64,000 bases of DNA from an uncultured Bacilli bacterium. Its GTDB lineage: Bacteria; Bacillota_I; Bacilli_A; RF39; UBA660. Positions 1 through 64,000 of the stretch are shown here, piece by piece. Numbering within the stretch: position 1 is the first letter of the stretch; every line of letters begins with the position of its first letter. The stretch spans positions 51,415 through 115,414 of the forward strand of contig CAKOXO010000004.1 in assembly GCA_934130165.1 (NCBI GenBank), read 5' to 3'. The translations under genes were made by a program, and so were the position numbers. The notes below the pieces were generated by a model. The model had not been told where the DNA came from. It ran no database searches and saw only the letters and a list, made by a program, of their open reading frames with translations.

Positions 1-1259
1 GGTTGAGTATTTAAGATATTTTCTATATCTTTCATATTATGTGCTTCAAATGTTAATTTGTCCCTGCGTTCTTTTGCACGATTATACATATCTTTTTGAA
101 TTGTATCTAAAAGTTTTTTTGTATAATCTACTATATCAATATCAACACTTTCCTCAATTTTTTCTCTTGTATCTCTTCTTGTAAAGGTGATTTTATTATT
201 ATTTAAATCCCTTTCACCAATTTCTATTCGAACTGGTATACCATTAACCTCAGCTTCAGCAAATTTAAATCCTGCAGACTTATCAGTTTTATCAATATAT
301 GCATCTATTTCATTTTCTGATAACTCTTTTAGTATCTCTTCTGATTTTTCTAAAGCTTTATCACTATTTCCTATCGGGATTATAACTACCTGTTTAGGAG
401 CTATTTTAGGTGGAAGAACTAGCCCGTAATCATCACTATGAACCATTATTAAACCACCAATCATTCTAGTAGAAGTTCCCCAAGATGTTTGATACGGATA
501 ATCTTCTCTATTTTCTTTATTTGTATATGTAACATTATATGCTTTAGAAAATTTCTGACCAAAGTAGTGAGAAGTTCCCGCTTGAAGCGCTACACCATTG
601 TACATCAAAGCTTCATTAGTTAGGGTATATTCTGCTCCAGAGAATTGTTCCTTTTTTGTTTTAATACCTCTAATAGATGGTATTGCTAAAATATCATTAT
701 GAAATGAGTGATAAACTCCCATCATCTGATCAGTTTCTTTTTCTGCTTCTTCTTTTGTTTCATGAATAGTATGTCCCTCTTGCCATAAAAATTCACGACT
801 TCTTAAGAATGGTCTAGTCTCTTTTTCCCATCTTAAAACATTACACCATTGATTATATAATTTTGGTAAATCCCTATGACTTTTTATATGAGTTGAGTAG
901 TAATCACAAAATAGGGTTTCACTAGTAGGCCTAATACAAAGCCTTTCTTCTAAATCTTTTTGACCACCCTTTGTAACCCATGCTACCTCAGGAGCGAACC
1001 CTTCTACTAATTCACTTTCTTTATTTAATAAACTTTCTGGAATTAATACTGGCATCTGACAGTTGACATGCCCTAATTTTTTAAATTCCTTGTCTAATGT
1101 TTGTTGCATCTTCTCCCAAATAGCATATCCATTTGGTTCTATTACAATACATCCTTTTACAGATGAATAATCAGCAAGATGAGCTGCACGAACAACATCT
1201 GTATACCATTTTGCAAAATCTTTATCTCTTGGTGTTATAGCATTATTATTATTTTTCAT
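1..1259 (-). CDS. proS: prolyl-tRNA synthetase, archaeal/eukaryotic-type class II; the C-terminal end runs off the window
   Basis: Hand translation of the minus strand from the ATG at 1257-1259 gives 'MKNNNNAITPRDKDFAKWYTDVVRAAHLADYSSVKGCIVIEPNGYAIWEKMQ...' and 'GTSHYFGQKFSKAYNVTY', which is open to position 1. An AAGGAG ribosome-binding site lies inside the aspS 3' end. It is absent from the ORF track because there is no stop codon in the window. Confidence 0.8.
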   Translation of the reverse strand, partial: MKNNNNAITPRDKDFAKWYTDVVRAAHLADYSSVKGCIVIEPNGYAIWEKMQQTLDKEFKKLGHVNCQMPVLIPESLLNKESELVEGFAPEVAWVTKGGQKDLEERLCIRPTSETLFCDYYSTHIKSHRDLPKLYNQWCNVLRWEKETRPFLRSREFLWQEGHTIHETKEEAEKETDQMMGVYHSFHNDILAIPSIRGIKTKKEQFSGAEYTLTNEALMYNGVALQAGTSHYFGQKFSKAYNVTYTNKENREDYPYQTSWGTSTRMIGGLIMVHSDDYGLVLPPKIAPKQVVIIPIGNSDKALEKSEEILKELSENEIDAYIDKTDKSAGFKFAEAEVNGIPVRIEIGERDLNNNKITFTRRDTREKIEESVDIDIVDYTKKLLDTIQKDMYNRAKERRDKLTFEAHNMKDIENILNTQ

Positions 1260-1262
1260 AAA

Positions 1263-3008
1263 TTACTCCTTTATATCAATATATAATTCATTTAATTGTT
1301 TTTCATCTACATAGTTTGGACAATCAGTCATTAAATCAGATGCTGATGTTGTTTTAGGAAAAGCAATAACATCACGAATGTTTGAAGTACCTGTTAAAAT
1401 CATAACTAAACGCTCAAGTCCTATTGCTAGTCCTCCATGAGGTGGTGTTCCATACTTAAATGCTTCTATTAAAAATCCAAATTTATCATAAGCTTCTTCT
1501 TTACTAAATCCTAAAGCTTCAAACATTTTTTCTTGAACATCCTCTTTATGAATTCTAATACTTCCTCCACCTACTTCATATCCATTTAGCACAATATCAT
1601 AAGCTTTAGCATGACAATTTGCTTTATCAGTTAGTAGTTTATCAACATCTTCATCTTTAGGCATTGTAAATGGATGATGGCATGAAACAAATCTATTTTC
1701 TTCATCACTCCATTCAAATACAGGAAAATCTACTACCCATAAAAATTTATAATCATCTTCATTAATTAGCTCTAATTCTTTTCCTAAAAGTACTCTTAAT
1801 GCACCAAGTGATGCATAAACTATTTCTTTCTTATCTGATGCAAAAAATACTAAATCGTTGTTATTTAATGAAAGTTTTTCTTTTAAAGCTTCTTTTTCTG
1901 CATCTGTTAAAAATTTACTAATGCCTCCAGTAAATTCATCATTCTCCATCTTTATAAATGCAAGGCCCTTAGCCTTATATTGTTTTACAAATTCAGTTAA
2001 TTCATCTATTTTTTTACGAGAAAAATTGCTAGCTTCATTTTCTACTTTTATACATGAGATTATTCCACCATCTGAAATAGCATTACTAAACACTTTAAAT
2101 TCACTCATCTTAAATAGTTCTGTAACATTATTAAGTTCCATTCCAAACCTCATATCAGGTTTATCAGAACCAAAACGTTCCATTGCTTCACTATATTTCA
2201 TTCTTAAAAATGGGGTTTTTATATCTATACCTTTGATATCTTTAAATACCTTTTTCATTAATCCTTCAACAATACTTTCTATATCTTCTTCTTCAATAAA
2301 ACTCATTTCCATATCTATTTGAGTAAATTCTGGTTGTCTATCAGCACGTAAATCCTCATCTCTAAAACAACGCGCTACTTGATAGTATCTTTCCATTCCA
2401 CCAACCATTAATAATTGTTTTAAAATCTGAGGTGATTGTGGTAGTGCATAAAATTTATTTTTATTTACTCTACTTGGAACCAAATAGTCTCTTGCCCCCT
2501 CTGGGGTTGATTTACATAATATAGGGGTTTCAATCTCTATGAAATTTAAATTATTCAAATATTCTCTTATAGATGTAACTATTTTATGTCTTGCTATTAA
2601 TCTGTTTTTAACAGGATTTCTTCTTAAGTCTAGATAACGATATTTTAATTTAGTATCTTCTAATGCAGTTGTTGTATCACTTATTTCAAAAGGAATATCC
2701 TTACTTTGATTCAATATTTCTAAACTAGAAATAACTACTTCAATATCACCTGTTGAAAGATTTTCATTCTTACTTTCTCTTTCGCGAACATTACCAACTA
2801 CTTTGATAACACTTTCATTTTTTAATCCAGAAGCATCTTTATAAAACTTTTTATCATCATTTATAACTAGTTGAATTATTCCACTACGATCTCTTAAATC
2901 GATAAATAAAACTCCACCTAAATCACGTTTTTTTTGAACCCAACCATATAAAGTTACTTCTTTATCTATATCTTTTTTAGTTATATCTGTATTATTAATT
3001 GTTTTCAA
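1263..3008 (-). CDS. aspS: aspartyl-tRNA synthetase
   Basis: 581 aa. N-terminal OB fold ('LYGWVQKKRDLGGVLFIDLRDRSG') and class II motifs ('FRDEDLRADRQPEFTQID', 'GGGSIRIH', 'GLAIGLERLVM'). Confidence 0.92.
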   Translation of the reverse strand: MKTINNTDITKKDIDKEVTLYGWVQKKRDLGGVLFIDLRDRSGIIQLVINDDKKFYKDASGLKNESVIKVVGNVRERESKNENLSTGDIEVVISSLEILNQSKDIPFEISDTTTALEDTKLKYRYLDLRRNPVKNRLIARHKIVTSIREYLNNLNFIEIETPILCKSTPEGARDYLVPSRVNKNKFYALPQSPQILKQLLMVGGMERYYQVARCFRDEDLRADRQPEFTQIDMEMSFIEEEDIESIVEGLMKKVFKDIKGIDIKTPFLRMKYSEAMERFGSDKPDMRFGMELNNVTELFKMSEFKVFSNAISDGGIISCIKVENEASNFSRKKIDELTEFVKQYKAKGLAFIKMENDEFTGGISKFLTDAEKEALKEKLSLNNNDLVFFASDKKEIVYASLGALRVLLGKELELINEDDYKFLWVVDFPVFEWSDEENRFVSCHHPFTMPKDEDVDKLLTDKANCHAKAYDIVLNGYEVGGGSIRIHKEDVQEKMFEALGFSKEEAYDKFGFLIEAFKYGTPPHGGLAIGLERLVMILTGTSNIRDVIAFPKTTSASDLMTDCPNYVDEKQLNELYIDIKE

Positions 3009-3020
3009 AACTAAAACCTC

Positions 3021-4385
3021 CTAATCTTCATGATGATGGCAATTTCCACCACAACTACAATTATCAGAACCGCAACAATCATCACCACAGCTACACTCTT
3101 CACCGTAGCAATCATCTTCTTCACTTAATTTTTCATCTAAATAATAAATAAGTGCATCTAATGAAATTATTTCTTCTTCCTTTGTTTTATTATTTTTAAT
3201 TTTTATTTCATTGTTATTTAAATCTTCACTATTTAAAACGGCAATATATTTAGAATTTAATCTATCAGCTTGCTTAAATTGAGCTTTCAAGCTACGTGAT
3301 GTGTATTCAGTATCAACAACAAATCCAGCCATTCTTAACTCTTGAGATAGATATGCTGCATATTTTTTTTCATCTTCTGATACATATAATAAGAATAGGT
3401 CAACATCTTCTTTTATTGGAAGTTTAATATTTTCAAGTTCTAATGCTCTTACTAATCTCCCTATCCCACAAGCAAAACCAATACCTGGAGTCTCTGGTCC
3501 ATCTAACATTTCACATAATCCGTTATAGCGACCTCCACCACCTATTACATTATTACTGCCAAATCCTTTAACATCAGCTTCTATTTCAAATACAGTATGA
3601 TTATAATAATCAAGACCTCTTACTATTCTTGGATCAACTTCATATTTTACTTGTAATAAATCCAAGAACTCTAAAACTTTTTCAAATCTTTCTTTACTTG
3701 CTTCATTTAAATTATCTATAGTAGTAGGAGCATTTTTTAATATTTCATTATCCTTATCTTCTTTACAATCTAAAATTCTTAATGGATTTTTATCAAATCT
3801 TTCACGACAATCCTCACATAAGTCGTTAATATGAGGGGCAAAGTATTTTATTAATACTTCTCTATAATTAGCTCTAGATTCTTTATCTCCTAAGGAATTT
3901 ATTTTTACTGTTATGCCTTTTAATCCTATCATCTTATAAATATTTACTGCCATAGAAATAACCTCAGCATCAGTCATAGGGTCATCACTTCCTAAAACTT
4001 CCATTCCAAATTGAGTAAGTTCTCTATCCCTTCCAGCTTGTGGTCTTTCATATCTATACATTGTTCCATTATAATAAAGTTTTACCGGATTCATATCACC
4101 ATACATTTTATTTTCAATATAACTTCTAACAACTCCAGCAGTTCCTTCTGGACGTAGAGTCATATTTCTATTACCTCTATCAACAAAGTCATAAGTTTCT
4201 TTTGTAACTATATCAGTAGTCTCACCTACGCCTCTATGAAATAATTCACTTGATTCAAATATTGGAGTACGAATATATCCGTAATTATATTTTTCCATTA
4301 CAGAATCAACTACTGTTGAAACATATTTCCATACTTTTGCTTCATGACCATAAATATCATTACATCCCTTTGGTTTTTTTATCAT
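3021..4385 (-). CDS. hisS: histidyl-tRNA synthetase with an unusual Cys/His-rich C-terminal tail
   Basis: Class IIa HisRS motifs ('YRYERPQAGRDRELTQFGMEVLG', 'GGGGRYNGL'). The last ~35 aa read 'DDCYGEECSCGDDCCGSDNCSCGGNCHHHED'. Confidence 0.9.
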   Translation of the reverse strand: MIKKPKGCNDIYGHEAKVWKYVSTVVDSVMEKYNYGYIRTPIFESSELFHRGVGETTDIVTKETYDFVDRGNRNMTLRPEGTAGVVRSYIENKMYGDMNPVKLYYNGTMYRYERPQAGRDRELTQFGMEVLGSDDPMTDAEVISMAVNIYKMIGLKGITVKINSLGDKESRANYREVLIKYFAPHINDLCEDCRERFDKNPLRILDCKEDKDNEILKNAPTTIDNLNEASKERFEKVLEFLDLLQVKYEVDPRIVRGLDYYNHTVFEIEADVKGFGSNNVIGGGGRYNGLCEMLDGPETPGIGFACGIGRLVRALELENIKLPIKEDVDLFLLYVSEDEKKYAAYLSQELRMAGFVVDTEYTSRSLKAQFKQADRLNSKYIAVLNSEDLNNNEIKIKNNKTKEEEIISLDALIYYLDEKLSEEDDCYGEECSCGDDCCGSDNCSCGGNCHHHED

Positions 4386-4391
4386 TTTTAT

Positions 4392-4585
4392 TCCTCCTTA
4401 TATCAAAAAAAGGCAACACCCATAAGGACGAATTGCTTCGTGGTGCCACCTTAATTATTACTTATTATACTTTTAACGTAGTTACCCGCTTCCATTTTTA
4501 TAAGTGTCTTCAAATTTAATTAATAAATGTTTTCACCAACCACATTTTCTCTAAAATTAGATTAAATTCTACTCCTCTTACTAGA
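4392..4585 (-). promoter_or_regulatory. T-box leader (tRNA-sensing riboswitch) for the hisS-aspS-proS operon
   Basis: The minus-strand RNA contains 'AAUUAAGGUGGCACCACGAAGCAAUUCGUCCUUAUGGGUGUUGCCUUUUUUU'. This is a T-box consensus (AAnnnGGGUGGnACCnCG) whose 3' half can pair into a terminator helix followed by a U-run. An upstream extended -10 ('TGTATAATAT', reverse complement of ~4588-4597) fits. The specifier codon was not identified. Confidence 0.6.
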
Positions 4586-4626
4586 AGATAGTTATATTAT
4601 ACAATATTTTTAATAATTAGACAATA

Positions 4627-5805
4627 TTAATTTTCATGATAAACTTTCATTTTAATTTTTATATCCTCATCCATTTTTTTCAATACATTTTCTTCTAACT
4701 CTCCATAATCTGAAAACATTCTACTAAACTCCTTAATGTTAAAACTATTAGCCCTATTTTCAAGAAACCTCTCTTTATAAAAATTATATTTATCAGGATC
4801 GCTTTCCTTTAAATAATTGTAGTAAATTGATAATATACCTCCATATCCATAAACCAAATCATTATGTATATCAAGTTCACTTGGTATAATATCTTCATAT
4901 AAAACTATATCTTTATTATTTTTTCTTACATTAGCCATTAATTTGCTTGGGTCTAAGTTTATATACGCATCTCCAACTAATAACTTATCATCTAGATAAC
5001 TTAACACTAATAAATTTTTTAATGATTCTATAATATTATAATAATAATCTTCAGTTAGTGAAGAAGCATCTTCGTTGTAAATATTATTTCTTAAAAGATA
5101 AGATAGAAAATTTTTCTCCATCAGCATAGGAAAAACTTCATTATATATAGATTTTAAATAATATTCATTATCAGAAGTAAAACCTTTAGTATTATTTAAG
5201 TTAGTAAAGTCAATAACATGACCAAGTTCATGAATTATAGATCTCATAGTGATAACTGAACTATCATCATCCATTATTAAAATACAACAAGTATTATTTA
5301 TTGTATTATGAGTTGTATATCCAGCATAACCAAATTCATCATTTAATCCTTTAAAAATCCTTTTTTCTTTTAATAACTTATTAAAAGAATCTGCCAAACC
5401 TTCTTCTGATAGGTAACCCATCATAATATCATACATTTCCTTATAACTTAATTTTACATCCTCACTAATAGAAAATAGTTCTTCTTGCCTTCTACTCATA
5501 TTATAGTATAAATCGTTAACAAACAAGCCATGAAAACTTTTATTATCAATAAAGTTTTTTATATAACTTTCTGAGTCTTTTTTTTGAATTTCATCGGAAA
5601 TTTTAACCTTTTTTTGGTTCGTTTTCTTATATAAATTCATACTCTTAGGAGTTTTACTACTAACATCATTGTATAATTCTATTAAAAGTTCTATTGTAGA
5701 GACAATTCCAACAATTCTATCCCTATCTTTTTCAGTTCTTAATTCCAATTCTAAATTTTTTATTTCTTTTTTTATTACATCTAAATCCCCTGTATATAAG
5801 TTCAT
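4627..5805 (-). CDS. M3-like zinc metallopeptidase (HExxH), short form, paralog 1
   Basis: 'IIHELGHVIDF' is a HExxH motif. The C-terminus ('GGILSIYYNYLKESDPDKYNFYKERF') resembles the oligoendopeptidase F tail. At 392 aa it is shorter than PepF (~600 aa). Confidence 0.5.
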   Translation of the reverse strand: MNLYTGDLDVIKKEIKNLELELRTEKDRDRIVGIVSTIELLIELYNDVSSKTPKSMNLYKKTNQKKVKISDEIQKKDSESYIKNFIDNKSFHGLFVNDLYYNMSRRQEELFSISEDVKLSYKEMYDIMMGYLSEEGLADSFNKLLKEKRIFKGLNDEFGYAGYTTHNTINNTCCILIMDDDSSVITMRSIIHELGHVIDFTNLNNTKGFTSDNEYYLKSIYNEVFPMLMEKNFLSYLLRNNIYNEDASSLTEDYYYNIIESLKNLLVLSYLDDKLLVGDAYINLDPSKLMANVRKNNKDIVLYEDIIPSELDIHNDLVYGYGGILSIYYNYLKESDPDKYNFYKERFLENRANSFNIKEFSRMFSDYGELEENVLKKMDEDIKIKMKVYHEN

Positions 5806-5812
5806 ACTAACA

Positions 5813-6979
5813 CTACTTCCTATAATTTTTATTTTGAACTTTTTGATATTTTGTCATTTCACATCTTACTATTTGCCCTAATTCATCTATGTTGGTTCCT
5901 AACATTTGTAAATGACATTCATTATAATCAGTTGTTCTTATTTGTTTAAACTTATCCATTACTGTATTATATTTATCAGGATCACTCTTTTCAAGATAAG
6001 AAAAATATGTTCCTAATACTCCACCATATGAATATAAAATCTCATCATTTAAATCAAGATTCGATAATAATTCCATATCTTCTATATCAAGACCTTTTTT
6101 TCTATATATTTCAACTAACTCTTCTCTAGAATACTCCATATATATATCATCTTTTAATAAATCATTATCAAGAAGAGATAAAAACATCATTTGATTTAAA
6201 AAAGTAAATGTTGTTAAATAGTTTTTATTTAATTCATTTATAGCGTACTCTTTTTCAATATTATTTTCTATTAAATATTCTAAAAAATCTTTTTCTGCCT
6301 TTATGGCTAGCACTTCTGAATAAATACTGTTATGTTGATATGAGAATGAAGCTACTTTAGAGTTTTTGCTTTCTATATCTCTCATTTCTTTAATATGTTC
6401 TACCTCATGTACTAGTATTGTCATCATTGATTTTTTTAAATTATTTTCACTAAAAGTAACAATATTACCCTTTTTATTATAATAATCCATTATCGTTGAT
6501 GCATAAACATTACTATCTAAAACATCATGGTTATAAAGATTTTTATTTTTTATTAGATCATTTAATATTTTTAAATCATCACCTGACGTATTTAAATAAT
6601 ATTCACTTACTATTTTATATAAATATTCTTCTGTTATTGTAGAACAATCCTCATTAAAGTCTTTTAAACAATCAAGCATTGAAGACATAATACTACTTGA
6701 AAAATCTAAATGATGATCTTTATTTTCTATAAAACTATCACTTCTATCTTTGATTAGTTCACTTGCCCTATCCAAAATACTATTATATTTTTCTGATTGT
6801 TCTATTAATTTAACATCTTCATAACTACAATTAAAATAATCACAATAAAGTTCGATTAATGGTACAATTGAAAATAATAATAAAACACCATCAGTGATAT
6901 CATCACATTTTTGAAACTCTGATAATAGTATATCAAGTTGTTTTTTTATACTATTTTTATCCCCTGTAAATACTTTCAT
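5813..6979 (-). CDS. M3-like zinc metallopeptidase (HExxH), paralog 2
   Basis: 'ILVHEVEHIKE' and 'GGVLGTYFSYLEKSDPDKYNTVMDKF' parallel paralog 1. The start was moved to the ATG at 6977-6979 ('MKVFTGDKNS', compare paralog 1 'MNLYTGDLD'), which has an AGGGGA ribosome-binding site. Confidence 0.5.
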   Translation of the reverse strand: MKVFTGDKNSIKKQLDILLSEFQKCDDITDGVLLLFSIVPLIELYCDYFNCSYEDVKLIEQSEKYNSILDRASELIKDRSDSFIENKDHHLDFSSSIMSSMLDCLKDFNEDCSTITEEYLYKIVSEYYLNTSGDDLKILNDLIKNKNLYNHDVLDSNVYASTIMDYYNKKGNIVTFSENNLKKSMMTILVHEVEHIKEMRDIESKNSKVASFSYQHNSIYSEVLAIKAEKDFLEYLIENNIEKEYAINELNKNYLTTFTFLNQMMFLSLLDNDLLKDDIYMEYSREELVEIYRKKGLDIEDMELLSNLDLNDEILYSYGGVLGTYFSYLEKSDPDKYNTVMDKFKQIRTTDYNECHLQMLGTNIDELGQIVRCEMTKYQKVQNKNYRK

Positions 6980-6981
6980 AA

Positions 6982-7578
6982 CTATCCCCTTTTTGAATAA
7001 ATACATCCACAATAATTTTGTCTATATAAGTTATATTCTTTAGAAAGTTCAATACTTCTTTTATATCCATTATTTTTCTTAAAATCAGAATATAGATAAT
7101 TAGTTTTATATTTTTTATCAAGTTCTTCTCCAATTTCATTAATCCAGTTACTATTTTTATAAGGACTCAATGATAAAGTTGTTGTAAAATAAGAATATCC
7201 AAGCTTTTCTGCTACTCTAGCAGTTTCTTCAAGTCTTAATAAATAGCACTTATAACATCTAGGACCACGTTCTTTTTCTTTTTCTAGGCCTTTAGCCATA
7301 TCAAAAAACTCATTTGGATCATATCTACCATCTATTACTTTTATTTTATACTTTGTTTTGAATTTTTCACAAAATCTATGAATTTCATCTAATCTCTTAT
7401 GATATTCACCTTCATCTGTTATATTAGGGTTATAGTACAAAATACTAATATCAAATATATTCCCAAGGCGTTCTAAGACAGCTGATGAACACGGAGCACA
7501 ACAAGCATGTAATAATAATGTAGGTGCTTTCTCACTTATATTTTCTATTTCTTTTTCCATTAAAAGATTATAATTCAT
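6982..7578 (-). CDS. queH: epoxyqueuosine reductase QueH (DUF208)
   Basis: 'LLLHACCAPCSS' matches the signature Cys cluster, and a C-terminal 'YCGCIYS' is present. 198 aa. Confidence 0.85.
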   Translation of the reverse strand: MNYNLLMEKEIENISEKAPTLLLHACCAPCSSAVLERLGNIFDISILYYNPNITDEGEYHKRLDEIHRFCEKFKTKYKIKVIDGRYDPNEFFDMAKGLEKEKERGPRCYKCYLLRLEETARVAEKLGYSYFTTTLSLSPYKNSNWINEIGEELDKKYKTNYLYSDFKKNNGYKRSIELSKEYNLYRQNYCGCIYSKRG

Positions 7579-7680
7579 AAACTTGCCCCTTTCTTTCCAC
7601 CTAAAATAACATATTTTTTGTATTTTTTCAATTATTATTAATAATAATCATACTTTTTAATTAAAATAATACAATTTAAT

Positions 7681-8415
7681 ATGAATAATATAACATTTTC
7701 GTTTTTAGTTACAACAGTAGCTGGGTTATCAACCATGCTAGGAACAATTCCAATTTTTTTTAAATTTAAAAATACCAACAATATTATTAATGGAGCTATC
7801 TCCTTCGCTGCAGGGGTAATGGCATCGGTATCTATATTTTCCCTTTTACCAGAAAGTATGGAACTATTATCAAAAAAACATACCATCCTTGGTAGTATAA
7901 TTCTAATAATTATATTTGCTTTAATTGGAATATTATTAGCAAGTTTCATTGATAAAGTATTTAAAAAAATAGATAACAAACTTTATAAATTAGGAATAAT
8001 AAATAGTATTGCATTAATGATTCATAACATTCCTGAAGGGATATTAACATTCAGTACAACAACCGCTAATGTATCTTTAGGAATTACTTTAGCCTTATCT
8101 ATTATGTTTCATAATATTCCTGAAGGTATTAGTATAAGTATTCCCATTTATTACTCAACAGGAAATAGATTCAAAGCTTTTTTATATACCTTTATTTCTG
8201 GTATATCAGAATTACTTGGAGCATTAATAACCTATATATTTTTATATAAGTATATTAATTTTAGTTTTATTAGTAGTATTTTAGCTATGACATTTGGAAT
8301 AATGATTTACATCTCGTTATTCGAACTATTTCCAACTTCATTAAAATATAAAAATAAAAAAATATCACTAATATTTTTCGCACTAGGCTTTATATTTATG
8401 ATATTTTTCAAATAA
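7681..8415 (+). CDS. zupT: ZIP-family zinc transporter (ZupT-like)
   Basis: Two 'HNIPEG' motifs inside transmembrane helices, about 8 transmembrane segments, 244 aa. Confidence 0.85.
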   Translation: MNNITFSFLVTTVAGLSTMLGTIPIFFKFKNTNNIINGAISFAAGVMASVSIFSLLPESMELLSKKHTILGSIILIIIFALIGILLASFIDKVFKKIDNKLYKLGIINSIALMIHNIPEGILTFSTTTANVSLGITLALSIMFHNIPEGISISIPIYYSTGNRFKAFLYTFISGISELLGALITYIFLYKYINFSFISSILAMTFGIMIYISLFELFPTSLKYKNKKISLIFFALGFIFMIFFK

Positions 8416-8988
8416 TTATTTACTATAAAATGGTACTTTATCGTTAACACATTTAATAATTTTTTCTGAAATATTGTTATCTTTAACAATATTTTTAATT
8501 AGAGTATTGAAATTTTTTCCAAAGGTTGCCTTATTATATGAATAGAAATCAATATCATCTAGCTCTACGTCTTTTAATTGTTTTTCTTTATATGTTTCTA
8601 ATAATTCCTCTACGCTATTTCCAATATGTATACCATTAAACTCTTTTACTGTTCTTTCAAATAATTTATACTTATCATCATCTTTATAAATTAAAAAGGC
8701 ATGGTTTTTATATGGTGTGTAAAATGTTTTAGTTGGGTAATTATGATCACTAAACCACTTTCTTTCAAATTCTACTTGATCATAACAAATTCCACATTTA
8801 CTTTTTAATAACTCCTTTGGTGTTTGTAGGTAAAAATTATTAAATAGAATTTTCTCATATAATTCATCATCATTCATTTCTTCTCTAATATGTTTATCTG
8901 AATCTATATTTGATAAATATCCATATCTAAAATTATTTCTCATAAAAATATATAAATCTTCTGGTGTTTTTATATCTTCATATTTCAT
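8416..8988 (-). CDS. cytoplasmic Cys/His protein, possible NlpC/P60-like papain-fold enzyme, paralog A
   Basis: The start was moved to 'MKYEDIKTPEDL' (ATG 8986-8988, GGAGGG ribosome-binding site). Conserved 'CGICYDQVEFERKWF', 'HAFLIYKDDDKYKLFE' and 'GIH'. No signal peptide. It is a paralog of the gene at 10430-11002. Confidence 0.4.
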   Translation of the reverse strand: MKYEDIKTPEDLYIFMRNNFRYGYLSNIDSDKHIREEMNDDELYEKILFNNFYLQTPKELLKSKCGICYDQVEFERKWFSDHNYPTKTFYTPYKNHAFLIYKDDDKYKLFERTVKEFNGIHIGNSVEELLETYKEKQLKDVELDDIDFYSYNKATFGKNFNTLIKNIVKDNNISEKIIKCVNDKVPFYSK

Positions 8989-9027
8989 TATTATCCCTCC
9001 GTTTTTTCCCATTAAAAAGAGCTAAGA

Positions 9028-10380
9028 CTAGCTCATTAATCTTGTTAAAGTATTAGTTAGCTGTTGTTTAAATATTTCTGTTTTTTCATTATCTATATCA
9101 TTTGCAAATGTAGCTTTATCTGTATCTTCTTCTATTGTTGCTCCTTTTTTTATAGAGCTATCAATTACCACTTTTATATCTGCAACTGAAGTTTTTCTTG
9201 ATAGCGCCTTTATAGATAATTTAGTATTTAGTTTATATGCACTATTTTTCTTAACTTCTTTTAGTTTTTGATCTAAACTAGTAGTCATATTAGTATTATC
9301 TACATCATATTTAGCCACTGCTTTATATTGATTTTGTTCTTTAGTAATAGTTATTTTACCATTATTTTGTTGTTTTTCATCATACATGTTAATATTAACT
9401 GTATTATGATTATAGCTAATCTTAAAATTTCGTTTTTCTACATTTTTATCATATAAAGATAACATATCTTCTTTTCTTCCTTTTACATAACAAACTTCTG
9501 AATAATTGGAATCACTACCAAATGACAAACTATATTTTTTTATAATATATGTAATATTATCAGTATAGACTGAAAAAATAATTTTTTCATCTTTAGAGAT
9601 GATCTTTTCATTATTTTTTATTTTTGACTTTTTAAAATCACTATCTATTCCTGTTAAAATTTTATTTGCTTTATCATCTGCTTTTAAATCTTTTAAAACT
9701 GCCTGAGAAATACTAACAAGTCGCCTATTATCAAGTTCTAAAGTTATTTTTTGAACATTAACATTTTTACCATCAATTTCTATTTTATCACCACTTTTAG
9801 TAAAATAACTTTTATCCAAATGGTTTTTAAATGAGGTTAAAGTAAAGTTGTAAATGTAATCAAAATTTTCTCTACTAGTATTATCTTTATTTAGTGATTC
9901 AAAATAATTACTATTACCATTATTAATATAATTATCTAAAAATCCCTTTATATAATAGTATTCAGTATTATTTTCTATTAAATATTTCATTGAAAATAAC
10001 TCACTATCATCAATAGTGCTGTTAAAGTCCATATAAGCTTTTTTATTATTTAAGTCCTGTTTTATTGTTACCTTATTTTTAGTTTTATTTAAGTTATTAA
10101 TCAGGTTTGCTGTCATAGGTTCTTCTTGTAATAATTCACTATTAATATTAAACTTTATATCATTATTCATAGTGAATGTATCAAATTTACTTAGATTATC
10201 ATATTCAGGAAGATAATACTTAGTAATATCTGTTTTTATGTTATTTATTGCCTTTCCTATTATTCTTTTATTATTCTGAAAATATCCTATATATATTCCA
10301 GCACTAATAAGAACTACAGCAACTAAAGTAATGATTATTATCAACTTAAGTTTTGATTTATCATTATTAGTATCACTCAT
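9028..10380 (-). CDS. N-terminally membrane-anchored extracellular protein, function unknown
   Basis: The start was moved to ATG 10378-10380 (GAGGAG ribosome-binding site). One N-terminal transmembrane helix ('LKLIIIITLVAVVLISAGIYIGYF') is followed by a ~420-aa polar domain rich in N, K and D. Confidence 0.5.
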   Translation of the reverse strand: MSDTNNDKSKLKLIIIITLVAVVLISAGIYIGYFQNNKRIIGKAINNIKTDITKYYLPEYDNLSKFDTFTMNNDIKFNINSELLQEEPMTANLINNLNKTKNKVTIKQDLNNKKAYMDFNSTIDDSELFSMKYLIENNTEYYYIKGFLDNYINNGNSNYFESLNKDNTSRENFDYIYNFTLTSFKNHLDKSYFTKSGDKIEIDGKNVNVQKITLELDNRRLVSISQAVLKDLKADDKANKILTGIDSDFKKSKIKNNEKIISKDEKIIFSVYTDNITYIIKKYSLSFGSDSNYSEVCYVKGRKEDMLSLYDKNVEKRNFKISYNHNTVNINMYDEKQQNNGKITITKEQNQYKAVAKYDVDNTNMTTSLDQKLKEVKKNSAYKLNTKLSIKALSRKTSVADIKVVIDSSIKKGATIEEDTDKATFANDIDNEKTEIFKQQLTNTLTRLMS

Positions 10381-10429
10381 AATTTCACTCCTCATTGTAC
10401 TTTAAGTATAAAGAAATAACCTATAAAAG

Positions 10430-11002
10430 TCAATTATCACTATTTAACTTAGTACTATTAATACAAAAATCAATATATTCTTTAGCACTCAAATGAGGTT
10501 TTGGTTTATCAATTTCTCTTATTTCAAAGTAAGAAAGTTCATCATCTTTTATATTTTGCTTTTTTAATTCTTTGTAATTCTCATCGTATTCAAACTTTAA
10601 TAGTTCCCCTAAAGTATCAAATTCATGGATTCCTCTAAGTTCTTCCCATGCATGCTCAAAAAAGCACCATTTATCACCCTTTTTATACACTAAAAATGAA
10701 TGTGCAGAATAATTATTTACATAAGGCAAATTAACCATATGATAAAAAACTTTAATTTCATAATTATTATTAATAAACCATTCTCTTTCAAATTCAGTTT
10801 GATCAAAGCAATTACCTACTCCCGTTTTTAAAATATCTTCAGTAGTAGATAGAATATATTTATCATACCAACAATCATTAAAATTAGTGGTATCTATTTT
10901 ATATATTATTCCATCATTTCCAAGATAACCATAACTAATATTTGTATTCATAAATTTTAATAACTCACCTGGTGTTTTTATATCTTTATATTCCATTTTC
11001 AT
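10430..11002 (-). CDS. cytoplasmic Cys/His protein, possible NlpC/P60-like papain-fold enzyme, paralog B
   Basis: 'MEYKDIKTPGELLKFM', 'VGNCFDQTEFEREWF' and 'HSFLVYKKGDKWCFFEHAWEELRGIH' align with paralog A. Its start overlaps the upstream stop (ATGA). Confidence 0.4.
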   Translation of the reverse strand: MKMEYKDIKTPGELLKFMNTNISYGYLGNDGIIYKIDTTNFNDCWYDKYILSTTEDILKTGVGNCFDQTEFEREWFINNNYEIKVFYHMVNLPYVNNYSAHSFLVYKKGDKWCFFEHAWEELRGIHEFDTLGELLKFEYDENYKELKKQNIKDDELSYFEIREIDKPKPHLSAKEYIDFCINSTKLNSDN

Positions 11003-12744
11003 AATTTTCTCCTACTTTCACTTTCTACTTCTTTATCAAGGGATTCGTAAAACATATATATAATTATTGGAAAAGCTGTAAAAAATGGATATACATACCT
11101 AAGAATTGCTACAGGTGCTAGGATATCAGTACACAAATATAATAGTAATAATAGTAATGGTAAGAATAATTTATAGTTTTTCTTATACAATGTAAAAACT
11201 AAAACAAAAATAAATATCAATACATAAAATGACATATTCATTATTACATTTAAAATAATATTGTTCTGATATTTTGCATCCCTAACTAGTTTATAATAAT
11301 TTTTATATAAATTACTTTTATTACTACAGTTATCGCTTCTAGAAAATGTATTATTGCTTGTATCTAGACAGTTTATTTCAATATATGTTTTCGCATTTTT
11401 ATCTGGCAATTTGTCATTTAAATAGAAAAAACTATATACATTATTTACTATTGAATCAATAAATGTATTAGGATATTTCTTAAGTAAATTAAAATATAGC
11501 TTTAAATACTTAGATTTATCATTTAATAACTCCTCTGTATTAAACTCACTTTTTATGGGATCAGAAATATGAGAATTATACTTTTCTAAGGCATTATTTT
11601 TATATAAACTTTCAATACTTTTTCTTTCTTCTTTGGTTAATTTTTCTTTATTGTATACCCTTCCAAATTGCTGAACTACAAAACTAAACATTTCTATTCT
11701 TGGACCATCTTCTATTTTTAAAACATTGCTTAAAAATAAGTTATATGATTCAAATATAAATATAATAGATGAGAAAACAATAATTAACTTTTTATAATAT
11801 TTTTTTAATACTACTAATACAAATGGTATAAATAATAAAAATGCATAAAACATATTATTTCTAAATGATAATAGTAAAAAACACATAATAATAAATACTA
11901 CTATATTTTTCTTATTATTTAAAAAAATTTCTGTATCTGTAGATAATTCTATTGTCTTAATTAACACTAGGTTAAATAATCCTGAAAATATAATATCCTT
12001 AGTTGTTGTAATTGCTAATACACTATGTGTAGGTAAAAACATATATAATAATAAAAATATTAAATTATATTTTTTAGGAAATTTTTTCTTGTTTAAATAA
12101 ATTAAGGTATATGAGAATATTAAAGTCATAATAATAATTTGAGATATACTATGAATTAATAATCCTATATTGTATGAAGAAAACAGTTTGTTTCCAGTAA
12201 ATATTGTTACGTATAGGAAAAAGGTATGTATAACAGGATGATATTTTGTAACTAGATTAAACTTTAACATCCTAAGTTGGGTACCAGCATCATATGAGAA
12301 ATTACCAGGATAAAAAGCTATTAATATCGGCAAATAAGAAAGAATCATTAATAACATCAATACTAGTAAGCTATACTTTTTTTCAAATAAAAATTCATAA
12401 AATTTATTACTATTAATATCTTCTTTTTTTACTATATTATATAGCTTCCAAGTAACAATAAAGATAGTAGGGGCCAATATTAAAATAGATATATATGTCA
12501 TAATTTTATTTAGTGCTGCTGTATCATTTAAATAACAATTATATCCTACTACTTGTGTCGATGAAAAAATAAGTGAAAATAAGAAACAAAAAATCATTTT
12601 TCTTCTATCATGATTATACAATTTATAAATATAAAAATATTCTCCAATTATTAATACTATTTCCAGTAATAAATTATTAAATATTTTAAAGACTATTACT
12701 GATAAAATAGTAGTTATAAATAATAATATTTTTTTGATATTCAT
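10999..12744 (-). CDS. polytopic membrane protein; uncharacterised family, possibly GT-C-like
   Basis: About 12 transmembrane helices, a ~170-aa soluble insert ('GPRIEMFSFVVQQFGRVYNKEKLTKEERKSIESLY'), then C-terminal transmembrane helices. It is homologous to the gene at 36732-38219 ('KKNIVVFIIMCFLLLSFRNN' ~ 'KNKVLFIIMCFFMVYIRHNG'). The start was moved to ATG 12742-12744, because the track start is a GTG. Confidence 0.5.
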   Translation of the reverse strand: MNIKKILLFITTILSVIVFKIFNNLLLEIVLIIGEYFYIYKLYNHDRRKMIFCFLFSLIFSSTQVVGYNCYLNDTAALNKIMTYISILILAPTIFIVTWKLYNIVKKEDINSNKFYEFLFEKKYSLLVLMLLMILSYLPILIAFYPGNFSYDAGTQLRMLKFNLVTKYHPVIHTFFLYVTIFTGNKLFSSYNIGLLIHSISQIIIMTLIFSYTLIYLNKKKFPKKYNLIFLLLYMFLPTHSVLAITTTKDIIFSGLFNLVLIKTIELSTDTEIFLNNKKNIVVFIIMCFLLLSFRNNMFYAFLLFIPFVLVVLKKYYKKLIIVFSSIIFIFESYNLFLSNVLKIEDGPRIEMFSFVVQQFGRVYNKEKLTKEERKSIESLYKNNALEKYNSHISDPIKSEFNTEELLNDKSKYLKLYFNLLKKYPNTFIDSIVNNVYSFFYLNDKLPDKNAKTYIEINCLDTSNNTFSRSDNCSNKSNLYKNYYKLVRDAKYQNNIILNVIMNMSFYVLIFIFVLVFTLYKKNYKLFLPLLLLLLYLCTDILAPVAILRYVYPFFTAFPIIIYMFYESLDKEVESESRRKL

Positions 12745-12774
12745 AAAATGCACCTACTTTTCTACAAATGTAAC

Positions 12775-13780
12775 TTATCCATTTTCTTCTAATAATAAAT
12801 CAAAGTCTGATTTATATAATTTATCCTGCCTTATTCTGTACTTTTCAAATTCAGTTAATGCTTTATCACAAGCAATTTCATGAGATATTTTTCCGGCATC
12901 TTTTAATATATCTCTATTATCAAGTAATAAATATTTATCTATTAAATTAACCCAATCTTCCATTGTCATTGGAATATGTCTTCTAGCTCTGTTTTCCGCT
13001 AATTCTAAGAAAGCACTTACAATTTTCTCTAAATCTTTTATTTCATCTTTTGATAAATAATTTTTAGCTATTAGAACATCAGATTCCATTATTTTACCAT
13101 TAGGAAAATTTTTCCAAGTAGTAATCCGAATTAGCTCTATTATATATAATTTCAGCAGCAGTCTGATTAGATACCGCGAAATTCATTTTATTCTGCACTT
13201 TTTTAAAAAAATTAATTGATATTGGAGACTTTTGATCATAATCTATGCTTGTTGCATAAATATCAGTAATTTTTTGGTAAAATCTTCTTTCTGATAATCT
13301 TATTTCTCTAATTTCTTCTAATAATTTTTCAAAGTAATCTTTATCAATGAATGAACCATTTTTCATTCTTTCTTTGTCTAATACATATCCTTGAATAGTA
13401 AATGTTTTCAGTACATTTGTTGCCCATCTTCTAAATTGTGTAGCTTTTAATGAATTCACTCTATAACCAACTGATATTATTGCATCTAAATTGTAAAATT
13501 CAATATTTCTTTTAACATTTCTATTTCCCTCTTTTTGAACTAATTCCATTTTGGAATAAGTTGAACTTTTATCTAATTCATTTTCATTATATATATTTAT
13601 AAGATGCTTTGCTATTGCAGGCTGTTCAACATCAAATAATTCTGCCATAGCTTTTTGTGTCATCCATAAAGTCTCGTTTTCATACCTAACTTGAATACCT
13701 TTATCTTTTTCTTGAAGTTTAAATGTAATAAACTCTTCCGCGCTACTTCTTATAACCAAATCTTTTGCCATCTCTATCAT
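12775..13780 (-). pseudogene. rhuM: RhuM-family (virulence/defence-island) gene disrupted by a frameshift
   Basis: ORF 13100-13780 carries the RhuM N-terminal and middle region ('LWMTQKAMAELF', 'FRRWATNVL'). ORF 12775-13089 carries the C-terminal part ('SDVLIAKNYLSKDEIKDLEKIVSAFLELAENRARRHIPMTMEDW'). Hand translation of the other frame upstream of 13089 gives 'ITTWKNFPNGKI', continuous with it. The frames switch inside 'TATATATA' at ~13131-13140. Confidence 0.7.
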
Positions 13781-13887
13781 CTCCTTCTAAATAATTTAAT
13801 TAACTACTTCATAATAAACGTATAACTATTAAGAATGTTTATTATGGATATATAATCTTCTTATAAAGCAATTAGCATAAATTTATA

Positions 13888-14484
13888 TTATATATTTATT
13901 ATTTTATAAAAAATTTCTTTTATATTTTCGCCTGTTACTTGATAAGCGTTAATGCCAAGTTGTTTTGCTCCATTTACATTCTTTTGATTATCATCAAAAA
14001 ATATTATATTATCTGCTTCACAATTAAGTGCATCAATCACTTGTAAATAAATATCGCTAGAGGGTTTTATACATTTAATTTCATATGATAAAAATAAGTA
14101 ATCAAAATTTATTTTTTTAATTTGTTCTTCATATCTTTTGTAATCCATTAGCCTAAGATTAGATAATAGTCCAACTTTATATCCTTTATTTTTTAATTCA
14201 TTTATAATTTCCATAGTTTCATCATATAAAGAATTATCTAAACTATTATATATTTCATAAAATTGATTAATTGATAAATCACTTTTACAAAACTTTAATA
14301 ATGCTTCAACATGTTCGTCATCTGTGGCAAGCCCCATATGAGCTTTTAATACTAAATCATCACCCCACCAATATTGTAAAAATTCATCATATGAAATTTT
14401 ACAATTTAATTTATTATACAAACCATAATCATCTAAAGATTTTGCTAAAACATTTCCAAGATCAAATAAAAATATTCTATCCAT
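13888..14484 (-). CDS. HAD-superfamily hydrolase (subfamily IA-like phosphatase)
   Basis: N-terminal 'FLFDLGNVL' is the DxG nucleophile motif. 'GLLSN' is motif II and 'FFDDNQKNVNGAKQLGI' is motif IV. Confidence 0.75.
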   Translation of the reverse strand: MDRIFLFDLGNVLAKSLDDYGLYNKLNCKISYDEFLQYWWGDDLVLKAHMGLATDDEHVEALLKFCKSDLSINQFYEIYNSLDNSLYDETMEIINELKNKGYKVGLLSNLRLMDYKRYEEQIKKINFDYLFLSYEIKCIKPSSDIYLQVIDALNCEADNIIFFDDNQKNVNGAKQLGINAYQVTGENIKEIFYKIINI

Positions 14485-14486
14485 AA

Positions 14487-15044
14487 TTATACCTCAATAT
14501 TGCTTTCTATATATTTATAAATATCATTATATGTTTCATATCTATCTAATGAAGTATCAAAATAACAAATATTATTTAAAATACATTCATTATAAAGATT
14601 TATACTATTATTAATCGTTTCTTTTGAAATAGATAAAAGATCTTCCTCACTGTATCCATAAGTCCAATCAAGATTAATATCATGTTCTAATATTTTATTT
14701 TTCAATTCTTCAGCAGAAATTTCTTTACATCCAATACCAATTATTAAAGAATTTTTAAATATTTCTTTAGCATTTTTAATTAAAATATCAGCTGAATCAA
14801 TAACATAATAAATATTTCTTTTTAAATGTATATTGTTTTCATTAATTATAAAGTTTATAAATTTACAAAAATCTTTATTCTCAATTGTATTTTCTACTTT
14901 ATATCCAAGTTCAGGATATATATTAATGAAAGCATTTCTAATGCTATCACCACTCATATAATTAAAATTATATTTTGCACACAATATAGATGCTAATGTA
15001 GATTTTCCAACTCTAGATGATCCAATTATTATTATATTTTTCAT
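14487..15044 (-). CDS. small P-loop kinase-like NTPase, paralog 2
   Basis: 'IIIGSSRVGKSTLA' is a Walker A motif and 'SGDSIRN' fits a kinase-type acceptor region. 185 aa. Its start overlaps the upstream stop (ATGA). Confidence 0.5.
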   Translation of the reverse strand: MKNIIIIGSSRVGKSTLASILCAKYNFNYMSGDSIRNAFINIYPELGYKVENTIENKDFCKFINFIINENNIHLKRNIYYVIDSADILIKNAKEIFKNSLIIGIGCKEISAEELKNKILEHDINLDWTYGYSEEDLLSISKETINNSINLYNECILNNICYFDTSLDRYETYNDIYKYIESNIEV

Positions 15045-15604
15045 ATATTCTCCTTTATTTCATTTAGCAATTCATTAAAAATACTTTCTCTGTTATAAGA
15101 TGTATCAATATATTTCATATTATATTTTTTACATTGTTCTATTATTTGATTTTCAAATTCTTTTGCTTTTTTTATATGATTTAATAAATTTTCATTTGTT
15201 CTTTTTGAAGTCCATTGATTTTCATCATCATAATATCTACAATTATTAAATATTTCCTCAACAGTCAAACTAGAATTCACAAAATAATAAACTATAGTAT
15301 TTGATAAATCAAAATAATTAATTAAATCCACTGGCATTATTGAATCTGAATTAATTATATAACTATATTCATTTCCTAATCTACTTTTATTTTTTTGAAG
15401 TAATATATTGATAAATTGAGATAATTTATTATCTTTCAAATAATCATGAGTAAAACCAATCTGAATATCATCAAAAGTGCTTTGTAATGCCGAAATAATA
15501 GCATCAACTTCTATAATTTGATAATTTTCTAGTTCTTTTTGTAATAATTTAGAAAATGTAGTTTTACCTGTTCTACAAGTTCCAAGTATCATTATATTTT
15601 TCAT
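15041..15604 (-). CDS. small P-loop kinase-like NTPase, paralog 1
   Basis: 'IMILGTCRTGKTTFS' is a Walker A motif. The start was moved to 'MKNIMILG' (ATG 15602-15604, AGAAGGA ribosome-binding site). It is a paralog of the downstream gene. Confidence 0.5.
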   Translation of the reverse strand: MKNIMILGTCRTGKTTFSKLLQKELENYQIIEVDAIISALQSTFDDIQIGFTHDYLKDNKLSQFINILLQKNKSRLGNEYSYIINSDSIMPVDLINYFDLSNTIVYYFVNSSLTVEEIFNNCRYYDDENQWTSKRTNENLLNHIKKAKEFENQIIEQCKKYNMKYIDTSYNRESIFNELLNEIKENI

Positions 15605-15816
15605 ATTTTTCCTTCTTTCAAAACATGCTTTCATAATTTATATTTATTATTAACTCTACAACACATACAATCTTATATAGTATGAGAAAACATATTCTCC
15701 ACAAACAACCTCCACAATATTTTTTCAAAAAACAATAAAAATATCAATTTTTTATCGTTTTTTCACCATTTTTTGGTCCCTACTGAATAGTTGATTTTTT
15801 CTTTATTTATAAGGGT

Positions 15817-17016
15817 TTATCGCCTATTTAATACTAAACAACACTCCACGTGATACGTATTTGGAAACATATCATATGGTGTTACATCTTCTATTTCATA
15901 ACAATCATTTAATAAAGATAAATCTCTTGCCATTGTAATAGGATCACAAGAAATATAAATTATATTTTCAGCTTTTATTTTCTTTAGTGTATCAATTACT
16001 CTTTTATGTAATCCTGAGCGTGGTGGATCTACAATAATGGTATCAATGTTATTATTACATATTGCATCTAGTTTTTCTTCTACCTTTCCCAAAATAAGTT
16101 TGACATTTTTTATGTTATTTAATCTTACATTTTCTTCTGCAGATATTACCGCATCTTCTACTACCTCTATTCCTATAACGTTTTCTACTATATCAGAAAT
16201 ATAGATTCCAATAGTTCCTGAACCACAATATAAATCTAAAACATTTTTACTATTTTTATTTATAATAATACTTTTTATATCATCATAAAGCCTAGTTGCA
16301 ATATCATAGTTAACTTGAAAAAAAGTATTTTTTCTAATGATATATTTCTTACTACCTATATATGAATTTATATAATCTTTTTTAGTAATACACTTATTAT
16401 TAATTATTAAGCAATCACTAACTTTTAGTAATGATTCGTAGTTTTTAACAGCACCATCTATTATAAGCATAACCTCATCAGTTTTATTACCAAGTTTAAT
16501 TGTAATTTTTTCTAAATTAGGTTCTTCTTTTATATACTGTTTTAATAGTTTTAAAATATCATTTATTTTTTTATTAAGTAATAAGCATTCGTCTATTTCT
16601 ACTAATTCATTTGTCCCATTTTGATAAAAACCCAACTTATTATTTTTTACATGTAAAACAACCTTGTTACGATAATTAAAATTATTTAACTTTACTAAAT
16701 CATTAATTGCTATATTTCTTTTTAAAAACTTACCTAAAATATTTTCGAGTTTATCCTTTTTAAATGAGATTTGCTTATTTATTGACATATGTTCAATACT
16801 ACATCCACCACATAAGTTATAATACTTACATTTTGGTACTACCCTATCCTTACTTTTACTAATTAAATTAGTAACTATAGCTTCATTATACTTTTTATTT
16901 TCCTTTATAATTTTTATATCAACCATTTCATTATCTAATGCATTTTCTACAAATGTAATTTTCCCATCCATATAAGAAATTCCTCTTCCATAATGATCTA
17001 ATCTTTCTACTTTCAT
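15817..17016 (-). CDS. rlmD: 23S rRNA (uracil-C5)-methyltransferase, RlmD/RumA family
   Basis: N-terminal TRAM-like region, an 'CGGCSIEHM' Fe-S cluster, the SAM-binding motif 'VLDLYCGSGTIG', and 'DPPRSG'. The start was moved to ATG 17014-17016 (GGTGA ribosome-binding site). Confidence 0.8.
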   Translation of the reverse strand: MKVERLDHYGRGISYMDGKITFVENALDNEMVDIKIIKENKKYNEAIVTNLISKSKDRVVPKCKYYNLCGGCSIEHMSINKQISFKKDKLENILGKFLKRNIAINDLVKLNNFNYRNKVVLHVKNNKLGFYQNGTNELVEIDECLLLNKKINDILKLLKQYIKEEPNLEKITIKLGNKTDEVMLIIDGAVKNYESLLKVSDCLIINNKCITKKDYINSYIGSKKYIIRKNTFFQVNYDIATRLYDDIKSIIINKNSKNVLDLYCGSGTIGIYISDIVENVIGIEVVEDAVISAEENVRLNNIKNVKLILGKVEEKLDAICNNNIDTIIVDPPRSGLHKRVIDTLKKIKAENIIYISCDPITMARDLSLLNDCYEIEDVTPYDMFPNTYHVECCLVLNRR

Positions 17017-17086
17017 ACTAATCACCATCTAAATTAATTATAGCATATATTTCAGTATTCTTTCCATACTAACAATAGGTGAAGAT

Positions 17087-18496
17087 ATGAAAAATACTAT
17101 AAAGATGATTAAAAAAAAATTAGGACCAAGTAAAGACTATATTTATAAAGAGATGATTGTAGATAAAACCTCTGTCTATTTAATATTTTCAGAGGTATTA
17201 ACTAGTGGTGATAATGTTAATGAATACATTTTAAAAGGATTAGTTACATTATCAAAAAAAGAATTAAAAAAACTTGAAAACTACTTGCCAACTAATAATA
17301 TTACAAAAATTAGTAAAGAAGAAATAACTGATTACATCAATAAAGGATTCGTAATATGTTTAGTAAATAAAGATATTTATGCAATAGAGATTAGGGCTAG
17401 TTTAGAAAGAGGTATTACTACAATCGAAAGTGAATTATCAGTAAATGGTCCGAAAGATTCTTTTTCAGAAAATTTTAATACTAATTTAGGTCTTATTAGA
17501 AGACGTATTAAAAGTGATAACTTATGGTGGGATGAAGTAAATCTAGGCGATGGTTCTAAAACAAAAATTGGTGTTTTATATATGAAAGATATTGTAAATG
17601 ATAATCTCCCTAAAGCTGTAATTGACAGATTAAATAAAATTGATATTGATGGAATAATTGATTCAAATTATTTAAAGGATGAACTTGAGAGTGATAACAA
17701 TAGCTTTTTTCCTACTATAATGTCAACAGAAAGACCTGATAAAGTAGCAATGGCACTATTAGAAGGAAAGGTTGCTATATTAGTTGATATGTCCTCATAT
17801 ATATTAATTTTACCTAACTTTTTTATAGACTATTTTAAAACTTGTGATGATTACTATCAAAAATCTATTAATACAACATTCATTAGAGTTATAAGAATTT
17901 TTGCATTTTTTATTTCAATTTTTATACCTGCTTATTATATTGCTGTAACAACATATAATCATGATGCAATACAGCTTCCACTTCTTTTACTACTCAAAGC
18001 TCAAAGAATGTCAGTTCCCTTCCCTGCTGTTGTTGAAGCTTTATTTATGATTATTTCATTTGAAATATTACGTGAAAGTGATATTAGAATGTCTTCAACC
18101 ACTGGGAGTGCCATTTCTATATTAGGAGGTATTATATTAGGTGATGCCGCTGTTAGTGCAGGAATTATGTCCCCTATTATGATAATAATAATTGCATTAT
18201 CTTCTATTGCTGGATTTGTATTCACATCTATTGAACTTGTTAATGCTATTAGAATGTACCGAATTATATTTTTATTCTTAGCGTGTACTTTAGGACTATA
18301 TGGAATATATTTGGGTGCCGTATATTTGTTATATAAACTAATAACTATTAAATCATTTGATAAACCGTATTTAGCACCCTTTTCTCCATTCATCAAAACA
18401 GAATTTAAAGATGCTATAGTAAAAGCTAAAAACAAAGGAAAAAAATATAGAAATCCTTTACTATCAAAAAATAAATTAAGGGGTGAATATAAGTGA
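17087..18496 (+). CDS. gerAA: spore germination receptor subunit A (GerAA family)
   Basis: Soluble N-terminal domain ('SVNGPKDSFSENFNTNLGLIRRRI') followed by 4-5 C-terminal transmembrane helices. 469 aa. Confidence 0.8.
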   Translation: MKNTIKMIKKKLGPSKDYIYKEMIVDKTSVYLIFSEVLTSGDNVNEYILKGLVTLSKKELKKLENYLPTNNITKISKEEITDYINKGFVICLVNKDIYAIEIRASLERGITTIESELSVNGPKDSFSENFNTNLGLIRRRIKSDNLWWDEVNLGDGSKTKIGVLYMKDIVNDNLPKAVIDRLNKIDIDGIIDSNYLKDELESDNNSFFPTIMSTERPDKVAMALLEGKVAILVDMSSYILILPNFFIDYFKTCDDYYQKSINTTFIRVIRIFAFFISIFIPAYYIAVTTYNHDAIQLPLLLLLKAQRMSVPFPAVVEALFMIISFEILRESDIRMSSTTGSAISILGGIILGDAAVSAGIMSPIMIIIIALSSIAGFVFTSIELVNAIRMYRIIFLFLACTLGLYGIYLGAVYLLYKLITIKSFDKPYLAPFSPFIKTEFKDAIVKAKNKGKKYRNPLLSKNKLRGEYK

Positions 18497-19059
18497 AAAA
18501 AGTATTTATAACAATATTTCTTATAATATTCATTTTTGGTAGTAGTTCATATCAAGAACTTAATAAACTAGCTATTATAACTAACATAGGTATCTTAGAA
18601 GAAGAAGGACAATATAAAGTAATATATCAAGAAATAATTCCCGAAAAAGAAAATAATAAAATAATGAAAAAATATAAATATTATGAAAATAAAAGTAATA
18701 ATTTACAAAGTGCCTTTTCAAGGCTTAATGAAGATACAACTAAATATATATACTTGGATCATTTAGAAAATATTATTATTAAAACGAATGATAATAAAGT
18801 TTTTGATGAGTTAATAAACTATTTTGATAAAGATATAGATAATTTTAATATTGTCCTTACTTACGATAATCTAGAAAAAATAATAAAATACAGTAATAAT
18901 TATAAATATATTAATAGCCTAATAGATAATAATGTCTCATTTAGAGAAATAAAAAAAGCAAATTTAGAAAATAAAAGAATTAAAGTACCGGTAATAAAGC
19001 TTAGTAATAATAATTTGTCTTTTTATAAATATATAAGGTTGGGTGATTTTAATGATTAA
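18493..19059 (+). CDS. Ger(x)C-like germination protein, half-length and lacking a lipobox cysteine
   Basis: The N-terminal region 'SYQELNKLAIITNIGILEEEGQYKVIYQEIIP' resembles the GerAC N-terminus. It has only 188 aa against ~370, and the leader ends 'IFGSSS' with no cysteine. Confidence 0.5.
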   Translation: MKKVFITIFLIIFIFGSSSYQELNKLAIITNIGILEEEGQYKVIYQEIIPEKENNKIMKKYKYYENKSNNLQSAFSRLNEDTTKYIYLDHLENIIIKTNDNKVFDELINYFDKDIDNFNIVLTYDNLEKIIKYSNNYKYINSLIDNNVSFREIKKANLENKRIKVPVIKLSNNNLSFYKYIRLGDFND

Positions 19060-19822
19060 AAAGGATTTATCAGTAATTGCCTTAGTTTTTTTCTTAACTA
19101 GATGTTTTTTTAATTTATCGACTTTTAACAATTTATATAGTTTTCTTATTACGGCAACATCAATATTTATAGCAATACTAGGGTTAAAACTAATTAAAAA
19201 AGATATCCTATCTAACAAAATAATAGATATTATTTATATGATTATAATAATTTATATTTTTGCAATTATTCTTATCAATGCCACGATGTTTATAAATACT
19301 AATTATTTTAGATATAATAATTACATTATCATAGGACTATCCCTAATTGGAATTTCATACATAATTGGTAAAGATGAAATAAAAACGATTAGTTCTATTA
19401 GTGAAATATTTCTTTTTGTGTTTATTATAATAAGTTTAGTTGCATATATAGGTTTAATTTCATTAATAAAAATAAATAACTATAGTGGTTTTATTACATT
19501 TAATAACATATCAATCAACTTACTACCAGGATTTATTATATTTATACTACTATATTTAAAAGATGATAATATTTGTACTGGTTATATTATTGGAGTTATA
19601 TCTTCGCTATTAGATTCATTTTTACTTATTGGTTGCTTAGGAAATAAATTAATTATGAGTTACAAATTTCCAGGAATTGCAGTTTTAAAAAGTCTAAATT
19701 TATTTCATTTTATAAATCATTTAGATAAACTATTATCTTTTATCTATTTATTTGAATATACCATTACTCTTTCATTAATTATTAATATAATTATAAACAT
19801 CAAAAAAAAGATAGGTTCATGA
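19052..19822 (+). CDS. Ger(x)B-like polytopic membrane protein (APC-type germinant receptor subunit), shortened
   Basis: About 7-8 transmembrane helices in 257 aa. Its position as third gene of an A-C-B operon fits. ATG 19052 with an AAGGTTGGGTG ribosome-binding site. Confidence 0.5.
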   Translation: MIKKDLSVIALVFFLTRCFFNLSTFNNLYSFLITATSIFIAILGLKLIKKDILSNKIIDIIYMIIIIYIFAIILINATMFINTNYFRYNNYIIIGLSLIGISYIIGKDEIKTISSISEIFLFVFIIISLVAYIGLISLIKINNYSGFITFNNISINLLPGFIIFILLYLKDDNICTGYIIGVISSLLDSFLLIGCLGNKLIMSYKFPGIAVLKSLNLFHFINHLDKLLSFIYLFEYTITLSLIINIIINIKKKIGS

Positions 19823-19825
19823 TAC

Positions 19826-20326
19826 CTAACTTTCTAAAACATTACATGTATATCCCATATTCTCATAAAAAGATTGTTCTTCCTCTAAAGCTTGATAATA
19901 ATTTATTAAATCAGTATTTTCCTTATTATCATTAATTAATTCTTGATCAATTGTTACTGTAACTAAATCATTATTATTGTTTACTTTTATATTTTTTAGA
20001 GAATTAAACATATTGTATTCATCACTTACTTTAATACTTGTATTAGGTAGAACCCCTTCAGGAACTTGATCTATTTTCTTATAAGATATTGTATTAGTAT
20101 CAATAATACCATCCTTATACTTTACACTAATAGACTCTAAATATAACTCTTCTGGAAAATATTTACTACATTTTAAGACTTGTAGTTGTTTTTTTACTAC
20201 ATTATTTTTTGTTGTAATATCACTTGGTCTAGGAATCAAATATCTAAATAATGGTGGTAATACTATAAATGTTAAAAGTAATAATATACAACTGATAACT
20301 AGTATTGGACTTTTTTCTTTCTTCAT
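19826..20326 (-). CDS. N-anchored secreted protein, unknown
   Basis: N-terminal transmembrane or signal segment ('ILVISCILLLLTFIVLPPLF') and a polar C-terminal domain. No recognisable motif. Confidence 0.4.
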   Translation of the reverse strand: MKKEKSPILVISCILLLLTFIVLPPLFRYLIPRPSDITTKNNVVKKQLQVLKCSKYFPEELYLESISVKYKDGIIDTNTISYKKIDQVPEGVLPNTSIKVSDEYNMFNSLKNIKVNNNNDLVTVTIDQELINDNKENTDLINYYQALEEEQSFYENMGYTCNVLES

Positions 20327-20334
20327 TATATCAC

Positions 20335-20835
20335 CTATAACACTTCTATATCTTCATCATTTTCATTGGTTTTTACAGTATTATTTTCCATATTTAAAGT
20401 ATCATTTAGAGGCTTTTCATCACTTAATAGCTCTTCTTTACTATTACTATCATTTTCATGTTTATTATAGTTTTTCTTTATCATAAATATCTCTACTACA
20501 TAATAAACAAAGAAAACAGCTGGAATAGCAGGAGAAAAGCGAACTGCATAATATAATATTTTAGCTTTTTCCACTAATCCTTTACTTTGTAGTGTACCTA
20601 CAAAATAGTTTGAATACATATATGCTATTATTGATAATACAATTGTAATAACTATTGCTACCAAACTTGCCCAATAATTTACAATAAAATAATACTTATT
20701 TGGATTATTTCTTTTTATATTCTTAGTACTAAAAGAAATTATTATTCTTGATAGAACTATCATAGCAATTGTTGGTAACAATACATACAATAATAACTTA
20801 TAAAATAAATTAAAATTAATATCAACATTAACCAT
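20335..20835 (-). CDS. small membrane protein with 4 transmembrane helices and an acidic C-terminal tail
   Basis: Hydrophobicity pattern only. Confidence 0.4.
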   Translation of the reverse strand: MVNVDINFNLFYKLLLYVLLPTIAMIVLSRIIISFSTKNIKRNNPNKYYFIVNYWASLVAIVITIVLSIIAYMYSNYFVGTLQSKGLVEKAKILYYAVRFSPAIPAVFFVYYVVEIFMIKKNYNKHENDSNSKEELLSDEKPLNDTLNMENNTVKTNENDEDIEVL

Positions 20836-20866
20836 ACCTTATCACCTATTATAGAATATATCATAA

Positions 20867-21274
20867 TTAAACTTCTTTTTCAATTTCTTTTTTACAATTA
20901 AAAAATAAAAAAATTGCTATTAAAATAATTACCAACCCCAAAATAATTAAAATATATTCATTATGTTTAACTATACCATCACTTATTTTAGTTGGATTAT
21001 TCTTATCATAATAAATTGTTAATTTATCACTTATTTTAATATGTTCTTTTTCTGTTACAATGATTCCGTTATATTTTTTAGAATGAACATAGTAATTAAC
21101 ATATAATAAGGTGTTATTTTTATTATTTGAAATTGTATATATAACACCTTCTGTTTTCCCAGCATTATTTATAAAATTCATTTTTTTATTATAGATACAC
21201 ATAGCACATATAATATCAATTAAACCTATTAATACTATAACTAGACAATATTTATACCTCTTTAAATGTTTCAT
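20867..21274 (-). CDS. DUF3592-like membrane protein (transmembrane helix, beta domain, transmembrane helix)
   Basis: Topology 'LVIVLIGLIDIICAMCIY', then a ~80-aa domain, then 'ILIILGLVIILIAIFLFF'. Confidence 0.35.
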   Translation of the reverse strand: MKHLKRYKYCLVIVLIGLIDIICAMCIYNKKMNFINNAGKTEGVIYTISNNKNNTLLYVNYYVHSKKYNGIIVTEKEHIKISDKLTIYYDKNNPTKISDGIVKHNEYILIILGLVIILIAIFLFFNCKKEIEKEV

Positions 21275-22028
21275 TTAACTCTTCTATCCTTTCATATACT
21301 ATTTTCGGATTAGTTGTTGTAATATATATTTTATTTTTATATTTTTTAATTACATCAATACCTATTTCATTAAATAATTTATCAACTTCATCACTACTAT
21401 CTATAGTATAAATACCATAATTTTTATTACTTTTTAAAATCATTTTACTATTTTTATAGTTAACCATTCTTTTATCCATTGATATTATATCTAAACTTAA
21501 ATTTAGATATGTTCTAAAATATGCTTTTAATTCAAAAAGCTTAGAGTGTCTATTTAGTAATAAGCAGGTTGGATATTTTCTTTTTATAAAAAATTTTAAA
21601 AACTTATATATAAAACTAATAACCACTATCTTTTTTGTTTTATACTTTTTTACTGTATCATAAACAAGTTGTAATGTTTGATCCTCACTCCCTACTTCTC
21701 CTAATTTTATTTCTAAAAAAATTAGTTTTTCTTTTGGAATAATACCTAATATTTCATCCAAAGTAGCTAGTTTTGTTTTGTATTTTTTTAAATGTATTTG
21801 GTTTAATTTACTATAGTCTGTATTAGATATTCTATAACTTTTATTATTATACTTTATCCTAAAATCATGAAACACTACTAATTTATTATCACTGGTTACT
21901 CTTACATCAAATTCAACTCCATCAATATATTCCTTTGAGGTGGCATATTTAATAGCTTCTATTGAGTTTTCTCTAGTATTTGACTGCTTATACCCACCTC
22001 TATGTGCAATTAGTTTTATTTTATTCAT
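21252..22028 (-). CDS. glycerophosphodiester phosphodiesterase family protein
   Basis: 'LIAHRGGYKQSNTRENSIEAIKYA' and 'GVEFDVRVTSDNKLVVFHD' are GDPD motifs. The start was moved to ATG 22026-22028 (AGGTGA ribosome-binding site), because the track start is a TTG. Confidence 0.8.
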   Translation of the reverse strand: MNKIKLIAHRGGYKQSNTRENSIEAIKYATSKEYIDGVEFDVRVTSDNKLVVFHDFRIKYNNKSYRISNTDYSKLNQIHLKKYKTKLATLDEILGIIPKEKLIFLEIKLGEVGSEDQTLQLVYDTVKKYKTKKIVVISFIYKFLKFFIKRKYPTCLLLNRHSKLFELKAYFRTYLNLSLDIISMDKRMVNYKNSKMILKSNKNYGIYTIDSSDEVDKLFNEIGIDVIKKYKNKIYITTTNPKIVYERIEELNETFKEV

Positions 22029-22096
22029 AAAATCACCTACTATATATAATATATTCAATTAAATATAGCTTGTGAAAGAGAAAAAGTAATGCCTAT

Positions 22097-22615
22097 TTAA
22101 GCATTACCATTTTGACATTCTGTTCCATATTTTCTAGCAAATGATTTCCAGTCTTTTAATTTAATTTTACCATTGGTAACTTTAACATTATCTTCACTAC
22201 CTTCAATCTCCATTAGTTTATCCATATCAATTTTACCATAATTAATATAAGTAGTACTTGTAACAGTATTATTTTTTAATGTTACTTTATTATCATAATA
22301 TTCTAAATTGCTATATACTGAATATACATTTTCGTATGCTTCTTTATATTGGTTTAGTACATTACTATCATTTGATGTTACTACTTCCTTTGATTTTAGT
22401 ATTTCTATATAGTTATCTGAGTTATAATAAACATCTATATTTATATCTACAGAAGAGTTATCTGTAGTTTCAGTTTTTCTAGTACATGTAATATAATCTA
22501 GATTTTTTGTATTATATTTCTTATTTAATTCCACTTCAACCTTAGTAGAACACCCTGTCACCAATAGAAGAAATAAGATTATTAATAATAAACTTTTTTT
22601 ATTCATCTTCTTCAC
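22097..22615 (-). CDS. lipoprotein, unknown
   Basis: Lipobox 'LLVTGCST'. Confidence 0.55.
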   Translation of the reverse strand: MKKMNKKSLLLIILFLLLVTGCSTKVEVELNKKYNTKNLDYITCTRKTETTDNSSVDINIDVYYNSDNYIEILKSKEVVTSNDSNVLNQYKEAYENVYSVYSNLEYYDNKVTLKNNTVTSTTYINYGKIDMDKLMEIEGSEDNVKVTNGKIKLKDWKSFARKYGTECQNGNA

Positions 22616-23120
22616 TCTTTTCCTTTAACATTTTAAGTATTTTATTTTGATTTTTCTGAAGAATAGTCATTTGATCATGTAATTCTTCTAAAATAAGTTC
22701 ACTTTTTAGGTCCGTCCTATAATCATTTTGGTTACGTAAGCTATCCTTTTCAGCTTGCCTATTTTGACTCATCATTATTATAGGCGCTTGTAATGAAGCA
22801 ATACAAGATAATACTAGGTTAAGTAAAATGAATGGATAAGGATCCAAACTATTTTCTTTAGTTAAAATAAATGCATTTAATACTATCCAGAAAACTAAGA
22901 ATAGTATAAATAGTATTATGAAAGTCCAACTACCTGCTACTTCACTTATTTTATCCGCTACTCTATCTCCTCTAGTCATCTTTGTCTCTTCTAATTTATC
23001 AACATCTATTGAAATTGGTTTATCAATAAGCAAATCTAATAATTCTTGCTCATCTTGTTCTTGTAAATTCTCATTTAATAACATTTTAACTATTTCTTTT
23101 TTTGTTTTTCGCCTTTCCAT
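22599..23120 (-). CDS. DUF1003 membrane protein
   Basis: 'RGDRVADKISEVAGSWTFI' and 'DPYPFILLNLVLSCIASLQAPIIMMSQNRQ'. The start was moved to ATG 23118-23120 (GGAGG ribosome-binding site). Confidence 0.65.
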   Translation of the reverse strand: MERRKTKKEIVKMLLNENLQEQDEQELLDLLIDKPISIDVDKLEETKMTRGDRVADKISEVAGSWTFIILFILFLVFWIVLNAFILTKENSLDPYPFILLNLVLSCIASLQAPIIMMSQNRQAEKDSLRNQNDYRTDLKSELILEELHDQMTILQKNQNKILKMLKEKSEEDE

Positions 23121-23145
23121 ATAAACCTCCATTATGATTATTATA

Positions 23146-23670
23146 TCATGCTTGTAATATAAAATCTTTTATTATTTCAAATACTTGGTTTTTATCAATA
23201 CTTAAATTACAAGAAAGTATTAATTTATTATTTCCCATAACTATTTCATTACTAGGATTTAAAAATATAAGTTTATTAGTATCAATATCATTCATCTTTA
23301 TTAGAACTTTTTCTAATATGTTACTACTACTTCCATAACTCATAAAGTATACATTTTTCTTATCTATATCATAGTTATCTATTTCTTTGTAAATATATTT
23401 TATAAATTTATAACATTTTGAAACATAATCATTTTTAGAGTAATCTAGTAAAAAAACAACGCTTTTTGTATTTATTGCTAAATCACTACAAATACTCTCA
23501 TCTGTAGATATTAAAATAATTAGTCTATCAAGATTTACTTCCTTTTTAGGATAAAATACTTTAATTGGCAATAAATTGTTTTTTAATAATATCTTATAAT
23601 TTGAAATATTTTCTCTAGAAATGCTTGGATGAAATATCTCATTTAAACTTCTATATAATTTTGTTTGCAT
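23146..23670 (-). CDS. hypothetical protein
   Basis: An ORF of 174 aa with no recognisable motif. Confidence 0.35.
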   Translation of the reverse strand: MQTKLYRSLNEIFHPSISRENISNYKILLKNNLLPIKVFYPKKEVNLDRLIILISTDESICSDLAINTKSVVFLLDYSKNDYVSKCYKFIKYIYKEIDNYDIDKKNVYFMSYGSSSNILEKVLIKMNDIDTNKLIFLNPSNEIVMGNNKLILSCNLSIDKNQVFEIIKDFILQA

Positions 23671-23748
23671 ACTACCACCAATCTTATCTTATCACAATAA
23701 AAGAAAGTATTTAAAAACTTTCTTTTAAACTTTACACTATTTGATATT

Positions 23749-25128
23749 TTAATCCTTAAAAAATGAGAATAAACCTTTCTTTCGGATTAATGTAGGAATA
23801 TTTGGATTATTAGTTATTGAATTTATAATGGTATTTGACAAATTATAAGTATTTCCATACTTTAATGAATATTTTGCTTTACCATATCTTTTATCAATCA
23901 TAACAACTGGTACTTCCAAAGAATAATCTAACTTCACTTTTTTATCTACACCAACAATATAATCATCTTTATAAACTCCATAAAGAGATGAGATAAACAT
24001 ATTATATCCATTTTGATCACAAATATTGTAAATATTATCAATTTTTTCATCAATAATCATCAAAAATTCCCTGATTTGTTTAATTTCTTTAAAGTCAGCT
24101 ATATCATAATCAAATACAATTAATTGTTCAGTTGATGATAAAACTTCTTCATAATTTATATTATCATCTAAATTTCGATATTCTATGTTATTGCTCTTTA
24201 TGTCTTTTAAACCGTTAAGATTATAATTAATGGATTGAATTCTATCAGGTTTAGTATATATTACACACTTCAAATGAGCTTCTTCTAGTTTTTTATTAAA
24301 GAAATCCAAAGGTTCTATTTCTTCATATATATTAATAGCATAAGGAAATGATTTCATAGGAAATAATGTATATAATTTTACATTTCTAATTTTTTTAATA
24401 AAATCATCACAGTCAACATCTTCATAATTTAAAAATAACGCAATATCATTGGGTTGAAGTTTGAAACCTGGTTGAAGATAAAATGGATCTATATTCTTAG
24501 GAATAATTCCCATGGTTCTAGAATAATTTATTTTTCTGGCATAATCAGGCCATTTTTCTCCGCTTTCTTTACAAAATAAATTATAATAATCATCTTTATT
24601 AATAGTTCTTTCACCAGTAACCATTCCTATTTCTACATTTTTATAAAGAGTTATTTTTTCCTCTATTGCTTGTAACATTTTTAAAATATTATCATACTCT
24701 ATCACATCTTTTTGTCTTAAAATAGGATGAATAAATATTTTAAACTCTCCTCTTGATTTTAGAACATTAATTATCTTAATTACCTGATTAATTACTTGAT
24801 CATTATCTAAAAAGCAAAATAGATGCACCTTTGTATTATTAGTAATAGCATCATTTGCTATTTTAATTATTGTAGTATTATTAGTTAAATTATTATCTGA
24901 TTCAAGGCGATGATAAGTTGGCAATAAATCATTACCTAAGCTAAAATTTCTATACCCATTTTTGTAATTATAATTTATATTTTCCAAATTAGAGTACAGA
25001 TAATTTCCCATAAGCATTGATAAATTAGGCATCGTATCATTAAACTTTATATCAAATGAATCTTTAGAGGCAACTCCTAAACCATTTATTAAAAATAAAA
25101 CAGTTTTAGTAATATCATTGTTCATCAT
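23749..25128 (-). CDS. 2,3-bisphosphoglycerate-independent phosphoglycerate mutase (iPGM)-like protein with degenerate active-site motifs
   Basis: From recalled iPGM sequence, these blocks are collinear with iPGM: 'TVLFLINGLG' ~ 'PVALIILDGFG', 'HLFCFLDNDQVINQ' ~ 'HLFGLLSDGGVHSH', 'IFIHPILRQKDV' ~ 'VYIHGFLDGRDV', and 'VEIGMVTGER' ~ 'IATLSGRYY'. The Mn ligands (Asp, His) and the Ser nucleophile region are substituted. Confidence 0.5.
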   Translation of the reverse strand: MMNNDITKTVLFLINGLGVASKDSFDIKFNDTMPNLSMLMGNYLYSNLENINYNYKNGYRNFSLGNDLLPTYHRLESDNNLTNNTTIIKIANDAITNNTKVHLFCFLDNDQVINQVIKIINVLKSRGEFKIFIHPILRQKDVIEYDNILKMLQAIEEKITLYKNVEIGMVTGERTINKDDYYNLFCKESGEKWPDYARKINYSRTMGIIPKNIDPFYLQPGFKLQPNDIALFLNYEDVDCDDFIKKIRNVKLYTLFPMKSFPYAINIYEEIEPLDFFNKKLEEAHLKCVIYTKPDRIQSINYNLNGLKDIKSNNIEYRNLDDNINYEEVLSSTEQLIVFDYDIADFKEIKQIREFLMIIDEKIDNIYNICDQNGYNMFISSLYGVYKDDYIVGVDKKVKLDYSLEVPVVMIDKRYGKAKYSLKYGNTYNLSNTIINSITNNPNIPTLIRKKGLFSFFKD

Positions 25129-25187
25129 TCCATCTCCTACTCTAATATTATTATATCACATAACTAAAAAAAAACACCATACAGTGT

Positions 25188-25922
25188 TTATTTTAGTTTT
25201 TGTAATTCATAATCTTTAATAAAAGTTTCAACTGTTTTGGTATTAGATATATTAATAATATTTGAATACATCGTTCCATCCTTTACATATATTACGGCAG
25301 GATATCCAAAATCTGATGGATTAATGCCTAGTGTAACTAATAATTTTTCATATTTATCTTTAGAGTAGTTTTTAACATCATAGCTTATATATTTAATTTT
25401 TTTGCTATTTAAATATTTTTCTATTTCTTTACAATTCTTACATTTTTTAGCATCACTATTCCAAATATATAGGGCTGTTGTCTCACTATTATCAATTATT
25501 GTTTTGATTGGTTTTTCCTTTTCTACATTAGTATTTACATTGGTTGTATAAGAAATTATTAAATAACATACCAAAATTACAACCAATATTGCTACAACCA
25601 ATATCATTATTTTCTTATTTTCTTCATTCAAATTTTTTCCTCTTTTATCCATTCTTTTCTCCTTATTATCTATCAGATATCGACATATTATCGTTGTTTT
25701 TTTGTTTATTACCATATCAATTGATTTTTTATCATCAAATATAGTTACATTTTTATTTTCATCAAGAAATACTAGTTTTATACTCTTTTTTTGATTTTTC
25801 TCACTACTATTTAATGTTAAAATTAATATGGTATACTTGAAAATCTTAATATTTGTAATATCTAAACTTTTATTTGTAGTTATTTTATTTGAAACCCTCT
25901 CTTTAGTTTTAACCCGTTTCAA
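25188..25922 (-). CDS. membrane-anchored thioredoxin-fold protein (CxxC)
   Basis: Central transmembrane helix 'IMILVVAILVVILVCYLII' and a C-terminal 'CKNCKEIEKYL' thioredoxin-like motif. The N-terminal region is Lys-rich. Confidence 0.55.
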   Translation of the reverse strand: MKRVKTKERVSNKITTNKSLDITNIKIFKYTILILTLNSSEKNQKKSIKLVFLDENKNVTIFDDKKSIDMVINKKTTIICRYLIDNKEKRMDKRGKNLNEENKKIMILVVAILVVILVCYLIISYTTNVNTNVEKEKPIKTIIDNSETTALYIWNSDAKKCKNCKEIEKYLNSKKIKYISYDVKNYSKDKYEKLLVTLGINPSDFGYPAVIYVKDGTMYSNIINISNTKTVETFIKDYELQKLK

Positions 25923-25982
25923 ACTATCATCTACTATAGCAATACTATACTATAAAAACAAAAAAAAATAAATACTAATTAT

Positions 25983-27002
25983 TTATTTTTTTATATTTTC
26001 CAACTTCTTAAGTGCCTCATCAAAAGTAGAAACACCTATTATTTTTATTTTTAAATTTCTTTTTTGTTTTATCTTTTTACATTCTTTATAATTAGATCCC
26101 TTAGGTACTATAAATATATCAGCTCCTGCTTTTTCTGCACCTAATAGTTTATATTTTACACCGCCTATAGTTGTTATTTTACCATCTTCTTCTATTTCAC
26201 CGGTACCGGCAATTTTATAACCTTTAGTTATATCTGTTTTTGTTATTTTGTTATATATATCCAAAGTCTCTATAATTCCGCCACTAGGTCCTGATTCACT
26301 TTTTTTAAATTTTATATTTACTTTAGGACTAGTTTTATACTTATGAATTTCTTTTGCATATATTCCAATTACATTTCTTCCTTCACTTTTGTAAACCTTC
26401 GCTGAAATATTCTTCCTTTTAGAATTTCTTTCTATTAACAGATTTAATTTTTGATTTTCTTTATATTTAGAAATAATATTTCTAAGTGAGGTGGCATCGG
26501 AAACATCTTTACCATCTACTTCTAAAATTTTATCTCCAACTTTTAGATCATTATTACTATCTTTATCAACATAATAAACATATAAACTAGTATCAGTAAC
26601 ATTATAAGTTTTACCAGCTTTTAGATAAGCATTTTTAATAGCATTATCATTGGCTGTTAATAAATCTATTTCTCCTCTAAATTCAACCTCATCCACACTT
26701 TCTTCATCGTCATAGGTATAAGAGCTAGTCTTTATTCTTTCCCAATCAGGAATAATATAACTTAACATATATGTTGCTATTGTTCCCTTAACCTCACTTA
26801 CATAAGCAAGATTTAAGCTACCTTTAGAACTATATTGATCTTCTACTTGTATCCTTTTTCCAACCTGCATTATTCCACCACCAGTAATAATATAGTAATC
26901 AACTGGCCACATAAAAAGTGTATATAAAACTATTAAAAATACAATACTTTTAAAATTTTCTTTAATAAATTGTTTTAGTTTTTCATAAAAATTAGTAAAC
27001 AT
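25983..27002 (-). CDS. ylbL: YlbL/SepM-family PDZ-Lon-like serine protease
   Basis: N-terminal transmembrane helix, a PDZ region, and 'SGPSGGIIETLDIYN...GYKIAGTGEI', which resembles the Lon S16 catalytic Ser region. Confidence 0.75.
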   Translation of the reverse strand: MFTNFYEKLKQFIKENFKSIVFLIVLYTLFMWPVDYYIITGGGIMQVGKRIQVEDQYSSKGSLNLAYVSEVKGTIATYMLSYIIPDWERIKTSSYTYDDEESVDEVEFRGEIDLLTANDNAIKNAYLKAGKTYNVTDTSLYVYYVDKDSNNDLKVGDKILEVDGKDVSDATSLRNIISKYKENQKLNLLIERNSKRKNISAKVYKSEGRNVIGIYAKEIHKYKTSPKVNIKFKKSESGPSGGIIETLDIYNKITKTDITKGYKIAGTGEIEEDGKITTIGGVKYKLLGAEKAGADIFIVPKGSNYKECKKIKQKRNLKIKIIGVSTFDEALKKLENIKK

Positions 27003-27047
27003 TTAATCATTCCTTTATGTTTAATTATATCAAAAAGTTGGTGAATT

Positions 27048-27971
27048 ATGAAAAATAAATTAATGCAGGTTTTAATATTTGTCATATTCTTGTCACTAAT
27101 ATTAAAACCAGATTTAATAACATCAGAAATACTTAATGCCTTAAATGTGTTTTCTAATACCCTATTTCCATCAATATTTCCATTCTTTTTAATCTCTGAT
27201 TTATTAATCAGTTATAATTTTTGTAATACTCTAAATAAGTATTTTTCTAAAATTAACAATTTTTTATTTCATACTTCAAATGCCTCTAACTTTGTAATAA
27301 TAATGAGTATTTTTTCTGGATTTCCAAGTGGAGCAAAGTATATAAGAACTCTCTATGATAAAAAAATGCTTAGTATTAATCAAGCAAATTATTTAATAGT
27401 TTTTACTCATTTTGCTAATCCATTATTTGTCTTAACTATTACAAAAAAACTATTTCATAATTCTAGTATTTCTTATCTAATACTATTTTGTCACATTATT
27501 TCTAATATAATAATAGCAATCATAATTAGACCAAAGGAAAAAGAAGTTCATATAGAATTAAACAATGAAAATAACGAATCATTCTCTACTAATTTATCTA
27601 ATTCAATCAAATCTTCTTTGAAACTTTTATTATTAATACTTGGAAATACTTGTTTTTTCTTTATAGTTACAAGACTAATTAATGAGTATTTTTCCTTAAG
27701 TGGTATTTACCAAGTATTTATTAATGGTTTTTTTGATATGACAAAAGGAATCAATAGTATTTCCTTAATACATTCGACTATAATATTTAAAGCAATTTTA
27801 ACTTTAACATTCATATCTTTTGGTGGAATAAATGTACATATGCAAGTTTTGAATATAATTGATGGTACTGATATCAAATATAAAAACTTTTTACTTGGAA
27901 GAATATCACAACTGGCAATATCTTCCGTATTATTCTTTATTTTCTATAATTTTAGTACCAGTCTTTATTAA
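27048..27971 (+). CDS. ylbJ: sporulation integral membrane protein YlbJ (nucleoside-recognition/Gate domain)
   Basis: Polytopic, with 'FSGFPSGAKYIRTLYDKKMLSINQANYLIVFTHFANP'. It is divergent from ylbL as in Bacillus. Confidence 0.6.
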   Translation: MKNKLMQVLIFVIFLSLILKPDLITSEILNALNVFSNTLFPSIFPFFLISDLLISYNFCNTLNKYFSKINNFLFHTSNASNFVIIMSIFSGFPSGAKYIRTLYDKKMLSINQANYLIVFTHFANPLFVLTITKKLFHNSSISYLILFCHIISNIIIAIIIRPKEKEVHIELNNENNESFSTNLSNSIKSSLKLLLLILGNTCFFFIVTRLINEYFSLSGIYQVFINGFFDMTKGINSISLIHSTIIFKAILTLTFISFGGINVHMQVLNIIDGTDIKYKNFLLGRISQLAISSVLFFIFYNFSTSLY

Positions 27972-28548
27972 TTGGGATTACTATATCTAACGCAGAATAT
28001 TTATTTCCTAAATCATTATGCCTAAAACCTACATATATTTTTAGGTAATCATTTTTATTTGTGATTTGAATATCATTAAAACGTAGGGTGTAAATATCTG
28101 GAATTTCAAATTTATCATCTATCACATTATCTTTATAAAACACAATATAATTATTTTTATGACAATCAATTATTCCGGAATCATCCTCTGATTCTATATC
28201 TTTAGTATCATCACTATTTTCATCGCATTTACTTAATTGATAAATTTCTAATTTTCTTGTTTTACCAGTATTTAACGTATAATTGATTATATATTTAGTA
28301 CCATTACCATTTATTCGATCTTCATGAGTAGCCTTTTTTACACCACCGCCGTCTATAATATCTTCTTCTATGGTTTTGGTAGTTTCGTTTTTATATGTTA
28401 ACATCGAATTTTTTGTTGATTCAATTTCTTGTTTTGATTTTTGATTATTTACTACCTTAAACATAGACATTACTATAACAACAACAATTGAAAAACAGAC
28501 CAATATTTCTACTACTGTCAATCCTTTATTATTTAATCTTTTCATCAC
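27952..28548 (-). CDS. prepilin-type (class III signal) pseudopilin / minor pilin
   Basis: 'MMKRLNNKGLTVVEILVCFSIVVVIV' has the G/F-T-x-x-E cleavage and methylation motif before the hydrophobic helix. Confidence 0.65.
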   Translation of the reverse strand: MMKRLNNKGLTVVEILVCFSIVVVIVMSMFKVVNNQKSKQEIESTKNSMLTYKNETTKTIEEDIIDGGGVKKATHEDRINGNGTKYIINYTLNTGKTRKLEIYQLSKCDENSDDTKDIESEDDSGIIDCHKNNYIVFYKDNVIDDKFEIPDIYTLRFNDIQITNKNDYLKIYVGFRHNDLGNKYSALDIVIPINKDWY

Positions 28549-29069
28549 TTGATATCAACTCCCAAAGTAGCATATTCATATACGCTTTCAGTGTTTTCAG
28601 TTCCCTCTTTTATGTCTTTTTTGTATTTTGCAATTATACGATAATTATAACCATATTTATTAATTTCATAGTTTGGTAAATATTTGATGTATTCTTTTAA
28701 TCCTGAATCAAGAGAAGTAGAATCAATATTCTTCTTTAGGTCTGTTATTTTATAATTTGTAATATAGACTTCTGGATCTCCTAAACTAGTCATTAAGTTC
28801 CTGCATTCACCAGTAAAACTTCCAGCCTCAGTACAGTTTAATTTTTTTGGATTAACATTAACCTGTAACACACCTTGATTATTACTTAGAAATCTTTTAA
28901 TTAAATCAGTCTTATATACACTATCAATATTATCATACCCTTCTCTTTTTTCATATTCACCTATTAATGGATAAAAATTTGTATATAATAAAGTAAATAT
29001 TCCCATAACAAAAACAGATACAATTAATGTTTCTACAAGGGCAAAGCCTTTAGAGTTCAATTTCTTCAT
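28545..29069 (-). CDS. prepilin-type pseudopilin / minor pilin
   Basis: 'MKKLNSKGFALVETLIVSVFVMGIF'. Its stop overlaps the start of the downstream pilin gene. Confidence 0.7.
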   Translation of the reverse strand: MKKLNSKGFALVETLIVSVFVMGIFTLLYTNFYPLIGEYEKREGYDNIDSVYKTDLIKRFLSNNQGVLQVNVNPKKLNCTEAGSFTGECRNLMTSLGDPEVYITNYKITDLKKNIDSTSLDSGLKEYIKYLPNYEINKYGYNYRIIAKYKKDIKEGTENTESVYEYATLGVDIK

Positions 29070-29163
29070 TTTTTAGTATTCACTCCTTGCTATTATGATA
29101 AAACTATTATATAATATAATAAGATAAAATACCATAGAAAGTAGACAAAAAGGGGTTGAAAAT

Positions 29164-30996
29164 ATGGTTACATTTGATTATAAAAAAACTCCAATAACGC
29201 AAATTGCAGATTATATTATTATGTATGCTGCAAAAAGTGGCGCTAGTGATATCCATTTTGACCCAAAAGAAAACGGTCTGATGGTACGAATAAGAATCGA
29301 TGGAGACCTACAAGATTATACTTTAATACCTCCAGATTACGAAAGAAATTTAACTACAAGATTAAAATTACTAGCTAATATGAACATCACAGAAAGCAGA
29401 CTTCCTCAAGATGGAGCAATCAAAAGACAATTCGGAAAACTTTACCTAGATATGCGTGCATCTTCTCTTCCTACTAATGAAGGGGAAAAAATAGTTATTC
29501 GTATCTTAGATTATAGTAGAAGCTTACAAGGATTAGAGCATCTTGGTTTTTCGCATACTAATTTTGAAAAATTAAAAAGAATGATTCAAATACCAAATGG
29601 TATCATTTTGGTTACTGGTGCTACTGGTACAGGTAAAAGTACTACTACCTATTCTATTTTACAAGCTTTAAATAAACCTGAAACTAATATTATTACGGTT
29701 GAAGACCCAATAGAAATGAATATTGAAGGAATAAATCAAGTACAAGTAAATAGTGAAATTGGTTTAGACTTTGCTACAGTATTAAGATCTATTTTAAGAC
29801 AGGATCCAAATATTATCCTTATTGGAGAAATTCGTGATTCTGAAACAGCTAAAATTGCAGTACGTGCATCAATAACTGGGCACTTGGTATTATCAACAAT
29901 ACATACAAACAATTCTTTATCTACAATTGAGCGTCTTTTAGATATGGATGTTGAAAGATATCTTTTATCTAGCGCTTTAACTGGAATAATTTCACAACGA
30001 CTTGCCAAGATGTTATGTCCTAAATGTAAAATAGAAAGAGAAGCCACTCCTTATGAGAAAAAAATATTTAAAAATGTTTTAAAAGAAGATATTGAAAAGC
30101 TTTATGACGCTAACCATGATGGTTGTGATTACTGTCATAATGGCTACAAAGGTCGAATTGCTGTTCAAGAGGTTTTAGAGATTGATGATGAAATAAGGGA
30201 TGCCTTAAATGATGAAAAATTAGAAAAAGAAGACTTAAGAGAGATGGTATACACATCTAATGTTATTACCCTACTTCAAGATGGGTTAGAAAAAGTACTA
30301 GAGGGAATAACTAGTTTTGAAGAAATTTACAGGATTATTGAAATAGATTCTGATATTACTGAAAATTATGGTGCTGAGTTAACTGAAGCTAATAAGGAAA
30401 GATTAAAACAAGAAAAGCAAAATAAAATAAAAGAAGAAATCAATTCAGAAGTTACTGATTCTGCTAAATCAATTAACTCTGATGATAAAACTTCATCAGT
30501 AGATGATACTGCAACAATATCAACTAATAGTCAAAATGTAGAATCCATTATTAATAAAAATGAGGAAAAGGCAAATATTATTATCACTCCTCCTATGATT
30601 CCAGCATATACAGATCAAGTTAATTATAGTAATCCATCTAACCCTGAACAAATTTCAGATACAAACTCTTCGACCATTAATATTCCTAATGTCCAAAATA
30701 ATTTTTACAATACTAATAATTCAGAAACTAACCAAGATTTAAATTCTACTGATAAAAACATCAATAGTAATAATGAGAGTGAAAAAATCAATTTTTCACC
30801 ATTAAATACGAATGAGACCTCTGCTTCCGGCCCAACCCTAAGCCTACTAACAGAAGTTCCACAAAATTATAATCAAATTGATAATTCAAACCAAGTTAAT
30901 CTTCAACCAACAATCAGCACTATAAATGATGTAGCTAGTCCAACTCTGATTGAAAATCAAGCAAATTCAGAACCAACATTAATAGAAAATAATTAA
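29164..30996 (+). CDS. type IV pilus / competence ATPase (GspE/PilB family, short ComGA-like form) with a ~230-aa N/S/T/Q-rich C-terminal extension
   Basis: Walker A 'VTGATGTGKSTT', Asp/His boxes, and a tetracysteine 'CPKC...CDYCH'. The ATPase core ends near residue 380 and the remainder is low-complexity. Confidence 0.8.
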   Translation: MVTFDYKKTPITQIADYIIMYAAKSGASDIHFDPKENGLMVRIRIDGDLQDYTLIPPDYERNLTTRLKLLANMNITESRLPQDGAIKRQFGKLYLDMRASSLPTNEGEKIVIRILDYSRSLQGLEHLGFSHTNFEKLKRMIQIPNGIILVTGATGTGKSTTTYSILQALNKPETNIITVEDPIEMNIEGINQVQVNSEIGLDFATVLRSILRQDPNIILIGEIRDSETAKIAVRASITGHLVLSTIHTNNSLSTIERLLDMDVERYLLSSALTGIISQRLAKMLCPKCKIEREATPYEKKIFKNVLKEDIEKLYDANHDGCDYCHNGYKGRIAVQEVLEIDDEIRDALNDEKLEKEDLREMVYTSNVITLLQDGLEKVLEGITSFEEIYRIIEIDSDITENYGAELTEANKERLKQEKQNKIKEEINSEVTDSAKSINSDDKTSSVDDTATISTNSQNVESIINKNEEKANIIITPPMIPAYTDQVNYSNPSNPEQISDTNSSTINIPNVQNNFYNTNNSETNQDLNSTDKNINSNNESEKINFSPLNTNETSASGPTLSLLTEVPQNYNQIDNSNQVNLQPTISTINDVASPTLIENQANSEPTLIENN

Positions 30997-31023
30997 AAGG
31001 CACTATTTAATGCCTTTTTCTTT
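30996..31023 (+). terminator. rho-independent terminator after the pilus ATPase gene
   Basis: Stem AAAGGCA / TGCCTTT with an 8-nt loop, followed by TTCTTTT. It overlaps the 3' end of the convergent tmk-like CDS. Confidence 0.45.
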
Positions 31024-31680
31024 TAACATATTAATAATTTCATTACTTATTTCTTCTATACTTTTTATTCTATCAGATTCAACACATTCTATTCTATCCC
31101 AATTATATAACTCTGATAATTCTATGTATGCTTTTTCTGCATTTATTAAATGTTTTTTACTTTTTTCATTTCCATCCAAACTCTTTCTATTTTTTTTAAG
31201 TTCACATGATGATGTATATGGCATATGTAAAAATATTGTAATATCTGGTTTAGGTAATTTTAAAAGCCAATATTCCAATTTATCAATCCATTGATACATA
31301 TTAAATCTTTCTTCTGAATCCTCTATTTTACCACCCTGGTGAGCCATATTAGAAGTTGTATATCTATCAAGAATAACTATATATCCATCATCAATATATT
31401 TATTAACTTTGGTTATATTATACTTCCTATCTGCCGCATAATATAGGCATGATATATATGGATCAACATTAGCTGAACCATCCTCAAAATACGAAGGACA
31501 AATCTCTTCTTTTCCAAGATATGGGCCTCCCACTATTTTACCAGTTGGTGTATCATAGGCCGGAAAACTCATTCTAATACAATTTATTCCACTACTATTT
31601 AAATATTTTTCAAGTAGTTTTGATTGAGTTTCCTTTCCAGAACAATCTGTTCCTTCTATTACAATTATTTTACCTTTCAT
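31003..31680 (-). CDS. tmk: thymidylate kinase, eukaryotic/archaeal-like type
   Basis: 'IIVIEGTDCSGKETQSKLL', 'FPAYDTPTGKI', 'ILDRYTTSNMAHQG' and 'LPKPDITIFLHM' align with human-type TMPK blocks. Confidence 0.7.
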   Translation of the reverse strand: MKGKIIVIEGTDCSGKETQSKLLEKYLNSSGINCIRMSFPAYDTPTGKIVGGPYLGKEEICPSYFEDGSANVDPYISCLYYAADRKYNITKVNKYIDDGYIVILDRYTTSNMAHQGGKIEDSEERFNMYQWIDKLEYWLLKLPKPDITIFLHMPYTSSCELKKNRKSLDGNEKSKKHLINAEKAYIELSELYNWDRIECVESDRIKSIEEISNEIINMLKEKGIK

Positions 31681-31731
31681 TTTATACCTCCTATACTCCT
31701 ATATATAAAGAAAAAGTAGTTACACTACTTC

Positions 31732-32328
31732 TTACATTCTAGCACGAACATCAACCTTGAACGCAAACATATATGATTGTGCTGGATTAGTCTTATTATC
31801 AAATTTATCACTAACCCAAACACGTAATCTCAACTTTTCATTTTTCTTAACATTAGTCAATTCAGAAGAATATAGTACTTTACTATTTTTTTCTTCTTGA
31901 TCATCTTTTAGCATACTGTAAGTTGGTACTTCACCATCATATGGTTTTAAAGCCACATCATTTTGATCAGTTAAATAAACTTTAACATAGCTATCATCCA
32001 TATCACTTTTATATGGTGTTACAATAACATCATATTTAACATTTATAGTGCTATCATTAGAAACAGTAAAATCAAATGTTTCTGTATTACCGTTTAATCT
32101 TTTTCCTTTATCATCTGACATTGGTAATGCGTTTTCTATTTTAACATTGTTTGTTTCACTTTCAGTATAACTGAATGATATTTTTCCTGTTGTGATAGTA
32201 TTTTCTTTTTGACCCTTAAATGTTTGTGACCACACTGCATATGAAATTCCAATAACTGCAACTATCAAAATCAATATTGCAAGTGAAGATAGTAAAATTT
32301 GTCTTACATCTTTCTTCTCTTCAACCAT
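31732..32328 (-). CDS. N-anchored secreted beta-rich protein, unknown family
   Basis: Transmembrane helix 'ILLSSLAILILIVAVIGISYAVW'. It is a paralog of the partial gene at 63550-64000 ('ENALPMSDDKGK...LRLRVWVSDK' ~ 'ENTIPTSDSNGQ...LRLWLSKD'). Confidence 0.45.
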   Translation of the reverse strand: MVEEKKDVRQILLSSLAILILIVAVIGISYAVWSQTFKGQKENTITTGKISFSYTESETNNVKIENALPMSDDKGKRLNGNTETFDFTVSNDSTINVKYDVIVTPYKSDMDDSYVKVYLTDQNDVALKPYDGEVPTYSMLKDDQEEKNSKVLYSSELTNVKKNEKLRLRVWVSDKFDNKTNPAQSYMFAFKVDVRARM

Positions 32329-32419
32329 ACTATCACTCCTTAATTAATAATACTAAACTAAAATTTCTTATACAAGTAATTATAAATCATTTTATCAATA
32401 TTATACATAATTTTACATA

Positions 32420-33001
32420 TTAGCAACTAATATTATCTTCTTCATCAAAAAAAACTAAAAGGCATTTTCTACTTGCTAAATAATCACACATATGAACAAA
32501 ATTTTGATACTTTGTTTTTGGCTTTTCTAATATCTCGTTTCCATTATAGTCGGTAGTCCATGGTCCCATATGTGTTTTTATTACATCCTCTACTAATTTT
32601 CTTTCTGGATCAGTTAATTCTAAATTATCCTTTTCTTCTTCTACATAATTTGCCATTAAAATAGGATGATCAAATTTAGTATATTTACTTTCTTCTTTAC
32701 CTAGTTTTAATCCATCATGAATTAATAATCCCATAAGCATTAAATCTTTCTCCATAGCAGTATATTTATCTCCAATAGCAGGATCAGATAATAATTCATA
32801 TCCAATTCTAAAAGCAGCTTTGGAATGCCTTAATAATCCACCCTCACCTAAAGCATATTCAGGATGATATTTTCCTGTTGAAGATGCTGGTACTATAAAA
32901 AAATAATCAGGTAAACAATTAATCATATGTATAAGTGATTTTTTTACTCTATCATCCTTTATACAATTTAGTTCCTTTATAAAATATTCTTCATTATTCA
33001 T
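32420..33001 (-). CDS. HD-domain phosphohydrolase
   Basis: 'KYHPEYA...LRHSKAAF' and 'LLIHDGLK' are the H...HD motifs. Confidence 0.6.
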   Translation of the reverse strand: MNNEEYFIKELNCIKDDRVKKSLIHMINCLPDYFFIVPASSTGKYHPEYALGEGGLLRHSKAAFRIGYELLSDPAIGDKYTAMEKDLMLMGLLIHDGLKLGKEESKYTKFDHPILMANYVEEEKDNLELTDPERKLVEDVIKTHMGPWTTDYNGNEILEKPKTKYQNFVHMCDYLASRKCLLVFFDEEDNISC

Positions 33002-34089
33002 ACTTCTTTACTCCTTACAAAATTAATTAATATCTCATTACTTACATATATTTTATCTTCTGGTATATAAATATTTTCATTATTACATATCAAATTATTT
33101 GATACTAAGCTATCGATAGGATAAATATTTTCAATTTTTTCTCCATATTTATTTTCAAAATATTTTTTATTTACTCCTTTTAACAACCTCAAGCCTAATA
33201 TCATTTCATAATCCATTATATCAGATTTTGATAAATTATCATATTCCAAAATATAATTTCCCCTCATATATTTTTTTATACTTCTAGTATTTGTTATTCT
33301 CCTACTACCTATATATGATGATGCACCTAGTCCAAAACCGTAATAGTTTTTATTTTTCCAATAACAAAGATTATGTTTTGATTCATATCCTTTTTTAGAA
33401 AAATTGCTTATTTCATAGTGTTCATAATCTTTTAGTTTATTAATTATTAATTTATACATTTCATAATCTAAATCTTCATCAATGTAATCAGTTTTATTTA
33501 TAGCTAGTTTAGTATGAGGTTCAATTATAAGTGAATATGTTGATATATGCTCTGGTTTTAGTGATAAAACAAAGTCTATATCATTTGATAAATCGTCCAA
33601 GGTTTCATTTGGGATTGCGTACATTAAATCTATATTGATATTATCAAAATCCAAATTCCTACATAAGTCAATTATATATTTAACTCTTTTTTTACTTTCT
33701 TTCCTACCTAATAATGTTAAATTATTTTTATTAACTGTTTCTAGGCCAAAACTTATTCTATTAACTCCATTTTCCTTAAATAATTTCAATTTTTCTAAGG
33801 TTATACTATCAAAGTTACATTCTATTGTATATTCAATTTTTTCATTTTTCTTAAAAATGTTTAAAATATTAAATAGTTTTTTTAATTGCTCTAAAGTTAG
33901 TGATGATGGAGTTCCACCACCAATATATATTGTATCTAACTTTTCATTGTTATAAGTAGATAGTATTTCTTTTTCTAAACTAACTAGGTATTTATCAGTC
34001 AAATTTTCATTGTAAAAAAGTTTACAAAAGTCACAATATGAACAGATATTATTACAAAATGGTATATGAATATAGCAATTATTTGCCAT
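32998..34089 (-). CDS. hemW: radical SAM heme chaperone HemW (HemN-like, oxygen-independent coproporphyrinogen oxidase family)
   Basis: 'CNNICSYCDFC' is the CxxxCxxC motif. 363 aa. It sits downstream of lepA as in Bacillus. Confidence 0.8.
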   Translation of the reverse strand: MANNCYIHIPFCNNICSYCDFCKLFYNENLTDKYLVSLEKEILSTYNNEKLDTIYIGGGTPSSLTLEQLKKLFNILNIFKKNEKIEYTIECNFDSITLEKLKLFKENGVNRISFGLETVNKNNLTLLGRKESKKRVKYIIDLCRNLDFDNINIDLMYAIPNETLDDLSNDIDFVLSLKPEHISTYSLIIEPHTKLAINKTDYIDEDLDYEMYKLIINKLKDYEHYEISNFSKKGYESKHNLCYWKNKNYYGFGLGASSYIGSRRITNTRSIKKYMRGNYILEYDNLSKSDIMDYEMILGLRLLKGVNKKYFENKYGEKIENIYPIDSLVSNNLICNNENIYIPEDKIYVSNEILINFVRSKEV

Positions 34090-34732
34090 GGGGTTTAAAA
34101 CTATTCTCCTTTAGTGGTTGCAATCTAGATTCATTTAATATTTCTTTTGCTATTTTACATTTTTCTTTGTCTATTTTTGAAAGTCTAGTAGTTAAATTTC
34201 TTTGAACTACATTCCAACTCAAGCCTTGTACATTTCCTATTTCTTCTATTGTATTACCTACTGATAAATAATTATAAGATGTAAGAACCTGTTCTATTAC
34301 TCTTTTGTTATTAGTTGAAAACGATTTATTTTCCATTAAGACATCAAACACTGCCTTATAATGTTTTATTGAAATATTAGGTAATCGTTTCTGAATATAA
34401 TCATGAATCGTTGTTTTACCAATTCCAAAGACTTTCGCTGTTTCTCTTACTGAACTTTTATTTTCTATAATATAATTTGCGATATCGATATAAAGTTCAT
34501 TATCTTTGGTTACAAGTGGCAAATTATCATCTAATGTATCGTAATATTTTTTAATATTATCTCTATGTTCAGAAACCTTACTATTTAATTTATTATCTAG
34601 TGTACAATAATTATCTAGTACTTCTACTACTTTATTTTTATCTATACATAAGTACTCAGCTAACTCATCATAAGTAAACCAATTATTTAAATATTCTTCA
34701 ATTATGCATTCTTTAGTAATATAATCTTCCAT
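34079..34732 (-). CDS. DNA-binding protein with tandem SpoIIID-like helix-turn-helix repeats
   Basis: Residues ~80-150 'NYIIENKSSVRETAKVFGIGKTTIHDYIQKRLPNISIKHYKAVFDVLMENKSF' match recalled SpoIIID 'KYIVETKKTVRVIAKEFGVSKSTVHKDLTERLPEINPDLANEVKEILDYHKSI'. A second similar unit is 'LSVGNTIEEIGNVQGLSWNVVQRNLTTRLSKIDKEKCKIAKEILNE'. The ~75-aa N-terminal region looks like another helix-turn-helix. Confidence 0.55.
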   Translation of the reverse strand: MEDYITKECIIEEYLNNWFTYDELAEYLCIDKNKVVEVLDNYCTLDNKLNSKVSEHRDNIKKYYDTLDDNLPLVTKDNELYIDIANYIIENKSSVRETAKVFGIGKTTIHDYIQKRLPNISIKHYKAVFDVLMENKSFSTNNKRVIEQVLTSYNYLSVGNTIEEIGNVQGLSWNVVQRNLTTRLSKIDKEKCKIAKEILNESRLQPLKENSFKPHGK

Positions 34733-34740
34733 ATTTCCTC

Positions 34741-36537
34741 CTACTTTTCATTAGTTGATAGTATTGATAAAAATGCTTCTTGTGGTACTTCAACACTACC
34801 TATTTGTTTCATTCGTTTTTTACCAGCTTTTTGTTTTTCTAATAATTTCTTTTTACGAGTAACGTCTCCACCATAACATTTTGCTAAAACATTTTTTCTC
34901 AATGCTTTAATATCAGTTCTAGCAATTATATGAGTACCAATTGCTGCTTGAATTGGGACTTCAAACATTTGACGAGGAATAATTTCTTTTAGTTTTTCAA
35001 CTACTATCTTTCCTCTTTGATATGCAAAATCCTTATGAACTATTACACTTAAAGCATCTACTATATCACCATTTAATAAAATATCCATCTTTACTAGATT
35101 ACTTTCTCTATAACCTATTAATTCATAATCAAATGAAGCATAACCTTTAGTATAACTTTTTAATTTATCAAAGAAATCATATACTATTTCTGACAAAGGA
35201 ATTTCATAGTAAATAGTTACTCTATCTTCATCTAGGTAATCCATATTAATAAAAGTTCCTCTCTTATCTTGGCATAACTCCATAATAGGACCTATATACT
35301 CTTTTGGTGAAAAGATACTAGTTTTGACATAAGGTTCAAATGTTTTTGAAATAACACTCCTATCTGGCATTTTAGTTGGAGCATCTACTATTAACTTGGT
35401 TCTATCAGTAAGTAGCACTTCATATATAACAGAAGGAGATGTTGCAATTAAATCTATTCCAAATTCTCTTTCTATTCTTTCTTCTATAATCTCCATATGA
35501 AGTAGTCCTAAAAAGCCACATCTAAATCCAAACCCTAAAGCTTTCGATGTTTCAGGTTCATAGGTTAATGAAGCATCATTCAATTTTAATTTCTCTAATG
35601 CCTCTCTTAGATCTTCAAATTTATTAGACTCTATTGGATATAGTCCACAATAAACCATTGGTTTCATCTCTTTATATCCCGGTAGAGCTACTTTTGCTGG
35701 ATTATCTTTAAGGGTTATTGTATCCCCTACTTTAACACTTTCAATACTCTTAATTGAGGCATATAAATAACCAACTTCACCAGCTGATAAGCTTTCTACT
35801 TCTTTTTCTTTTGGAGTATCAATACTTAAACCAACTACTTCATAACTAGAATTAGTCTCCATCATTAGAAAAGTATCCCCTACTTTTATTTTCCCATCCA
35901 TTACTCTGATACTTGTAATAACCCCTCTATATGGATCAAATACACTATCAAATATCAAAGCTTTTAACTCTTTGTTTGGATCTCCTGATGGAGCTGGAAT
36001 ATATTTAACAATTGCATCTAGTAAAGAATCAATTCCCTCTCCTGTTTTTGCACTAGTTAGAATTATTTCTTCTCTATCAAATCCTATATTTTCTAATTCT
36101 TCTATTACTTTATCCGGATCTGCATTTGGTAAATCTATCTTATTAATTACTGGAATAACTTTTAGGTTATTATCAAGAGCAAGATATAAGTTAGCAAGAG
36201 TTTGGGCTTCTATTCCTTGAGATGCATCCACAACCAAAAGAGCACCTTCACATGCAGCCAAACTTCTTGAAACCTCATATGAAAAATCAACATGTCCAGG
36301 GGTATCTATTAAATGAAGATAGTATTCAGAGTTGTTATGTTTATATTTTATCTGCACAGCATTTAATTTAATTGTTATACCACGTTCCCTTTCAAGCTCC
36401 ATATCATCTAAAATCTGTTCTTTTAACTCCCTTTTAGAAATTGCACCAGTACGTTCTAAGATTCTATCTGCTAACGTACTTTTACCATGATCAATGTGAG
36501 CAATTATACAAAAATTTCTAATATTTTCTTGTTTCAT
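34741..36537 (-). CDS. lepA: elongation factor 4 (LepA)
   Basis: '[20 protein letters not shown]', 'DTPGHVDF', 598 aa. Confidence 0.95.
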
Positions 36538-36575
36538 AGGATGCCTCCAAATCTATAATTTATTATAACAAAAAA

Positions 36576-36598
36576 CTTGGATTACTCCAAGCTTCTTC
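36576..36598 (-). terminator. rho-independent terminator downstream of the membrane-protein gene
   Basis: Minus-strand hairpin CTTGGA-GTAA-TCCAAG followed by TTTTTT. It lies just upstream of the lepA TATAAT-like element and GGAGG ribosome-binding site. Confidence 0.45.
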
Positions 36599-36731
36599 AA
36601 TTTATTTATAAACTTTATTAAGAGTATTAAATAATTAAAGATAAAGTAACAATCATTCCTATGAGTATTTTCAAATAGAAGATATTTTTTTGCTATTACT
36701 TGAAACTTTTACATAATTCTATCATCGTGGT

Positions 36732-38219
36732 TTAATCTTTTTTTATTTGGTTATTATATAATGCATAAACAATTAATGGATAAGTGCAAGTTATAGAAGG
36801 ATAGGCAAAACGCATTTCATCGCCAGTTACAAGGCAGGATACTATGATTACATTAGATATTACTAATATGTAAGGTATAAATCTTCTTATACCATCAATA
36901 CCCTTTCTTATAATTAAATATATTGAAAATAATATTAAGAAAAGAGCACTTCCTAAATCTATAAATAAAAATTTTAATGGAGTTTTAAAAATAAAATTTG
37001 TATAATAGTAAACCCCATTATTATTTTCTCTTGAATTATACTGAAAACAATAAAAACTTTTATAATGGTCTATTCTCCAATATATACTAGTAATTGCCAA
37101 ATAGTTTTTTAAAGATAATTTAGGATTTTTTACCGCTAAATCTAGCCATATTCTTACTACATCTAATGAGATACTTTTTAACTTTTTTAAATTATCTGGG
37201 CAGTTAAACTTTATTTCATTAAAATACATATATTTACTATAATTTCCATTAAAACACTCTTTTTTAAAGATACTATATATTTTATCTTGATATTCTTTTT
37301 TAAATCCCTTTCCATGTTCTTCTATATATCTAATTTGATTCAATGGAACTCCTAACATTTCAGCTGTACCAATATTAGGTTTTACATTTAAAAAATTATA
37401 TATAGGGCCGGTAATTATTACTCTAGCTGTTATAAATATAATAAAAAATGATACATAGAATTTCCTATATTTTTTATAAAAAATAATGAGTAATATCATC
37501 ATTAATAAAAAATTAGCAATACCATTATGTCTTATATATACCATAAAAAAGCACATAATAATAAATAATACTTTATTTTTAGTTTTAGAAATCCAATCAC
37601 CTTTAGTTATCACAATTTCAATTAAAAACATAGTTCCTACTAAAATAGTATAAGAAAACGGCACATCTTTTAATAGGCTTGACGTCATAACAAGAAAACT
37701 AGGATTTAAAACTATAAGTAACAGTATAATTATAGTCATACCTATATTTAGAAAGTATTTTCTTAAAAAATAACTTAAATAAATTAAACATACATATATA
37801 TATAATCCTTGAAATATTTTGCAAGAATAAAAACTATAATAAAAAATGGATGGCAATTTAACAAAGATAATTGTATATAAAAATGGATGCCAGTCACTAT
37901 AAATTCCTCTAGCTAAAACATTCCATATACCAGTAAAATCTGTAGGATAGCAATTATTATTTGCTATTGAAAAAACAATGGCAATAACTATTATATATGT
38001 GTATATTGCAAACTCTATTAATCTTATTTTTTTACTAGATTTAAATTTTATTTTATCAAGAAACTTTTGTATAAATAAAAATAAAATAAAAATTATAATT
38101 GTCCATGGAATAAATGAAAAATATCTAATTTCTCTATCATAACTAATACAAAATACAAAATATATAGCTAATAGAAGAAGTAATATATTGTTTAAATTAA
38201 ATATTTTTTTTAGTTTCAT
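36732..38219 (-). CDS. polytopic membrane protein, paralog of the gene at 10999-12744
   Basis: About 12 transmembrane helices. Shared blocks are 'LLKDVPFSYTIL', 'KNKVLFIIMCFFMVYIRHNG' and 'FYKKYRKF'. It is inserted between the yqxA-like gene and lepA. Confidence 0.5.
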   Translation of the reverse strand: MKLKKIFNLNNILLLLLAIYFVFCISYDREIRYFSFIPWTIIIFILFLFIQKFLDKIKFKSSKKIRLIEFAIYTYIIVIAIVFSIANNNCYPTDFTGIWNVLARGIYSDWHPFLYTIIFVKLPSIFYYSFYSCKIFQGLYIYVCLIYLSYFLRKYFLNIGMTIIILLLIVLNPSFLVMTSSLLKDVPFSYTILVGTMFLIEIVITKGDWISKTKNKVLFIIMCFFMVYIRHNGIANFLLMMILLIIFYKKYRKFYVSFFIIFITARVIITGPIYNFLNVKPNIGTAEMLGVPLNQIRYIEEHGKGFKKEYQDKIYSIFKKECFNGNYSKYMYFNEIKFNCPDNLKKLKSISLDVVRIWLDLAVKNPKLSLKNYLAITSIYWRIDHYKSFYCFQYNSRENNNGVYYYTNFIFKTPLKFLFIDLGSALFLILFSIYLIIRKGIDGIRRFIPYILVISNVIIVSCLVTGDEMRFAYPSITCTYPLIVYALYNNQIKKD

Positions 38220-38278
38220 ATCACACCTCTATACTATAAAAATTATAGCATAGCGAAAAATGACAGTCAATTTATACT

Positions 38279-38599
38279 TTATTCATCAACAACTTTATTA
38301 ACCTCACTAAATATAAATTTCATCATTGAATCAAAGACTATTTCAATAGTATTAGATAAAAGTTTACCTCCTTTAGATAATTTATTATTATAATCATTTT
38401 CCTCTTTTAAATAATCACTTGCCTTAACTTTTTTACCATTTTTAATATCTTTTTCAAACTGTTTTACGGCCTTTTCTGTCAAAGTATTAGTTTTTCTATT
38501 TGAATATTCATAATAGCCCATTGCTTGTGTCATATACAGTGCAGTGTATAATATTATTAATGTAAAGATAACAATTCTTGCTATGTTTTTACCCTTCAT
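38279..38599 (-). CDS. small N-anchored protein, YqxA-like by position
   Basis: 106 aa with one transmembrane helix. It lies immediately downstream of spoIIP, as yqxA does in B. subtilis. No sequence motif was recognised. Confidence 0.35.
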   Translation of the reverse strand: MKGKNIARIVIFTLIILYTALYMTQAMGYYEYSNRKTNTLTEKAVKQFEKDIKNGKKVKASDYLKEENDYNNKLSKGGKLLSNTIEIVFDSMMKFIFSEVNKVVDE

Positions 38600-39521
38600 C
38601 TGTACTAATCACCTCCATAAAACATTCACTAAATGCAAGGGTTGTATTTAAAACTTCATTAGTTGTATTATCCACTCCACCAATTTCTACAAGTATAGTA
38701 TATTTGGAGTTATCTTGATTGTAGACTCCATTAACACCATCCCCTCCTTTTTCATATATTCCCTTGGATAGATTAGGATATTTTTCATTTAATTTATCAT
38801 TAATTTTTGTGGTAAACTCCAAGTTTTCCTTATAATTTTTATTTTCTAATCCTATTAAAAAAACTATTTTTGCATATTTTTTATTTCCTATTTCAACTGT
38901 TGTTTTATCCCCTTTCAAAGAATCTCTATGGACATCAATAAAATATTTTATAGATGGATACTTTGATTTACTGTCATCTAAATAGATTCTACTCGCATCA
39001 TAACTTTTATAGTATCGCCAATTATTATTGTTTAATATTTCCTTAATACTCCTTTCTTCAACTAAAGTATTAAAACTATTTTTATTAAAAACATCCTGTA
39101 ATATGTAAGATGACATCATAACACTTGGACTAACCTCACTTTCAACAAAGGTCGATGATGCATATTTTTCTTCTTGATGAGTATTATATATGTATATCAA
39201 ATAATCATTATTTTTATTATTTAATACCTTTTTAGATTTTTTAGGTACTAAATCATAGTAGCTAGTAGATAATAAATTAACGGGTGAGTAATTTTTTTTC
39301 ACCTTATTAAAAACATTCTTAAAAATATTATTATCATATTGAATATCCGAAAGTAAAAACCTCACCAAGTTTTTATCACTGATTTTTATATTAGATTTTA
39401 AAAGTGTTTTAAATGTCGTAGTAACGCTTAAGAGGAATAGCACAACAAAAAGAAGAAGCTTATATTTAAATCTTCTTTTTTTTCTTACTTTGCTGATAAA
39501 CTTTTTCTTCATACTCTTCAC
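38589..39521 (-). CDS. spoIIP: stage II sporulation protein P (SpoIIP)
   Basis: N-terminal transmembrane helix. 'LIYIYNTHQEEKYAS' corresponds to the SpoIIP 'IYHTHttESY' motif, and there is a C-terminal 'VLVEIGGVDNTTNEVLNTTLAFSE'. It follows gpr. Confidence 0.7.
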   Translation of the reverse strand: MKSMKKKFISKVRKKRRFKYKLLLFVVLFLLSVTTTFKTLLKSNIKISDKNLVRFLLSDIQYDNNIFKNVFNKVKKNYSPVNLLSTSYYDLVPKKSKKVLNNKNNDYLIYIYNTHQEEKYASSTFVESEVSPSVMMSSYILQDVFNKNSFNTLVEERSIKEILNNNNWRYYKSYDASRIYLDDSKSKYPSIKYFIDVHRDSLKGDKTTVEIGNKKYAKIVFLIGLENKNYKENLEFTTKINDKLNEKYPNLSKGIYEKGGDGVNGVYNQDNSKYTILVEIGGVDNTTNEVLNTTLAFSECFMEVISTDEG

Positions 39522-39550
39522 CTATTAGAATAGTACTACTAAAAGTTATT

Positions 39551-40600
39551 TTAATTTGTCGTATTATATGATTTATGTAAAACTTTATTTATGGAATTAG
39601 CAATTAATAATGATAACTTTTCCATAATAAAATCTATTTCTTTGGGGGTGACCATCAAATTATAATCAATTGGAGATAATACCTCATATATTAATTTCTT
39701 TAAATCATCATCTTTTAAAGTTCCAACTATCCCTAAGATCTTTTCTCTATTTTCAAGGGATAATTCCCCTTCTTCATTTAAATAGTTTTGATGTAATTCA
39801 TCAACGAACTTTAACTTTTTATTGTCAAGATTTTCTAGTTTATAATTGAATTGTTTCATCATATATTTAAATGTATCAGAAACTATTGTAACAGCATCAA
39901 CAATAGTTGGAACACCAATTGCAATAGTTGGTATATTAAAAGTTTTAGAATTCAATTCTTCTCTATTATTTCCAACTCCACTACCCGGCGCAATCCCAAC
40001 ATCTGTTATTTGAATAGTTTTATTAACCCTTTCAATTGATGATGATGCAAGAGCATCTATTATTATTAAAAAATCAGGTTTAGAAACATTAACTACTCCT
40101 TCAATCAATTTTTTTGTTTCTATTCCGGTAGTTCCAGTTACTCCAGGAGTAAAAGAAGAGGTATTTCTATATCCTTCTTCCACCTCACCTAAATCAAATA
40201 AATATCTAGTTACTAAAACATTTTCTATGCATTTAGGTCCTAGGCTATCAGGAGTTGATTTATTATTACCTAAACCTATAATTAAACATGAAGCATCATT
40301 ACTTATTTTTAATTTTTCCATTAAATCTCTTATTTCATCTATAAGTACTTTTTCTACCTTTTTAAAATTATCTTTATCTGTTATATCTTTAAATGTAAGT
40401 GTCTTATAAATTCCATCTTTTCTTTTATATATTTCAGAACTTTTTTTATCAATTATAATTTCTTCTACACTAACATTATCAAACTCTTTTTTATAACTTT
40501 TAATATCACTATTATCAGAAGAAGTATCTATAGTATCTACTATCATATCTGTTCTTATATTTATATTTTTTAAATCTATTTCATGAGACATATATATCAC
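39551..40600 (-). CDS. gpr: germination protease (GPR endopeptidase)
   Basis: 'INIRTDMIVD' resembles the Gpr N-terminus. 349 aa. It is divergent from rpsT, as in Bacillus. The upstream region has a possible sigma-F/G-like 'GCAAATA-17-AATATTA' element (weak). Confidence 0.7.
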   Translation of the reverse strand: MIYMSHEIDLKNINIRTDMIVDTIDTSSDNSDIKSYKKEFDNVSVEEIIIDKKSSEIYKRKDGIYKTLTFKDITDKDNFKKVEKVLIDEIRDLMEKLKISNDASCLIIGLGNNKSTPDSLGPKCIENVLVTRYLFDLGEVEEGYRNTSSFTPGVTGTTGIETKKLIEGVVNVSKPDFLIIIDALASSSIERVNKTIQITDVGIAPGSGVGNNREELNSKTFNIPTIAIGVPTIVDAVTIVSDTFKYMMKQFNYKLENLDNKKLKFVDELHQNYLNEEGELSLENREKILGIVGTLKDDDLKKLIYEVLSPIDYNLMVTPKEIDFIMEKLSLLIANSINKVLHKSYNTTN

Positions 40601-40693
40601 CTAATAATAATATTTACAAAAATATCAATTTTATTTGCATTTTTCTATATTTTTTGATAGAATTAATGTGTTTACAAAAGTGAGGTGAAAAAG

Positions 40694-40957
40694 ATGCCAA
40701 ATATTAAAAGTGCTAAGAAACGTGTTCGTTCTAATGCTAAAAAGGAAAAAGTTAATACTTATATAACTTCAAGTATGAGAACTGCAATTAAAAAATTTGA
40801 AAAAGAAGTTAAAGCTGGTAACGTTGAAAATGCTAATAATAACTTAAATGTTGCTATTCAAAGAATCGATAAGGCTAAAAAAAGTGGTTTAATTCATCAA
40901 AATAAGGCTAGTCGTTTAAAATCAAGATTAACAAAAGAAAAAAATGCTATGAAGTAA
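40694..40957 (+). CDS. rpsT: 30S ribosomal protein S20
   Basis: 'MPNIKSAKKRVRSNAKK'. The start is set at ATG 40694, with a GAGGTGA ribosome-binding site 5 nt upstream. Confidence 0.9.
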   Translation: MPNIKSAKKRVRSNAKKEKVNTYITSSMRTAIKKFEKEVKAGNVENANNNLNVAIQRIDKAKKSGLIHQNKASRLKSRLTKEKNAMK

Positions 40958-41005
40958 TGGAAGTTACTTCTTTTTTATGCTATAATGTATCCTAGGTGAA
41001 TAGTA

Positions 41006-41923
41006 ATGATTAAGAAAATTTTAGTAACTGGTATATTATTAATAGTTTTTGGTGTAACACTACTCTACAAAGATCAAATCTTAAAAACTTATTATGATTA
41101 CTTTGTAAAAGAAACTAGAGAAGTTAAATTAAGTAGTAATGAAAAAAATAAATACTATAGAGATTATGACTTTCTATATGTTCAAAATACAACTAATTTT
41201 AAACCTAAAAATAAGCAAGATTTACTAAATATAATTTATACTGTTTTAAATTCTGGCAAAACAAAATTCACATTTTATTGCCCAGAAGAATATAAAAGTT
41301 GTCTACCTGATGTAAAGAGTCTTGCAAAGGATCAGGTAACCCTATCAAATATAAATAACTATGTTCATCCATATAACAGTTTTAAAAATATATCAACACA
41401 AACTGATACTTTAGGAACTGTAACATTAAATATTGAAAAAGCATACTCTGATACTGATATCAAATTAATTGAAGAAACCGTTAAAAATATTGAAAGTCAA
41501 ATATTTGATTCTAATTTATCTACCGAAGATCAAATTAGAAAAATACATGATTATATAATAGATAATGCTAAATATGATTCTAACAGAACTGATAATAATG
41601 TTATTGAATATAAATCTGACATTGCTTATGGACCTCTTCTTGAAGGTTATGGAATATGTGGTGGATATTCAGATGCTATGGCAATATTTTTAAATGATTT
41701 AGGAATAAAAAATTATAAAGTTTCAAGTGCAGCACACGTTTGGAATGCTGTTGAATTATATAATAACTGGTATCACTTAGACTTAACTTGGGATGATCCA
41801 GTAACAAATACTGGAGTTGATTTATTAGAAGATAAATTTTTCCTTATATCAACTGAACAACTCCAAACTCAAGAACCATCACAACATAATTTTGATTTAA
41901 ATGTTTATAAAGAGTTTTCTTAA
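41006..41923 (+). CDS. secreted transglutaminase-like cysteine peptidase domain protein
   Basis: N-terminal transmembrane helix and a Cys-His-Asp core 'GICGGYSDAMAIFLNDLGI...AHVWNAVEL...HLDLTWDD'. Confidence 0.7.
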   Translation: MIKKILVTGILLIVFGVTLLYKDQILKTYYDYFVKETREVKLSSNEKNKYYRDYDFLYVQNTTNFKPKNKQDLLNIIYTVLNSGKTKFTFYCPEEYKSCLPDVKSLAKDQVTLSNINNYVHPYNSFKNISTQTDTLGTVTLNIEKAYSDTDIKLIEETVKNIESQIFDSNLSTEDQIRKIHDYIIDNAKYDSNRTDNNVIEYKSDIAYGPLLEGYGICGGYSDAMAIFLNDLGIKNYKVSSAAHVWNAVELYNNWYHLDLTWDDPVTNTGVDLLEDKFFLISTEQLQTQEPSQHNFDLNVYKEFS

Positions 41924-41949
41924 TACTCTTTATTTTTTTAATAAAAAAA

Positions 41950-41965
41950 CTGCTATTTCTAGCAG
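41950..41965 (-). terminator. rho-independent terminator after a minus-strand small ORF
   Basis: Hairpin CTGCTA-GAAA-TAGCAG followed by TTTTTTT on the minus strand. It has A-runs on both sides, so it may act bidirectionally. Confidence 0.55.
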
Positions 41966-41980
41966 AAAAACTATATAGTT

Positions 41981-42148
41981 TTATTCCATATTTTCTAATT
42001 TATTCATCATTTTACTAGCTGCATTCTTAGCAGCACATTTGATATCTTCTATAGCATCTGGATTTTTCTTCTTATACATCATCCAAGATGCAAAACCTGT
42101 CCCAACAATAGCAGTCATGGCTAAGGCTTTTTTTGTATTTTTATTCAC
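41981..42148 (-). CDS. small membrane protein (55 aa); not in the ORF track
   Basis: GTG start preceded by AGGTGA. It encodes 'MNKNTKKALAMTAIVGTGFASWMMYKKKNPDAIEDIKCAAKNAASKMMNKLENME', with one transmembrane helix, and is followed by a strong terminator. Confidence 0.35.
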   Translation of the reverse strand: MNKNTKKALAMTAIVGTGFASWMMYKKKNPDAIEDIKCAAKNAASKMMNKLENME

Positions 42149-42204
42149 ATTATCACCTCACTAGAAAATATGTGGTACTTTGTACCATTATTATTATGAG
42201 GTTT

Positions 42205-44403
42205 TTATTTATTGTTTATACCATTTTTTAAAAAATTTGCTATAGTAGTATTTCTTATATCAACATTGTTATTATTAATTGCTAAACATAAGGCTTTATA
42301 GTTGCCTATTAAATATAGTTTCTTTTTACTTCTAGTAACTGCAGTGTAAATTAGCTTTCTATATAACATTTTATTATAAGTTTGTACTATTGGAATGACC
42401 ACTACATCAAATTCACTCCCTTGGGATTTATGAATACTTATTGAATAAGCTAGTTTAAAATTATTAAAATTACTAGGAGTATACTTTACTAAATTACCAT
42501 CAAAATCAATATATATTTCCCTATTACCTTTATTAGTAATCTTATATATCTGACCAATATCTCCATTAAAAACATTGTCATCAGGTTGATTAGTTAGTTG
42601 TATTACTTTATCTGTTTCTCTATAAGTGACGTCACCAACTTTTATTTCGTTTTTATTTTTTGCTTTTTTATTAAATATATTCTGGAGTTTTAAATTAATA
42701 TTATCTATTCCATTAATTGTTTTATAAATAGGTGCAAGTACCTGAAAGTTTTTGTAACTTAAATCCTTATATGTATTTGCTATTTCACAAATGTTATCTA
42801 TTACTAAATCGCTATCACATTCAATGAATGTTAGATCGTCTGAAATATTAAACAAATCTTTATTAAAATCTCCATTTTTAATATCATAAGCTAGACTAAT
42901 TATATTTGAACCTTCTTCTTGTCTATAAAGTTCTTTTAAATAGCAAACATTAAGCATATTACTACTAATCAAATCGTGTAACACTTGCCCTGGTCCAACA
43001 GATGGTAATTGGTCATAATCTCCTATTAAAATAATTTTAGTATTAACACTAATACCTTTTAATAAATTACTAAATAAATATGTATCTATCATACTAGCTT
43101 CATCTATAATTACAAATTCAACCTTACTTTTATTGTATTCATTAATTGCAAAAGTATCATTTTCTCTATTCCATTTTAAAAATCTATGAATAGTAGAAGC
43201 TTTAAATCCTGTTGTTTCACACATTCTTTTTGCTGCCCTTCCAGTGGGTGCTAAAAGGGCTACTTTTTCCATTAATTTTTCATTATTAAATTTATTTACT
43301 CTCTTATATAACTCTAATATAGCTTTTAAAATAGTTGTTTTTCCAGTACCTGGACCTCCTGTTATAATTAATAAACTTTTAAGATAAGAGTCCTTTATAG
43401 CCATTTTTTGTTCTTTATTATACTCTATATCAAAGTATTCTTCTAAATCCTTTATTTTTTTGTCTATATCTTTTAAGTTCTTATCAGGTTCATGATTTAA
43501 AATATTAAGTCTAGATGTTATAAGCTTTTCAGCTTCAAACATATCTCTTAAATAATAATTATCATCATACAAAACTATCTTCAAGTCTTTTTCCAGAGAT
43601 TTTAATCTTTCATTAAATTTTTTCTCGCCTATTCTTACACCTAAAATTCTTGGCAAATATACTAAGATATTTTCATATTTAAAATAACTATGGCCAAAAC
43701 TGTTTGCCAACTCTCTCATTATATAAATAATACTAGCATCGATTCTAATATCAGAATCAGATTCAATATTTAATCTTCTTGCTATTAAGTCAACTTTTCT
43801 AAAACTCATACTTGTAATATCATCAATTAATGAATAAATATTTTCTTCTATTTTTGCTATTGCATTTTTTCCATATTTTTTGTATATTATCATACTATCT
43901 TTTGTATTAAAACCAATTTTATTTAAATACAAAATGGTTTCATAACTAGATTCATATTCGACTAATCCATTATGTAGTATATCTATATTTTTTTTAGTTA
44001 CAGTTGGAACTAATGATAATTGCTCTGGATTATTAATAATGATTTTTAAGGTATCTTTTCCTAAAGCATTAACTATTTTCTCTGCTTTTTTATCACCTAT
44101 TCCTTTAAATAATCCAGAAGATAGAAATTCAACAATAGCATCCTTTTCTACTGGTTTAGTTATTTCATACCTATTTACTTGAAATTGATCACCATATTTA
44201 GGATGAGTTATTAAATCACCATAAAATATATAATTATCTATTTCGTTTAATTCATGAAAATAACCAGTAAATGTTATAGTCCTGCCAACATAATTAGATA
44301 AATTATCAATATTAGTTTCCCCTACTTTGAATATACCTATTATATAACCATTATCACTTGTAAAAATACTTTTTCTATACTGACCTTTTATATATCCTTC
44401 CAT
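42205..44403 (-). CDS. recD2: ATP-dependent RecD-like DNA helicase (RecD2)
   Basis: 'ITGGPGTGKTT', 'LLAPTGRAAKRM', 'VIIDEASM' and 'SIHKSQGSEFDVVV'. 732 aa. Confidence 0.85.
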   Translation of the reverse strand: MEGYIKGQYRKSIFTSDNGYIIGIFKVGETNIDNLSNYVGRTITFTGYFHELNEIDNYIFYGDLITHPKYGDQFQVNRYEITKPVEKDAIVEFLSSGLFKGIGDKKAEKIVNALGKDTLKIIINNPEQLSLVPTVTKKNIDILHNGLVEYESSYETILYLNKIGFNTKDSMIIYKKYGKNAIAKIEENIYSLIDDITSMSFRKVDLIARRLNIESDSDIRIDASIIYIMRELANSFGHSYFKYENILVYLPRILGVRIGEKKFNERLKSLEKDLKIVLYDDNYYLRDMFEAEKLITSRLNILNHEPDKNLKDIDKKIKDLEEYFDIEYNKEQKMAIKDSYLKSLLIITGGPGTGKTTILKAILELYKRVNKFNNEKLMEKVALLAPTGRAAKRMCETTGFKASTIHRFLKWNRENDTFAINEYNKSKVEFVIIDEASMIDTYLFSNLLKGISVNTKIILIGDYDQLPSVGPGQVLHDLISSNMLNVCYLKELYRQEEGSNIISLAYDIKNGDFNKDLFNISDDLTFIECDSDLVIDNICEIANTYKDLSYKNFQVLAPIYKTINGIDNINLKLQNIFNKKAKNKNEIKVGDVTYRETDKVIQLTNQPDDNVFNGDIGQIYKITNKGNREIYIDFDGNLVKYTPSNFNNFKLAYSISIHKSQGSEFDVVVIPIVQTYNKMLYRKLIYTAVTRSKKKLYLIGNYKALCLAINNNNVDIRNTTIANFLKNGINNK

Positions 44404-44407
44404 ATTA

Positions 44408-45676
44408 TTATTCTCCTATACAATATGGATATTCAATTTTCTTTATTTTTACCTTGTAAAATTCATTATTATTTAGCTTTTTTTGTATTTTTACATTTAG
44501 AAAATTACTAGTATGTCCAATACTATAAGAATCTTTAACCCCTTCTATTAAAACCTCTACCTCTTTTTCCATAAATTTTTCCATGTAATTAATTTCTAAT
44601 TCTTTTGATAATTCAATAAGGCGTTTGCTTCTTTTTTTCTTTTCTACATTATCTATATGATTAGGTAGACTTTCTGCTTTTGTTCCTGTCCTTAAAGAAA
44701 ATGGGAATACATGTATTTTACTAAATCCTATTTTTCTACATGTTTCAAGTGTTTTTTGAAACATAGATTCATCTTCTCCAGGAAATCCAACAATAACATC
44801 AGTAGATATAGCAATATTTGGTCTTATATTTCTTATTTTTTTTATTTTATCAAAATAGTAATTTAAATCATATTTACGATTCATTAATTTTAAAATCTCA
44901 TCACTACCAGCTTGTAGAGGAATATGCATATGATCAACAATAACATCATTATTTTTTATAATATCCAAAACCTCATCGGTTAACTCTGTTACTTCTATTG
45001 ATGATATTCTTAAACGCTTTAATCCGTCTATTTTTACTATTTCTCTTAATAAATCAGCAAAATTGGTATCTAAATCAACTCCATAATTTCCAGTATGAAT
45101 ACCAGTTAGTACAACCTCTTTATATCCATTTTTTACTAATGAGGTTATCTCTTCTATAACCTTATCTTTTTCTTTACTACGACACTTTCCTCTAACAAAT
45201 GGAATTATACAATAACTACAAAAATTTTCACAGCCATCCTGAATTTTTACAAACGCTCTAGTTCTTCCAGGAAATTCTGTTATATACATATCTTCAAACT
45301 CTTTTACTTCTTCCCTATATAGACGTTTTACTTGTTTTTTTCTCTCAAAGTATTCATCTAATATTGTTGCTATTTTTGATTTATCTCTATTACCTATAAT
45401 TATATCTAAACCCTCAATATTATAATCCTTATTTGCCTCTATAAAACATCCCATTGCAACAACACATGCATCTGGATTCTTTCTAATTGCATTTCTAATC
45501 ATTTTACGGCTTTTAATATCAGATGTATTAGTTACAGTACAAGTATTAATTATATAAACATCACAAACATCAGAGAATTCACCGATAATATAACCATTTT
45601 TCTTTAATATATTAGCAACGAATTCACTTTCATATGCATTTACTTTACACCCTAAAGTTAATATTCCTACTTTCAT
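44408..45676 (-). CDS. mtaB: tRNA methylthiotransferase, MtaB-like (radical SAM MTTase family)
   Basis: N-terminal MTTase domain, a 'CENFCSYC' radical SAM motif, and a C-terminal TRAM domain. 422 aa. Confidence 0.75.
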   Translation of the reverse strand: MKVGILTLGCKVNAYESEFVANILKKNGYIIGEFSDVCDVYIINTCTVTNTSDIKSRKMIRNAIRKNPDACVVAMGCFIEANKDYNIEGLDIIIGNRDKSKIATILDEYFERKKQVKRLYREEVKEFEDMYITEFPGRTRAFVKIQDGCENFCSYCIIPFVRGKCRSKEKDKVIEEITSLVKNGYKEVVLTGIHTGNYGVDLDTNFADLLREIVKIDGLKRLRISSIEVTELTDEVLDIIKNNDVIVDHMHIPLQAGSDEILKLMNRKYDLNYYFDKIKKIRNIRPNIAISTDVIVGFPGEDESMFQKTLETCRKIGFSKIHVFPFSLRTGTKAESLPNHIDNVEKKKRSKRLIELSKELEINYMEKFMEKEVEVLIEGVKDSYSIGHTSNFLNVKIQKKLNNNEFYKVKIKKIEYPYCIGE

Positions 45677-45745
45677 ACTTCTACCTCTTCTCTGCCTAGT
45701 AATTATATCATAATTAATGCAAAATAAAAAGTATCATAATGATAC

Positions 45746-46786
45746 TTAATCTAATTTCTTTTGTAATTCTTTAAGTACTGCCAGAAAGCTATTGGTTTTC
45801 TTAATTTCCTCATCTAATTTATCATAGTTAGCAGTATTTTCTAATTCCATATTATTATCACTTTTACTATCTTCTATTCCAAATATAGGTGATATAATAG
45901 GACTACTCTTAAATACTACATCTTCACTATAAGCTTTTTTAGGTTCTACTTGAACTGTATTTAAATCTTTTAATACAACTTTTGGTTTTACTTGATCAAT
46001 TACTACTTCTTCTTTGTTTTCTGTGATTGCTTCTACTTTATCTTCTGTTTCTATAGCATTAATTTCATTTTTAATATTTTTCATTCTTAATTCTAGATCT
46101 TCTAAACTAATAGGTTCATTACCTTCATCTTCATATTGAGTAACCTCATTTTGTTGGTATAAAACTTCACTTTTTTTCATTAATTCATCCATACTAATGA
46201 TTGCATTTTCTTCTTGTTCTTCTTCAAATTTAGTTAAGTCTATATTATTATTATTTTCTTCTTCAGCATTTTTAATTAATTCTTCTGTTACTTTTCTTAG
46301 TTCTTCTTTTGCTTCTTCTCTATTTGGTTCAGCATCTACATATTGTAATTGTTCTACTTCCTCTTTTACTTCATTAAATATTGATTCTACACTATTTTCT
46401 TCTAAAGTTTCAATTTCTGTATCATTTGCTCCTGCAGTTTTTTCATTAAATTCTTCTATTGGTATTACTAAAGGTTTTTCTTCTTCCTGTTTTATTTCTT
46501 CTTGAGGTTTAATATCATTTTTTGAACTTACTGTGTTATCAATACATTCAACAGTAGTATTTACTGGAGCAACATTTGTAGTTTCTTCAACTACTTTTTT
46601 ATCTTGCTCTTCTTTTTCCATTTCTTCTACAATTTCATTTATATCAATATTTTTTCTATTATTTTTATGCTTATAATAACTCTTTTCTATTAAAAATACT
46701 ATTAAAGCCAATAAAGAGGCAGTCAAAATGATTATACCTACTACCATCATTTCACTTGAAGTCATAAATTCTAATACATTACTCAT
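45746..46786 (-). CDS. N-anchored highly acidic E/K-rich protein
   Basis: Transmembrane helix 'MMVVGIIILTASLLALIVFLI' followed by a ~300-aa Glu-rich low-complexity region. The start was moved to ATG 46784-46786 (AGAGGTGA ribosome-binding site). Confidence 0.45.
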   Translation of the reverse strand: MSNVLEFMTSSEMMVVGIIILTASLLALIVFLIEKSYYKHKNNRKNIDINEIVEEMEKEEQDKKVVEETTNVAPVNTTVECIDNTVSSKNDIKPQEEIKQEEEKPLVIPIEEFNEKTAGANDTEIETLEENSVESIFNEVKEEVEQLQYVDAEPNREEAKEELRKVTEELIKNAEEENNNNIDLTKFEEEQEENAIISMDELMKKSEVLYQQNEVTQYEDEGNEPISLEDLELRMKNIKNEINAIETEDKVEAITENKEEVVIDQVKPKVVLKDLNTVQVEPKKAYSEDVVFKSSPIISPIFGIEDSKSDNNMELENTANYDKLDEEIKKTNSFLAVLKELQKKLD

Positions 46787-46988
46787 TATAGTCACCTCTA
46801 TCCTAAATTTTATCACAGACTTGATATTAAGGAAATTATTTTACGTAAATATATTTTTGATTTACTCAAATTTTACATATTTAATTAGTAAAATTTTACA
46901 TTTAGTATTGCTACATATCTATAACTCAATGATAACACAAAAAAATGTTTTTGAGTATATTTTTTGGACATTTTTCATATTTTTTATT

Positions 46989-48278
46989 ATGAAAGAAAAA
47001 TTTATACTATCAACTATTATACTTTTAATTGGTGGATTTCTTACAAAAATTTTAGGAATGATTATAAAAATAGTTATGACTAGATTAATGGGAAGTGAAG
47101 GAATCGGATTATATATGCTTATTCTTCCCACTTTTTCACTATTTATTTCCTTAGCACAAGCTGGATTTCCTATTGCTATATCAAAACTAGTCGCAGAAGA
47201 TAATAAAAATAATAAAAAACTTATCTTCTCTCTAATCCCATTATCATTAATAATTAATGTTTTCTTAATGATAATTATTATAATTATTGCACCATATCTT
47301 TCTACAAATTTACTCCATGATAAAAGATGTTTATATGGAATACTCGCTATAAGTTTAGTTATTCCTCTTACTACATTATCAAGTATATGTAGGAGTTATT
47401 TTTTCGGTAAGGAAAAAATGTTACCCCATGTTATCAGTAATTTATGTGAGGATATTGTAAGACTAATTCTTATTATAATAGGCATTCCATTAATATTAAA
47501 AAAGGGAATTGAATATGCAGTATGCTATGTAATACTTACCAATATTGTTAGTGAATTAACCTCAATATTAATTCTTTTCTTCTTTATACCTAAAAATGCA
47601 AAAATTCATAAATTTGATCTAAAACCAAGTAAAATGTATATAAAGGATTCATTAAATATATCAATACCTAATACAGCAGGAAGATTAATTGGTTCTATAG
47701 GATATTTCCTAGAGCCTATAATACTAACCTCATCTCTTTTATATGTTGGATATTCAAACAGTTTTATAGTTAATGAATATGGTATAATTTCTGGATATGT
47801 ACTACCAATTCTATTACTTCCTTCTTTTTTTACTATGGCCATATCCCAAGCATTACTTCCAGTAGTATCAAATCTATATGTAAGAAAAGATATTAAGGGA
47901 GTAAAAAGAAAAATTAAACAAGGATTATTTTTTTCACTATTAATTGGTAGTGCTGCTACTGTTATACTAATGCTATATCCGGATTTATTATTAAAGTTAG
48001 TTTATAACACAACAAAAGGAGCCAACTATGTTAGATTCCTTGCTCCTTTTTGTCTTCTTCAATATATTCAAGCACCACTTTCTTCCGCATTAGATGCAAT
48101 AGGACAAAGTAAAGATAATATGAAAGCTGTGCTTTATGGTACAATCATTAGAACCAGTTTATTATTTTTATTATCGCTGTTAAAGATTGGTATATGGTCT
48201 TTATTAATTTCAACTAGTATAAATATTATAGTTGTAACTCTATACAATTCTTATAAAATTAAAGTTAAACTAAATTAA
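46989..48278 (+). CDS. spoVB: stage V sporulation protein B-like MOP-superfamily flippase
   Basis: 'MKEKFILSTIILLIGGFLTKILGMIIKIVMTRLMGSEGIGLYMLILPTF...PIAISKLVAE' matches the recalled SpoVB N-terminus. The start is set at ATG 46989. The track start at 46728 overlaps the opposite gene, and an alternative ATG lies at 46929. Confidence 0.65.
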   Translation: MKEKFILSTIILLIGGFLTKILGMIIKIVMTRLMGSEGIGLYMLILPTFSLFISLAQAGFPIAISKLVAEDNKNNKKLIFSLIPLSLIINVFLMIIIIIIAPYLSTNLLHDKRCLYGILAISLVIPLTTLSSICRSYFFGKEKMLPHVISNLCEDIVRLILIIIGIPLILKKGIEYAVCYVILTNIVSELTSILILFFFIPKNAKIHKFDLKPSKMYIKDSLNISIPNTAGRLIGSIGYFLEPIILTSSLLYVGYSNSFIVNEYGIISGYVLPILLLPSFFTMAISQALLPVVSNLYVRKDIKGVKRKIKQGLFFSLLIGSAATVILMLYPDLLLKLVYNTTKGANYVRFLAPFCLLQYIQAPLSSALDAIGQSKDNMKAVLYGTIIRTSLLFLLSLLKIGIWSLLISTSINIIVVTLYNSYKIKVKLN

Positions 48279-48850
48279 TAACCTGTAGACGATGTTGATG
48301 AGGCAGGTATTTTACTTTTTGCAGCTTCATAAGTGTTCACAGCATTTTTACTATTTTCCCAAAAATATTTGATGGAGCTGGGGATTGTAGAAATTTCACT
48401 TGTTACTACCTTTTGAGTAGCTTTATCACCATAAAGTTCTTCTCTTGAAATTTCTCCTACTCCTCCTACTGTGGAACCGTTTTTCACCTCGACTAATTGT
48501 ACTTTATATTCTAAACTTCCATTATTATTTTTAACAATAACATATGACTTAGTTTTATCATACTCTCCCCCATTTGGAGGTTCGCTCAATTCATTTGACT
48601 TATCTAAAAATGGTAGTAGAAAACAATAACTATTTCCATTTGCAGGTTTTAAGTCAGTTGGATTAGATCTAACTTTATAAGCCGCTAAAGTTTCTAATTT
48701 TTTTGCATCTTCTATATAAGTTTTATTCTTGTTTCTTTGAACTATACCAATTACATTGGGAATAGCAATTAACATTAATGTAGCTAAAATTGCCATTGTT
48801 GCTAATAATTCAACTAAAGTAAAACCTTTTTCATTATTAATCATCTTCAT
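48275..48850 (-). CDS. type IV major pilin / ComGC-like prepilin
   Basis: 'MKMINNEKGFTLVELLATMAILATLMLIAIPNV' is a class III signal with Glu at +5. 191 aa. Confidence 0.8.
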   Translation of the reverse strand: MKMINNEKGFTLVELLATMAILATLMLIAIPNVIGIVQRNKNKTYIEDAKKLETLAAYKVRSNPTDLKPANGNSYCFLLPFLDKSNELSEPPNGGEYDKTKSYVIVKNNNGSLEYKVQLVEVKNGSTVGGVGEISREELYGDKATQKVVTSEISTIPSSIKYFWENSKNAVNTYEAAKSKIPASSTSSTGY

Positions 48851-48882
48851 ATTATCACCTACATCAATTATATCATGTATAA

Positions 48883-50073
48883 TTATTTTTTCATTATTTT
48901 TTTTAAATTTTCTTTTTCATTTAAAGTTGTTTGATTATTACTATTACCAAACATTGAATCATATCTAAATATTGCAAAACCTTTATAGTTATTTATATTT
49001 CTACTTATTAATATTTGTTTCATTATAATGTTATCATTTTCAACCCATTCTCTTGCCCCTGATTTTGCATATTCATCAATTTTTCCTGTTTTATAAAATG
49101 CTAAAGCTGGAATTATTTTTACATTACTTCCTTTTACAAGATCATTCCACTCATTCACTACATCATTAAATGGTTTTACTTCATTATAAAACCCATAATA
49201 TATCTGAGGCATTAAATAATCAACATATTTATCACTTTTTCCCCATTCATATACATCAGCATAATTAGAACTATAATTATTCTCTATATTTCCTTCTGGT
49301 GATATTCCAAATACTTTTTTTCTTTTTTTTGTTATTTTATGAACTTTTTTTACCATGTTATTAACCATAAGCAGGCGGTATTCATCAAGCGATATATTTT
49401 CATTTTTTTTGGAAAACTCCTCATAATTTTCACTATCTATATCACAACTAGGATAAAAATAATCATCAAAATGAATTCCATCAACATCGTAATTATTAAG
49501 TAATTCTACCACACCATCAACTACTAGTTTTTGTACATCTTTACTAGCAGGATTATAAAACATTCCATTTTCACATACTTTTACATTATTAGTATTTAAC
49601 CATTCATAAGCTTTATTTTCACTACTTATACTATCTGTATCTGTATTATTTCTAATTCGATATGGATTAATCCAGGCATGAAGTTCTATTTTCTTTTCAT
49701 GGGCCTTTTCTATAAAATATTTTAATACATCATATCCTGGATTTATCCCTTCACTACTAGACACACTAGAACTCCAAGGAAATATATTTGATTCATATAT
49801 AGCATCAGAAAAACTTCTTACTTGTAAAATTAATACATTAAAATTAAAATCATAGATATTATCAATAATAATATCTATATTTTTTTTAGCATCTTCCTCA
49901 CTATTACCCTTTACATATTTTTGAAGTTCTATATAACTTAAAAATATTACACGTTTTTCTGGATTTGAATTATTACTAACCCTCCCAGTTCGATTATCAC
50001 TTTTATTATCTTTTATAAGAACAAGAAATAGTAAAAAAATTATTAGTAAAAGAATTATAATATATTTTTTCAT
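48883..50073 (-). CDS. GHL10/DUF187 family (YngK-like) glycoside-hydrolase-like lipoprotein
   Basis: 'GINPGYDVLKYFIEKAHEKKIELHAWINPYR' and 'VDGIHFDDYFYP'. Confidence 0.6.
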   Translation of the reverse strand: MKKYIIILLLIIFLLFLVLIKDNKSDNRTGRVSNNSNPEKRVIFLSYIELQKYVKGNSEEDAKKNIDIIIDNIYDFNFNVLILQVRSFSDAIYESNIFPWSSSVSSSEGINPGYDVLKYFIEKAHEKKIELHAWINPYRIRNNTDTDSISSENKAYEWLNTNNVKVCENGMFYNPASKDVQKLVVDGVVELLNNYDVDGIHFDDYFYPSCDIDSENYEEFSKKNENISLDEYRLLMVNNMVKKVHKITKKRKKVFGISPEGNIENNYSSNYADVYEWGKSDKYVDYLMPQIYYGFYNEVKPFNDVVNEWNDLVKGSNVKIIPALAFYKTGKIDEYAKSGAREWVENDNIIMKQILISRNINNYKGFAIFRYDSMFGNSNNQTTLNEKENLKKIMKK

Positions 50074-50118
50074 ATAATCACCATATATAGTATATAGTTT
50101 ACTAATTAAAAAAAATGT

Positions 50119-50760
50119 CTATTTAAAGGCATTTTCATTCTTTATTATAAATAAATCGTTATTCTTATAAAATGCATAAAAAACATGTTCTATCGTTGTT
50201 TTATTATCTTCTAATACAGAATCTAACCATTTTTTATTTTTCTTTATTTGAACCAAAGTATCTTCTTGCAATTTACCATCTAGTATGACTGGTAGTGGGT
50301 AGTTATCATCATCATCTTTTACAAATGTAGATAATTTACCACTTGTTTCTAAAATAGCATAATCGACTTCTTCAATACTTTTTATACTCTTTTCTCGTAA
50401 CTGTGTTAACAAATCATCTAAATTATATCTTTGTTTTAACATTTCCTCAAAATTAACTTTACCCCTATTAATAATCACTGAAGGTTCACCTTCTATTTTC
50501 TCTCTAATATTTGGACTTTTAAGAGATAGTTTTGCAATAATGATTTGAACTAAAACTAATGCTAAAATAGGAACAATTGTGATTAATAAATTAGACTTAT
50601 ATTTATCTATTGCCATTGCTGCTAATTCTGCAATTAAAATAGATACTATTAAATCCATTATAGATAATTCTCCAACTTCTCTTTTTCCCATAAATCTATA
50701 TACTAAAGTTATTATTAAATAAAAGAGTAAGGTTCTGCCTAGAACTATTAATACCTCCAT
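50119..50760 (-). CDS. DUF421 (YetF-like) membrane protein
   Basis: 'YRFMGKREVGELSIMDLIVSILIAELAA'. Confidence 0.7.
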   Translation of the reverse strand: MEVLIVLGRTLLFYLIITLVYRFMGKREVGELSIMDLIVSILIAELAAMAIDKYKSNLLITIVPILALVLVQIIIAKLSLKSPNIREKIEGEPSVIINRGKVNFEEMLKQRYNLDDLLTQLREKSIKSIEEVDYAILETSGKLSTFVKDDDDNYPLPVILDGKLQEDTLVQIKKNKKWLDSVLEDNKTTIEHVFYAFYKNNDLFIIKNENAFK

Positions 50761-50837
50761 AAAGTCACCTCTAGTATTATTATGATATATGGAATAAAAA
50801 AATATTCATTTTCATAGAGTTTATTGGAGGATCATTT

Positions 50838-51197
50838 ATGAAAGATTTAAAAACTTATATTAAAAATTTAGCTATTTCACTTATTTTTATATTTTTGTCT
50901 TTATTATTACTATCTACACTTTATTACTTTAATATTTTAAGTAGTAATTTAGTAAGTTATTTAAGACCTTTAGTTATACTAGTAAATATCTTTATTGGCA
51001 GTTATATAATAGGAAAAAAGACAGATAAAAATGGATATTTAGCAGGAATAAAATATGGTGGATCAATTTTATTTGTATTTTTTCTAATATCACTCTTTTT
51101 CTTTAGAGACTTTTTTAGAATAAGATTTATTTTATATGATTTAATATTACTTATAACAGCAATATTTGGTAGTATGATTGGTATAAACAAAAAATAA
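50838..51197 (+). CDS. small 4-transmembrane-helix protein
   Basis: Hydrophobicity pattern only. 119 aa. Confidence 0.4.
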   Translation: MKDLKTYIKNLAISLIFIFLSLLLLSTLYYFNILSSNLVSYLRPLVILVNIFIGSYIIGKKTDKNGYLAGIKYGGSILFVFFLISLFFFRDFFRIRFILYDLILLITAIFGSMIGINKK

Positions 51198-51207
51198 GTG
51201 GTAACAC

Positions 51208-51987
51208 TTATTTTATTTTGACACCCTCTTCATCAAAAAGGAGCTTTGCTTCTCTTAAAACTATTGATTCAGTTTTATATTGTTTAAGAGGTTTTACATT
51301 AACTGTTAGTTTAAGTACTAAATTAGAATCTCCGTACTCTTCAACACCTTTATACTGAATATTACCCACGGCATCTGGTAATTTTCCTTTTAAACGATCA
51401 ATCAATTTTTCCATTATTTTTTCTAATTTAAGTAAATCCTCATCACTACTAAAAGTGAATAAAATAACTGTTTTAGAATTATAATGAGAATAATTTACTA
51501 CTGTACTAATATCTCTATTAGAAAAGATTCTTATTTCACCATTATATGATCTTACTTTAGTACTTTTTAATCCAACACCGATTACTTCTCCTTTAAAGTC
51601 ATCAATCTCTACATAATCACCCACGTTATATTGAGAATCTAGTATAATGAAAATTCCACTAATAAAATCTTTTAATAAATCTTGTAAGGCAAGGCCTATT
51701 ACAATACCAAAAATTCCTAATCCAGCTAGGAAAGCTGAAACATTAATATTAAATATCCCTAATACAATAATTATATCTATTAAAAATATTACATATTTTA
51801 AAACACTTACTGAAATATATAAAAGCGTTAGACGTTTCTTTTTGTTTCTATTTGCACCTTTTTTCTTTTTACCTATATATGTTAAGGCTGTCTCTTTAAT
51901 TATATAAAATACTATTATAGAGATAATAACCGTTATTAATGAACCTATTATTCTTGATGAGACTTCAACATCTGCTAAATTTTTCAT
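51208..51987 (-). CDS. small-conductance mechanosensitive channel (MscS family)
   Basis: Three transmembrane helices followed by 'GDYVEIDDFKGEVIGVGLKSTKVRSYNGEIRIFSN'. Confidence 0.8.
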   Translation of the reverse strand: MKNLADVEVSSRIIGSLITVIISIIVFYIIKETALTYIGKKKKGANRNKKKRLTLLYISVSVLKYVIFLIDIIIVLGIFNINVSAFLAGLGIFGIVIGLALQDLLKDFISGIFIILDSQYNVGDYVEIDDFKGEVIGVGLKSTKVRSYNGEIRIFSNRDISTVVNYSHYNSKTVILFTFSSDEDLLKLEKIMEKLIDRLKGKLPDAVGNIQYKGVEEYGDSNLVLKLTVNVKPLKQYKTESIVLREAKLLFDEEGVKIK

Positions 51988-52100
51988 ACAACACCATCCT
52001 ATTACATCTTACACTTAATATAATAACATATATTTAAATAATATTTTAATTTTTTTCTATTACCTTTACAGCATTTTACTATAACATAAAAAATAAAGAG

Positions 52101-52766
52101 CTAAGAAAGCTCTTTTTCTATCATTTTTATTTCCCTTTTTGTTATAAATTTTTTCCATCTATAATTTTTAGGCAAAACATTAATTAGTATTTCTCTAGAT
52201 TTCATCTCTTTTAAAAAGTATTCTCTAAATAATTTACTTTTTTCCTTTATAAGAATAGGTCCAAAGAAATAATCTTTCTTACTATAGTGTTTTCTTCCCC
52301 TTTTTAGTTTTATAATTTGATATATTATTTTTCCTTCTTTAACTAGTTTTTCATCTTCTATATAAAATCCTATACTTGTAAAAAACCTTCTTACATCTTC
52401 TTGGTAATTATTTGGTGATAGTATAAGGGTATTTATCTTTTTAGTAGTTTTTATATTATATTTAAACATTCCAATAGTAGTTCTACCACCCATACCAGAG
52501 ATTATTACTGTATCGATATCATTTGTATAAGTTTCTAATCCATTACCTAGTCTAGCCTCTATCTTATCATCCATCTTATATCTTTTAATATTTTCTTTTG
52601 CGCATTTTAGCGGACCTTCTGCAATATCTGCAGCTACCGCTTTTTTTACTATTTTATTTTCTACCAAATATATATCTAGTAGTGCATGATCACACCCAAT
52701 ATCTAAAACAAGGGAATTAGTATCAACTAAATCCCCTATTTGTTTTAATCTACTATTTATTTTCAT
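52101..52766 (-). CDS. trmK: tRNA (adenine22-N1)-methyltransferase TrmK
   Basis: 'LVLDIGCDHALLDIYL' with 'ADIAEGPL'. It lies downstream of sigA as in Bacillus. Confidence 0.8.
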   Translation of the reverse strand: MKINSRLKQIGDLVDTNSLVLDIGCDHALLDIYLVENKIVKKAVAADIAEGPLKCAKENIKRYKMDDKIEARLGNGLETYTNDIDTVIISGMGGRTTIGMFKYNIKTTKKINTLILSPNNYQEDVRRFFTSIGFYIEDEKLVKEGKIIYQIIKLKRGRKHYSKKDYFFGPILIKEKSKLFREYFLKEMKSREILINVLPKNYRWKKFITKREIKMIEKELS

Positions 52767-53857
52767 TAGTCAGTCAAAAAATCCTTTAATTTTCTACTAC
52801 GAGATGGATGTCTTAATTTACGTAGTGCTTTTGCTTCTATTTGTCTGATTCTCTCACGAGTAACTCCAAAAATTTGTCCAACTTCCTCTAATGTTCTACA
52901 TTGACCATCATCTAGTCCAAAACGAAGTCTTAAAACTTTTTCTTCTCTATCAGTTAAAGTTAATAGTACCCCTGCCAATTCTTCCTTTAACATTTCAACT
53001 GTTGTATATTCCTCTGGTCCCATAGCTCTTTCATCAGGAACAAAATCTCCTAAATGTGAGTCTTCCTCTTCACCAATAGGTGTTTCAAGAGAAACTGGAT
53101 CTTGACTTATTTTATATACTTCTCTAACTTTTTCTATTGTAATTCCAAGTTTTTCTGCTATTTCTTCATCTGTAGGTTCACGATTTAATTCTTGTGTTAA
53201 TTGACGTTGAACACGAGCTAATTTATTTATCGTTTCAACCATATGAACAGGTACTCTTATAGTTCTAGCTTGATCTGCTATAGCACGAGTTATAGCTTGT
53301 CTTATCCACCAAGTAGCATATGTTGAAAACTTGTACCCTTTTGTTGGATCAAATTTATCTACTGCTTTCATTAAACCAATATTTCCTTCTTGAATTAAAT
53401 CCAAAAATAGCATACCACGTCCAACATAACGTTTTGCAATAGAAACAACTAAACGAAGATTTGATTCAGCAAGTAATCTCTTAGCTTCCTCGTCTCCTTC
53501 TTCAGCTCTTTTTGCATACTCAAATTCCTCATCTGAAGTAAGTAAGTTTATACGTCCGATTTCTTTTAAATACATTCTAACTGGATCATTAATTTTTATG
53601 TCTTTAGACATAGTTAAATCTTCTACTTTAACATCTTCAGTAATTTCTTCTCCACTAGCATCATCACTACCATCTTCAGCAACTATATCTATATCTTCCT
53701 CAGTTAAAGCATTATATAATTCATCTAGAGAATCACTATCTACTTCTAACCCCTTTAACTCATTAGCTAATTGTTCATAAGTGATATATCCTTGTTTTTT
53801 TCCTAAAGCTATAAGCTTCTTTTTTCTTTCTTCTAGTGTTTTTATTTCTCCAACCAT
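52766..53857 (-). CDS. sigA: RNA polymerase primary sigma factor SigA
   Basis: Regions 1.2 to 4 are present ('[11 protein letters not shown]', '[16 protein letters not shown]', '[14 protein letters not shown]', '[20 protein letters not shown]'). Confidence 0.95.
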
Positions 53858-53859
53858 TA

Positions 53860-55587
53860 TTAATTATCTCCTAACTTCAACTTTCTTATCTGCTCAACTA
53901 TTTCCGCTTGTTTTAAACAATCTGGTTCATGTTTCATTAAATTTTCCAATCTTTTTATTTCTTGGCTCAAACTATATTCTTTGATCACTTTAAAATAAGC
54001 AAATATTTCATCCCTTGTTATACTTTCTTTGTAATTACTGGAGGCAATTTCATTTAAATAATTGAGTAAGTCTGGTTTGTCTTGTAAATAAGTATAAAAA
54101 TCAGCTATATTAATATACCTTTTTTTTCTATAAAAATATATAATTTCATTTGTAAGTAATCTAGTTTCATTTGATGGAAATATCATTTTCTCTTTTTCTA
54201 CCAAATCAATTACAAAATCATTATTAAGCATATAAAAAATAACTTGTTCCATAGCTATAATATACTTACTTTTTCGTGTTTTATGTGCAGTTTTTACTAC
54301 AATCTTAGATGTTGGTTTAAAATTTTCCTTAATCTCCTTAAACCTTTTTTCCAGTGTATTATACCCTATATTGTAATCTTTTGCAAGTTTTTTTAATATT
54401 ATCTCAACTCTAATATCATCATCTATCTTTACAGTTTCATTAATTACCTTATTTATATAATTGGATAGGTCCTTTTCACTTTTAAAATTAACGTCCTCTT
54501 TTAAAGAATTTATTTTGTAATCACTATAAGTTATTGCATTACTTATTAAATTTAAAAATGATTCTTTGCCATGTTTTATTATATAAGAATCAGGATCATC
54601 ATCATCTGGTAACAAAATAACTTTAGCTTCTATTCCACTATTAAGTAACATTTCACCAACTTTTAAAGCGGCGTGACGCCCTGGAGCATCACCATCCAAA
54701 CAAATAATTACATTTTTAGATAATCTTTTAATTAATTTCAATTGTTCATCAGTTAGAGCGGTTCCCATTAATGCTACTACATTAGTAACACCTATTGTAT
54801 AAGCTCTAATAACATCCATAAAGCCTTCCATTATAATAATACTTTTTGCAACTCTTGAAGTATCAATGGCATTATGATAATTGTACAAACAATGGCCCTT
54901 TTTAAAGATTACGGTTTCTTTCGTGTTAACATATTTATTTTGATCAACATCTTTATAAATTCTACCTGAAAAACCTACTATTTTTCCATATGTATCATAA
55001 AGAGGAAACATAATTCTATCTATATAAATATCTCTATTATCTACGGAAAGCCCTATTTTATTTAAATCTGTCAAATCATACTGTTTTTTTGTTAAAAGAT
55101 TAGTTAAATCTGCTCTATCTGGTAGGGATAATCCTATTTCAAACTTTTTTATAATATCATCTGATATCTTTCTGTTATGTAGGTACTCTCTAGCTATGTG
55201 ACCAGCACTAGATGACAAATTATTTTGATAATATTTTGTAGCTAGTCTATAAGCATCATATAATTTATCATACTTTGTACTAACTTTATTTACTTTAATA
55301 CCAGAAACATTTATCCCTACACGTTCACCTAAATCTCTTAAAACTTCCTTAAATTCTTTGTGTTCATAATTCATTAAAAATGTAAATACATTTCCACTAG
55401 CACCACAAGAAAAGCATCTATATATTTGTTTATCCCTTGATACACTCATTGATGGATTAGTATCATCATGAAATGGACAAACACCAAAAAAGTTCTTTCC
55501 CTTTGCAACTAAAGGTACTCTCTCTCCGATAATATCAACTATATCAACCTTACTTCTGATTTCACTGGTTAAATCCATATTATCCAT
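53860..55587 (-). CDS. dnaG: DNA primase DnaG
   Basis: Zinc ribbon '[13 protein letters not shown]...CFSCG' and TOPRIM motifs 'EGFMDV' and 'LDGDAPG'. The start was moved to ATG 55585-55587 (GGAGGTG ribosome-binding site), because the track start is a GTG. Confidence 0.9.
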
Positions 55588-55681
55588 ATAAGCACCTCCA
55601 ATCACACAACTATACTTCTTATATCACAAAGTACGTATTTTTTCAAGAAATAGGTTGCTCTATGTAAAAGAAAAAGAAGAT

Positions 55682-56584
55682 TTAATCTTCCTTTAAGCTA
55701 ACAAAATAATAATTTTCCTTATCATCTTTCTTAAATGTATATTTATATTCAGAGAATTCTTTATAATTGGATTCATTTATTCTGAAATTATTTGCTTCAT
55801 CTTCTGATACATTTTCACGATATATTTCCTTTTCATTTAAGTCCTTATATATATTTACATTATTAGTTTCTGATGCATATATTGATGACCCATAACTAAC
55901 ATATACATAAACTTCATCGTCTTTAACAGTATATTTATTTATATAGGCATATGCACTATTTGGATCACTACCACCGCATTGTGGTTCAATGTAATAATAA
56001 GTATTAGTATCACTATCATAAATATATCCAAAACAAACATTGAAACTTTTATGATTAACTGTGCCATCTCCAAAATAATTTTTATATTCATCTTCTACAA
56101 CTGATGAGGATATTTTCTTAGCAGAACCCATTCCATTTACTGATACAAATTGTTTAATGTCACTATTTTTAAGATCAGTACTATCTATAGCTTGAAATTT
56201 ATTAATACCAAACAACTCATCTAATACAATTTTTAATTTTAAGTCATCATTTAAGTTATTAAATATATCACCCATTAAACTTTCATCATTTCTAAAATTA
56301 TACATTCCTATTTTTGCCATGTCATAATCATCATTTTGTACTGGACTATAAGTATTCATATAATAAATTTTTTTATTCAAATCATTTATTATTTCCTGAT
56401 TAGTTAAATCTTTTTCTATCTCATCTTTACTACTTTTTACAACTTGTTTTCTTGGCTCAGTTTTTTTTATAATTATTCCCTTATCATAACAAATATATCC
56501 TATTAATCCCAATATAATTAGTATTAATACTATTATTAATATAACTAATCCCACACTTTTCTTTTTATTTTTAACTTCCATCAT
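55682..56584 (-). CDS. N-anchored extracellular protein, unknown
   Basis: Transmembrane helix 'VGLVILIIVLILIILGLIGYICY' and a polar domain. Confidence 0.4.
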   Translation of the reverse strand: MMEVKNKKKSVGLVILIIVLILIILGLIGYICYDKGIIIKKTEPRKQVVKSSKDEIEKDLTNQEIINDLNKKIYYMNTYSPVQNDDYDMAKIGMYNFRNDESLMGDIFNNLNDDLKLKIVLDELFGINKFQAIDSTDLKNSDIKQFVSVNGMGSAKKISSSVVEDEYKNYFGDGTVNHKSFNVCFGYIYDSDTNTYYYIEPQCGGSDPNSAYAYINKYTVKDDEVYVYVSYGSSIYASETNNVNIYKDLNEKEIYRENVSEDEANNFRINESNYKEFSEYKYTFKKDDKENYYFVSLKED

Positions 56585-56704
56585 CTCACCCTTTCAATTT
56601 TTATAATTATATATTAAAACTAAATATAGTGCATTTCAAGAATTTCACTAATTTTCATTATATTTTACGTAAAGAAAAAATGAACTAAAAGTTCATTTGA
56701 TTTT

Positions 56705-57832
56705 TTAATAATTTCTTTCCTTTAAAAATGGAGGAAGATCAAATTCTTCTGACGAATCATCATCACTTGTTTCGGTTAAAACCTCACTTGTTTGATAACT
56801 CATTTCTGGTTCAATTCTAGTTCTTCTATTAGGTGTTTGAGATACATTACTATATACTGGTTTTTCTTCTTCTGCGATTTGATCTTTTTCAAAACCTGTT
56901 GCTATAACTGTAACAATTACTTCATCTGATAAGTTTTCATTAATTACAGAACCAAATATTGTATTAATATCAGTATTAGCAGCTGATCTAACTACTTCTG
57001 CAGCTTGTTCTGCTTCAAATAAAGTTAAATTAACTCCACCAGTTATATTAATAATAGCATCTGTAGCTCCTTCTATTGAAGTTTCAAGAAGTGGTGATGA
57101 AACAGCTTGCTTTGCGGCTTCTATCGCTCTATCTTCACCCATACCTATACCAATACCTATTATTGCTCTACCAGAATTTTGCATTACTGCTTTAACATCA
57201 GCAAAATCCAAGTTAACAAGACCAACTACTGCAATTAAATCTGATATAGATTGTACACCACGACGTAATACATTATCAACTTCTTTAAATGCTTCTAACA
57301 TTGGTGTTGTTTTATCTATAATTTCTCTTAATCTATCATTTGGAATAATAATTAGTGTATCAACATGTTTCTTTAATTCATCCAAACCACTTACAGCATT
57401 TTGCATTCTTTTCTTACCTTCAAATGAGAATGGTTTAGTTACTATTGCAACAGTAAGAGCTCCTAGTGCTTGTGCTATTTCAGCAACGATTGGTGCAGCA
57501 CCTGTACCAGTACCACCACCCATTCCGCAAGTGATAAATACCATATCAGCACCAGCTAATGCATCTTCTATTTCTTTCTTACTTTCTATTGCAGCTTCTT
57601 TACCAATATCTGGTTTAGCGCCTGCTCCAAGTCCATCAGTAAGTGTTGCTCCTATTTGAATTTTAACATCTGCTTTAGAACTATTTAATACTTGTAAATC
57701 AGTATTAGCAGCTATAAATTCAACACCCTTAACACCTGATTCAACCATTCTATTTATAGCGTTTCCGCCACCGCCACCAAGACCTATTACCTTGATCTTA
57801 GCTAACTGATCCATTTCTAATCCGCCTAACAT
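56705..57832 (-). CDS. ftsZ: cell division protein FtsZ
   Basis: '[13 protein letters not shown]' and '[16 protein letters not shown]'. GGAGG ribosome-binding site. Confidence 0.95.
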
Positions 57833-57846
57833 AAACCTTATCCTCC

Positions 57847-59085
57847 TTAATTTTCAAAAAAACGTCCAAATACCCTATTAATAATATTTTCGTTATTCGA
57901 TTTTTCCTCTTTTATTGATATCAGATTATTAATATCACTATCATTAAGCATTGTAATATTTTTACCTCTTAGTGCTAATTTATCATCATAATACTTAATT
58001 AACCCTAATATACTACTATACTTATTGCTTCTTATACCCATGGTAGTAATATTACAAACCCTAGCCTTTATACCTAATTGATCCTCAATTAAATATTGAA
58101 ATCCGGCCAGTTCGCTTATTCCACCTGTTATAATTATATAACGTATTTCTCTTTTTGTTAAGTTTTTTAATTCTTTTTTTACTTTTTTTAAGATATCAAC
58201 TAATCTAGCCTCTACTATTTTTGATAAATCTAGTTGATTTATTTCAAGCATTTTTCCATCTTTTCGTTTGATTTCATAAACTTCATTGCTATCTGCATAT
58301 GATGAAGATGCAACAACAAAATTCTCTTTTAATCTCCTAGAAATACTACTGTTAATGTGATATATATAAGAAATATCATTATCAACATTTTTACTACCAA
58401 CTGGCATTATTTTATTTTTAATCATTATTCCTTTATTAAATACTGAAATATTAGTTGTTTCTTCCCCAATATTAATAACTGCACCTGCTACTTTATCTAA
58501 TCTATCACTTTTTACTTGGTAATAATCTGCAGTTGAAGAATATCCAATATCCATTACCTCTATACCACTTAATTTCAACACTTCTAAGGTCTTGTATATA
58601 ATTTCTTTTGGAGACATTGATATTAATATTTTTATTCCTAAAGTCTCACCAGATAATCCTTTTGGATCTTTTATATTATCTTTTTCATCAACTTTAAATG
58701 AAATAGGTATTGCTGTTACTAACTCTTCATCATCATGTATTTGTCCCATAATTGCATCCTTTATAACATTTGAAACATCTTTACCAGTTATAGAAGATGA
58801 ATCTGCTACCTCAACGCTTCCTATTGCGATATCCATTCTACATTCATTTGTAGGAACACAGGCAATTGCCTTTGTAATCCTAAAACCTAGTTTTTCATTC
58901 AACTTTTTAAAAGCCTTTTTTGTTGCATTTACTGCTTTTCTTGTATCAACTATAATTCCTCTTTTTATTCCATCAGATGGAGAGTCAATGTTTGCTATAA
59001 CATGAAATTTTTTATTTATCTTATTACAAACTAATATTTTTATACTATTAGTTCCTAGTTCAACACTAGTATAATAATTATTCAT
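57847..59085 (-). CDS. ftsA: cell division protein FtsA
   Basis: Actin-fold motifs '[12 protein letters not shown]', 'DIGYSSTA' and 'GGISELAG'. The start was probably ATG 59083-59085 (GGGAG ribosome-binding site) rather than the track start at 59115. Confidence 0.85.
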
Positions 59086-59303
59086 ATCATCATACTCCCA
59101 TCTTAATATATCCATTATACTATAAATTTAATTTTTCTCCAATACTTTTGAATTTTTTTTATTATTATACGAAGAAAATTCAATAAAATAGCATATAAAA
59201 ATCCGATAAATTATTATTAATCAGATTTTAATTAAAAACGATTTAACACTTGATAAACATTTATCTCTTAATATAAAATGATAGAATCAGAATAATTTGT
59301 AAT

Positions 59304-59888
59304 CTAACTACAACTGAATGAACCATCAGCATATGCATAGCATTGGCCACCACTTCCATGGTTGTAGCACTCAACATTACCATTTGAACTGGCTACGCAA
59401 TTAAATGCAATAGAATGACAGTTAATATTATCATCACCATTAGTACATTCAGATTCCCCAAAATATTTTTTTAATTTTATCAGATTATTCTCATAATCGT
59501 TTGCCCTTATACAAAATAAGGCTCCATCATCAATACACACACCACCTGTAGTACCATCTATATCAAGTGCAGCAAATACATTATGACCCAAAGTTGTGTA
59601 GTCTGTTGTACTTTTTGTTGTTGGTGTCCCATATGCAAAATATTTTGGGGTAAATACTTTATTACATTCATATCCATCAGGGCAAGAGTTTTTAGCTTCT
59701 TCTAATTTAGTTGTTGCCTTTTCATTCACTTCATCTATTGCATCTTTAACATTTGTACTTGACAGTTTTGAATTTGTATTGTCATATACTACTTCATTAC
59801 TTGTTAATACTGTTTTGGCATATCCTATTACACTACTTAATATTAATCCTACTATTATTCCTACTATAAACTTGTAATGCTTCTTCAT
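59304..59888 (-). CDS. N-anchored cysteine-rich secreted/surface protein
   Basis: Transmembrane or signal segment 'FIVGIIVGLILSSVIGYA'. There are 14 Cys residues in the C-terminal ~120 aa ('CPDGYECNKV...CIDDGALFCI...CTNGDDNINCHSIAFNCV...CYNHGSGGQCYAYADGSFSC'). GGAGAG ribosome-binding site. Confidence 0.6.
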   Translation of the reverse strand: MKKHYKFIVGIIVGLILSSVIGYAKTVLTSNEVVYDNTNSKLSSTNVKDAIDEVNEKATTKLEEAKNSCPDGYECNKVFTPKYFAYGTPTTKSTTDYTTLGHNVFAALDIDGTTGGVCIDDGALFCIRANDYENNLIKLKKYFGESECTNGDDNINCHSIAFNCVASSNGNVECYNHGSGGQCYAYADGSFSCS

Positions 59889-59926
59889 CTTTACTCTCCA
59901 CCATATACTATTTACTTTATGTTTAC

Positions 59927-59958
59927 AGTATACCCCCCCCCCCAGAGAAATTTGTCAA
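59927..59958 (-). promoter_or_regulatory. sigma-A-like promoter with an 11-nt homopolymeric G tract (C11 on the plus strand) in the spacer; candidate phase-variation switch
   Basis: The minus strand reads 'TTGACA-aatttctct-GGGGGGGGGGG-TATACT' and lies ~38 nt upstream of the ATG of the Cys-rich gene. The spacer is 20 nt. Losing 3 G would give the optimal 17 nt. Confidence 0.55.
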
Positions 59959-60002
59959 TAAAAAAAAGCTATCCTAGCTTCAATATTATGAAATCATTTT
60001 GT

Positions 60003-60704
60003 TTATTGCATACTATAATTTATATGCCTTAAGTATTCAAATAAAAATGGGCACTTATCTTCTAATGATAGTTCTGTATTATCAACCATATATAATATGA
60101 TATCCCTTGCACATGTAGAATTGTTGATTTCTATTAATTTTATTTTTTCTTGTTCTATCTTTTTATTTTTAAATGTATGCATATTCCATAATTCCATTTT
60201 ATCATCATTTATATCATTTCCATATGTATATATATAACTTAACTGTTTCCTTGAAAATGGTTGATTTTTCACTTCATCAATATCACTATATGAAAAATCT
60301 ACATCTTCAATCAAATCTAATTTCAAAAACACACTGTTTTTCAATATCTTATCTAATTTATTACATGCATATTTTATTTTTCTATCATTTTTAATCATAT
60401 TTTCAAATATCAAGTTTACAACAATTCTAGGAAAAATTTTATGTATCATATAAAAACATCCACATTTATAAATAAAATTATTTTTAGGTCTTAACACTAA
60501 CCATTTAATCCATGAATCCATAAGAAGTAATGTATTATCAAAACCTTCAGTAAAAAACACTTTTTTATTTAGTTCTATATTTTTAGAATTTTGTCCAATT
60601 TTAGGTAATAAACCTACATTAAAAATATTTTTTATATTTTCTTTATCAGTATAATGTAAAAAAACCGTTTTTTTATCTAAATCTTCAACATTAATTAGTT
60701 TCAT
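60003..60704 (-). CDS. hypothetical cytoplasmic protein
   Basis: An ORF of 233 aa with no motif recognised. It lies between divIB and the Cys-rich gene. Confidence 0.35.
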   Translation of the reverse strand: MKLINVEDLDKKTVFLHYTDKENIKNIFNVGLLPKIGQNSKNIELNKKVFFTEGFDNTLLLMDSWIKWLVLRPKNNFIYKCGCFYMIHKIFPRIVVNLIFENMIKNDRKIKYACNKLDKILKNSVFLKLDLIEDVDFSYSDIDEVKNQPFSRKQLSYIYTYGNDINDDKMELWNMHTFKNKKIEQEKIKLIEINNSTCARDIILYMVDNTELSLEDKCPFLFEYLRHINYSMQ

Positions 60705-60791
60705 AAAAGTACTCCTTTTTATACAAGACTATTATATCATCAAAAAATACATTTATTTTATAACAAAAAAAGCCAATTAGCTTTTTATTTT

Positions 60792-61493
60792 TTACTCCAT
60801 AACCTTAAAGTGATTTCCACTATCTAAATATAATATTCCTTTTCTTCCTTCTAATTGTTTTAATACATCATTATAATAATTAATCATTTTGAATTTTGTT
60901 AATGTTAGATAGACACTATTACCATCATCCATATATAACAAGAACCTATCTTTATCATACTCATTTGGTAAATATGTAATTTCAGAAACTTTTCCAAGAA
61001 TTGATTTATCTATTTTAGTCATATTCTTTTTAAATGTTGAATACTTGGTATTTGGTACATAATTCATTAATCTTGGAACTCTAAATAAAGTAATTTCATC
61101 TTCAATAGGAACTTCTTTTTTATTTTCAAAAACAAGTTTTTTATCAGTTTCATATATAAATAAAGGTTGGTTTTCCTTAACTGTAATTGTTAGTGTATGA
61201 TAAAATCCTTTGCTTACTTTTACTTTTTCTATATATGGACTTTTTTCTAATTTATTTTTAATTTTTTTACTAGTTGTATAGTAAAAACTTGGATAATCTT
61301 CTAAATCAGCAAGATATAATATATAGTCGTCTTTTAGATACTTAGTATTTTTAATTGTTATATTTTTTATACTAGTATTCAAATATAAATCCACAGCAAA
61401 AACAATAACTCCTAATATTATTAGTATTAGAAGTAGTCTAAAAACTTTTAATTTCTTTTTCTTGACTATTTTTTTTGCCATAATTACTCCCAA
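60792..61493 (-). CDS. divIB: cell division protein DivIB/FtsQ
   Basis: Lys-rich cytoplasmic N-terminus, a transmembrane helix 'LLLILIILGVIVFAVDLYL', and a POTRA-like region. It sits between murB and ftsA in the dcw cluster. Confidence 0.65.
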   Translation of the reverse strand: MGVIMAKKIVKKKKLKVFRLLLILIILGVIVFAVDLYLNTSIKNITIKNTKYLKDDYILYLADLEDYPSFYYTTSKKIKNKLEKSPYIEKVKVSKGFYHTLTITVKENQPLFIYETDKKLVFENKKEVPIEDEITLFRVPRLMNYVPNTKYSTFKKNMTKIDKSILGKVSEITYLPNEYDKDRFLLYMDDGNSVYLTLTKFKMINYYNDVLKQLEGRKGILYLDSGNHFKVME

Positions 61494-62392
61494 TTAACAA
61501 ATTCTTGTTCTACTTTTAAATCAACATTGTAATTTTTTTTAACTTCTTCTTTTGCATAATCTATTAAATACTTTATATCTTCACTTTTTGCTTTACCTGT
61601 TTTATTTATAATAAAGTTGGCATGCTTATCACTAATCATTGCACCACCTTTTTTCATCCCCTTTAAGCCTAACTTTTCAATCAACTCACCAGCATACATA
61701 TTGGGTGGATTTCTAAATACACTACCAGCACTTGGATAATTTAATGGTTGTGAAGAAAGTCTTCTTTTTAGTCTTTGCTTCATTAAATCCTCTATAGCAC
61801 TTCTTGTACCATTATCCAATTTTATATTAGCTTCTAGACAAATAAATGATGGATGAGTTTTAAAAAATGATGTCCTGTAATGAAAATTAAGTTCTTTATT
61901 TTCTAATTCTATTATTCTATAATCCGGCGTTAAAACTCTAACACTTTTTACAATATATCCCATATCACTTTTATACGCTCCAGCATTCATAAAAACAGCT
62001 CCACCAACAGTTCCAGGAATTCCTGATGCAAATTCTAACCCAGTTAATGAATTTTTAGCAGCAAGTCTTGATAATTTCATTAGTGAGTACCCTGCTTCAA
62101 CTTTAATTCTATTATCTACTATTTCAATACTATCAAATTCAGATAATTTTATAAGAACTCCTTCAAACAATTTATCACTAAACAATAAATTTGAACCATT
62201 TCCTAATATTTTGTATTTGATATTATTTTTTCTAATTATTTTAAGTAAGCAAATTAATTTTTCTACGTTTTTAGGATATACAATTAAGCTAGCCATTCCT
62301 CCAGCCTTATATGTGGTGTATTTATCTAATGAAATATTTTCTTCTAATTTACCTATATTTTCTTTTTTTATTTGTTCTATTATATTATTCAT
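61484..62392 (-). CDS. murB: UDP-N-acetylenolpyruvoylglucosamine reductase MurB
   Basis: FAD-binding 'ILGNGSNLLF', 'GIPGTVGGAVFMNAGAY', and a C-terminal 'ISDKHANFIIN'. Confidence 0.9.
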   Translation of the reverse strand: MNNIIEQIKKENIGKLEENISLDKYTTYKAGGMASLIVYPKNVEKLICLLKIIRKNNIKYKILGNGSNLLFSDKLFEGVLIKLSEFDSIEIVDNRIKVEAGYSLMKLSRLAAKNSLTGLEFASGIPGTVGGAVFMNAGAYKSDMGYIVKSVRVLTPDYRIIELENKELNFHYRTSFFKTHPSFICLEANIKLDNGTRSAIEDLMKQRLKRRLSSQPLNYPSAGSVFRNPPNMYAGELIEKLGLKGMKKGGAMISDKHANFIINKTGKAKSEDIKYLIDYAKEEVKKNYNVDLKVEQEFVNWE

Positions 62393-63477
62393 TATGCTTC
62401 TTCCTTAATAACTTTTTTTACTTCTTCATAGAATTTGGTTGCTGAAGATGGCATTCCTAGTTTTAGAGAATTTTTTTTCATTTCGTTATAAAGAGTTTTA
62501 TTATTTAAAATATCATCTACTAATGGAACTATAACTTCAGGGCAAAAATCTTTCTCACTTACTAATTTAGACGCTTTATAATCTTCTAGTTCCTTGGCAT
62601 TTAAATATTGATGATTATTAGTAACATAAGGAGATGGTACTAATATAGATGGAAGTCCTATAGCAGTAATTTCTGCAATAGTAGATGCCCCTGCTCTGGA
62701 AATAATTAAATCTGTTTTCTTTAAGAGATTTATCATATTTTCCAAAAATGGAACTATTTTTACATTCTTACTTAAATTAATTTTTTTAAATTCATCATAA
62801 TATGATTTACCTGTTACTATAAGAACTTGATAATCTTTATCTTTAAAATGTGGTATTAATTTCTTAATTTTTTTAGTCATAGTTGTTGATCCTAATGATC
62901 CCATTACAATCAAAACTAGTTTTTTATCTTCATCAAGTCCAAAATCTTTTTTTAGAGCTGGTTTTATATTAATAACTTCCTCACTTCTAGGATTCCCAGT
63001 ATAGACCGTTTTTTCTTTATCAAAGTATGAAACAGTATTTGGAAGAGATACACAAACTTTATCTGCATATTTTGATATCAATTTATTTGATACTCCTGGA
63101 ACAGAGTTTTGTTCATGAATTATAGTTTTAATTTTAAGTTTATGTGCCGCTATAAGTACTGGTGCAGTTATATATCCACCAACGCCAATTACAACATCTG
63201 GTCTAAATTCCTTGATTACTTTTTTGGCCTTTTTTATGGCCTTTTTATATTTTATGAAAACACTAATATTTTTAAATATCTTTTTTCTATTTATTCCTTC
63301 CATTTCAATACCAACATACTTAATACCAAGTTTGGGAACAATATCTTTCTCCATTCTATCAGTGGTACCTATGTATAATATGTCACAATCTTTTTCTTGT
63401 TTTACTATCTTATTAATAATAGCTAAAGCTGGATAGATATGACCTCCTGTACCACCAGCTGATATAACAACTTTCAT
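62392..63477 (-). CDS. murG: undecaprenyldiphospho-muramoylpentapeptide beta-N-acetylglucosaminyltransferase MurG
   Basis: 'VVISAGGTGGHIYPALAI' and 'GVGGYITAPVLIAA'. Confidence 0.9.
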   Translation of the reverse strand: MKVVISAGGTGGHIYPALAIINKIVKQEKDCDILYIGTTDRMEKDIVPKLGIKYVGIEMEGINRKKIFKNISVFIKYKKAIKKAKKVIKEFRPDVVIGVGGYITAPVLIAAHKLKIKTIIHEQNSVPGVSNKLISKYADKVCVSLPNTVSYFDKEKTVYTGNPRSEEVINIKPALKKDFGLDEDKKLVLIVMGSLGSTTMTKKIKKLIPHFKDKDYQVLIVTGKSYYDEFKKINLSKNVKIVPFLENMINLLKKTDLIISRAGASTIAEITAIGLPSILVPSPYVTNNHQYLNAKELEDYKASKLVSEKDFCPEVIVPLVDDILNNKTLYNEMKKNSLKLGMPSSATKFYEEVKKVIKEEA

Positions 63478-63549
63478 ATAATCACTTCCTTAATAGTTAC
63501 ACTATATACTATGTTAAATTATGTAAAAAAAGAAGACTCTAGTTGAATC

Positions 63550-64000
63550 TTAATCTGTTAAAGCTTGATCACTTTGAATAGCATCAACTCTTATTTTACC
63601 ATGAAAATGTAATCCCATAGATTCTTCTGTTGTATCCTTACTTAACCATAACCTTAATGAATATTCCTTTTCTTCACCCGCTTTAATAGTTCCTGATGTT
63701 AAGACTCCATTTTTAGCACTTAAATTATCTATAACAGGGGTTGTGTTATCTTCAATAAAAGAATATCTAATTTTATCCCAAGAAAGTTTTTTTGTTAGAC
63801 AATTGTCACTTTTATAATATTCATCATCATCAAACATCAATATTCTAAATTTAGCATCTGCAGTACCAGTATTTTGCAAAGAAAATGTGTAAGGTTCCAT
63901 CTGTTGACCATTACTATCACTAGTTGGAATAGTATTTTCTAGTGATATAGCCGAGCTTTTTTCATCCAACTTCAATAATAAAGTTCCTGTTTTAATATAA
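63550..64000 (-). CDS. secreted beta-rich protein, paralog of the gene at 31732-32328; its 5' end runs off the window
   Basis: The reading frame stays open upstream of the track's TTG start through to position 64000. Shared blocks with the gene at 31732-32328 are listed there. Confidence 0.4.
   Translation of the reverse strand, partial: YIKTGTLLLKLDEKSSAISLENTIPTSDSNGQQMEPYTFSLQNTGTADAKFRILMFDDDEYYKSDNCLTKKLSWDKIRYSFIEDNTTPVIDNLSAKNGVLTSGTIKAGEEKEYSLRLWLSKDTTEESMGLHFHGKIRVDAIQSDQALTD

Follow-up and report, generated by a model that had tools for sequence, protein, structure and literature searches.

The window, i.e. the whole 64-kb stretch of DNA analysed here, carries on its minus strand an open reading frame of 459 amino acids, starting with ATG and present exactly as the initial annotation had described it. 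Its product is a divergent homologue of the cofactor-independent phosphoglycerate mutase (iPGM), referred to below as pseudo-iPGM. The features of the locus are as follows:

23749..25128, minus strand: whole open reading frame of the pseudo-iPGM, 459 amino acids plus stop, ATG start
24904..25128, minus strand: N-terminal part of the core domain (residues 1–75), alkaline-phosphatase-type, with β1, LFLINGLG and YNYKNGY
24319..24903, minus strand: inserted iPGM_N or 'transferase' domain (residues ~76–270, limits approximate)
23794..24318, minus strand: C-terminal part of the core domain (residues ~271–445, limits approximate), with ISSLYG and LDYS
23749..23793, minus strand: C-terminal extension past the end of canonical iPGM (residues 446–459 plus stop), IPTLIRKKGLFSFFKD
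25158-25150, minus strand: putative extended −10 element, TGaTATAAT, read from the sequence
25138-25134, minus strand: putative ribosome-binding site, AGGAG, read from the sequence
25166..25187, minus strand: terminator-like hairpin (ACAC...GTGT) with a run of nine T, immediately following the upstream gene's stop

Since close relatives begin with MNNDITK, the second ATG at position 25125, which would give a protein of 458 residues, is possibly the true start. As to RNA elements, neither an Rfam match nor a tRNA was found within the 64-kb window.

The similarity of the window protein to iPGM is beyond chance. The collinearity over the full length, proposed earlier from iPGM motifs, is seen in hhalign against the E. 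coli GpmM (query 6–438, target 5–497, E 9e-5); the homology is also found with the Pfam family iPGM_N (PF06415; residues 78–235, E 1.4e-6, 28.4 bits at a cut-off of 27), the family profile matching PDB iPGM chains (E 3e-6, the match spanning residues 70–318) and tblastn, in which the canonical GpmI of a related low-GC organism retrieved the window gene at E 1e-6. No match to the Metalloenzyme domain (PF01676) was seen in the window protein even at E ≤ 10, and its TIGR01307 score amounts to 34.2 bits against the equivalog cut-off of 330.65 bits. The AF2 model is confident, with the C-terminal tail being of low confidence, and iPGM is by far the best structural match. The window protein, full-length collinear, demonstrably retains the whole two-domain iPGM fold.

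As a member of the alkaline phosphatase superfamily, the protein contains the shared core α/β fold, and it exhibits the same core plus inserted iPGM_N architecture as iPGM itself (TIGR01307; PF01676 + PF06415; e.g. PDB 1EJJ, 4MY4 and 5KGL). DeoB, sulfatases, NPP, LtaS and EptA/MCR-1, in contrast, are without the iPGM_N insertion topology and use a metal site together with a Ser, Thr or formylglycine nucleophile, neither of which is present in the window protein. Both iPGM and the window protein share His102, His134, Asp228, Asn234—these four kept in the inserted domain—as well as Gly306, Asp360, Gly384 and Pro407, all structural. The differences from iPGM consist of a loop before the nucleophile position shorter by 10 residues, the destroyed motifs AMDRDxRW and NFRxDR, and the additional C-terminal tail, at which the sister clade possesses a transmembrane (TM) anchor.

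Concerning the active site, Ser62 is the nucleophile in the B. stearothermophilus numbering, the two Mn sites being formed by Asp12, Asp444 and His445 (with Ser62) and by Asp403, His407 and His462. All seven positions—the nucleophile and the six Mn ligands—are replaced across ~70 species-level relatives and the sister clade, and the alignment called for in the initial annotation, inspecting the equivalents of Ser62, Asp12, Asp444, His445 and His462, found none of them conserved. Three of the four motif correspondences suggested there hold, namely ILDG to INGL (Asp12→Asn15), DGGVHSH to DNDQVINQ and HGFLDGRD to HPILRQKD. The fourth has to be corrected: GNSEVGH aligns with YNYKNGY (residues 53–59; Ser62→Tyr55, His66→Tyr59) and not with GNYLYSN (residues 41–47), the nucleophilic serine being absent either way. 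Asn15 is found in 71/71 family sequences; the position of Ser62 is occupied by Tyr in 63/71 and by Leu in 7/71 of them; the sister clade has Phe, Tyr or Arg there. The segment TADHGN has become ISSLYG (Asp444→Leu382, the Leu present in 65 of the 71; His445→Tyr383, Tyr or Phe in all 71), (T)AHT has become LDYS (His462→Asp401, the family having Asp, Asn or Ile there), and the DMVGH loop bearing Asp403 and His407 is shortened and variable. Tyr55 was considered as a new nucleophile and rejected, since some members, and the sister clade as well, have Leu or Phe at this position.

The substrate-binding positions have fared similarly, nearly all of them being replaced or deleted. In the window protein His123 is deleted or Ile, Arg153 corresponds to Lys140, Asp154 to Asp141, Arg185 to Glu173, Arg261 to Glu236, Arg264 to Asp239 and Lys336 to Arg296, and Arg191 is deleted, with the equivalents of Arg153, Asp154, Arg185, Arg261 and Lys336 being variable across the family. 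Of 19 key positions tabulated from a MAFFT alignment, the family keeps only the equivalent of His147; most canonical iPGMs have all 19 intact, among them the two encoded near sister-clade pseudo-iPGMs. Since the nucleophile, the two Mn sites and the Arg/His/Lys cluster for phosphoglycerate are all replaced, the interconversion of 3- and 2-phosphoglycerate (3PG/2PG) via the iPGM mechanism should be impossible. Canonical binding of 3-phosphoglycerate (3PGA) is implausible, since its Arg/His/Lys binders have given way to acidic or variable residues or been deleted (Glu173, Glu236, Asp239, and the lost Arg191).

The gene is nevertheless well maintained as opposed to decaying: its dN/dS is 0.049 against a relative of 97% identity and 0.062 against one of 87% identity, and such strong purifying selection (~0.05) speaks for a pseudoenzyme. 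Intact open reading frames of the family occur in 70 GTDB species-level genomes (MAGs with the gene include CANRKG01, CAJTUT01, CANRFQ01 and CAKOSZ01), profile matches at E<1e-30 fall into 54 clusters (50% identity), and the identical protein is found in independent metagenomes. The hosts are uncultured, fast-evolving low-GC gut Bacilli, to which the family is confined; the records of the relatives carry the labels uncultured Bacilli, Tenericutes, Erysipelotrichaceae or Mycoplasmatota. Besides the window clade, the family comprises a sister clade, which the A2 profile scores at 140–180 bits as compared with ≤85 bits for canonical iPGMs; the window clade, in turn, reaches 196–245 bits with the A3 profile. 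By these scores, the two clades are each other's closest relatives. Forms that are degenerate only in part also exist (P0131, P0143 and P0156).

Fourteen residues are invariant in all 71 aligned family sequences. The windows of lowest entropy are residues 8–19 (the lowest), 378–389 (the second) and 54–65, i.e. the three most conserved segments of the family are the remodelled former active-site segments. New invariant polar residues are Asn15, Glu191 and Lys199, alongside Trp193, the latter three belonging to a family-specific motif of the inserted domain, G-E191-x-W193...K199. It should be pointed out that these segments could be conserved merely through packing of the domain core rather than as a binding pocket.

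The origin of the gene is indicated by the sister clade, where canonical gpmI lies 3–4 genes upstream of the pseudo-iPGM gene in 5/6 loci (L072–L075 and L080), the former four representing one arrangement in four sources (NCBI, JGI, ENA and Logan) not shown to be independent assemblies. Because a fully canonical copy is located so close upstream, the pseudo-iPGM can be regarded as a paralogue, whose origin is most economically explained by a duplication of gpmI. This coexistence concerns the sister clade only, at least some of its genomes. For the window clade, the 64-kb window and the stretches within ~10 kb of the gene in 70 loci yielded neither gpmI nor gpmA of canonical type to tblastn with the E. 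coli GpmM and GpmA and a related canonical GpmI, and tblastn with the E. coli Eno found a single enolase gene among the window-clade loci, in L029, adjoining murD and not part of a gpmI-eno operon. Clustering the neighbours in the 70 loci yielded no conserved operon partner; they vary by subclade, examples being methionine aminopeptidase, RecD2, phosphoketolase, HrcA, a DUF1538-like transporter and an SDR. In the sister clade, an open reading frame of 146–163 aa lies upstream of the gene. Linkage to a downstream 174-aa open reading frame (its protein without a match in the PDB search), DUF1003 and DUF1307 is restricted to the 15 closest loci, and the linkage to a GDPD glycerophosphodiesterase gene, three genes downstream, is likewise limited to the closest clade. 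Taken together, the family-wide replacement of catalytic residues, the purifying selection and the canonical gpmI of the sister clade uphold the earlier view of the protein as a degenerate iPGM, i.e. a pseudoenzyme.

With regard to expression, a putative housekeeping-type (σA-like) promoter with an extended −10 element appears to precede the gene. Elements of the type TGnTAnAAT or TTGACA-17-TAnAAT are present upstream of it in many relatives, their enrichment being modest (27/69 family genes against 212/915 other open reading frames, p = 0.005), and a generic promoter scan of the region did not rise above the shuffle expectation in this AT-rich DNA. The case for the promoter consists of matches to a consensus in a genome of 24% GC. 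No sporulation-sigma promoter could be recognised upstream of the gene, where only σA-like elements were seen. The terminator-like hairpin after the upstream gene suggests a separate transcription unit for the pseudo-iPGM gene; hairpins followed by a T-run have counterparts in many relatives, with the window hairpin scoring below the threshold of the terminator scan. The 64-kb window also encodes GerA, Gpr, SpoIIP and a SpoIIID-like protein, and SpoIVA is among the nearby sporulation genes when the window host and the sister-clade hosts are taken together. The initial annotation is, in this respect, in accordance with the gene content, by which the window host is a spore former.

In the C-terminal tail of the window protein, RKKG-LFSFF-KD, a basic cluster is followed by a short hydrophobic stretch, and the tail has a net charge of +3. 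A similar tail ends the protein in 69/70 window-clade loci, which means in every alignable relative (L005 being masked by N/X); these tails retain the RKK(G) cluster followed by 5–8 hydrophobic residues and align beyond the canonical C-terminus, at the site of the sister-clade tail-anchor TM helix. In the sister clade, a C-terminal TM segment is present in 65/65 full-length proteins, flanked by 4.6 Lys/Arg before and 0.3 after it, with no hydrophobic segment at the N-terminus. The window protein has no C-terminal TM helix, since none of its segments of 19 residues is hydrophobic enough (maximum KD 0.98); one window-clade member, L068, does carry a full TM helix at its C-terminus. The hydrophobic moment of the tails (median 0.33, the 65th percentile within the own protein) is reached by 67% of shuffled tails and is not discriminating, so the argument for the membrane is based on the tails occupying the position of the TM helix in the sister clade. 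A tail anchor at the same site suggests that the protein is tethered to the membrane on its cytoplasmic side, and the short tail of the window protein may accordingly be described as a putative membrane-binding tail. The sister clade has the classical TM segment of tail-anchored proteins, including the positive-inside charge bias. Like the membrane-targeting sequences of the MinD/FtsA type, the window protein has a basic cluster followed by a hydrophobic or amphipathic stretch at the C-terminus, and we take RKKGLFSFFKD to resemble the MinD tails; there is, however, no sequence homology between the window-clade and MinD/FtsA tails, and the amphipathicity is without statistical support.

It is probable, on the whole, that the gene encodes a non-catalytic iPGM paralogue acting at the membrane as a sensor or adaptor and not as an enzyme; binding or scaffolding in association with the membrane is the role that can best be inferred for it. 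The pseudo-iPGM would be expressed from its own housekeeping-type promoter and would sit at the cytoplasmic face of the membrane, anchored by the short basic-hydrophobic C-terminal tail in the window clade and by the true tail-anchor TM helix in the sister clade. The kept clamshell with the remodelled pocket—Asn15, Tyr55, Tyr59 and Ser381-Leu382-Tyr383-Gly384—would bind a ligand or a partner protein. A bolder proposal, conceivable rather than expected, is that the family forms an unrecognised class of membrane-tethered sensors/adaptors derived from a dead glycolytic enzyme. Its clamshell, with an Asn/Tyr/Leu/Tyr pocket instead of the metal centre, would recognise a lipid head group, a partner protein or a new small molecule on the cytoplasmic side of the membrane and couple this signal to a housekeeping process in these reduced Bacilli. 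On this proposal, a possible class of partners is that of the glycolytic or RNA-processing proteins which iPGM is reported to contact in Bacillus (Commichau et al. 2009).

The same conserved segments could be read as the mark of a new enzyme on the old scaffold, catalysing a different, metal-independent reaction, e.g. on a membrane lipid or another phospho-compound, with either the remodelled pocket or Glu191/Trp193/Lys199 plus His102/His134/Asp228 of the inserted domain in service. That conservation in the family peaks in the former active-site segments, that Asn15, Glu191 and Lys199, with Trp193, are newly invariant, that membrane tethering is typical for lipid-acting enzymes and that a GDPD gene lies nearby in the closest clade all fit such an idea. 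It is still unlikely: the metal-ligand positions hold Leu and Tyr/Phe, no conserved nucleophile is evident (Tyr55 being replaced by Phe or Leu in some), the GDPD linkage does not extend beyond close relatives, and His102, His134, Asp228 and Asn234 look structural because they are conserved in canonical iPGM too. A divergent yet functional phosphoglycerate mutase with a different catalytic set, maybe the sole one in reduced genomes, would agree with the lack of canonical gpmI and gpmA around the 70 loci and with the position of the enolase gene in L029. The visible part of each genome is, however, so small that this absence says little, sister-clade genomes hold both the pseudo form and canonical gpmI, and every metal ligand has gone, as has the cationic substrate cluster; the proposal is highly improbable.

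Spore biology offers another reading, since iPGM controls the 3PGA store in Bacillus. The initial annotation had connected the protein with that store, and a soluble 3PGA-binding regulator or buffer for the depot of the dormant spore would combine the fold of the controlling enzyme with hosts that, in the window clade and the sister clade alike, are spore formers. The connection could not be sustained: the 3PGA-binding residues are lost, several being now acidic and their equivalents variable across the family, the promoter looks to be of the σA-like, housekeeping type, and a soluble buffer is hard to reconcile with the C-terminal anchor or tail, leaving this role quite improbable. A decaying pseudogene or a chance open reading frame in AT-rich DNA might be suspected from the strong divergence of the sequence, which barely reaches the Pfam threshold; the dN/dS of 0.05–0.06, the intact full-length frames with invariant residues in 70 species, the confident AF2 model and the exact protein in independent metagenomes make it practically negligible, and the selection and conservation data refute it.

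The evidence defines a coherent two-clade pseudoenzyme family, characterised by strong purifying selection, a probable membrane anchor added at the C-terminus and a former active site that is remodelled yet still highly constrained. A parallel for the membrane-associated adaptor or sensor is offered by PbgA/YejM of Enterobacteria, a membrane-bound protein of the alkaline phosphatase superfamily with a mainly regulatory role, sensing LPS via LapB/FtsH-LpxC. It is only distantly related to the window protein, shows the opposite topology, with a multi-pass anchor at the N-terminus and a domain in the periplasm, and differs in both phylum and ligand; it has also been reported as a metalloenzyme (PMC7576196), its catalytic status being disputed. 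If the sensor/adaptor reading is true, the family would parallel PbgA/YejM of Gram-negatives in the use of a superfamily domain, but would have arisen independently and with the topology reversed.

Paralogues of iPGM are reportedly rare in bacteria (PMC2964296), no description of a non-catalytic iPGM was found in the literature searched, none of the curated family models compared (Pfam, TIGR01307) covers the window protein, and no source gives any family member a name. The importance of the family is moderate, and it opens no long-standing question. In practice it represents an annotation trap, because its weak iPGM_N match could be counted as a phosphoglycerate mutase in the metabolic reconstruction of metagenome-assembled genomes; one JGI fragment has already been labelled so. 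For biology, the family provides a clean natural example of a central metabolic enzyme repurposed after duplication.

The open reading frame at 23749..25128 on the minus strand encodes a 459-aa product, the likeness of which to the cofactor-independent phosphoglycerate mutase (iPGM; GpmI) is weak yet significant at the sequence level. Its Pfam iPGM_N match has an E-value of 1.4e-6 and 28.4 bits versus a gathering score of 27, it has no Pfam match to the Metalloenzyme domain, and TIGR01307 reaches 34 bits with a cut-off of 330.65. An 18-member family profile finds the iPGM chains from S. aureus and B. stearothermophilus (E 3e-6 to 9e-6), and tblastn with the canonical GpmI of a related low-GC organism matches the gene itself at E 1e-6. 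The homology can be regarded as settled by the predicted structure: for the AF2 model (mean pLDDT 82.7, pTM 0.75), the best 22 Foldseek matches in the PDB are all iPGMs, aligned over the whole chain with E-values of 8e-24 to 2e-20, the first non-iPGM match being a sulfatase at 2e-3. Together with the single collinear hhalign alignment between the family profile and GpmM from E. coli (query 6-438, target 5-497; E 9e-5), these matches bear out the collinearity with iPGM proposed in the initial annotation. Descent and fold place the protein in the iPGM branch of the alkaline phosphatase superfamily.

Nineteen positions, covering the nucleophile, the six Mn ligands, the residues that bind the substrate and three other conserved histidines, were tabulated in an alignment of four groups, i.e. 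canonical iPGMs, iPGM-like proteins that are only partly degenerate, the sister clade (the tail-anchored nearest relatives) and the window clade (the close family of the window protein). The list of catalytic residues, that of the B. stearothermophilus structures, agrees with the conservation in the aligned canonical iPGMs. All 19 positions are intact in five of the eight canonical sequences, including the two encoded beside sister-clade genes. One or two auxiliary positions deviate in P0139 and P0141; P0146, although placed in the canonical group, has changes at six of the 19, including Ser62->Cys and His407->Asn. The mapping onto the window protein, identical by hhalign, is as follows.

Positions of iPGM (B. 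stearothermophilus numbering) and their counterparts in the window protein
Asp12: Asn15
Ser62: Tyr55
His66: Tyr59
His123: deleted or Ile
Arg153: Lys140
Asp154: Asp141
Arg185: Glu173
Arg191: deleted
Arg261: Glu236
Arg264: Asp239
Lys336: Arg296
Asp403 and His407: shortened, variable loop
Asp444: Leu382
His445: Tyr383
His462: Asp401

The nucleophile and the Mn ligands have been replaced, as the initial annotation had claimed in calling the protein a degenerate iPGM homolog, and nearly all of the substrate residues have been replaced or deleted as well. The motif correspondences on which it relied hold for ILDG, DGGVHSH and HGFLDGRD; GNSEVGH had been set off register, its true counterpart being YNYKNGY at 53-59 instead of GNYLYSN at 41-47, which leaves the conclusion on degeneracy unaffected. 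Among the 71 family sequences, Asn15 and Tyr/Phe383 are present in all, Tyr55 in 63 (Leu in seven) and Leu382 in 65, and the former substrate-binding positions vary. The window protein is a full-length iPGM homolog devoid of the iPGM catalytic machinery. Four iPGM-like proteins of 488-530 aa (P0131, P0143, P0156 and P0146) are degenerate only in part; all four retain Asp12, Arg185, Asp403 and His445, their losses differ (e.g., Ser62->Asn/Glu/Cys, Asp444->Ser/Thr, Arg261/264->Ser/Glu), and they may represent independent or intermediate pseudo-iPGMs.

Concerning the sister clade, its proteins (~517-543 aa) score 140-180 bits with the window-family profile in the exhaustive HMM search, the canonical iPGMs scoring at most 85 bits, and a sister-clade profile gives 196-245 bits with the window-clade proteins; the two clades form a monophyletic pair. 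The sister proteins are degenerate to an equal degree, with NGFG and (T/S)SLYG and without Ser62. At L072-L075 (one arrangement from four sources—NCBI, JGI, ENA and Logan) and L080 (a second species), the degenerate gene has, three to four genes upstream, a neighbour for a catalytically intact 499-507-aa protein, so that at least there the sister-clade protein is a paralog coexisting with the real enzyme; sister-clade locus L079 does not share this arrangement. The simplest origin of the pseudo-iPGM is a tandem duplication of gpmI; bacterial iPGM paralogs are rare (Foster et al.; PMC2964296). Directly upstream of the sister-clade gene lies a conserved unannotated ORF of 146-163 aa (L072:7443-7910, L079:7487-7978, L080:5777-6217), preceded by genes for an EngB-type GTPase and for a multi-pass membrane protein of 182-194 aa. 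This region also has a histidine kinase and PTS-EIIB-like pair, which recurs in L013 and L028 at ~7 kb from the gene of the window clade and may be a remnant of shared synteny.

All 65 full-length sister-clade proteins possess a C-terminal hydrophobic transmembrane segment, and none of the 65 has an N-terminal hydrophobic one. Lys/Arg residues average 4.6 in the 12 positions that precede the segment and 0.3 behind it. This pattern is characteristic of tail-anchored proteins, the greater part of which lies in the cytoplasm. The window-clade proteins are without a transmembrane helix (maximum 19-residue hydropathy about 1), except for L068 with a full one. All alignable window-clade proteins (70 loci; the C-terminus of L005 is masked) end with a basic cluster and a short hydrophobic stretch (e.g., RKKGLFSFFKD, KKKDFLTRLLFKK, EKKNGLYKLFFK and KGLLTSLLFK), a few residues past the canonical iPGM C-terminus, and this end aligns with the sister-clade RKKG...TM region. 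The short tail is a putative peripheral membrane-binding element, which would hold the pseudo-iPGM at the cytoplasmic side of the membrane; in a helical hydrophobic-moment test, the tails were not separable from shuffled controls.

Of 1.84 billion cluster representatives searched exhaustively by HMM, only 347 matched with E<1e-3 (54 of them <1e-30), and a word-indexed search gave 57 relatives. Scanning one genome per GTDB species revealed the gene in 70 genomes, all metagenome-assembled, labelled as uncultured Bacilli, Tenericutes, Erysipelotrichaceae or Mycoplasmatota and originating from the gut of rabbit, mouse, ruminant, chicken and human, with identities from 73% down to 24%. Within the databases searched, the pseudo-iPGM is confined to uncultured low-GC gut Bacilli, and no source has a name for any member. 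The Nei-Gojobori dN/dS is 0.049 and 0.062 versus relatives of 97% and 87% identity, respectively; it is a maintained gene under strong purifying selection, not debris. Fourteen residues are invariant in the 71 sequences, and the three 12-residue segments of lowest entropy—8-19, 378-389 and 54-65—correspond to those carrying Asp12, Asp444/His445 and Ser62, respectively, in iPGM; therefore, what was the catalytic centre now has a different, fixed set of residues and remains under constraint. P0054 (JGI, 540 aa) has acetate kinase (PF00871) as its N-terminal half and pseudo-iPGM family sequence in its C-terminal ~270 aa, from 'GGKWPDY' on, and results from a gene fusion or else from a chimeric assembly. 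Low-complexity N-terminal extensions of 50-150 aa, Glu/Lys/Asn-rich or Gln/Pro/Met-rich, precede the conserved KTxLFLxNG start in the L012:7535-8890 region, P0101, P0018, P0021 and P0047; they may be genuine or may stem from start codons called too far upstream.

In the window, the gene is preceded by a membrane/thioredoxin-like ORF and a YlbL-type Lon/PDZ protease, and followed by an uncharacterised 174-aa ORF, DUF1003, a DUF1307-like lipoprotein and a GDPD phosphodiesterase, an order kept only in the 15 closest loci, the neighbours elsewhere being unrelated housekeeping genes. The 174-aa ORF (23146-23670, minus strand), directly 3' and likewise conserved only in those 15 loci, has no Pfam or PDB sequence match; its sequence may loosely resemble a truncated alpha/beta-hydrolase. 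Immediately upstream of the pseudo-iPGM, the stop codon of the preceding gene is followed in turn by a small hairpin and T9 run, an extended -10 element TGaTATAAT and AGGAG. Similar terminator-like and sigma-A-like elements also occur upstream in many relatives, regardless of the upstream gene. The promoter enrichment is modest (27/69 versus 212/915 other ORFs, p 0.005), consensus matches being cheap in AT-rich DNA. These elements point to a gene that is probably monocistronic and expressed in vegetative cells. In one family-bearing genome (L029:5-1774), the enolase gene is located immediately behind the 3' end of a murD-like one, outside the gap-pgk-tpi-gpmI-eno operon usual in Firmicutes.

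The window itself is chromosomal DNA of 22-31% GC from a spore-forming member of Bacilli, with murG-murB-ftsQ-ftsA-ftsZ, dnaG-sigA, recD2, lepA, gerA, gpr, spoIIP and a SpoIIID-like gene. Its 64 kb (1-64000) contain no tRNA genes and no Rfam families above the gathering score; most genes lie on the minus strand, and the GC skew stays negative along the entire stretch. The 217-aa protein at 34079-34732 (minus strand) matches the SpoIIID domain in two stretches (PF12116, E 3e-19) and is far longer than Bacillus SpoIIID of roughly 90 aa. Two pilin-like ORFs with prepilin-like hydrophobic N-termini and without a Pfam match (27952-28548 and 28545-29069) are divergent from a 610-aa T2SSE-type ATPase (region 27952-30996), whose Pfam domain covers only residues 8-390, about 220 aa being unexplained; a further N_methyl pilin is at 48275-48850. 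At 13100-15634 (minus strand), a RhuM-family 'virulence protein' gene adjoins a HAD hydrolase and two small P-loop kinase-like genes, which could be a small accessory island amid housekeeping DNA. Two DUF6020 membrane protein paralogs, 10999-12753 and 36732-38219 (both minus strand), lie 24 kb apart.

With regard to function, the window protein departs from GpmI in every functional criterion: it stays below the equivalog score, has no Metalloenzyme domain match and has kept neither the nucleophile nor the metal ligands nor the set of substrate residues. It is very unlikely that the window clade represents a divergent but active phosphoglycerate mutase. A new, metal-independent enzymatic activity is somewhat more conceivable, albeit still improbable. 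The initial annotation had suggested a regulator of the spore 3PGA store; this is unlikely. Residues that are acidic or variable have taken the place of the cationic phosphoglycerate site, and only the host's lifestyle ties the gene to sporulation. Overall, the protein is best described as an iPGM-derived pseudoenzyme, presumably membrane-tethered, in which the clamshell with its remodelled pocket would serve a non-enzymatic binding or adaptor role. No description of a non-catalytic iPGM was found in the literature searched, and a weak iPGM_N match in these metagenome-assembled genomes must not be taken for a phosphoglycerate mutase.

Follow-up and report, generated by a model that had tools for sequence, protein, structure and literature searches.

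Gene X, which lies between lepA and hemW in the DNA of an uncultured Bacilli bacterium, encodes a 217-aa protein that contains two collinear SpoIIID-type helix-turn-helix (HTH) units derived from an old internal duplication. SpoIIID is the textbook single-domain regulator of the mother-cell program and, unusually, contacts DNA as a monomer by means of its HTH and a basic tail. X consists of three modules, which we call N, M, and C: an acidic N-terminal module and the two SpoIIID-type units. Judging from its sequence, X is probably a lineage-specific SpoIIID paralog that has turned into a transcription factor with several DNA-binding HTHs on one chain and an acidic domain with a regulatory role.

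We analyzed a 64-kb stretch of DNA (the window), in which gene X was taken from the ORF list with an ATG start (34079..34732, minus strand, stop codon included). Upstream lies lepA, the first gene of the operon, which encodes elongation factor 4 (34741..36537, minus strand; TIGR01393, 994 bits against a cut-off of 533.9). Downstream lies hemW, which encodes a radical-SAM heme chaperone (32998..34089, minus strand; TIGR00539, 307 bits against a cut-off of 205.4). All three genes have the same orientation. The lepA-X spacer of 8 nt contains AGGAGG, a ribosome-binding site for X that overlaps the lepA stop codon (34737..34742, minus strand, as read from the sequence), and the hemW ATG lies inside the end of X, an overlap of 11 nt in the same reading. 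By this layout, X is translationally coupled within the lepA operon. A fourth gene, for an HD-domain protein (32420..33001, minus strand; assigned by a weak Pfam HD match and by synteny), overlaps hemW by 4 nt and is syntenic with X at most related loci. The window also contains gpr (Peptidase_A25), spoIIP, and a gerA-type gene for a GerXA-like germination protein, and by these genes the source organism is a spore-former. Rfam yielded no matches to structured RNA in the window.

The chance that X is an artefact of assembly or annotation, or the decaying product of a gene fusion, is vanishingly small, and we found nothing in favor of either. We obtained 144 homologs at E≤0.001; among the matches listed, nearly all are full length at 209-222 aa, and conservation spans all three modules. 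A protein identical to X is encoded on at least 22 independent contigs, within species the gene differed at 0-1 nucleotides and the protein at no residue, and the lepA-X-hemW-HD order is kept in 12 species-level genomes. With the scores of the two flanking genes, these data bear out the first-pass annotation, which had placed a real ORF between lepA and hemW, and dispose of the fusion artefact that it had raised as an objection. The family is large and comes from uncultured low-GC gut Bacilli; the subfamily with the N+M+C architecture comprises proteins of about 200-228 aa in ~19 clusters at 50% identity. We also considered and rejected a horizontal or phage origin. The GC content of X is the same as that of its flanks, and its architecture has no phage counterpart: in PHROGs and in a tblastn search of phages, all matches were to single SpoIIID units and spanned 25-27% of X, and BFVD contained no significant full-length match.

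The M unit (residues 76-142; 34307..34507, minus strand) is a canonical-like SpoIIID HTH unit that lacks the basic RGG tail. Pfam SpoIIID (PF12116) matches residues 81-137 of X with an E-value of 2.8e-19 (69.5 bits against a gathering score of 27), and the SpoIIID structure 2l0k in the PDB matches residues 79-139 (E 3e-10), so that M aligns to SpoIIID residues 6-66. In hhalign comparisons, M matched the canonical SpoIIID profile with a probability of 99.9% and an E-value of 1e-31. Identity with canonical SpoIIID-size proteins reaches 49%, and K106 and T108 are the conserved polar/basic residues of the recognition helix. A very clear SpoIIID-like unit had been proposed at residues 80-150; the unit is as strong as proposed, but its span is ~76-142.

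The C unit (residues 143-209; 34106..34306, minus strand) is a second, diverged SpoIIID-type HTH unit. When the C-terminal piece alone was compared with PF12116, it scored 20.4 bits (E 5.8e-4), below the gathering score of 27. We accept it as a second SpoIIID unit because profile-profile comparison with hhalign was decisive: C matched the canonical SpoIIID profile with probabilities of 97-98% (E 3e-11 to 3e-13), and M matched C over 50 columns with probabilities of 94-96% (E 1e-7 to 3e-9). The recognition helix of C, RNVVQRNLTTRL, is nearly invariant across the family. Its conserved polar/basic residues are N174, Q177, R178, N179, and R183, and R178, N179, R183, and L184 are invariant in C. 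The linker that joins M and C, ENKSFSTNNK, is short and highly conserved. A second unit at the C terminus had been anticipated from inspection of the translation, with the caveat that only one unit might show significant SpoIIID similarity. Both units proved significant, C at best with E-values of 3e-13 against the canonical profile and 3e-9 against M.

Related proteins of 146-160 aa (e.g., P0210, P0339, P0335, P0202, and P0174), found only as metagenome/MAG predictions, consist of two SpoIIID-like units. M matched unit 1 of these relatives with an E-value of 6e-27 and C matched unit 2 with 1.6e-24, while the cross-comparisons gave 1e-10 to 1e-12. By profile similarity, M and C correspond one-to-one to units 1 and 2 of this two-unit paralog. 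Like X, the two-unit genes fill the lepA-hemW slot of low-GC (23-32%) genomes, in other lineages (loci L022-L026). Unlike X, their products lack the N module, and some carry a C-terminal ...RD..GRF.K tail. At L024 and L026, a canonical spoIIID gene of 88-90 aa lies immediately upstream of the two-unit gene, after lepA. A distant N+M+C subfamily resides outside the lepA-hemW slot and adjoins a polysaccharide deacetylase gene (pda) and cotE, which fits a spore-former setting; we did not accept the adjacency to cotE as evidence for direct SpoIIID-like control.

Proteins with 2-8 SpoIIID-type units per chain are common in metagenomes, and X is one architecture in a broad unnamed superfamily rather than a one-off. 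The first-pass annotation had described an internally duplicated SpoIIID as unfamiliar among known regulators. Our literature search found no paper on an internally duplicated SpoIIID, on the X family, or on its multi-unit relatives, in line with that description; the duplication is nevertheless widespread, and X should not be taken for "the SpoIIID" of its organism.

The closest solved relative of X is SpoIIID of Bacillus subtilis (93 aa; PDB 2L0K; PF12116; TIGR02844), a mother-cell transcription factor. The X units share with it both the helix pattern and the motif [ST]V..[DN]L..RL..I......V..[IV]L. X also scores above the PF12116 gathering score and comes from an endospore-forming Firmicutes host, as a SpoIIID would. 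Its TIGR02844 equivalog score of 75.1 bits, however, is under the cut-off of 111.5, and its 217 aa in three modules compare with 81-94 aa in canonical relatives. The canonical basic tail, ERHIRGG..ATK (R-H-x-R-G-G-x-A-T-K), is present in the 81-94-aa SpoIIIDs and absent after both M and C. According to Himes et al. (2010), as cited in PMC3789822, the C-terminal basic region of SpoIIID is a second region essential for DNA binding.

The charge of X is also unlike that of SpoIIID. X has a pI of 6.1, compared to a pI of 9.7 and a net charge of +7.2 averaged over 52 SpoIIID-size proteins. Across the family, the mean net charge is -6.0 for N (mean pI 4.8), -0.3 for M, and +3.9 for C. As X is slightly acidic and M is near neutral family-wide, high-affinity DNA binding by X is not guaranteed. 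Given the missing RGG tail, the TIGR02844 score below cut-off, the pI of 6.1, and the orthology of M+C to the two-unit paralog, X should not be read as a SpoIIID ortholog. At least one family member, P0308, carries the automatic NCBI name "sporulation transcriptional regulator SpoIIID," which probably overstates what is known.

An explanation that we consider unlikely is that X is nonetheless the lineage's own SpoIIID in extended form, possibly a canonical spoIIID fused to the downstream two-unit gene, and that it serves in the cascade from sigma-E to sigma-K. X has no significant family match other than SpoIIID, which is also the name that NCBI gives to P0308; the host is a spore-former, and the canonical spoIIID at L024 and L026 occupies the place that N takes in X. 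Neither the 64-kb window nor the loci of the window's own lineage (L001-L016) contain a canonical spoIIID, although for this genome the absence is one from 64 kb. Loss of spoIIID has a precedent among the spore-forming Erysipelotrichaceae, cultured members of which lack the gene (10.1101/2022.02.25.481979), and one related genome bears that family name. The low equivalog score, the missing RGG tail, and the overall acidity of X argue against this explanation, as does the orthology of M+C to a paralog that coexists with canonical spoIIID.

The genetic context points in the same direction. The sequence TGTTATAAT, an extended -10 promoter-like element of the sigma-A type (36562..36570, minus strand), lies upstream of lepA at 25 nt from its ATG, and we infer that it is the putative operon promoter. 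Here and below, promoter calls are consensus matches in a genome of 25% GC, where a generic promoter/terminator scan returned 34 sites versus 41.6 expected and is uninformative in such AT-rich DNA. At the end of the upstream DUF6020 gene, a terminator-like hairpin followed by a U-run (36570..36597, minus strand; RNA fold -13.9 kcal/mol, z -5.0, with none of 200 shuffles as stable) lies between the spoIIP cluster and the lepA-X-hemW operon. Relatives with an intergenic region of their own are also preceded by sigma-A-type consensus promoters. TTGACA-N16-TATAAT precedes the gene of a distant relative (L018/L019), TGCTATAAT is a sigma-A-type match before the two-unit gene at L024, and a terminator and then TGTTATAAT precede the two-unit gene at L026. 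By these matches, the two-unit genes at L024 and L026 have their own sigma-A-type promoter, unlike X. Canonical spoIIID forms a sigma-E-dependent unit, whereas X shares an operon with the housekeeping gene lepA behind a sigma-A-type -10 (a consensus match), an arrangement that argues against X being the SpoIIID of this lineage. X is probably co-transcribed with lepA from such a promoter, in which case growing cells would already contain the protein and its synthesis would not be confined to the mother cell.

The N module (residues 1-72; 34517..34732, minus strand), defined by conservation and AlphaFold, is an acidic four-helix HTH-like domain that has no family in Pfam or NCBIfam. Its motif CIIEEYLNNWFTYEELAxYLCI is the best conserved in the family, and in 79 sequences I10, E13, L15, N17, F19, E23, L24, Y27, and L28 are invariant. 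X carries the signature of the N+M+C subfamily, in which the acidic motif IIEEYLNNWFTYEELAxYL is followed by M and C. When modeled alone, N was predicted with a pLDDT of 91.7 as helices at residues 7-16, 21-28, 32-45, and 47-69, the same helix pattern as in M and C. The model of the whole protein (pLDDT 89.5) is all-helical, with four helices per module, and its pTM of 0.83 is the sole basis for the relative orientation of the modules.

Foldseek detected nothing significant for N in the PDB, and nearly all top matches were HTH domains. The highest query-normalized TM-score, 0.60, was to SpoIIID (2l0k; not significant). The commonest top matches were tetrahelical HTHs of the LuxR/GerE type (GerE 1fse, LiaR, DegU, and VpsT), with query-normalized TM-scores of 0.45-0.53 and none of them significant (E≥0.88); N differs from these in its own invariant motif and in the strong acidity of what would be its recognition helix. 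The earlier proposal of an HTH-like N-terminal region thus holds at the level of predicted fold.

That N is a third SpoIIID unit is only suggested by profile comparisons. Using hhalign, N matched C weakly but in register (E 3e-4 to 7e-3), gave no signal with M, and matched the canonical SpoIIID profile with E-values of 0.004-0.016 and the canonical SpoIIID at L024 weakly, with 0.58. The N profile HMM made weak, in-register matches to C-type and canonical units, and none of 30 N domains matched Pfam SpoIIID. That N is this weakly SpoIIID-like, and acidic in its would-be recognition region, also argues against X being an extended SpoIIID. N domains gave only weak generic HTH matches, some of them to sigma-70 regions 3 and 4. 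We rejected the idea of a sigma factor mimic, since the region 3/4 matches are weak generic HTH cross-matches and region 2 is missing. Short matches that resembled stand-alone N-domain proteins (P0178, P0180, P0190, and P0207) proved to be fragments, either truncated or carrying a frameshift.

In the reading of X as a multi-HTH transcription factor, one chain would set two recognition helices on neighboring DNA, so that a monomer could read a longer, two-part site, and the second HTH would take over the role of the SpoIIID basic tail. Mechanistic analogies, and only these, come from the DNA-binding domain of Tc3 transposase (1u78), paired domains, and Myb R2R3, where two small helical HTHs in one chain with a short linker allow a monomer to read two adjacent DNA segments. 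These proteins differ from X in unit type, linker, and biological context, and 1u78 was a non-significant Foldseek match (E 3.6) with no detectable sequence relationship or significant structural relationship to X. The acidic N module would not bind DNA. From its charge and conservation, and purely on that basis, we infer a regulatory or protein-interaction role, which could involve autoinhibition, contact with a partner or with RNA polymerase, or oligomerization. The weakest step concerns the targets, which ancestry and neighboring genes suggest may be sporulation-related genes.

It is very unlikely that X is instead an architectural or nucleoid-associated protein, or an adaptor in which the HTH-like modules now serve to contact other proteins, such as RNA polymerase or partners of LepA or HemW. 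Such a role would suit the acidic-to-neutral net charge, the fact that the very acidic N is the most conserved module, the constitutive-looking operon, and the weak matches of some N domains to sigma-70 regions 3 and 4; the 2-8 units per chain in relatives also suggest multivalent binding. However, the recognition-helix residues of M, and especially of C, are nearly invariant and polar/basic, as expected for base-specific contacts. In addition, C is basic (+3.9), and SpoIIID, the nearest relative of known structure, binds DNA in a sequence-specific manner. X is tied to LepA and HemW by gene order alone, and the distant subfamily has left the locus.

A further conjecture, which we regard as distinctly improbable, is that a canonical spoIIID situated, as in related lineages, between lepA and the two-unit paralog fused with that paralog, making N a remodeled remnant of SpoIIID. 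In that case no free-standing SpoIIID would be left in the lineage, and control of the mother-cell step would have passed to a three-module protein expressed from the operon of the housekeeping gene lepA. On a wider view, the SpoIIID-type HTH would serve as a module for reading DNA that can be strung together at 2-8 units per chain, like zinc-finger or Myb arrays.

The family reveals that the tail of SpoIIID can be replaced by a second HTH and, elsewhere, by up to seven more. X has also gained an acidic domain, and its gene has been placed in the lepA-hemW operon of an uncultured, low-GC, spore-forming group of gut Bacilli. If the model of a two-part site is true, the family would be a natural experiment on the ways in which an HTH factor that binds as a monomer can extend its specificity. 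If X does replace SpoIIID, it would bear on how spoIIID-less lineages, such as the cultured spore-forming Erysipelotrichaceae, run the sigma-E to sigma-K transition.

The gene for the 217-aa protein (X) starts with ATG on the minus strand (34079..34732) and lies in a tightly packed run of genes in one orientation: lepA upstream (34741..36537, minus strand; TIGR01393, 994 bits), hemW downstream (32998..34089, minus strand; TIGR00539, 307 bits) and, after hemW, an HD-domain gene on the same strand. Both family scores are far over the curated cut-offs, bearing out the placement between lepA and hemW proposed in a first-pass annotation. X begins 4 nt after an AGGAGG motif that shares bases with the lepA stop codon, and its end overlaps the start of hemW, from the hemW ATG on, by 11 nt. 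Upstream of lepA, RNA folding predicted a hairpin of high stability (-13.9 kcal/mol, z -5.0) that ends in a U-run, with TGTTATAAT and then GGAGG after it; by consensus match in AT-rich DNA, TGTTATAAT is a candidate extended -10 element of the sigma-A type. GC content is ~25% across the whole locus, without local anomaly. As the window also carries gpr, spoIIP and a GerXA-like germination gene, we take the organism to be a spore-former.

Several other genes in the window drew our attention. The gene of a 495-aa DUF6020 membrane protein (36732-38219, minus strand) separates the spoIIP/small-ORF pair from lepA and closes with a strong hairpin and its U-run, beyond which comes an extended -10 (both within 36562-36597); in L023 and L024, two loci fetched for their relatives of X, spoIIP, the small ORF and lepA adjoin directly. 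A T2SSE-type ATPase (type IV pilus or competence; 29164-30996, plus strand) carries a C-terminal tail of low complexity, ~200 residues enriched in N, S, T and Q; the length of this tail varies, as the protein has 719 residues in strain L003 versus 610 in the window. Four large minus-strand ORFs of 392-584 aa (4627-5805, 5813-7012, 9028-10395 and 10999-12753) gave no NCBIfam match at E≤1e-5. Exact-protein look-up in the assembly collection found the products of 9028-10395 and 10999-12753 nowhere on record, which may reflect a strain-variable region. A 300-aa ORF (55682-56584, minus strand), with no Pfam or NCBIfam match, directly follows ftsA-ftsZ and precedes dnaG-sigA; in Bacillus, ftsZ is followed by spoIIGA-sigE-sigG, which raises the possibility of a diverged SpoIIGA.

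X comprises three modules, N (residues 1-72), M (76-142) and C (143-209). M was readily identified: it matches Pfam SpoIIID (PF12116, E 2.8e-19, residues 81-137), confirming the one very clear SpoIIID-like unit first annotated, and its only solved relative is SpoIIID itself (2l0k, E 3e-10). Since C scanned alone scored below the PF12116 gathering score (20.4 bits versus 27), we turned to profile-profile comparison, aligning family sub-alignments with a canonical SpoIIID profile built from 52 SpoIIID-size proteins. M matched this profile with a probability of 99.9% (E 1e-31) and C with 97-98% (E 3e-11 to 3e-13), and M matched C with 94-96% (E 1e-7 to 3e-9, 50 columns). Significant similarity is thus not confined to one unit, the proposed second unit, at the C-terminus, holds up and, judging from these profiles, the internal duplication is real.

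The suggestion that the N-terminal region is HTH-like fared less evenly, as the predicted fold agrees with it and no significant family or fold match was found for its 72 residues. None of 30 N domains scanned matched SpoIIID, and a few gave weak generic HTH matches. AlphaFold modelled X from a 79-sequence alignment (pLDDT 89.5, pTM 0.83) as twelve helices, four per module in a common length pattern, and the N domain alone with a pLDDT of 91.7. Foldseek returned nothing significant for N in the PDB; HTH domains made up almost all of the top matches, none of them significant, and SpoIIID 2l0k had the best TM-score normalised by query (0.60 over 71 columns). N also aligned weakly with C-type and canonical units, always in register over the HTH and the following helix (hhalign E 3e-4 to 1.6e-2, plus HMM matches). 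N is therefore HTH-like and possibly, though this is not established, a very diverged third unit. A PDB fold search with X gave no match extending past a single unit.

A search of 5.8 billion proteins yielded 144 homologues, nearly all 209-222 aa and covered over their full length; none of these first 144 carries a name. Conservation extends across N, M and C, and invariance is greatest in CIIEEYLNNWFTYEELAxYLCI, a motif of N, and in RNVVQRNLTTRL, the recognition helix of C. The order lepA-X-hemW is kept in 12 species-level genomes, down to 50% identity, with the HD gene next in 11; their records, from gut samples, are titled uncultured Tenericutes, Bacilli, Erysipelotrichaceae or Bacillota. 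Every fetched locus has a GC content of 23-32%. We considered whether X could be an artefactual fusion of two genes. The full-length homologues and the 12-genome synteny exclude this, and the chance that X is an artefact of any kind is negligible.

Within the species, X differs between the window and two further strains (L002, L003) at 0-1 of 654 nt, versus 25 of 1797 in lepA, 4-22 of 1092 in hemW and 4-25 of 582 in the HD gene, and a 625-nt stretch of L003 covering X is free of any difference. Across species, the conservation of X is not unusual; the low divergence could be due to chance, recombination or synonymous-site constraint. Between lepA and X, one related locus has an extra unannotated ORF (L007:892-1290, beginning MKYSRLLKQAF) and another ~275 bp of extra sequence (L016:5730-5990); tblastn matched neither to SpoIIID.

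One alternative is that X is simply its lineage's SpoIIID. A comparative study reporting that cultured spore-forming Erysipelotrichaceae lack spoIIID (10.1101/2022.02.25.481979) gives such a replacement some context. X, however, scores 75.1 bits against TIGR02844, below the equivalog cut-off of 111.5. Canonical SpoIIIDs, which are 81-94 aa long, share a conserved basic region at the C-terminus, ERHIRGG.ATK, and X has no such tail after M or C; in Himes et al. (2010), as cited in PMC3789822, the C-terminal basic region is described as a second region essential for DNA binding. The pI of X is 6.1, compared to an average of 9.7 for canonical SpoIIID, and family mean charges are -6.0 for N, -0.3 for M and +3.9 for C, compared to +7.2. 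By score, tail and charge, X is not simply SpoIIID, and we consider this alternative unlikely.

To place X, we searched 1.84 billion cluster representatives exhaustively with an HMM, obtaining 1676 matches, 103 of them at E≤1e-10. The best 150 fell into four classes: N+M+C proteins of ~200-228 aa, many proteins of 140-175 aa matching the M+C part only, longer proteins matched in as many as six places, and canonical proteins of ~90 aa. A unit HMM counted one unit in 40 of these 150, two in 74, three in 13, four in eight, five in five, six in two, and seven and eight in one each. M matched unit 1 of the two-unit proteins (SpoIIID-like paralogues without N) at E 6e-27 and C matched unit 2 at E 1.6e-24, while the cross-comparisons were at least ten orders of magnitude weaker. 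By these scores, M and unit 1 are orthologues, as are C and unit 2; thus, the duplication is older than the addition of N.

After C, some variants of 324-332 aa (P0108, P0109, P0325), among them forms of 331-332 aa, have a linker rich in proline and glutamine plus another, weak SpoIIID-like HTH unit (E 7.7e-4 scanned alone); ~390 bp of extra space before hemW in two loci (L012:6001-6990, L014:4450-5420) fits this form. Other proteins, P0167 (337 aa), P0169 (383), P0194 (369), P0192 (450), P0206 (413), P0195 (565) and P0201 (599), consist of 5-8 tandem SpoIIID-type HTH units, on which we found no literature. By eye, most differences among the five near-identical repeats of P0167 fall where the recognition helix begins, which would fit a separate specificity for each unit, and such proteins may be modular DNA-reading arrays.

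Two-unit proteins occupy the lepA-hemW slot in L022 (nusA-infB-...-lepA-X160-hemW-HD-thyX-tmk-...-hrcA-grpE-dnaK), L023 (spoIIP-small ORF-lepA-X155-192 aa-hemW) and L025. In L024 and L026, a canonical spoIIID with the basic tail RHIRGGEA separates lepA from the two-unit gene, upstream of hemW (L024, 5680-5946, 88 aa, with NRHIRGGEATKKKY; L026, 353-625, 90 aa, with ERHIRGGEAIK). Consensus matches between the two genes suggest a TTGCAT...TGCTATAAT element in L024 and a terminator plus a TGTTATAAT element in L026. The slot is therefore the home of SpoIIID-type genes in this low-GC Bacilli group (in B. subtilis, spoIIID is not known to lie close to lepA), and the two-unit gene represents a paralogue coexisting with canonical spoIIID. 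As N occupies the position of canonical spoIIID, its origin by fusion of that gene is conceivable but unproven. A distant N+M+C subfamily (35-45% identity to X) lies outside the slot, directly upstream of a polysaccharide deacetylase gene and cotE (L018:5418-7705, L019, L020:2068-4138, L021), and in L018 and L019 follows a terminator and a perfect consensus TTGACA-N16-TATAAT promoter. NCBI names one member "sporulation transcriptional regulator SpoIIID."

At the level of sequence, X carries two homologous SpoIIID-type HTH units with conserved recognition helices on one chain, has lost the basic tail, has gained an acidic, conserved N domain and is organised as part of an operon. The second HTH would stand in for the tail as second DNA contact, and a monomer might read a longer, two-part site, like other single-chain two-HTH binders. 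As the would-be recognition region of N is too acidic (charge -3.8), N probably does not bind DNA and would serve regulation or protein contact. An architectural or adaptor role for X seems quite improbable. Our preferred reading, which we consider reasonably probable, is a SpoIIID-type two-HTH single-chain transcription factor with an acidic regulatory domain. X would be made together with LepA from the predicted promoter of the sigma-A type, and its production would not be confined to the mother cell. A role connected with sporulation, the least secure step, is suggested by its ancestry, by its occurrence in spore-formers only and by such neighbours as spoIIP, gpr, cotE and canonical spoIIID.

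Full-text searches of the literature turned up no account of SpoIIID proteins in tandem or duplicated form, in line with the initial annotation, which did not recognise an internally duplicated SpoIIID among described regulators, and no phage counterpart of the architecture was found. We found no published description of the sizeable family that includes X. From its domain content, X is a new architecture among the HTH transcription factors of the SpoIIID superfamily, a known kind of protein. Its interest would grow should its genome have no canonical spoIIID, or should the arrays of many units turn out to be modular DNA readers.

Follow-up and report, generated by a model that had tools for sequence, protein, structure and literature searches.

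A poly-G tract in the promoter spacer of a cysteine-rich exported protein gene as a probable contingency locus in an uncultured gut Bacilli lineage

The window, by which the whole 64,000-nt stretch analyzed here is meant, has a G+C content of 25.3% and comes from an uncultured Bacilli bacterium of gut metagenomes (Hadza and other cohorts). Its dcw region has the gene order murG, murB, divIB/ftsQ, a 233-aa ORF, a 194-aa gene, ftsA, ftsZ, and dnaG. The 194-aa gene (59304-59888, minus strand) has its ATG start codon at 59888, and 188 nt separate it from ftsA, which follows on the same strand. The features in and around it, all on the minus strand and given in the direction of transcription, are as follows.

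60003..60704, minus strand: 233-aa ORF, function not assigned, inserted together with the 194-aa gene in the ftsQ-ftsA interval
59960..59981, minus strand: terminator-like hairpin GAAGCUA-GGA-UAGCUUC, then U8; 7-bp stem, -6.3 kcal/mol (51-nt stretch folded)
59953..59958, minus strand: -35 hexamer TTGACA, perfect; invariant in the alignment of paralogous loci (A3)
59933..59943, minus strand: G11 tract, proposed hypermutable spacer element; homologous to G9-G14 at paralogous and orthologous loci
59927..59932, minus strand: -10 hexamer TATACT, abutting the 3′ side of the G tract (GGG-TATACT)
59889..59926, minus strand: conserved 5′ leader of 38 nt, predicted to be unstructured (MFE 0 kcal/mol)
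59894-59902, minus strand: ribosome-binding site GGTGGAGAG, inside the 38-nt leader
59658..59888, minus strand: codons 1-77, signal peptide or membrane anchor, motif and helix; nearly invariant among paralogues (alignment A1)
59307..59657, minus strand: codons 78-194, variable Cys-rich C-terminal domain with eight of the ten Cys (AlphaFold2 pLDDT >90)
59195..59229, minus strand: terminator-like hairpin with a 10-bp stem and U-run, found by folding, 3′ of the 194-aa gene and 5′ of the ftsA promoter

Direct reading of the plus strand gives C11 without interruption at 59933-59943, so that the gene strand has G11 there. The initial annotation had singled this run out as an outlier in ~25% GC DNA, and the counts bear this out, the longest other G or C runs in the 64 kb being C5 (two cases) and G5 (one case), with only 8e-5 C runs of at least 11 nt expected from composition in the window. 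Its placement of the run between a perfect TTGACA and a TATACT is confirmed by the coordinates; the spacer (59952-59933, minus strand) is 20 nt long and consists of AATTTCTCT followed by G11, and the loss of three G would leave 17 nt, as had been calculated. The tract exceeds both the ~8 nt slippage length and the expectation from composition and so has the properties of a homopolymer that serves as an SSR switch. By sequence, the tract is placed between the two hexamers, the ribosome-binding site falls in the 38-nt leader that follows and the ATG directly after this leader, and the spacers seen (18-21 nt) are longer than the 17-nt optimum. A consensus promoter scan omits the TTGACA/TATACT pair because the scanner accepts spacers of 16-18 nt only; the poly-G promoter, together with the AT-rich terminators that the consensus scanner leaves unlisted, was judged by eye and by folding. 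Folding suggests that the terminator-like hairpin at 59960..59981 ends the upstream 233-aa gene and would insulate the poly-G promoter, and with such predicted hairpins on both sides the 194-aa gene is thus probably monocistronic. A G-quadruplex role for the tract was ruled out, there being no further G runs close by, as was transcriptional slippage, since the tract lies upstream of the -10 and would not be transcribed from the poly-G promoter. A 51-aa ORF on the plus strand (59877-60032) crosses the tract antisense to the leader and is unsupported as a gene.

The initial annotation had regarded the placement inside the dcw cluster, just upstream of ftsA, as unusual. The position is confirmed, but the insert carrying the 233-aa and 194-aa genes is missing in nine of ten contexts with 99%-identical FtsZ, where ftsQ is followed directly by ftsA, and the ftsA promoter region TATAGTATAAT is the same in strains without the insert. 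On these comparisons of gene order the ftsQ-ftsA interval (window 59116-60791; L036-L045) is best described as a strain-variable insertion hotspot, and it is this, not a functional link to cell division, that the dcw location reflects. The content differs in L039, where the interval has an HTH_7 gene and a 60-aa ORF together with genes for a 257-aa reverse transcriptase (PADLOC RT, E = 4e-32) and for a 241-aa protein homologous to the 233-aa one; this combination may be a defence island. The longest ftsA ORF of the window (57847-59115, minus strand, 422 aa, ATG 59115) probably begins 10 codons early; the ftsA calls in all related contigs start at ATG 59085 (412 aa), which has GGGAG before it, and ATG 59115 overlaps a predicted -10 TATAAT (59119-59114). 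Between ftsZ and dnaG (55682-56584, minus strand) lies a gene for a 300-aa membrane-anchored protein without a family match, which is kept in all close relatives and at whose equivalent position a sister species has a member of the poly-G family described below.

The 194-aa protein has 10 Cys, all of them past residue 68. Its N-terminus is basic and hydrophobic (MKKHYKFIVGIIVGLILSSVIGYA, then KT), and the segment MKKHYKFIVGIIVGLILSSVIGYAKTVL resembles a type I signal peptide or anchor that may be cleaved between the A and the K of G-Y-A-K; no lipobox Cys was found, there being no Cys ahead of residue 69. The signal or anchor is followed by a conserved motif of ~30 aa, LTSNEVVYDNTNSKLSSTNVKDAIDEVNEK, then by a helix and then by the C-terminal domain. 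This domain is predicted to have a compact globular fold (pLDDT >90) in which no tandem repeats were found, and it returned no Pfam family and no relative among solved structures. Neither the 194-aa nor the 233-aa protein gave a significant family in Pfam, NCBIfam, PHROGs, or PADLOC, and the 194-aa protein specifically has no match to the N_methyl prepilin motif (PF07963) and no DUF6273 (PF19789). An exhaustive search for relatives yielded 686 representatives at E ≤ 1e-3, and the Cys-rich extracellular domain is a new family without a known fold relative. The earlier description of the product as a Cys-rich surface protein holds for the cysteines and for the signal peptide or anchor; that segment suggests a surface location, although the protein could instead be secreted.

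In P0010 and P0030, distant homologues of the Cys-rich domain are joined to type IV pilin N-termini (N_methyl), and in P0012 the domain is fused to a different signal-peptide protein. Two plus-strand genes of the window, at 29164-30996 and 17087-18496, encode a T2SSE-family ATPase (type IV pilus/competence, E = 5e-117) and a GerA spore-germination protein (E = 3e-141), respectively, and the host is therefore likely to form spores and to possess pilus or pseudopilus machinery; the latter is relevant because of the N_methyl fusions in relatives. The motif LTSNEVVYDNTNSKLSSTNVKDAIDEVNEK (window 59658-59804, codons 28-77) is repeated in tandem, up to 44 times, in giant proteins from related organisms, one of these proteins, P0211, being 5298 aa long, and it is also found at the C-terminus of a 2128-aa Flg_new protein encoded directly before the homologue P0008 in L017. 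It could be a docking or oligomerisation motif.

The promoter belongs to a module, composed of the -35, a short spacer, Gn, the -10, the 38-nt 5′UTR, and a leader of ~77 codons, which heads paralogous genes at no fewer than five chromosomal sites in the lineage. These comprise locus A, from ftsQ/233-aa to ftsA (window, L001-L006, L018), locus B, between iPGM and Zip/ftsW (L012-L016, L031-L035), which shares a contig with locus A, locus C, from NAGPA to PFOR (L019-L022), locus D, downstream of gyrA (L023-L030), and, in a sister species, a further site that follows ftsZ (L046, L047). P0006, the paralogue at locus B, lies ~10 kb from the 194-aa gene along the dcw region and has the same module. 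When the upstream regions of loci A-D are aligned, similarity begins at a short T-run right before TTGACA and runs through the spacer, the -10, the leader, and approximately the first 77 codons, and upstream of the -35 the sequence is locus-specific. A locus-specific terminator of the preceding gene usually precedes each copy, with hairpins analogous to that of the window at loci B and C and downstream of ftsZ. Past about codon 77 paralogues and alleles diverge, and in a comparison of two strains identity is 93-100% in the flanks but falls to 47-60% in the C-terminal half of the gene. DUF6273 is found in paralogues that share only the N-terminal module, P0013 being an example. Within the 64-kb window no other copy was detected, either by tblastn of the protein or when the UTR was searched for with as many as 3 mismatches allowed. 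Two scans of JGI metagenomes for the conserved 5′UTR gave 0 matches, the organism not being in that collection, and a scan of GTDB species representatives found no orthologous locus, its only hits being distant matches to the N-terminal motif, one of them in Maribacter and the others in an uncultured Bacilli bacterium.

The initial annotation had proposed that tract length be compared across related genomes, and lengths of G9, G10, G11, G12, and G14 were found among uninterrupted tracts in otherwise near-identical assemblies. All of these lengths are assembly consensus, so that 1-nt differences could be partly technical. A protein identical to the 194-aa product is present in 13 metagenome contigs; at locus A with the identical protein the tract is G11 in the window and, among the contigs that could be read, G10 in four (L001, L003-L005) and GGGAGGGGGGG in L002, and a strain with a different C-terminal allele has G14AGG (L018). 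Locus B has G10 in L012, L014, and L007, G11 in L013, C-G10-A in L015, C-G9 in L031, C-G10 in L034, and C-G12 in L035. The last two encode the same protein and differ by 0 SNPs in 1027 nt, with G10 in one and G12 in the other. At locus C the gene for P0013, with its DUF6273 C-terminal domain, has C-G10 in three samples and C-G11 in a fourth. Tract length thus differs between near-identical genomes at each of the three well-sampled loci, and pairs that encode identical proteins, including G10 versus G11 for both P0006 and P0013, are distinguished by the tract alone. Alignments of 6.6-6.9 kb show no indel other than the tract in groups B and B2, and 2-3 indels, the tract among them, in groups A and C, whereas the A/T runs of 8-9 in those contigs show almost no indels, and all 21 G/C runs of at least 7 nt in the 430 kb surveyed (redundancy included) lie inside the poly-G module.

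The sister species, whose FtsZ is 93% identical, has the module with G10 3′ of ftsZ in two assemblies and lacks it in a third. This copy, TTGACA-AATCACTCT-G10-TATACT, is situated just past the ftsZ terminator in L046 (5150-6201) and L047 (GCA_948748485.1, SRR26637612) and is absent from L048. The gene has a GTG start and yet another C-terminal domain; its annotated 347-aa product is probably too long because the start was called upstream of the promoter.

Locus D provides the counterpart to the variable loci. The P0023 promoter downstream of gyrA, in a close relative or sister species with FtsZ more than 90% identical, reads TTGACA-AAATCCTCT-GGGGGATGG-TATACT, and its interrupted tract, GGGGGATGG, is the same in eight of eight independent assemblies. 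It has an 18-nt spacer and a TGn extended -10 (TGG-TATACT). The invariance of this interrupted tract, set against the variation of uninterrupted tracts at three multiply sampled loci, is a natural control, and fixation of the promoter makes it likely, as far as sequence comparison can indicate, that its geometry is an active one. The initial annotation's suggestion of a hypermutable homopolymer in the spacer agrees with these results, the G9-G14 range between near-identical genomes and the invariant interrupted homologue being what such an element would be expected to give; that it switches expression is our inference. Across the set the spacers observed were 18 nt (12 cases, 8 of them the fixed promoter), 19 nt (12), 20 nt (4), 21 nt (1), and 26 nt (1). 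None of these alleles has the canonical 17-nt spacer, which would mean either that the promoter is OFF or low in most populations or that it is tolerant of, or indifferent to, spacing. The 17-nt optimum put forward initially is possible, but the ON state may comprise G8-G9 (17-18 nt), the fixed homologue using 18 nt together with TGn.

Contigs from three samples break exactly at the 3′ edge of the tract, beginning with (T)ACTGTAAAC (L006:1-41, L016:1-39, and L032:1-39), and these come from different assemblers as well as different samples. Assemblies of the lineage tend to break at poly-G promoters, through either heterogeneity of the tract or loss of read quality in poly-G, and annotators and assemblers should take note that its contigs are prone to breakage or mis-sizing there.

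The reading that we favor, with a probability of roughly three in four, is that the G11 tract is a contingency locus and that slipped-strand changes of spacer length would make the gene for the exported Cys-rich protein phase-variable. It builds on direct observation of the promoter anatomy, of the conservation of the module among paralogues, of length polymorphism between samples, and of the invariant interrupted control. [quoted passage not shown] With n denoting the number of G, the spacer at locus A is 9 + n, such that n = 11 (the window, 20 nt) and n = 10 (the commoner allele, 19 nt) are predicted to be weak or OFF and n = 8-9 (17-18 nt) to be ON, whereas at locus B G10 or C-G9 already yields 18 nt. 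Both the ON length and a transcription start served by this hexamer pair are thus predictions from promoter geometry. The change of spacing would switch or tune transcription of a putatively monocistronic gene for an exported protein with 10 Cys. Switching would presumably be reversible and would leave populations internally heterogeneous; with at least three copies per genome, each cell would show a stochastic subset of the proteins and the population would display combinatorial subsets. If surface-exposed, the protein may act in adhesion or in immune or phage evasion.

An alternative that we consider unlikely is that the tract is a real but static G-rich promoter element, contributing spacer structure or binding a regulator, that expression is not stochastic, and that the length differences are mostly consensus errors. 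Illumina and Nanopore both miscall long homopolymers, and such a view can draw on the fact that the lengths come from consensus sequences alone and that most differences amount to 1 nt; the tract in L033 (4.7x coverage) is garbled in a way that resembles sequencing error, G14AGG in L018 may derive from a long-read assembly, and no allele has the 17-nt spacer. It accounts poorly, however, for a span of 9-14, for G10 versus G12 on an identical background, and for the near absence of indels from A/T runs of 8-9 in the same contigs. Nor would a static element need to stay uninterrupted at every paralogue, and it is the interrupted version that is invariant; G10-11 in a 25% G+C genome would moreover be mutationally costly unless selected. 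An outright sequencing or assembly artefact, such as the poly-G known from two-colour Illumina chemistry, with the tract absent from the genome, is the least credible explanation of all, the tract occurring at the same nucleotide position with conserved flanks in more than 20 independent assemblies from varied studies, assemblers, and sample sources, and artefactual poly-G falling at read ends and not inside contigs with unique sequence on both sides.

It is also conceivable, at a very low probability that still exceeds that of an artefact, that the poly-G promoter reads through into ftsA and ftsZ and that tract length stochastically modulates the dosage of division genes, which would explain the dcw position. 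The 188-nt distance to ftsA on the same strand would permit this, and the AT-rich downstream hairpin may leak, but that hairpin has a 10-bp stem followed by a U-run, ftsA retains its own conserved promoter region, the insert is missing from all but one of the ten contexts with 99%-identical FtsZ, and the same module occurs at unrelated sites, after iPGM, NAGPA, gyrA, and ftsZ.

Returning to the contingency locus, a more tentative proposal, to which we give less than even odds, concerns the origin of the family: the module would be a portable cassette that has time and again been joined to unrelated exported domains, has been placed in single copies next to essential genes, and has exchanged segments between copies by gene conversion. 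The domains joined to it include the Cys-rich domain, DUF6273, and at least two others, and the essential genes beside its copies include ftsA, ftsZ, gyrA, and ftsW. Nucleotides 100-520 of L007 (an 812-bp contig, sample ERZ27287391), compared with window 59577-59997 and with L012:2892-3312, alternate as a mosaic between locus-B and locus-A sequence, changing over at three points only 20-55 nt apart within 300 nt; B-type upstream sequence and spacer are followed by an A-type leader and codons 1-40, B-type codons ~45-68, and an A-type C-terminal domain. Because the segments are too short, this is not a k=141 assembly chimera, and the pattern suggests gene conversion between family members.

SSR switches are known chiefly from pathogens, among them Neisseria, Haemophilus, Campylobacter, Treponema, and Mycoplasma, and the hif switch of H. 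influenzae uses TA dinucleotide repeats in its promoter spacer. The fimbrial precedents from Neisseria and Haemophilus invoked in the initial annotation fit only loosely: hif is built on TA repeats, and porA and opc encode outer-membrane proteins, not fimbriae. The mechanism itself is already known from porA, tp0126, and vlp; what is new is the protein family and the uncultured gut commensal host, and a literature search turned up no earlier account of SSR phase variation in the lineage. Poly-G lies between the -35 and -10 of both N. meningitidis porA and T. pallidum tp0126, the latter being transcribed best at a 17-nt spacer (PMC7864442), and poly-C lies at the -35 of N. meningitidis opc (PMC3447861). 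In porA and opc, homopolymer length sets the promoter geometry and gives high, intermediate, or no expression, termed 'volume control' (PMC7864442; PMC3447861). Their tracts, at ~9-14, are in the same range as those of the gut family, but they are single genes in a Gram-negative pathogen and not a family with a portable promoter-leader module. In T. pallidum, tp0126 and the tpr genes have a poly-G of ~8-11 nt in the promoter, poly-G promoters are shared among the paralogous tpr genes, and tract length varies within and between isolates; the variation and its effect on transcription were demonstrated by fragment-length analysis and GFP reporters (PMC7864442). The gut family resembles tp0126 and the tpr genes in having poly-G promoters of variable length, shared among paralogues, in front of genes for exported or surface proteins, although organism and proteins are unrelated and the variation, experimental in T. 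pallidum, is here deduced from assemblies.

At the level of the system, the closest known counterpart is the Vlp family of M. hyorhinis, in which every vlp gene has poly-A in its promoter (Citti and Wise, 1995, summarised in PMC10502178). Both are multigene families of exported proteins in which each member has its own homopolymer promoter and indels switch transcription (at the predicted level for the gut family), in both, divergent mature C-terminal parts follow a conserved module of promoter, leader, and signal sequence (alignments A1 and A3 for the gut family), and both hosts are low-G+C members of the Bacilli/Mollicutes branch. The gut family is not a Vlp member, however: its tract is poly-G and not poly-A, it has no lipobox, no C-terminal tandem repeats, and no sequence homology to Vlp, its members stand singly beside housekeeping genes and are not clustered, and its host has a cell wall and sporulation genes (GerA). 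The Vmm system of Mycoplasma mycoides has TA dinucleotide repeats in the promoter spacer (summarised in PMC10502178). As in the present proposal, a change in repeat number in Vmm and hif alters the -35/-10 spacing and switches transcription, although a dinucleotide repeat moves in 2-nt steps, in contrast to the homopolymer here.

Work on phase variation in the human gut has centred on invertible promoters, mainly of Bacteroidales. The loci described here would represent a multi-copy SSR contingency system in uncultured low-G+C gut Bacilli from Hadza and other human-associated metagenomes, governing a family of exported proteins whose C-terminal domains are hypervariable. Existing reads allow tract-length distributions to be counted, and these may provide a marker for bet-hedging, for immune (IgA) or phage pressure, and for bottlenecks in an unculturable commensal. 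Should the cassette proposal also prove true, each copy would be turned ON or OFF independently while recombination shuffled the domains, which would amount to Vlp/Tpr-like combinatorial surface variation in a human gut commensal, found purely from metagenomes.
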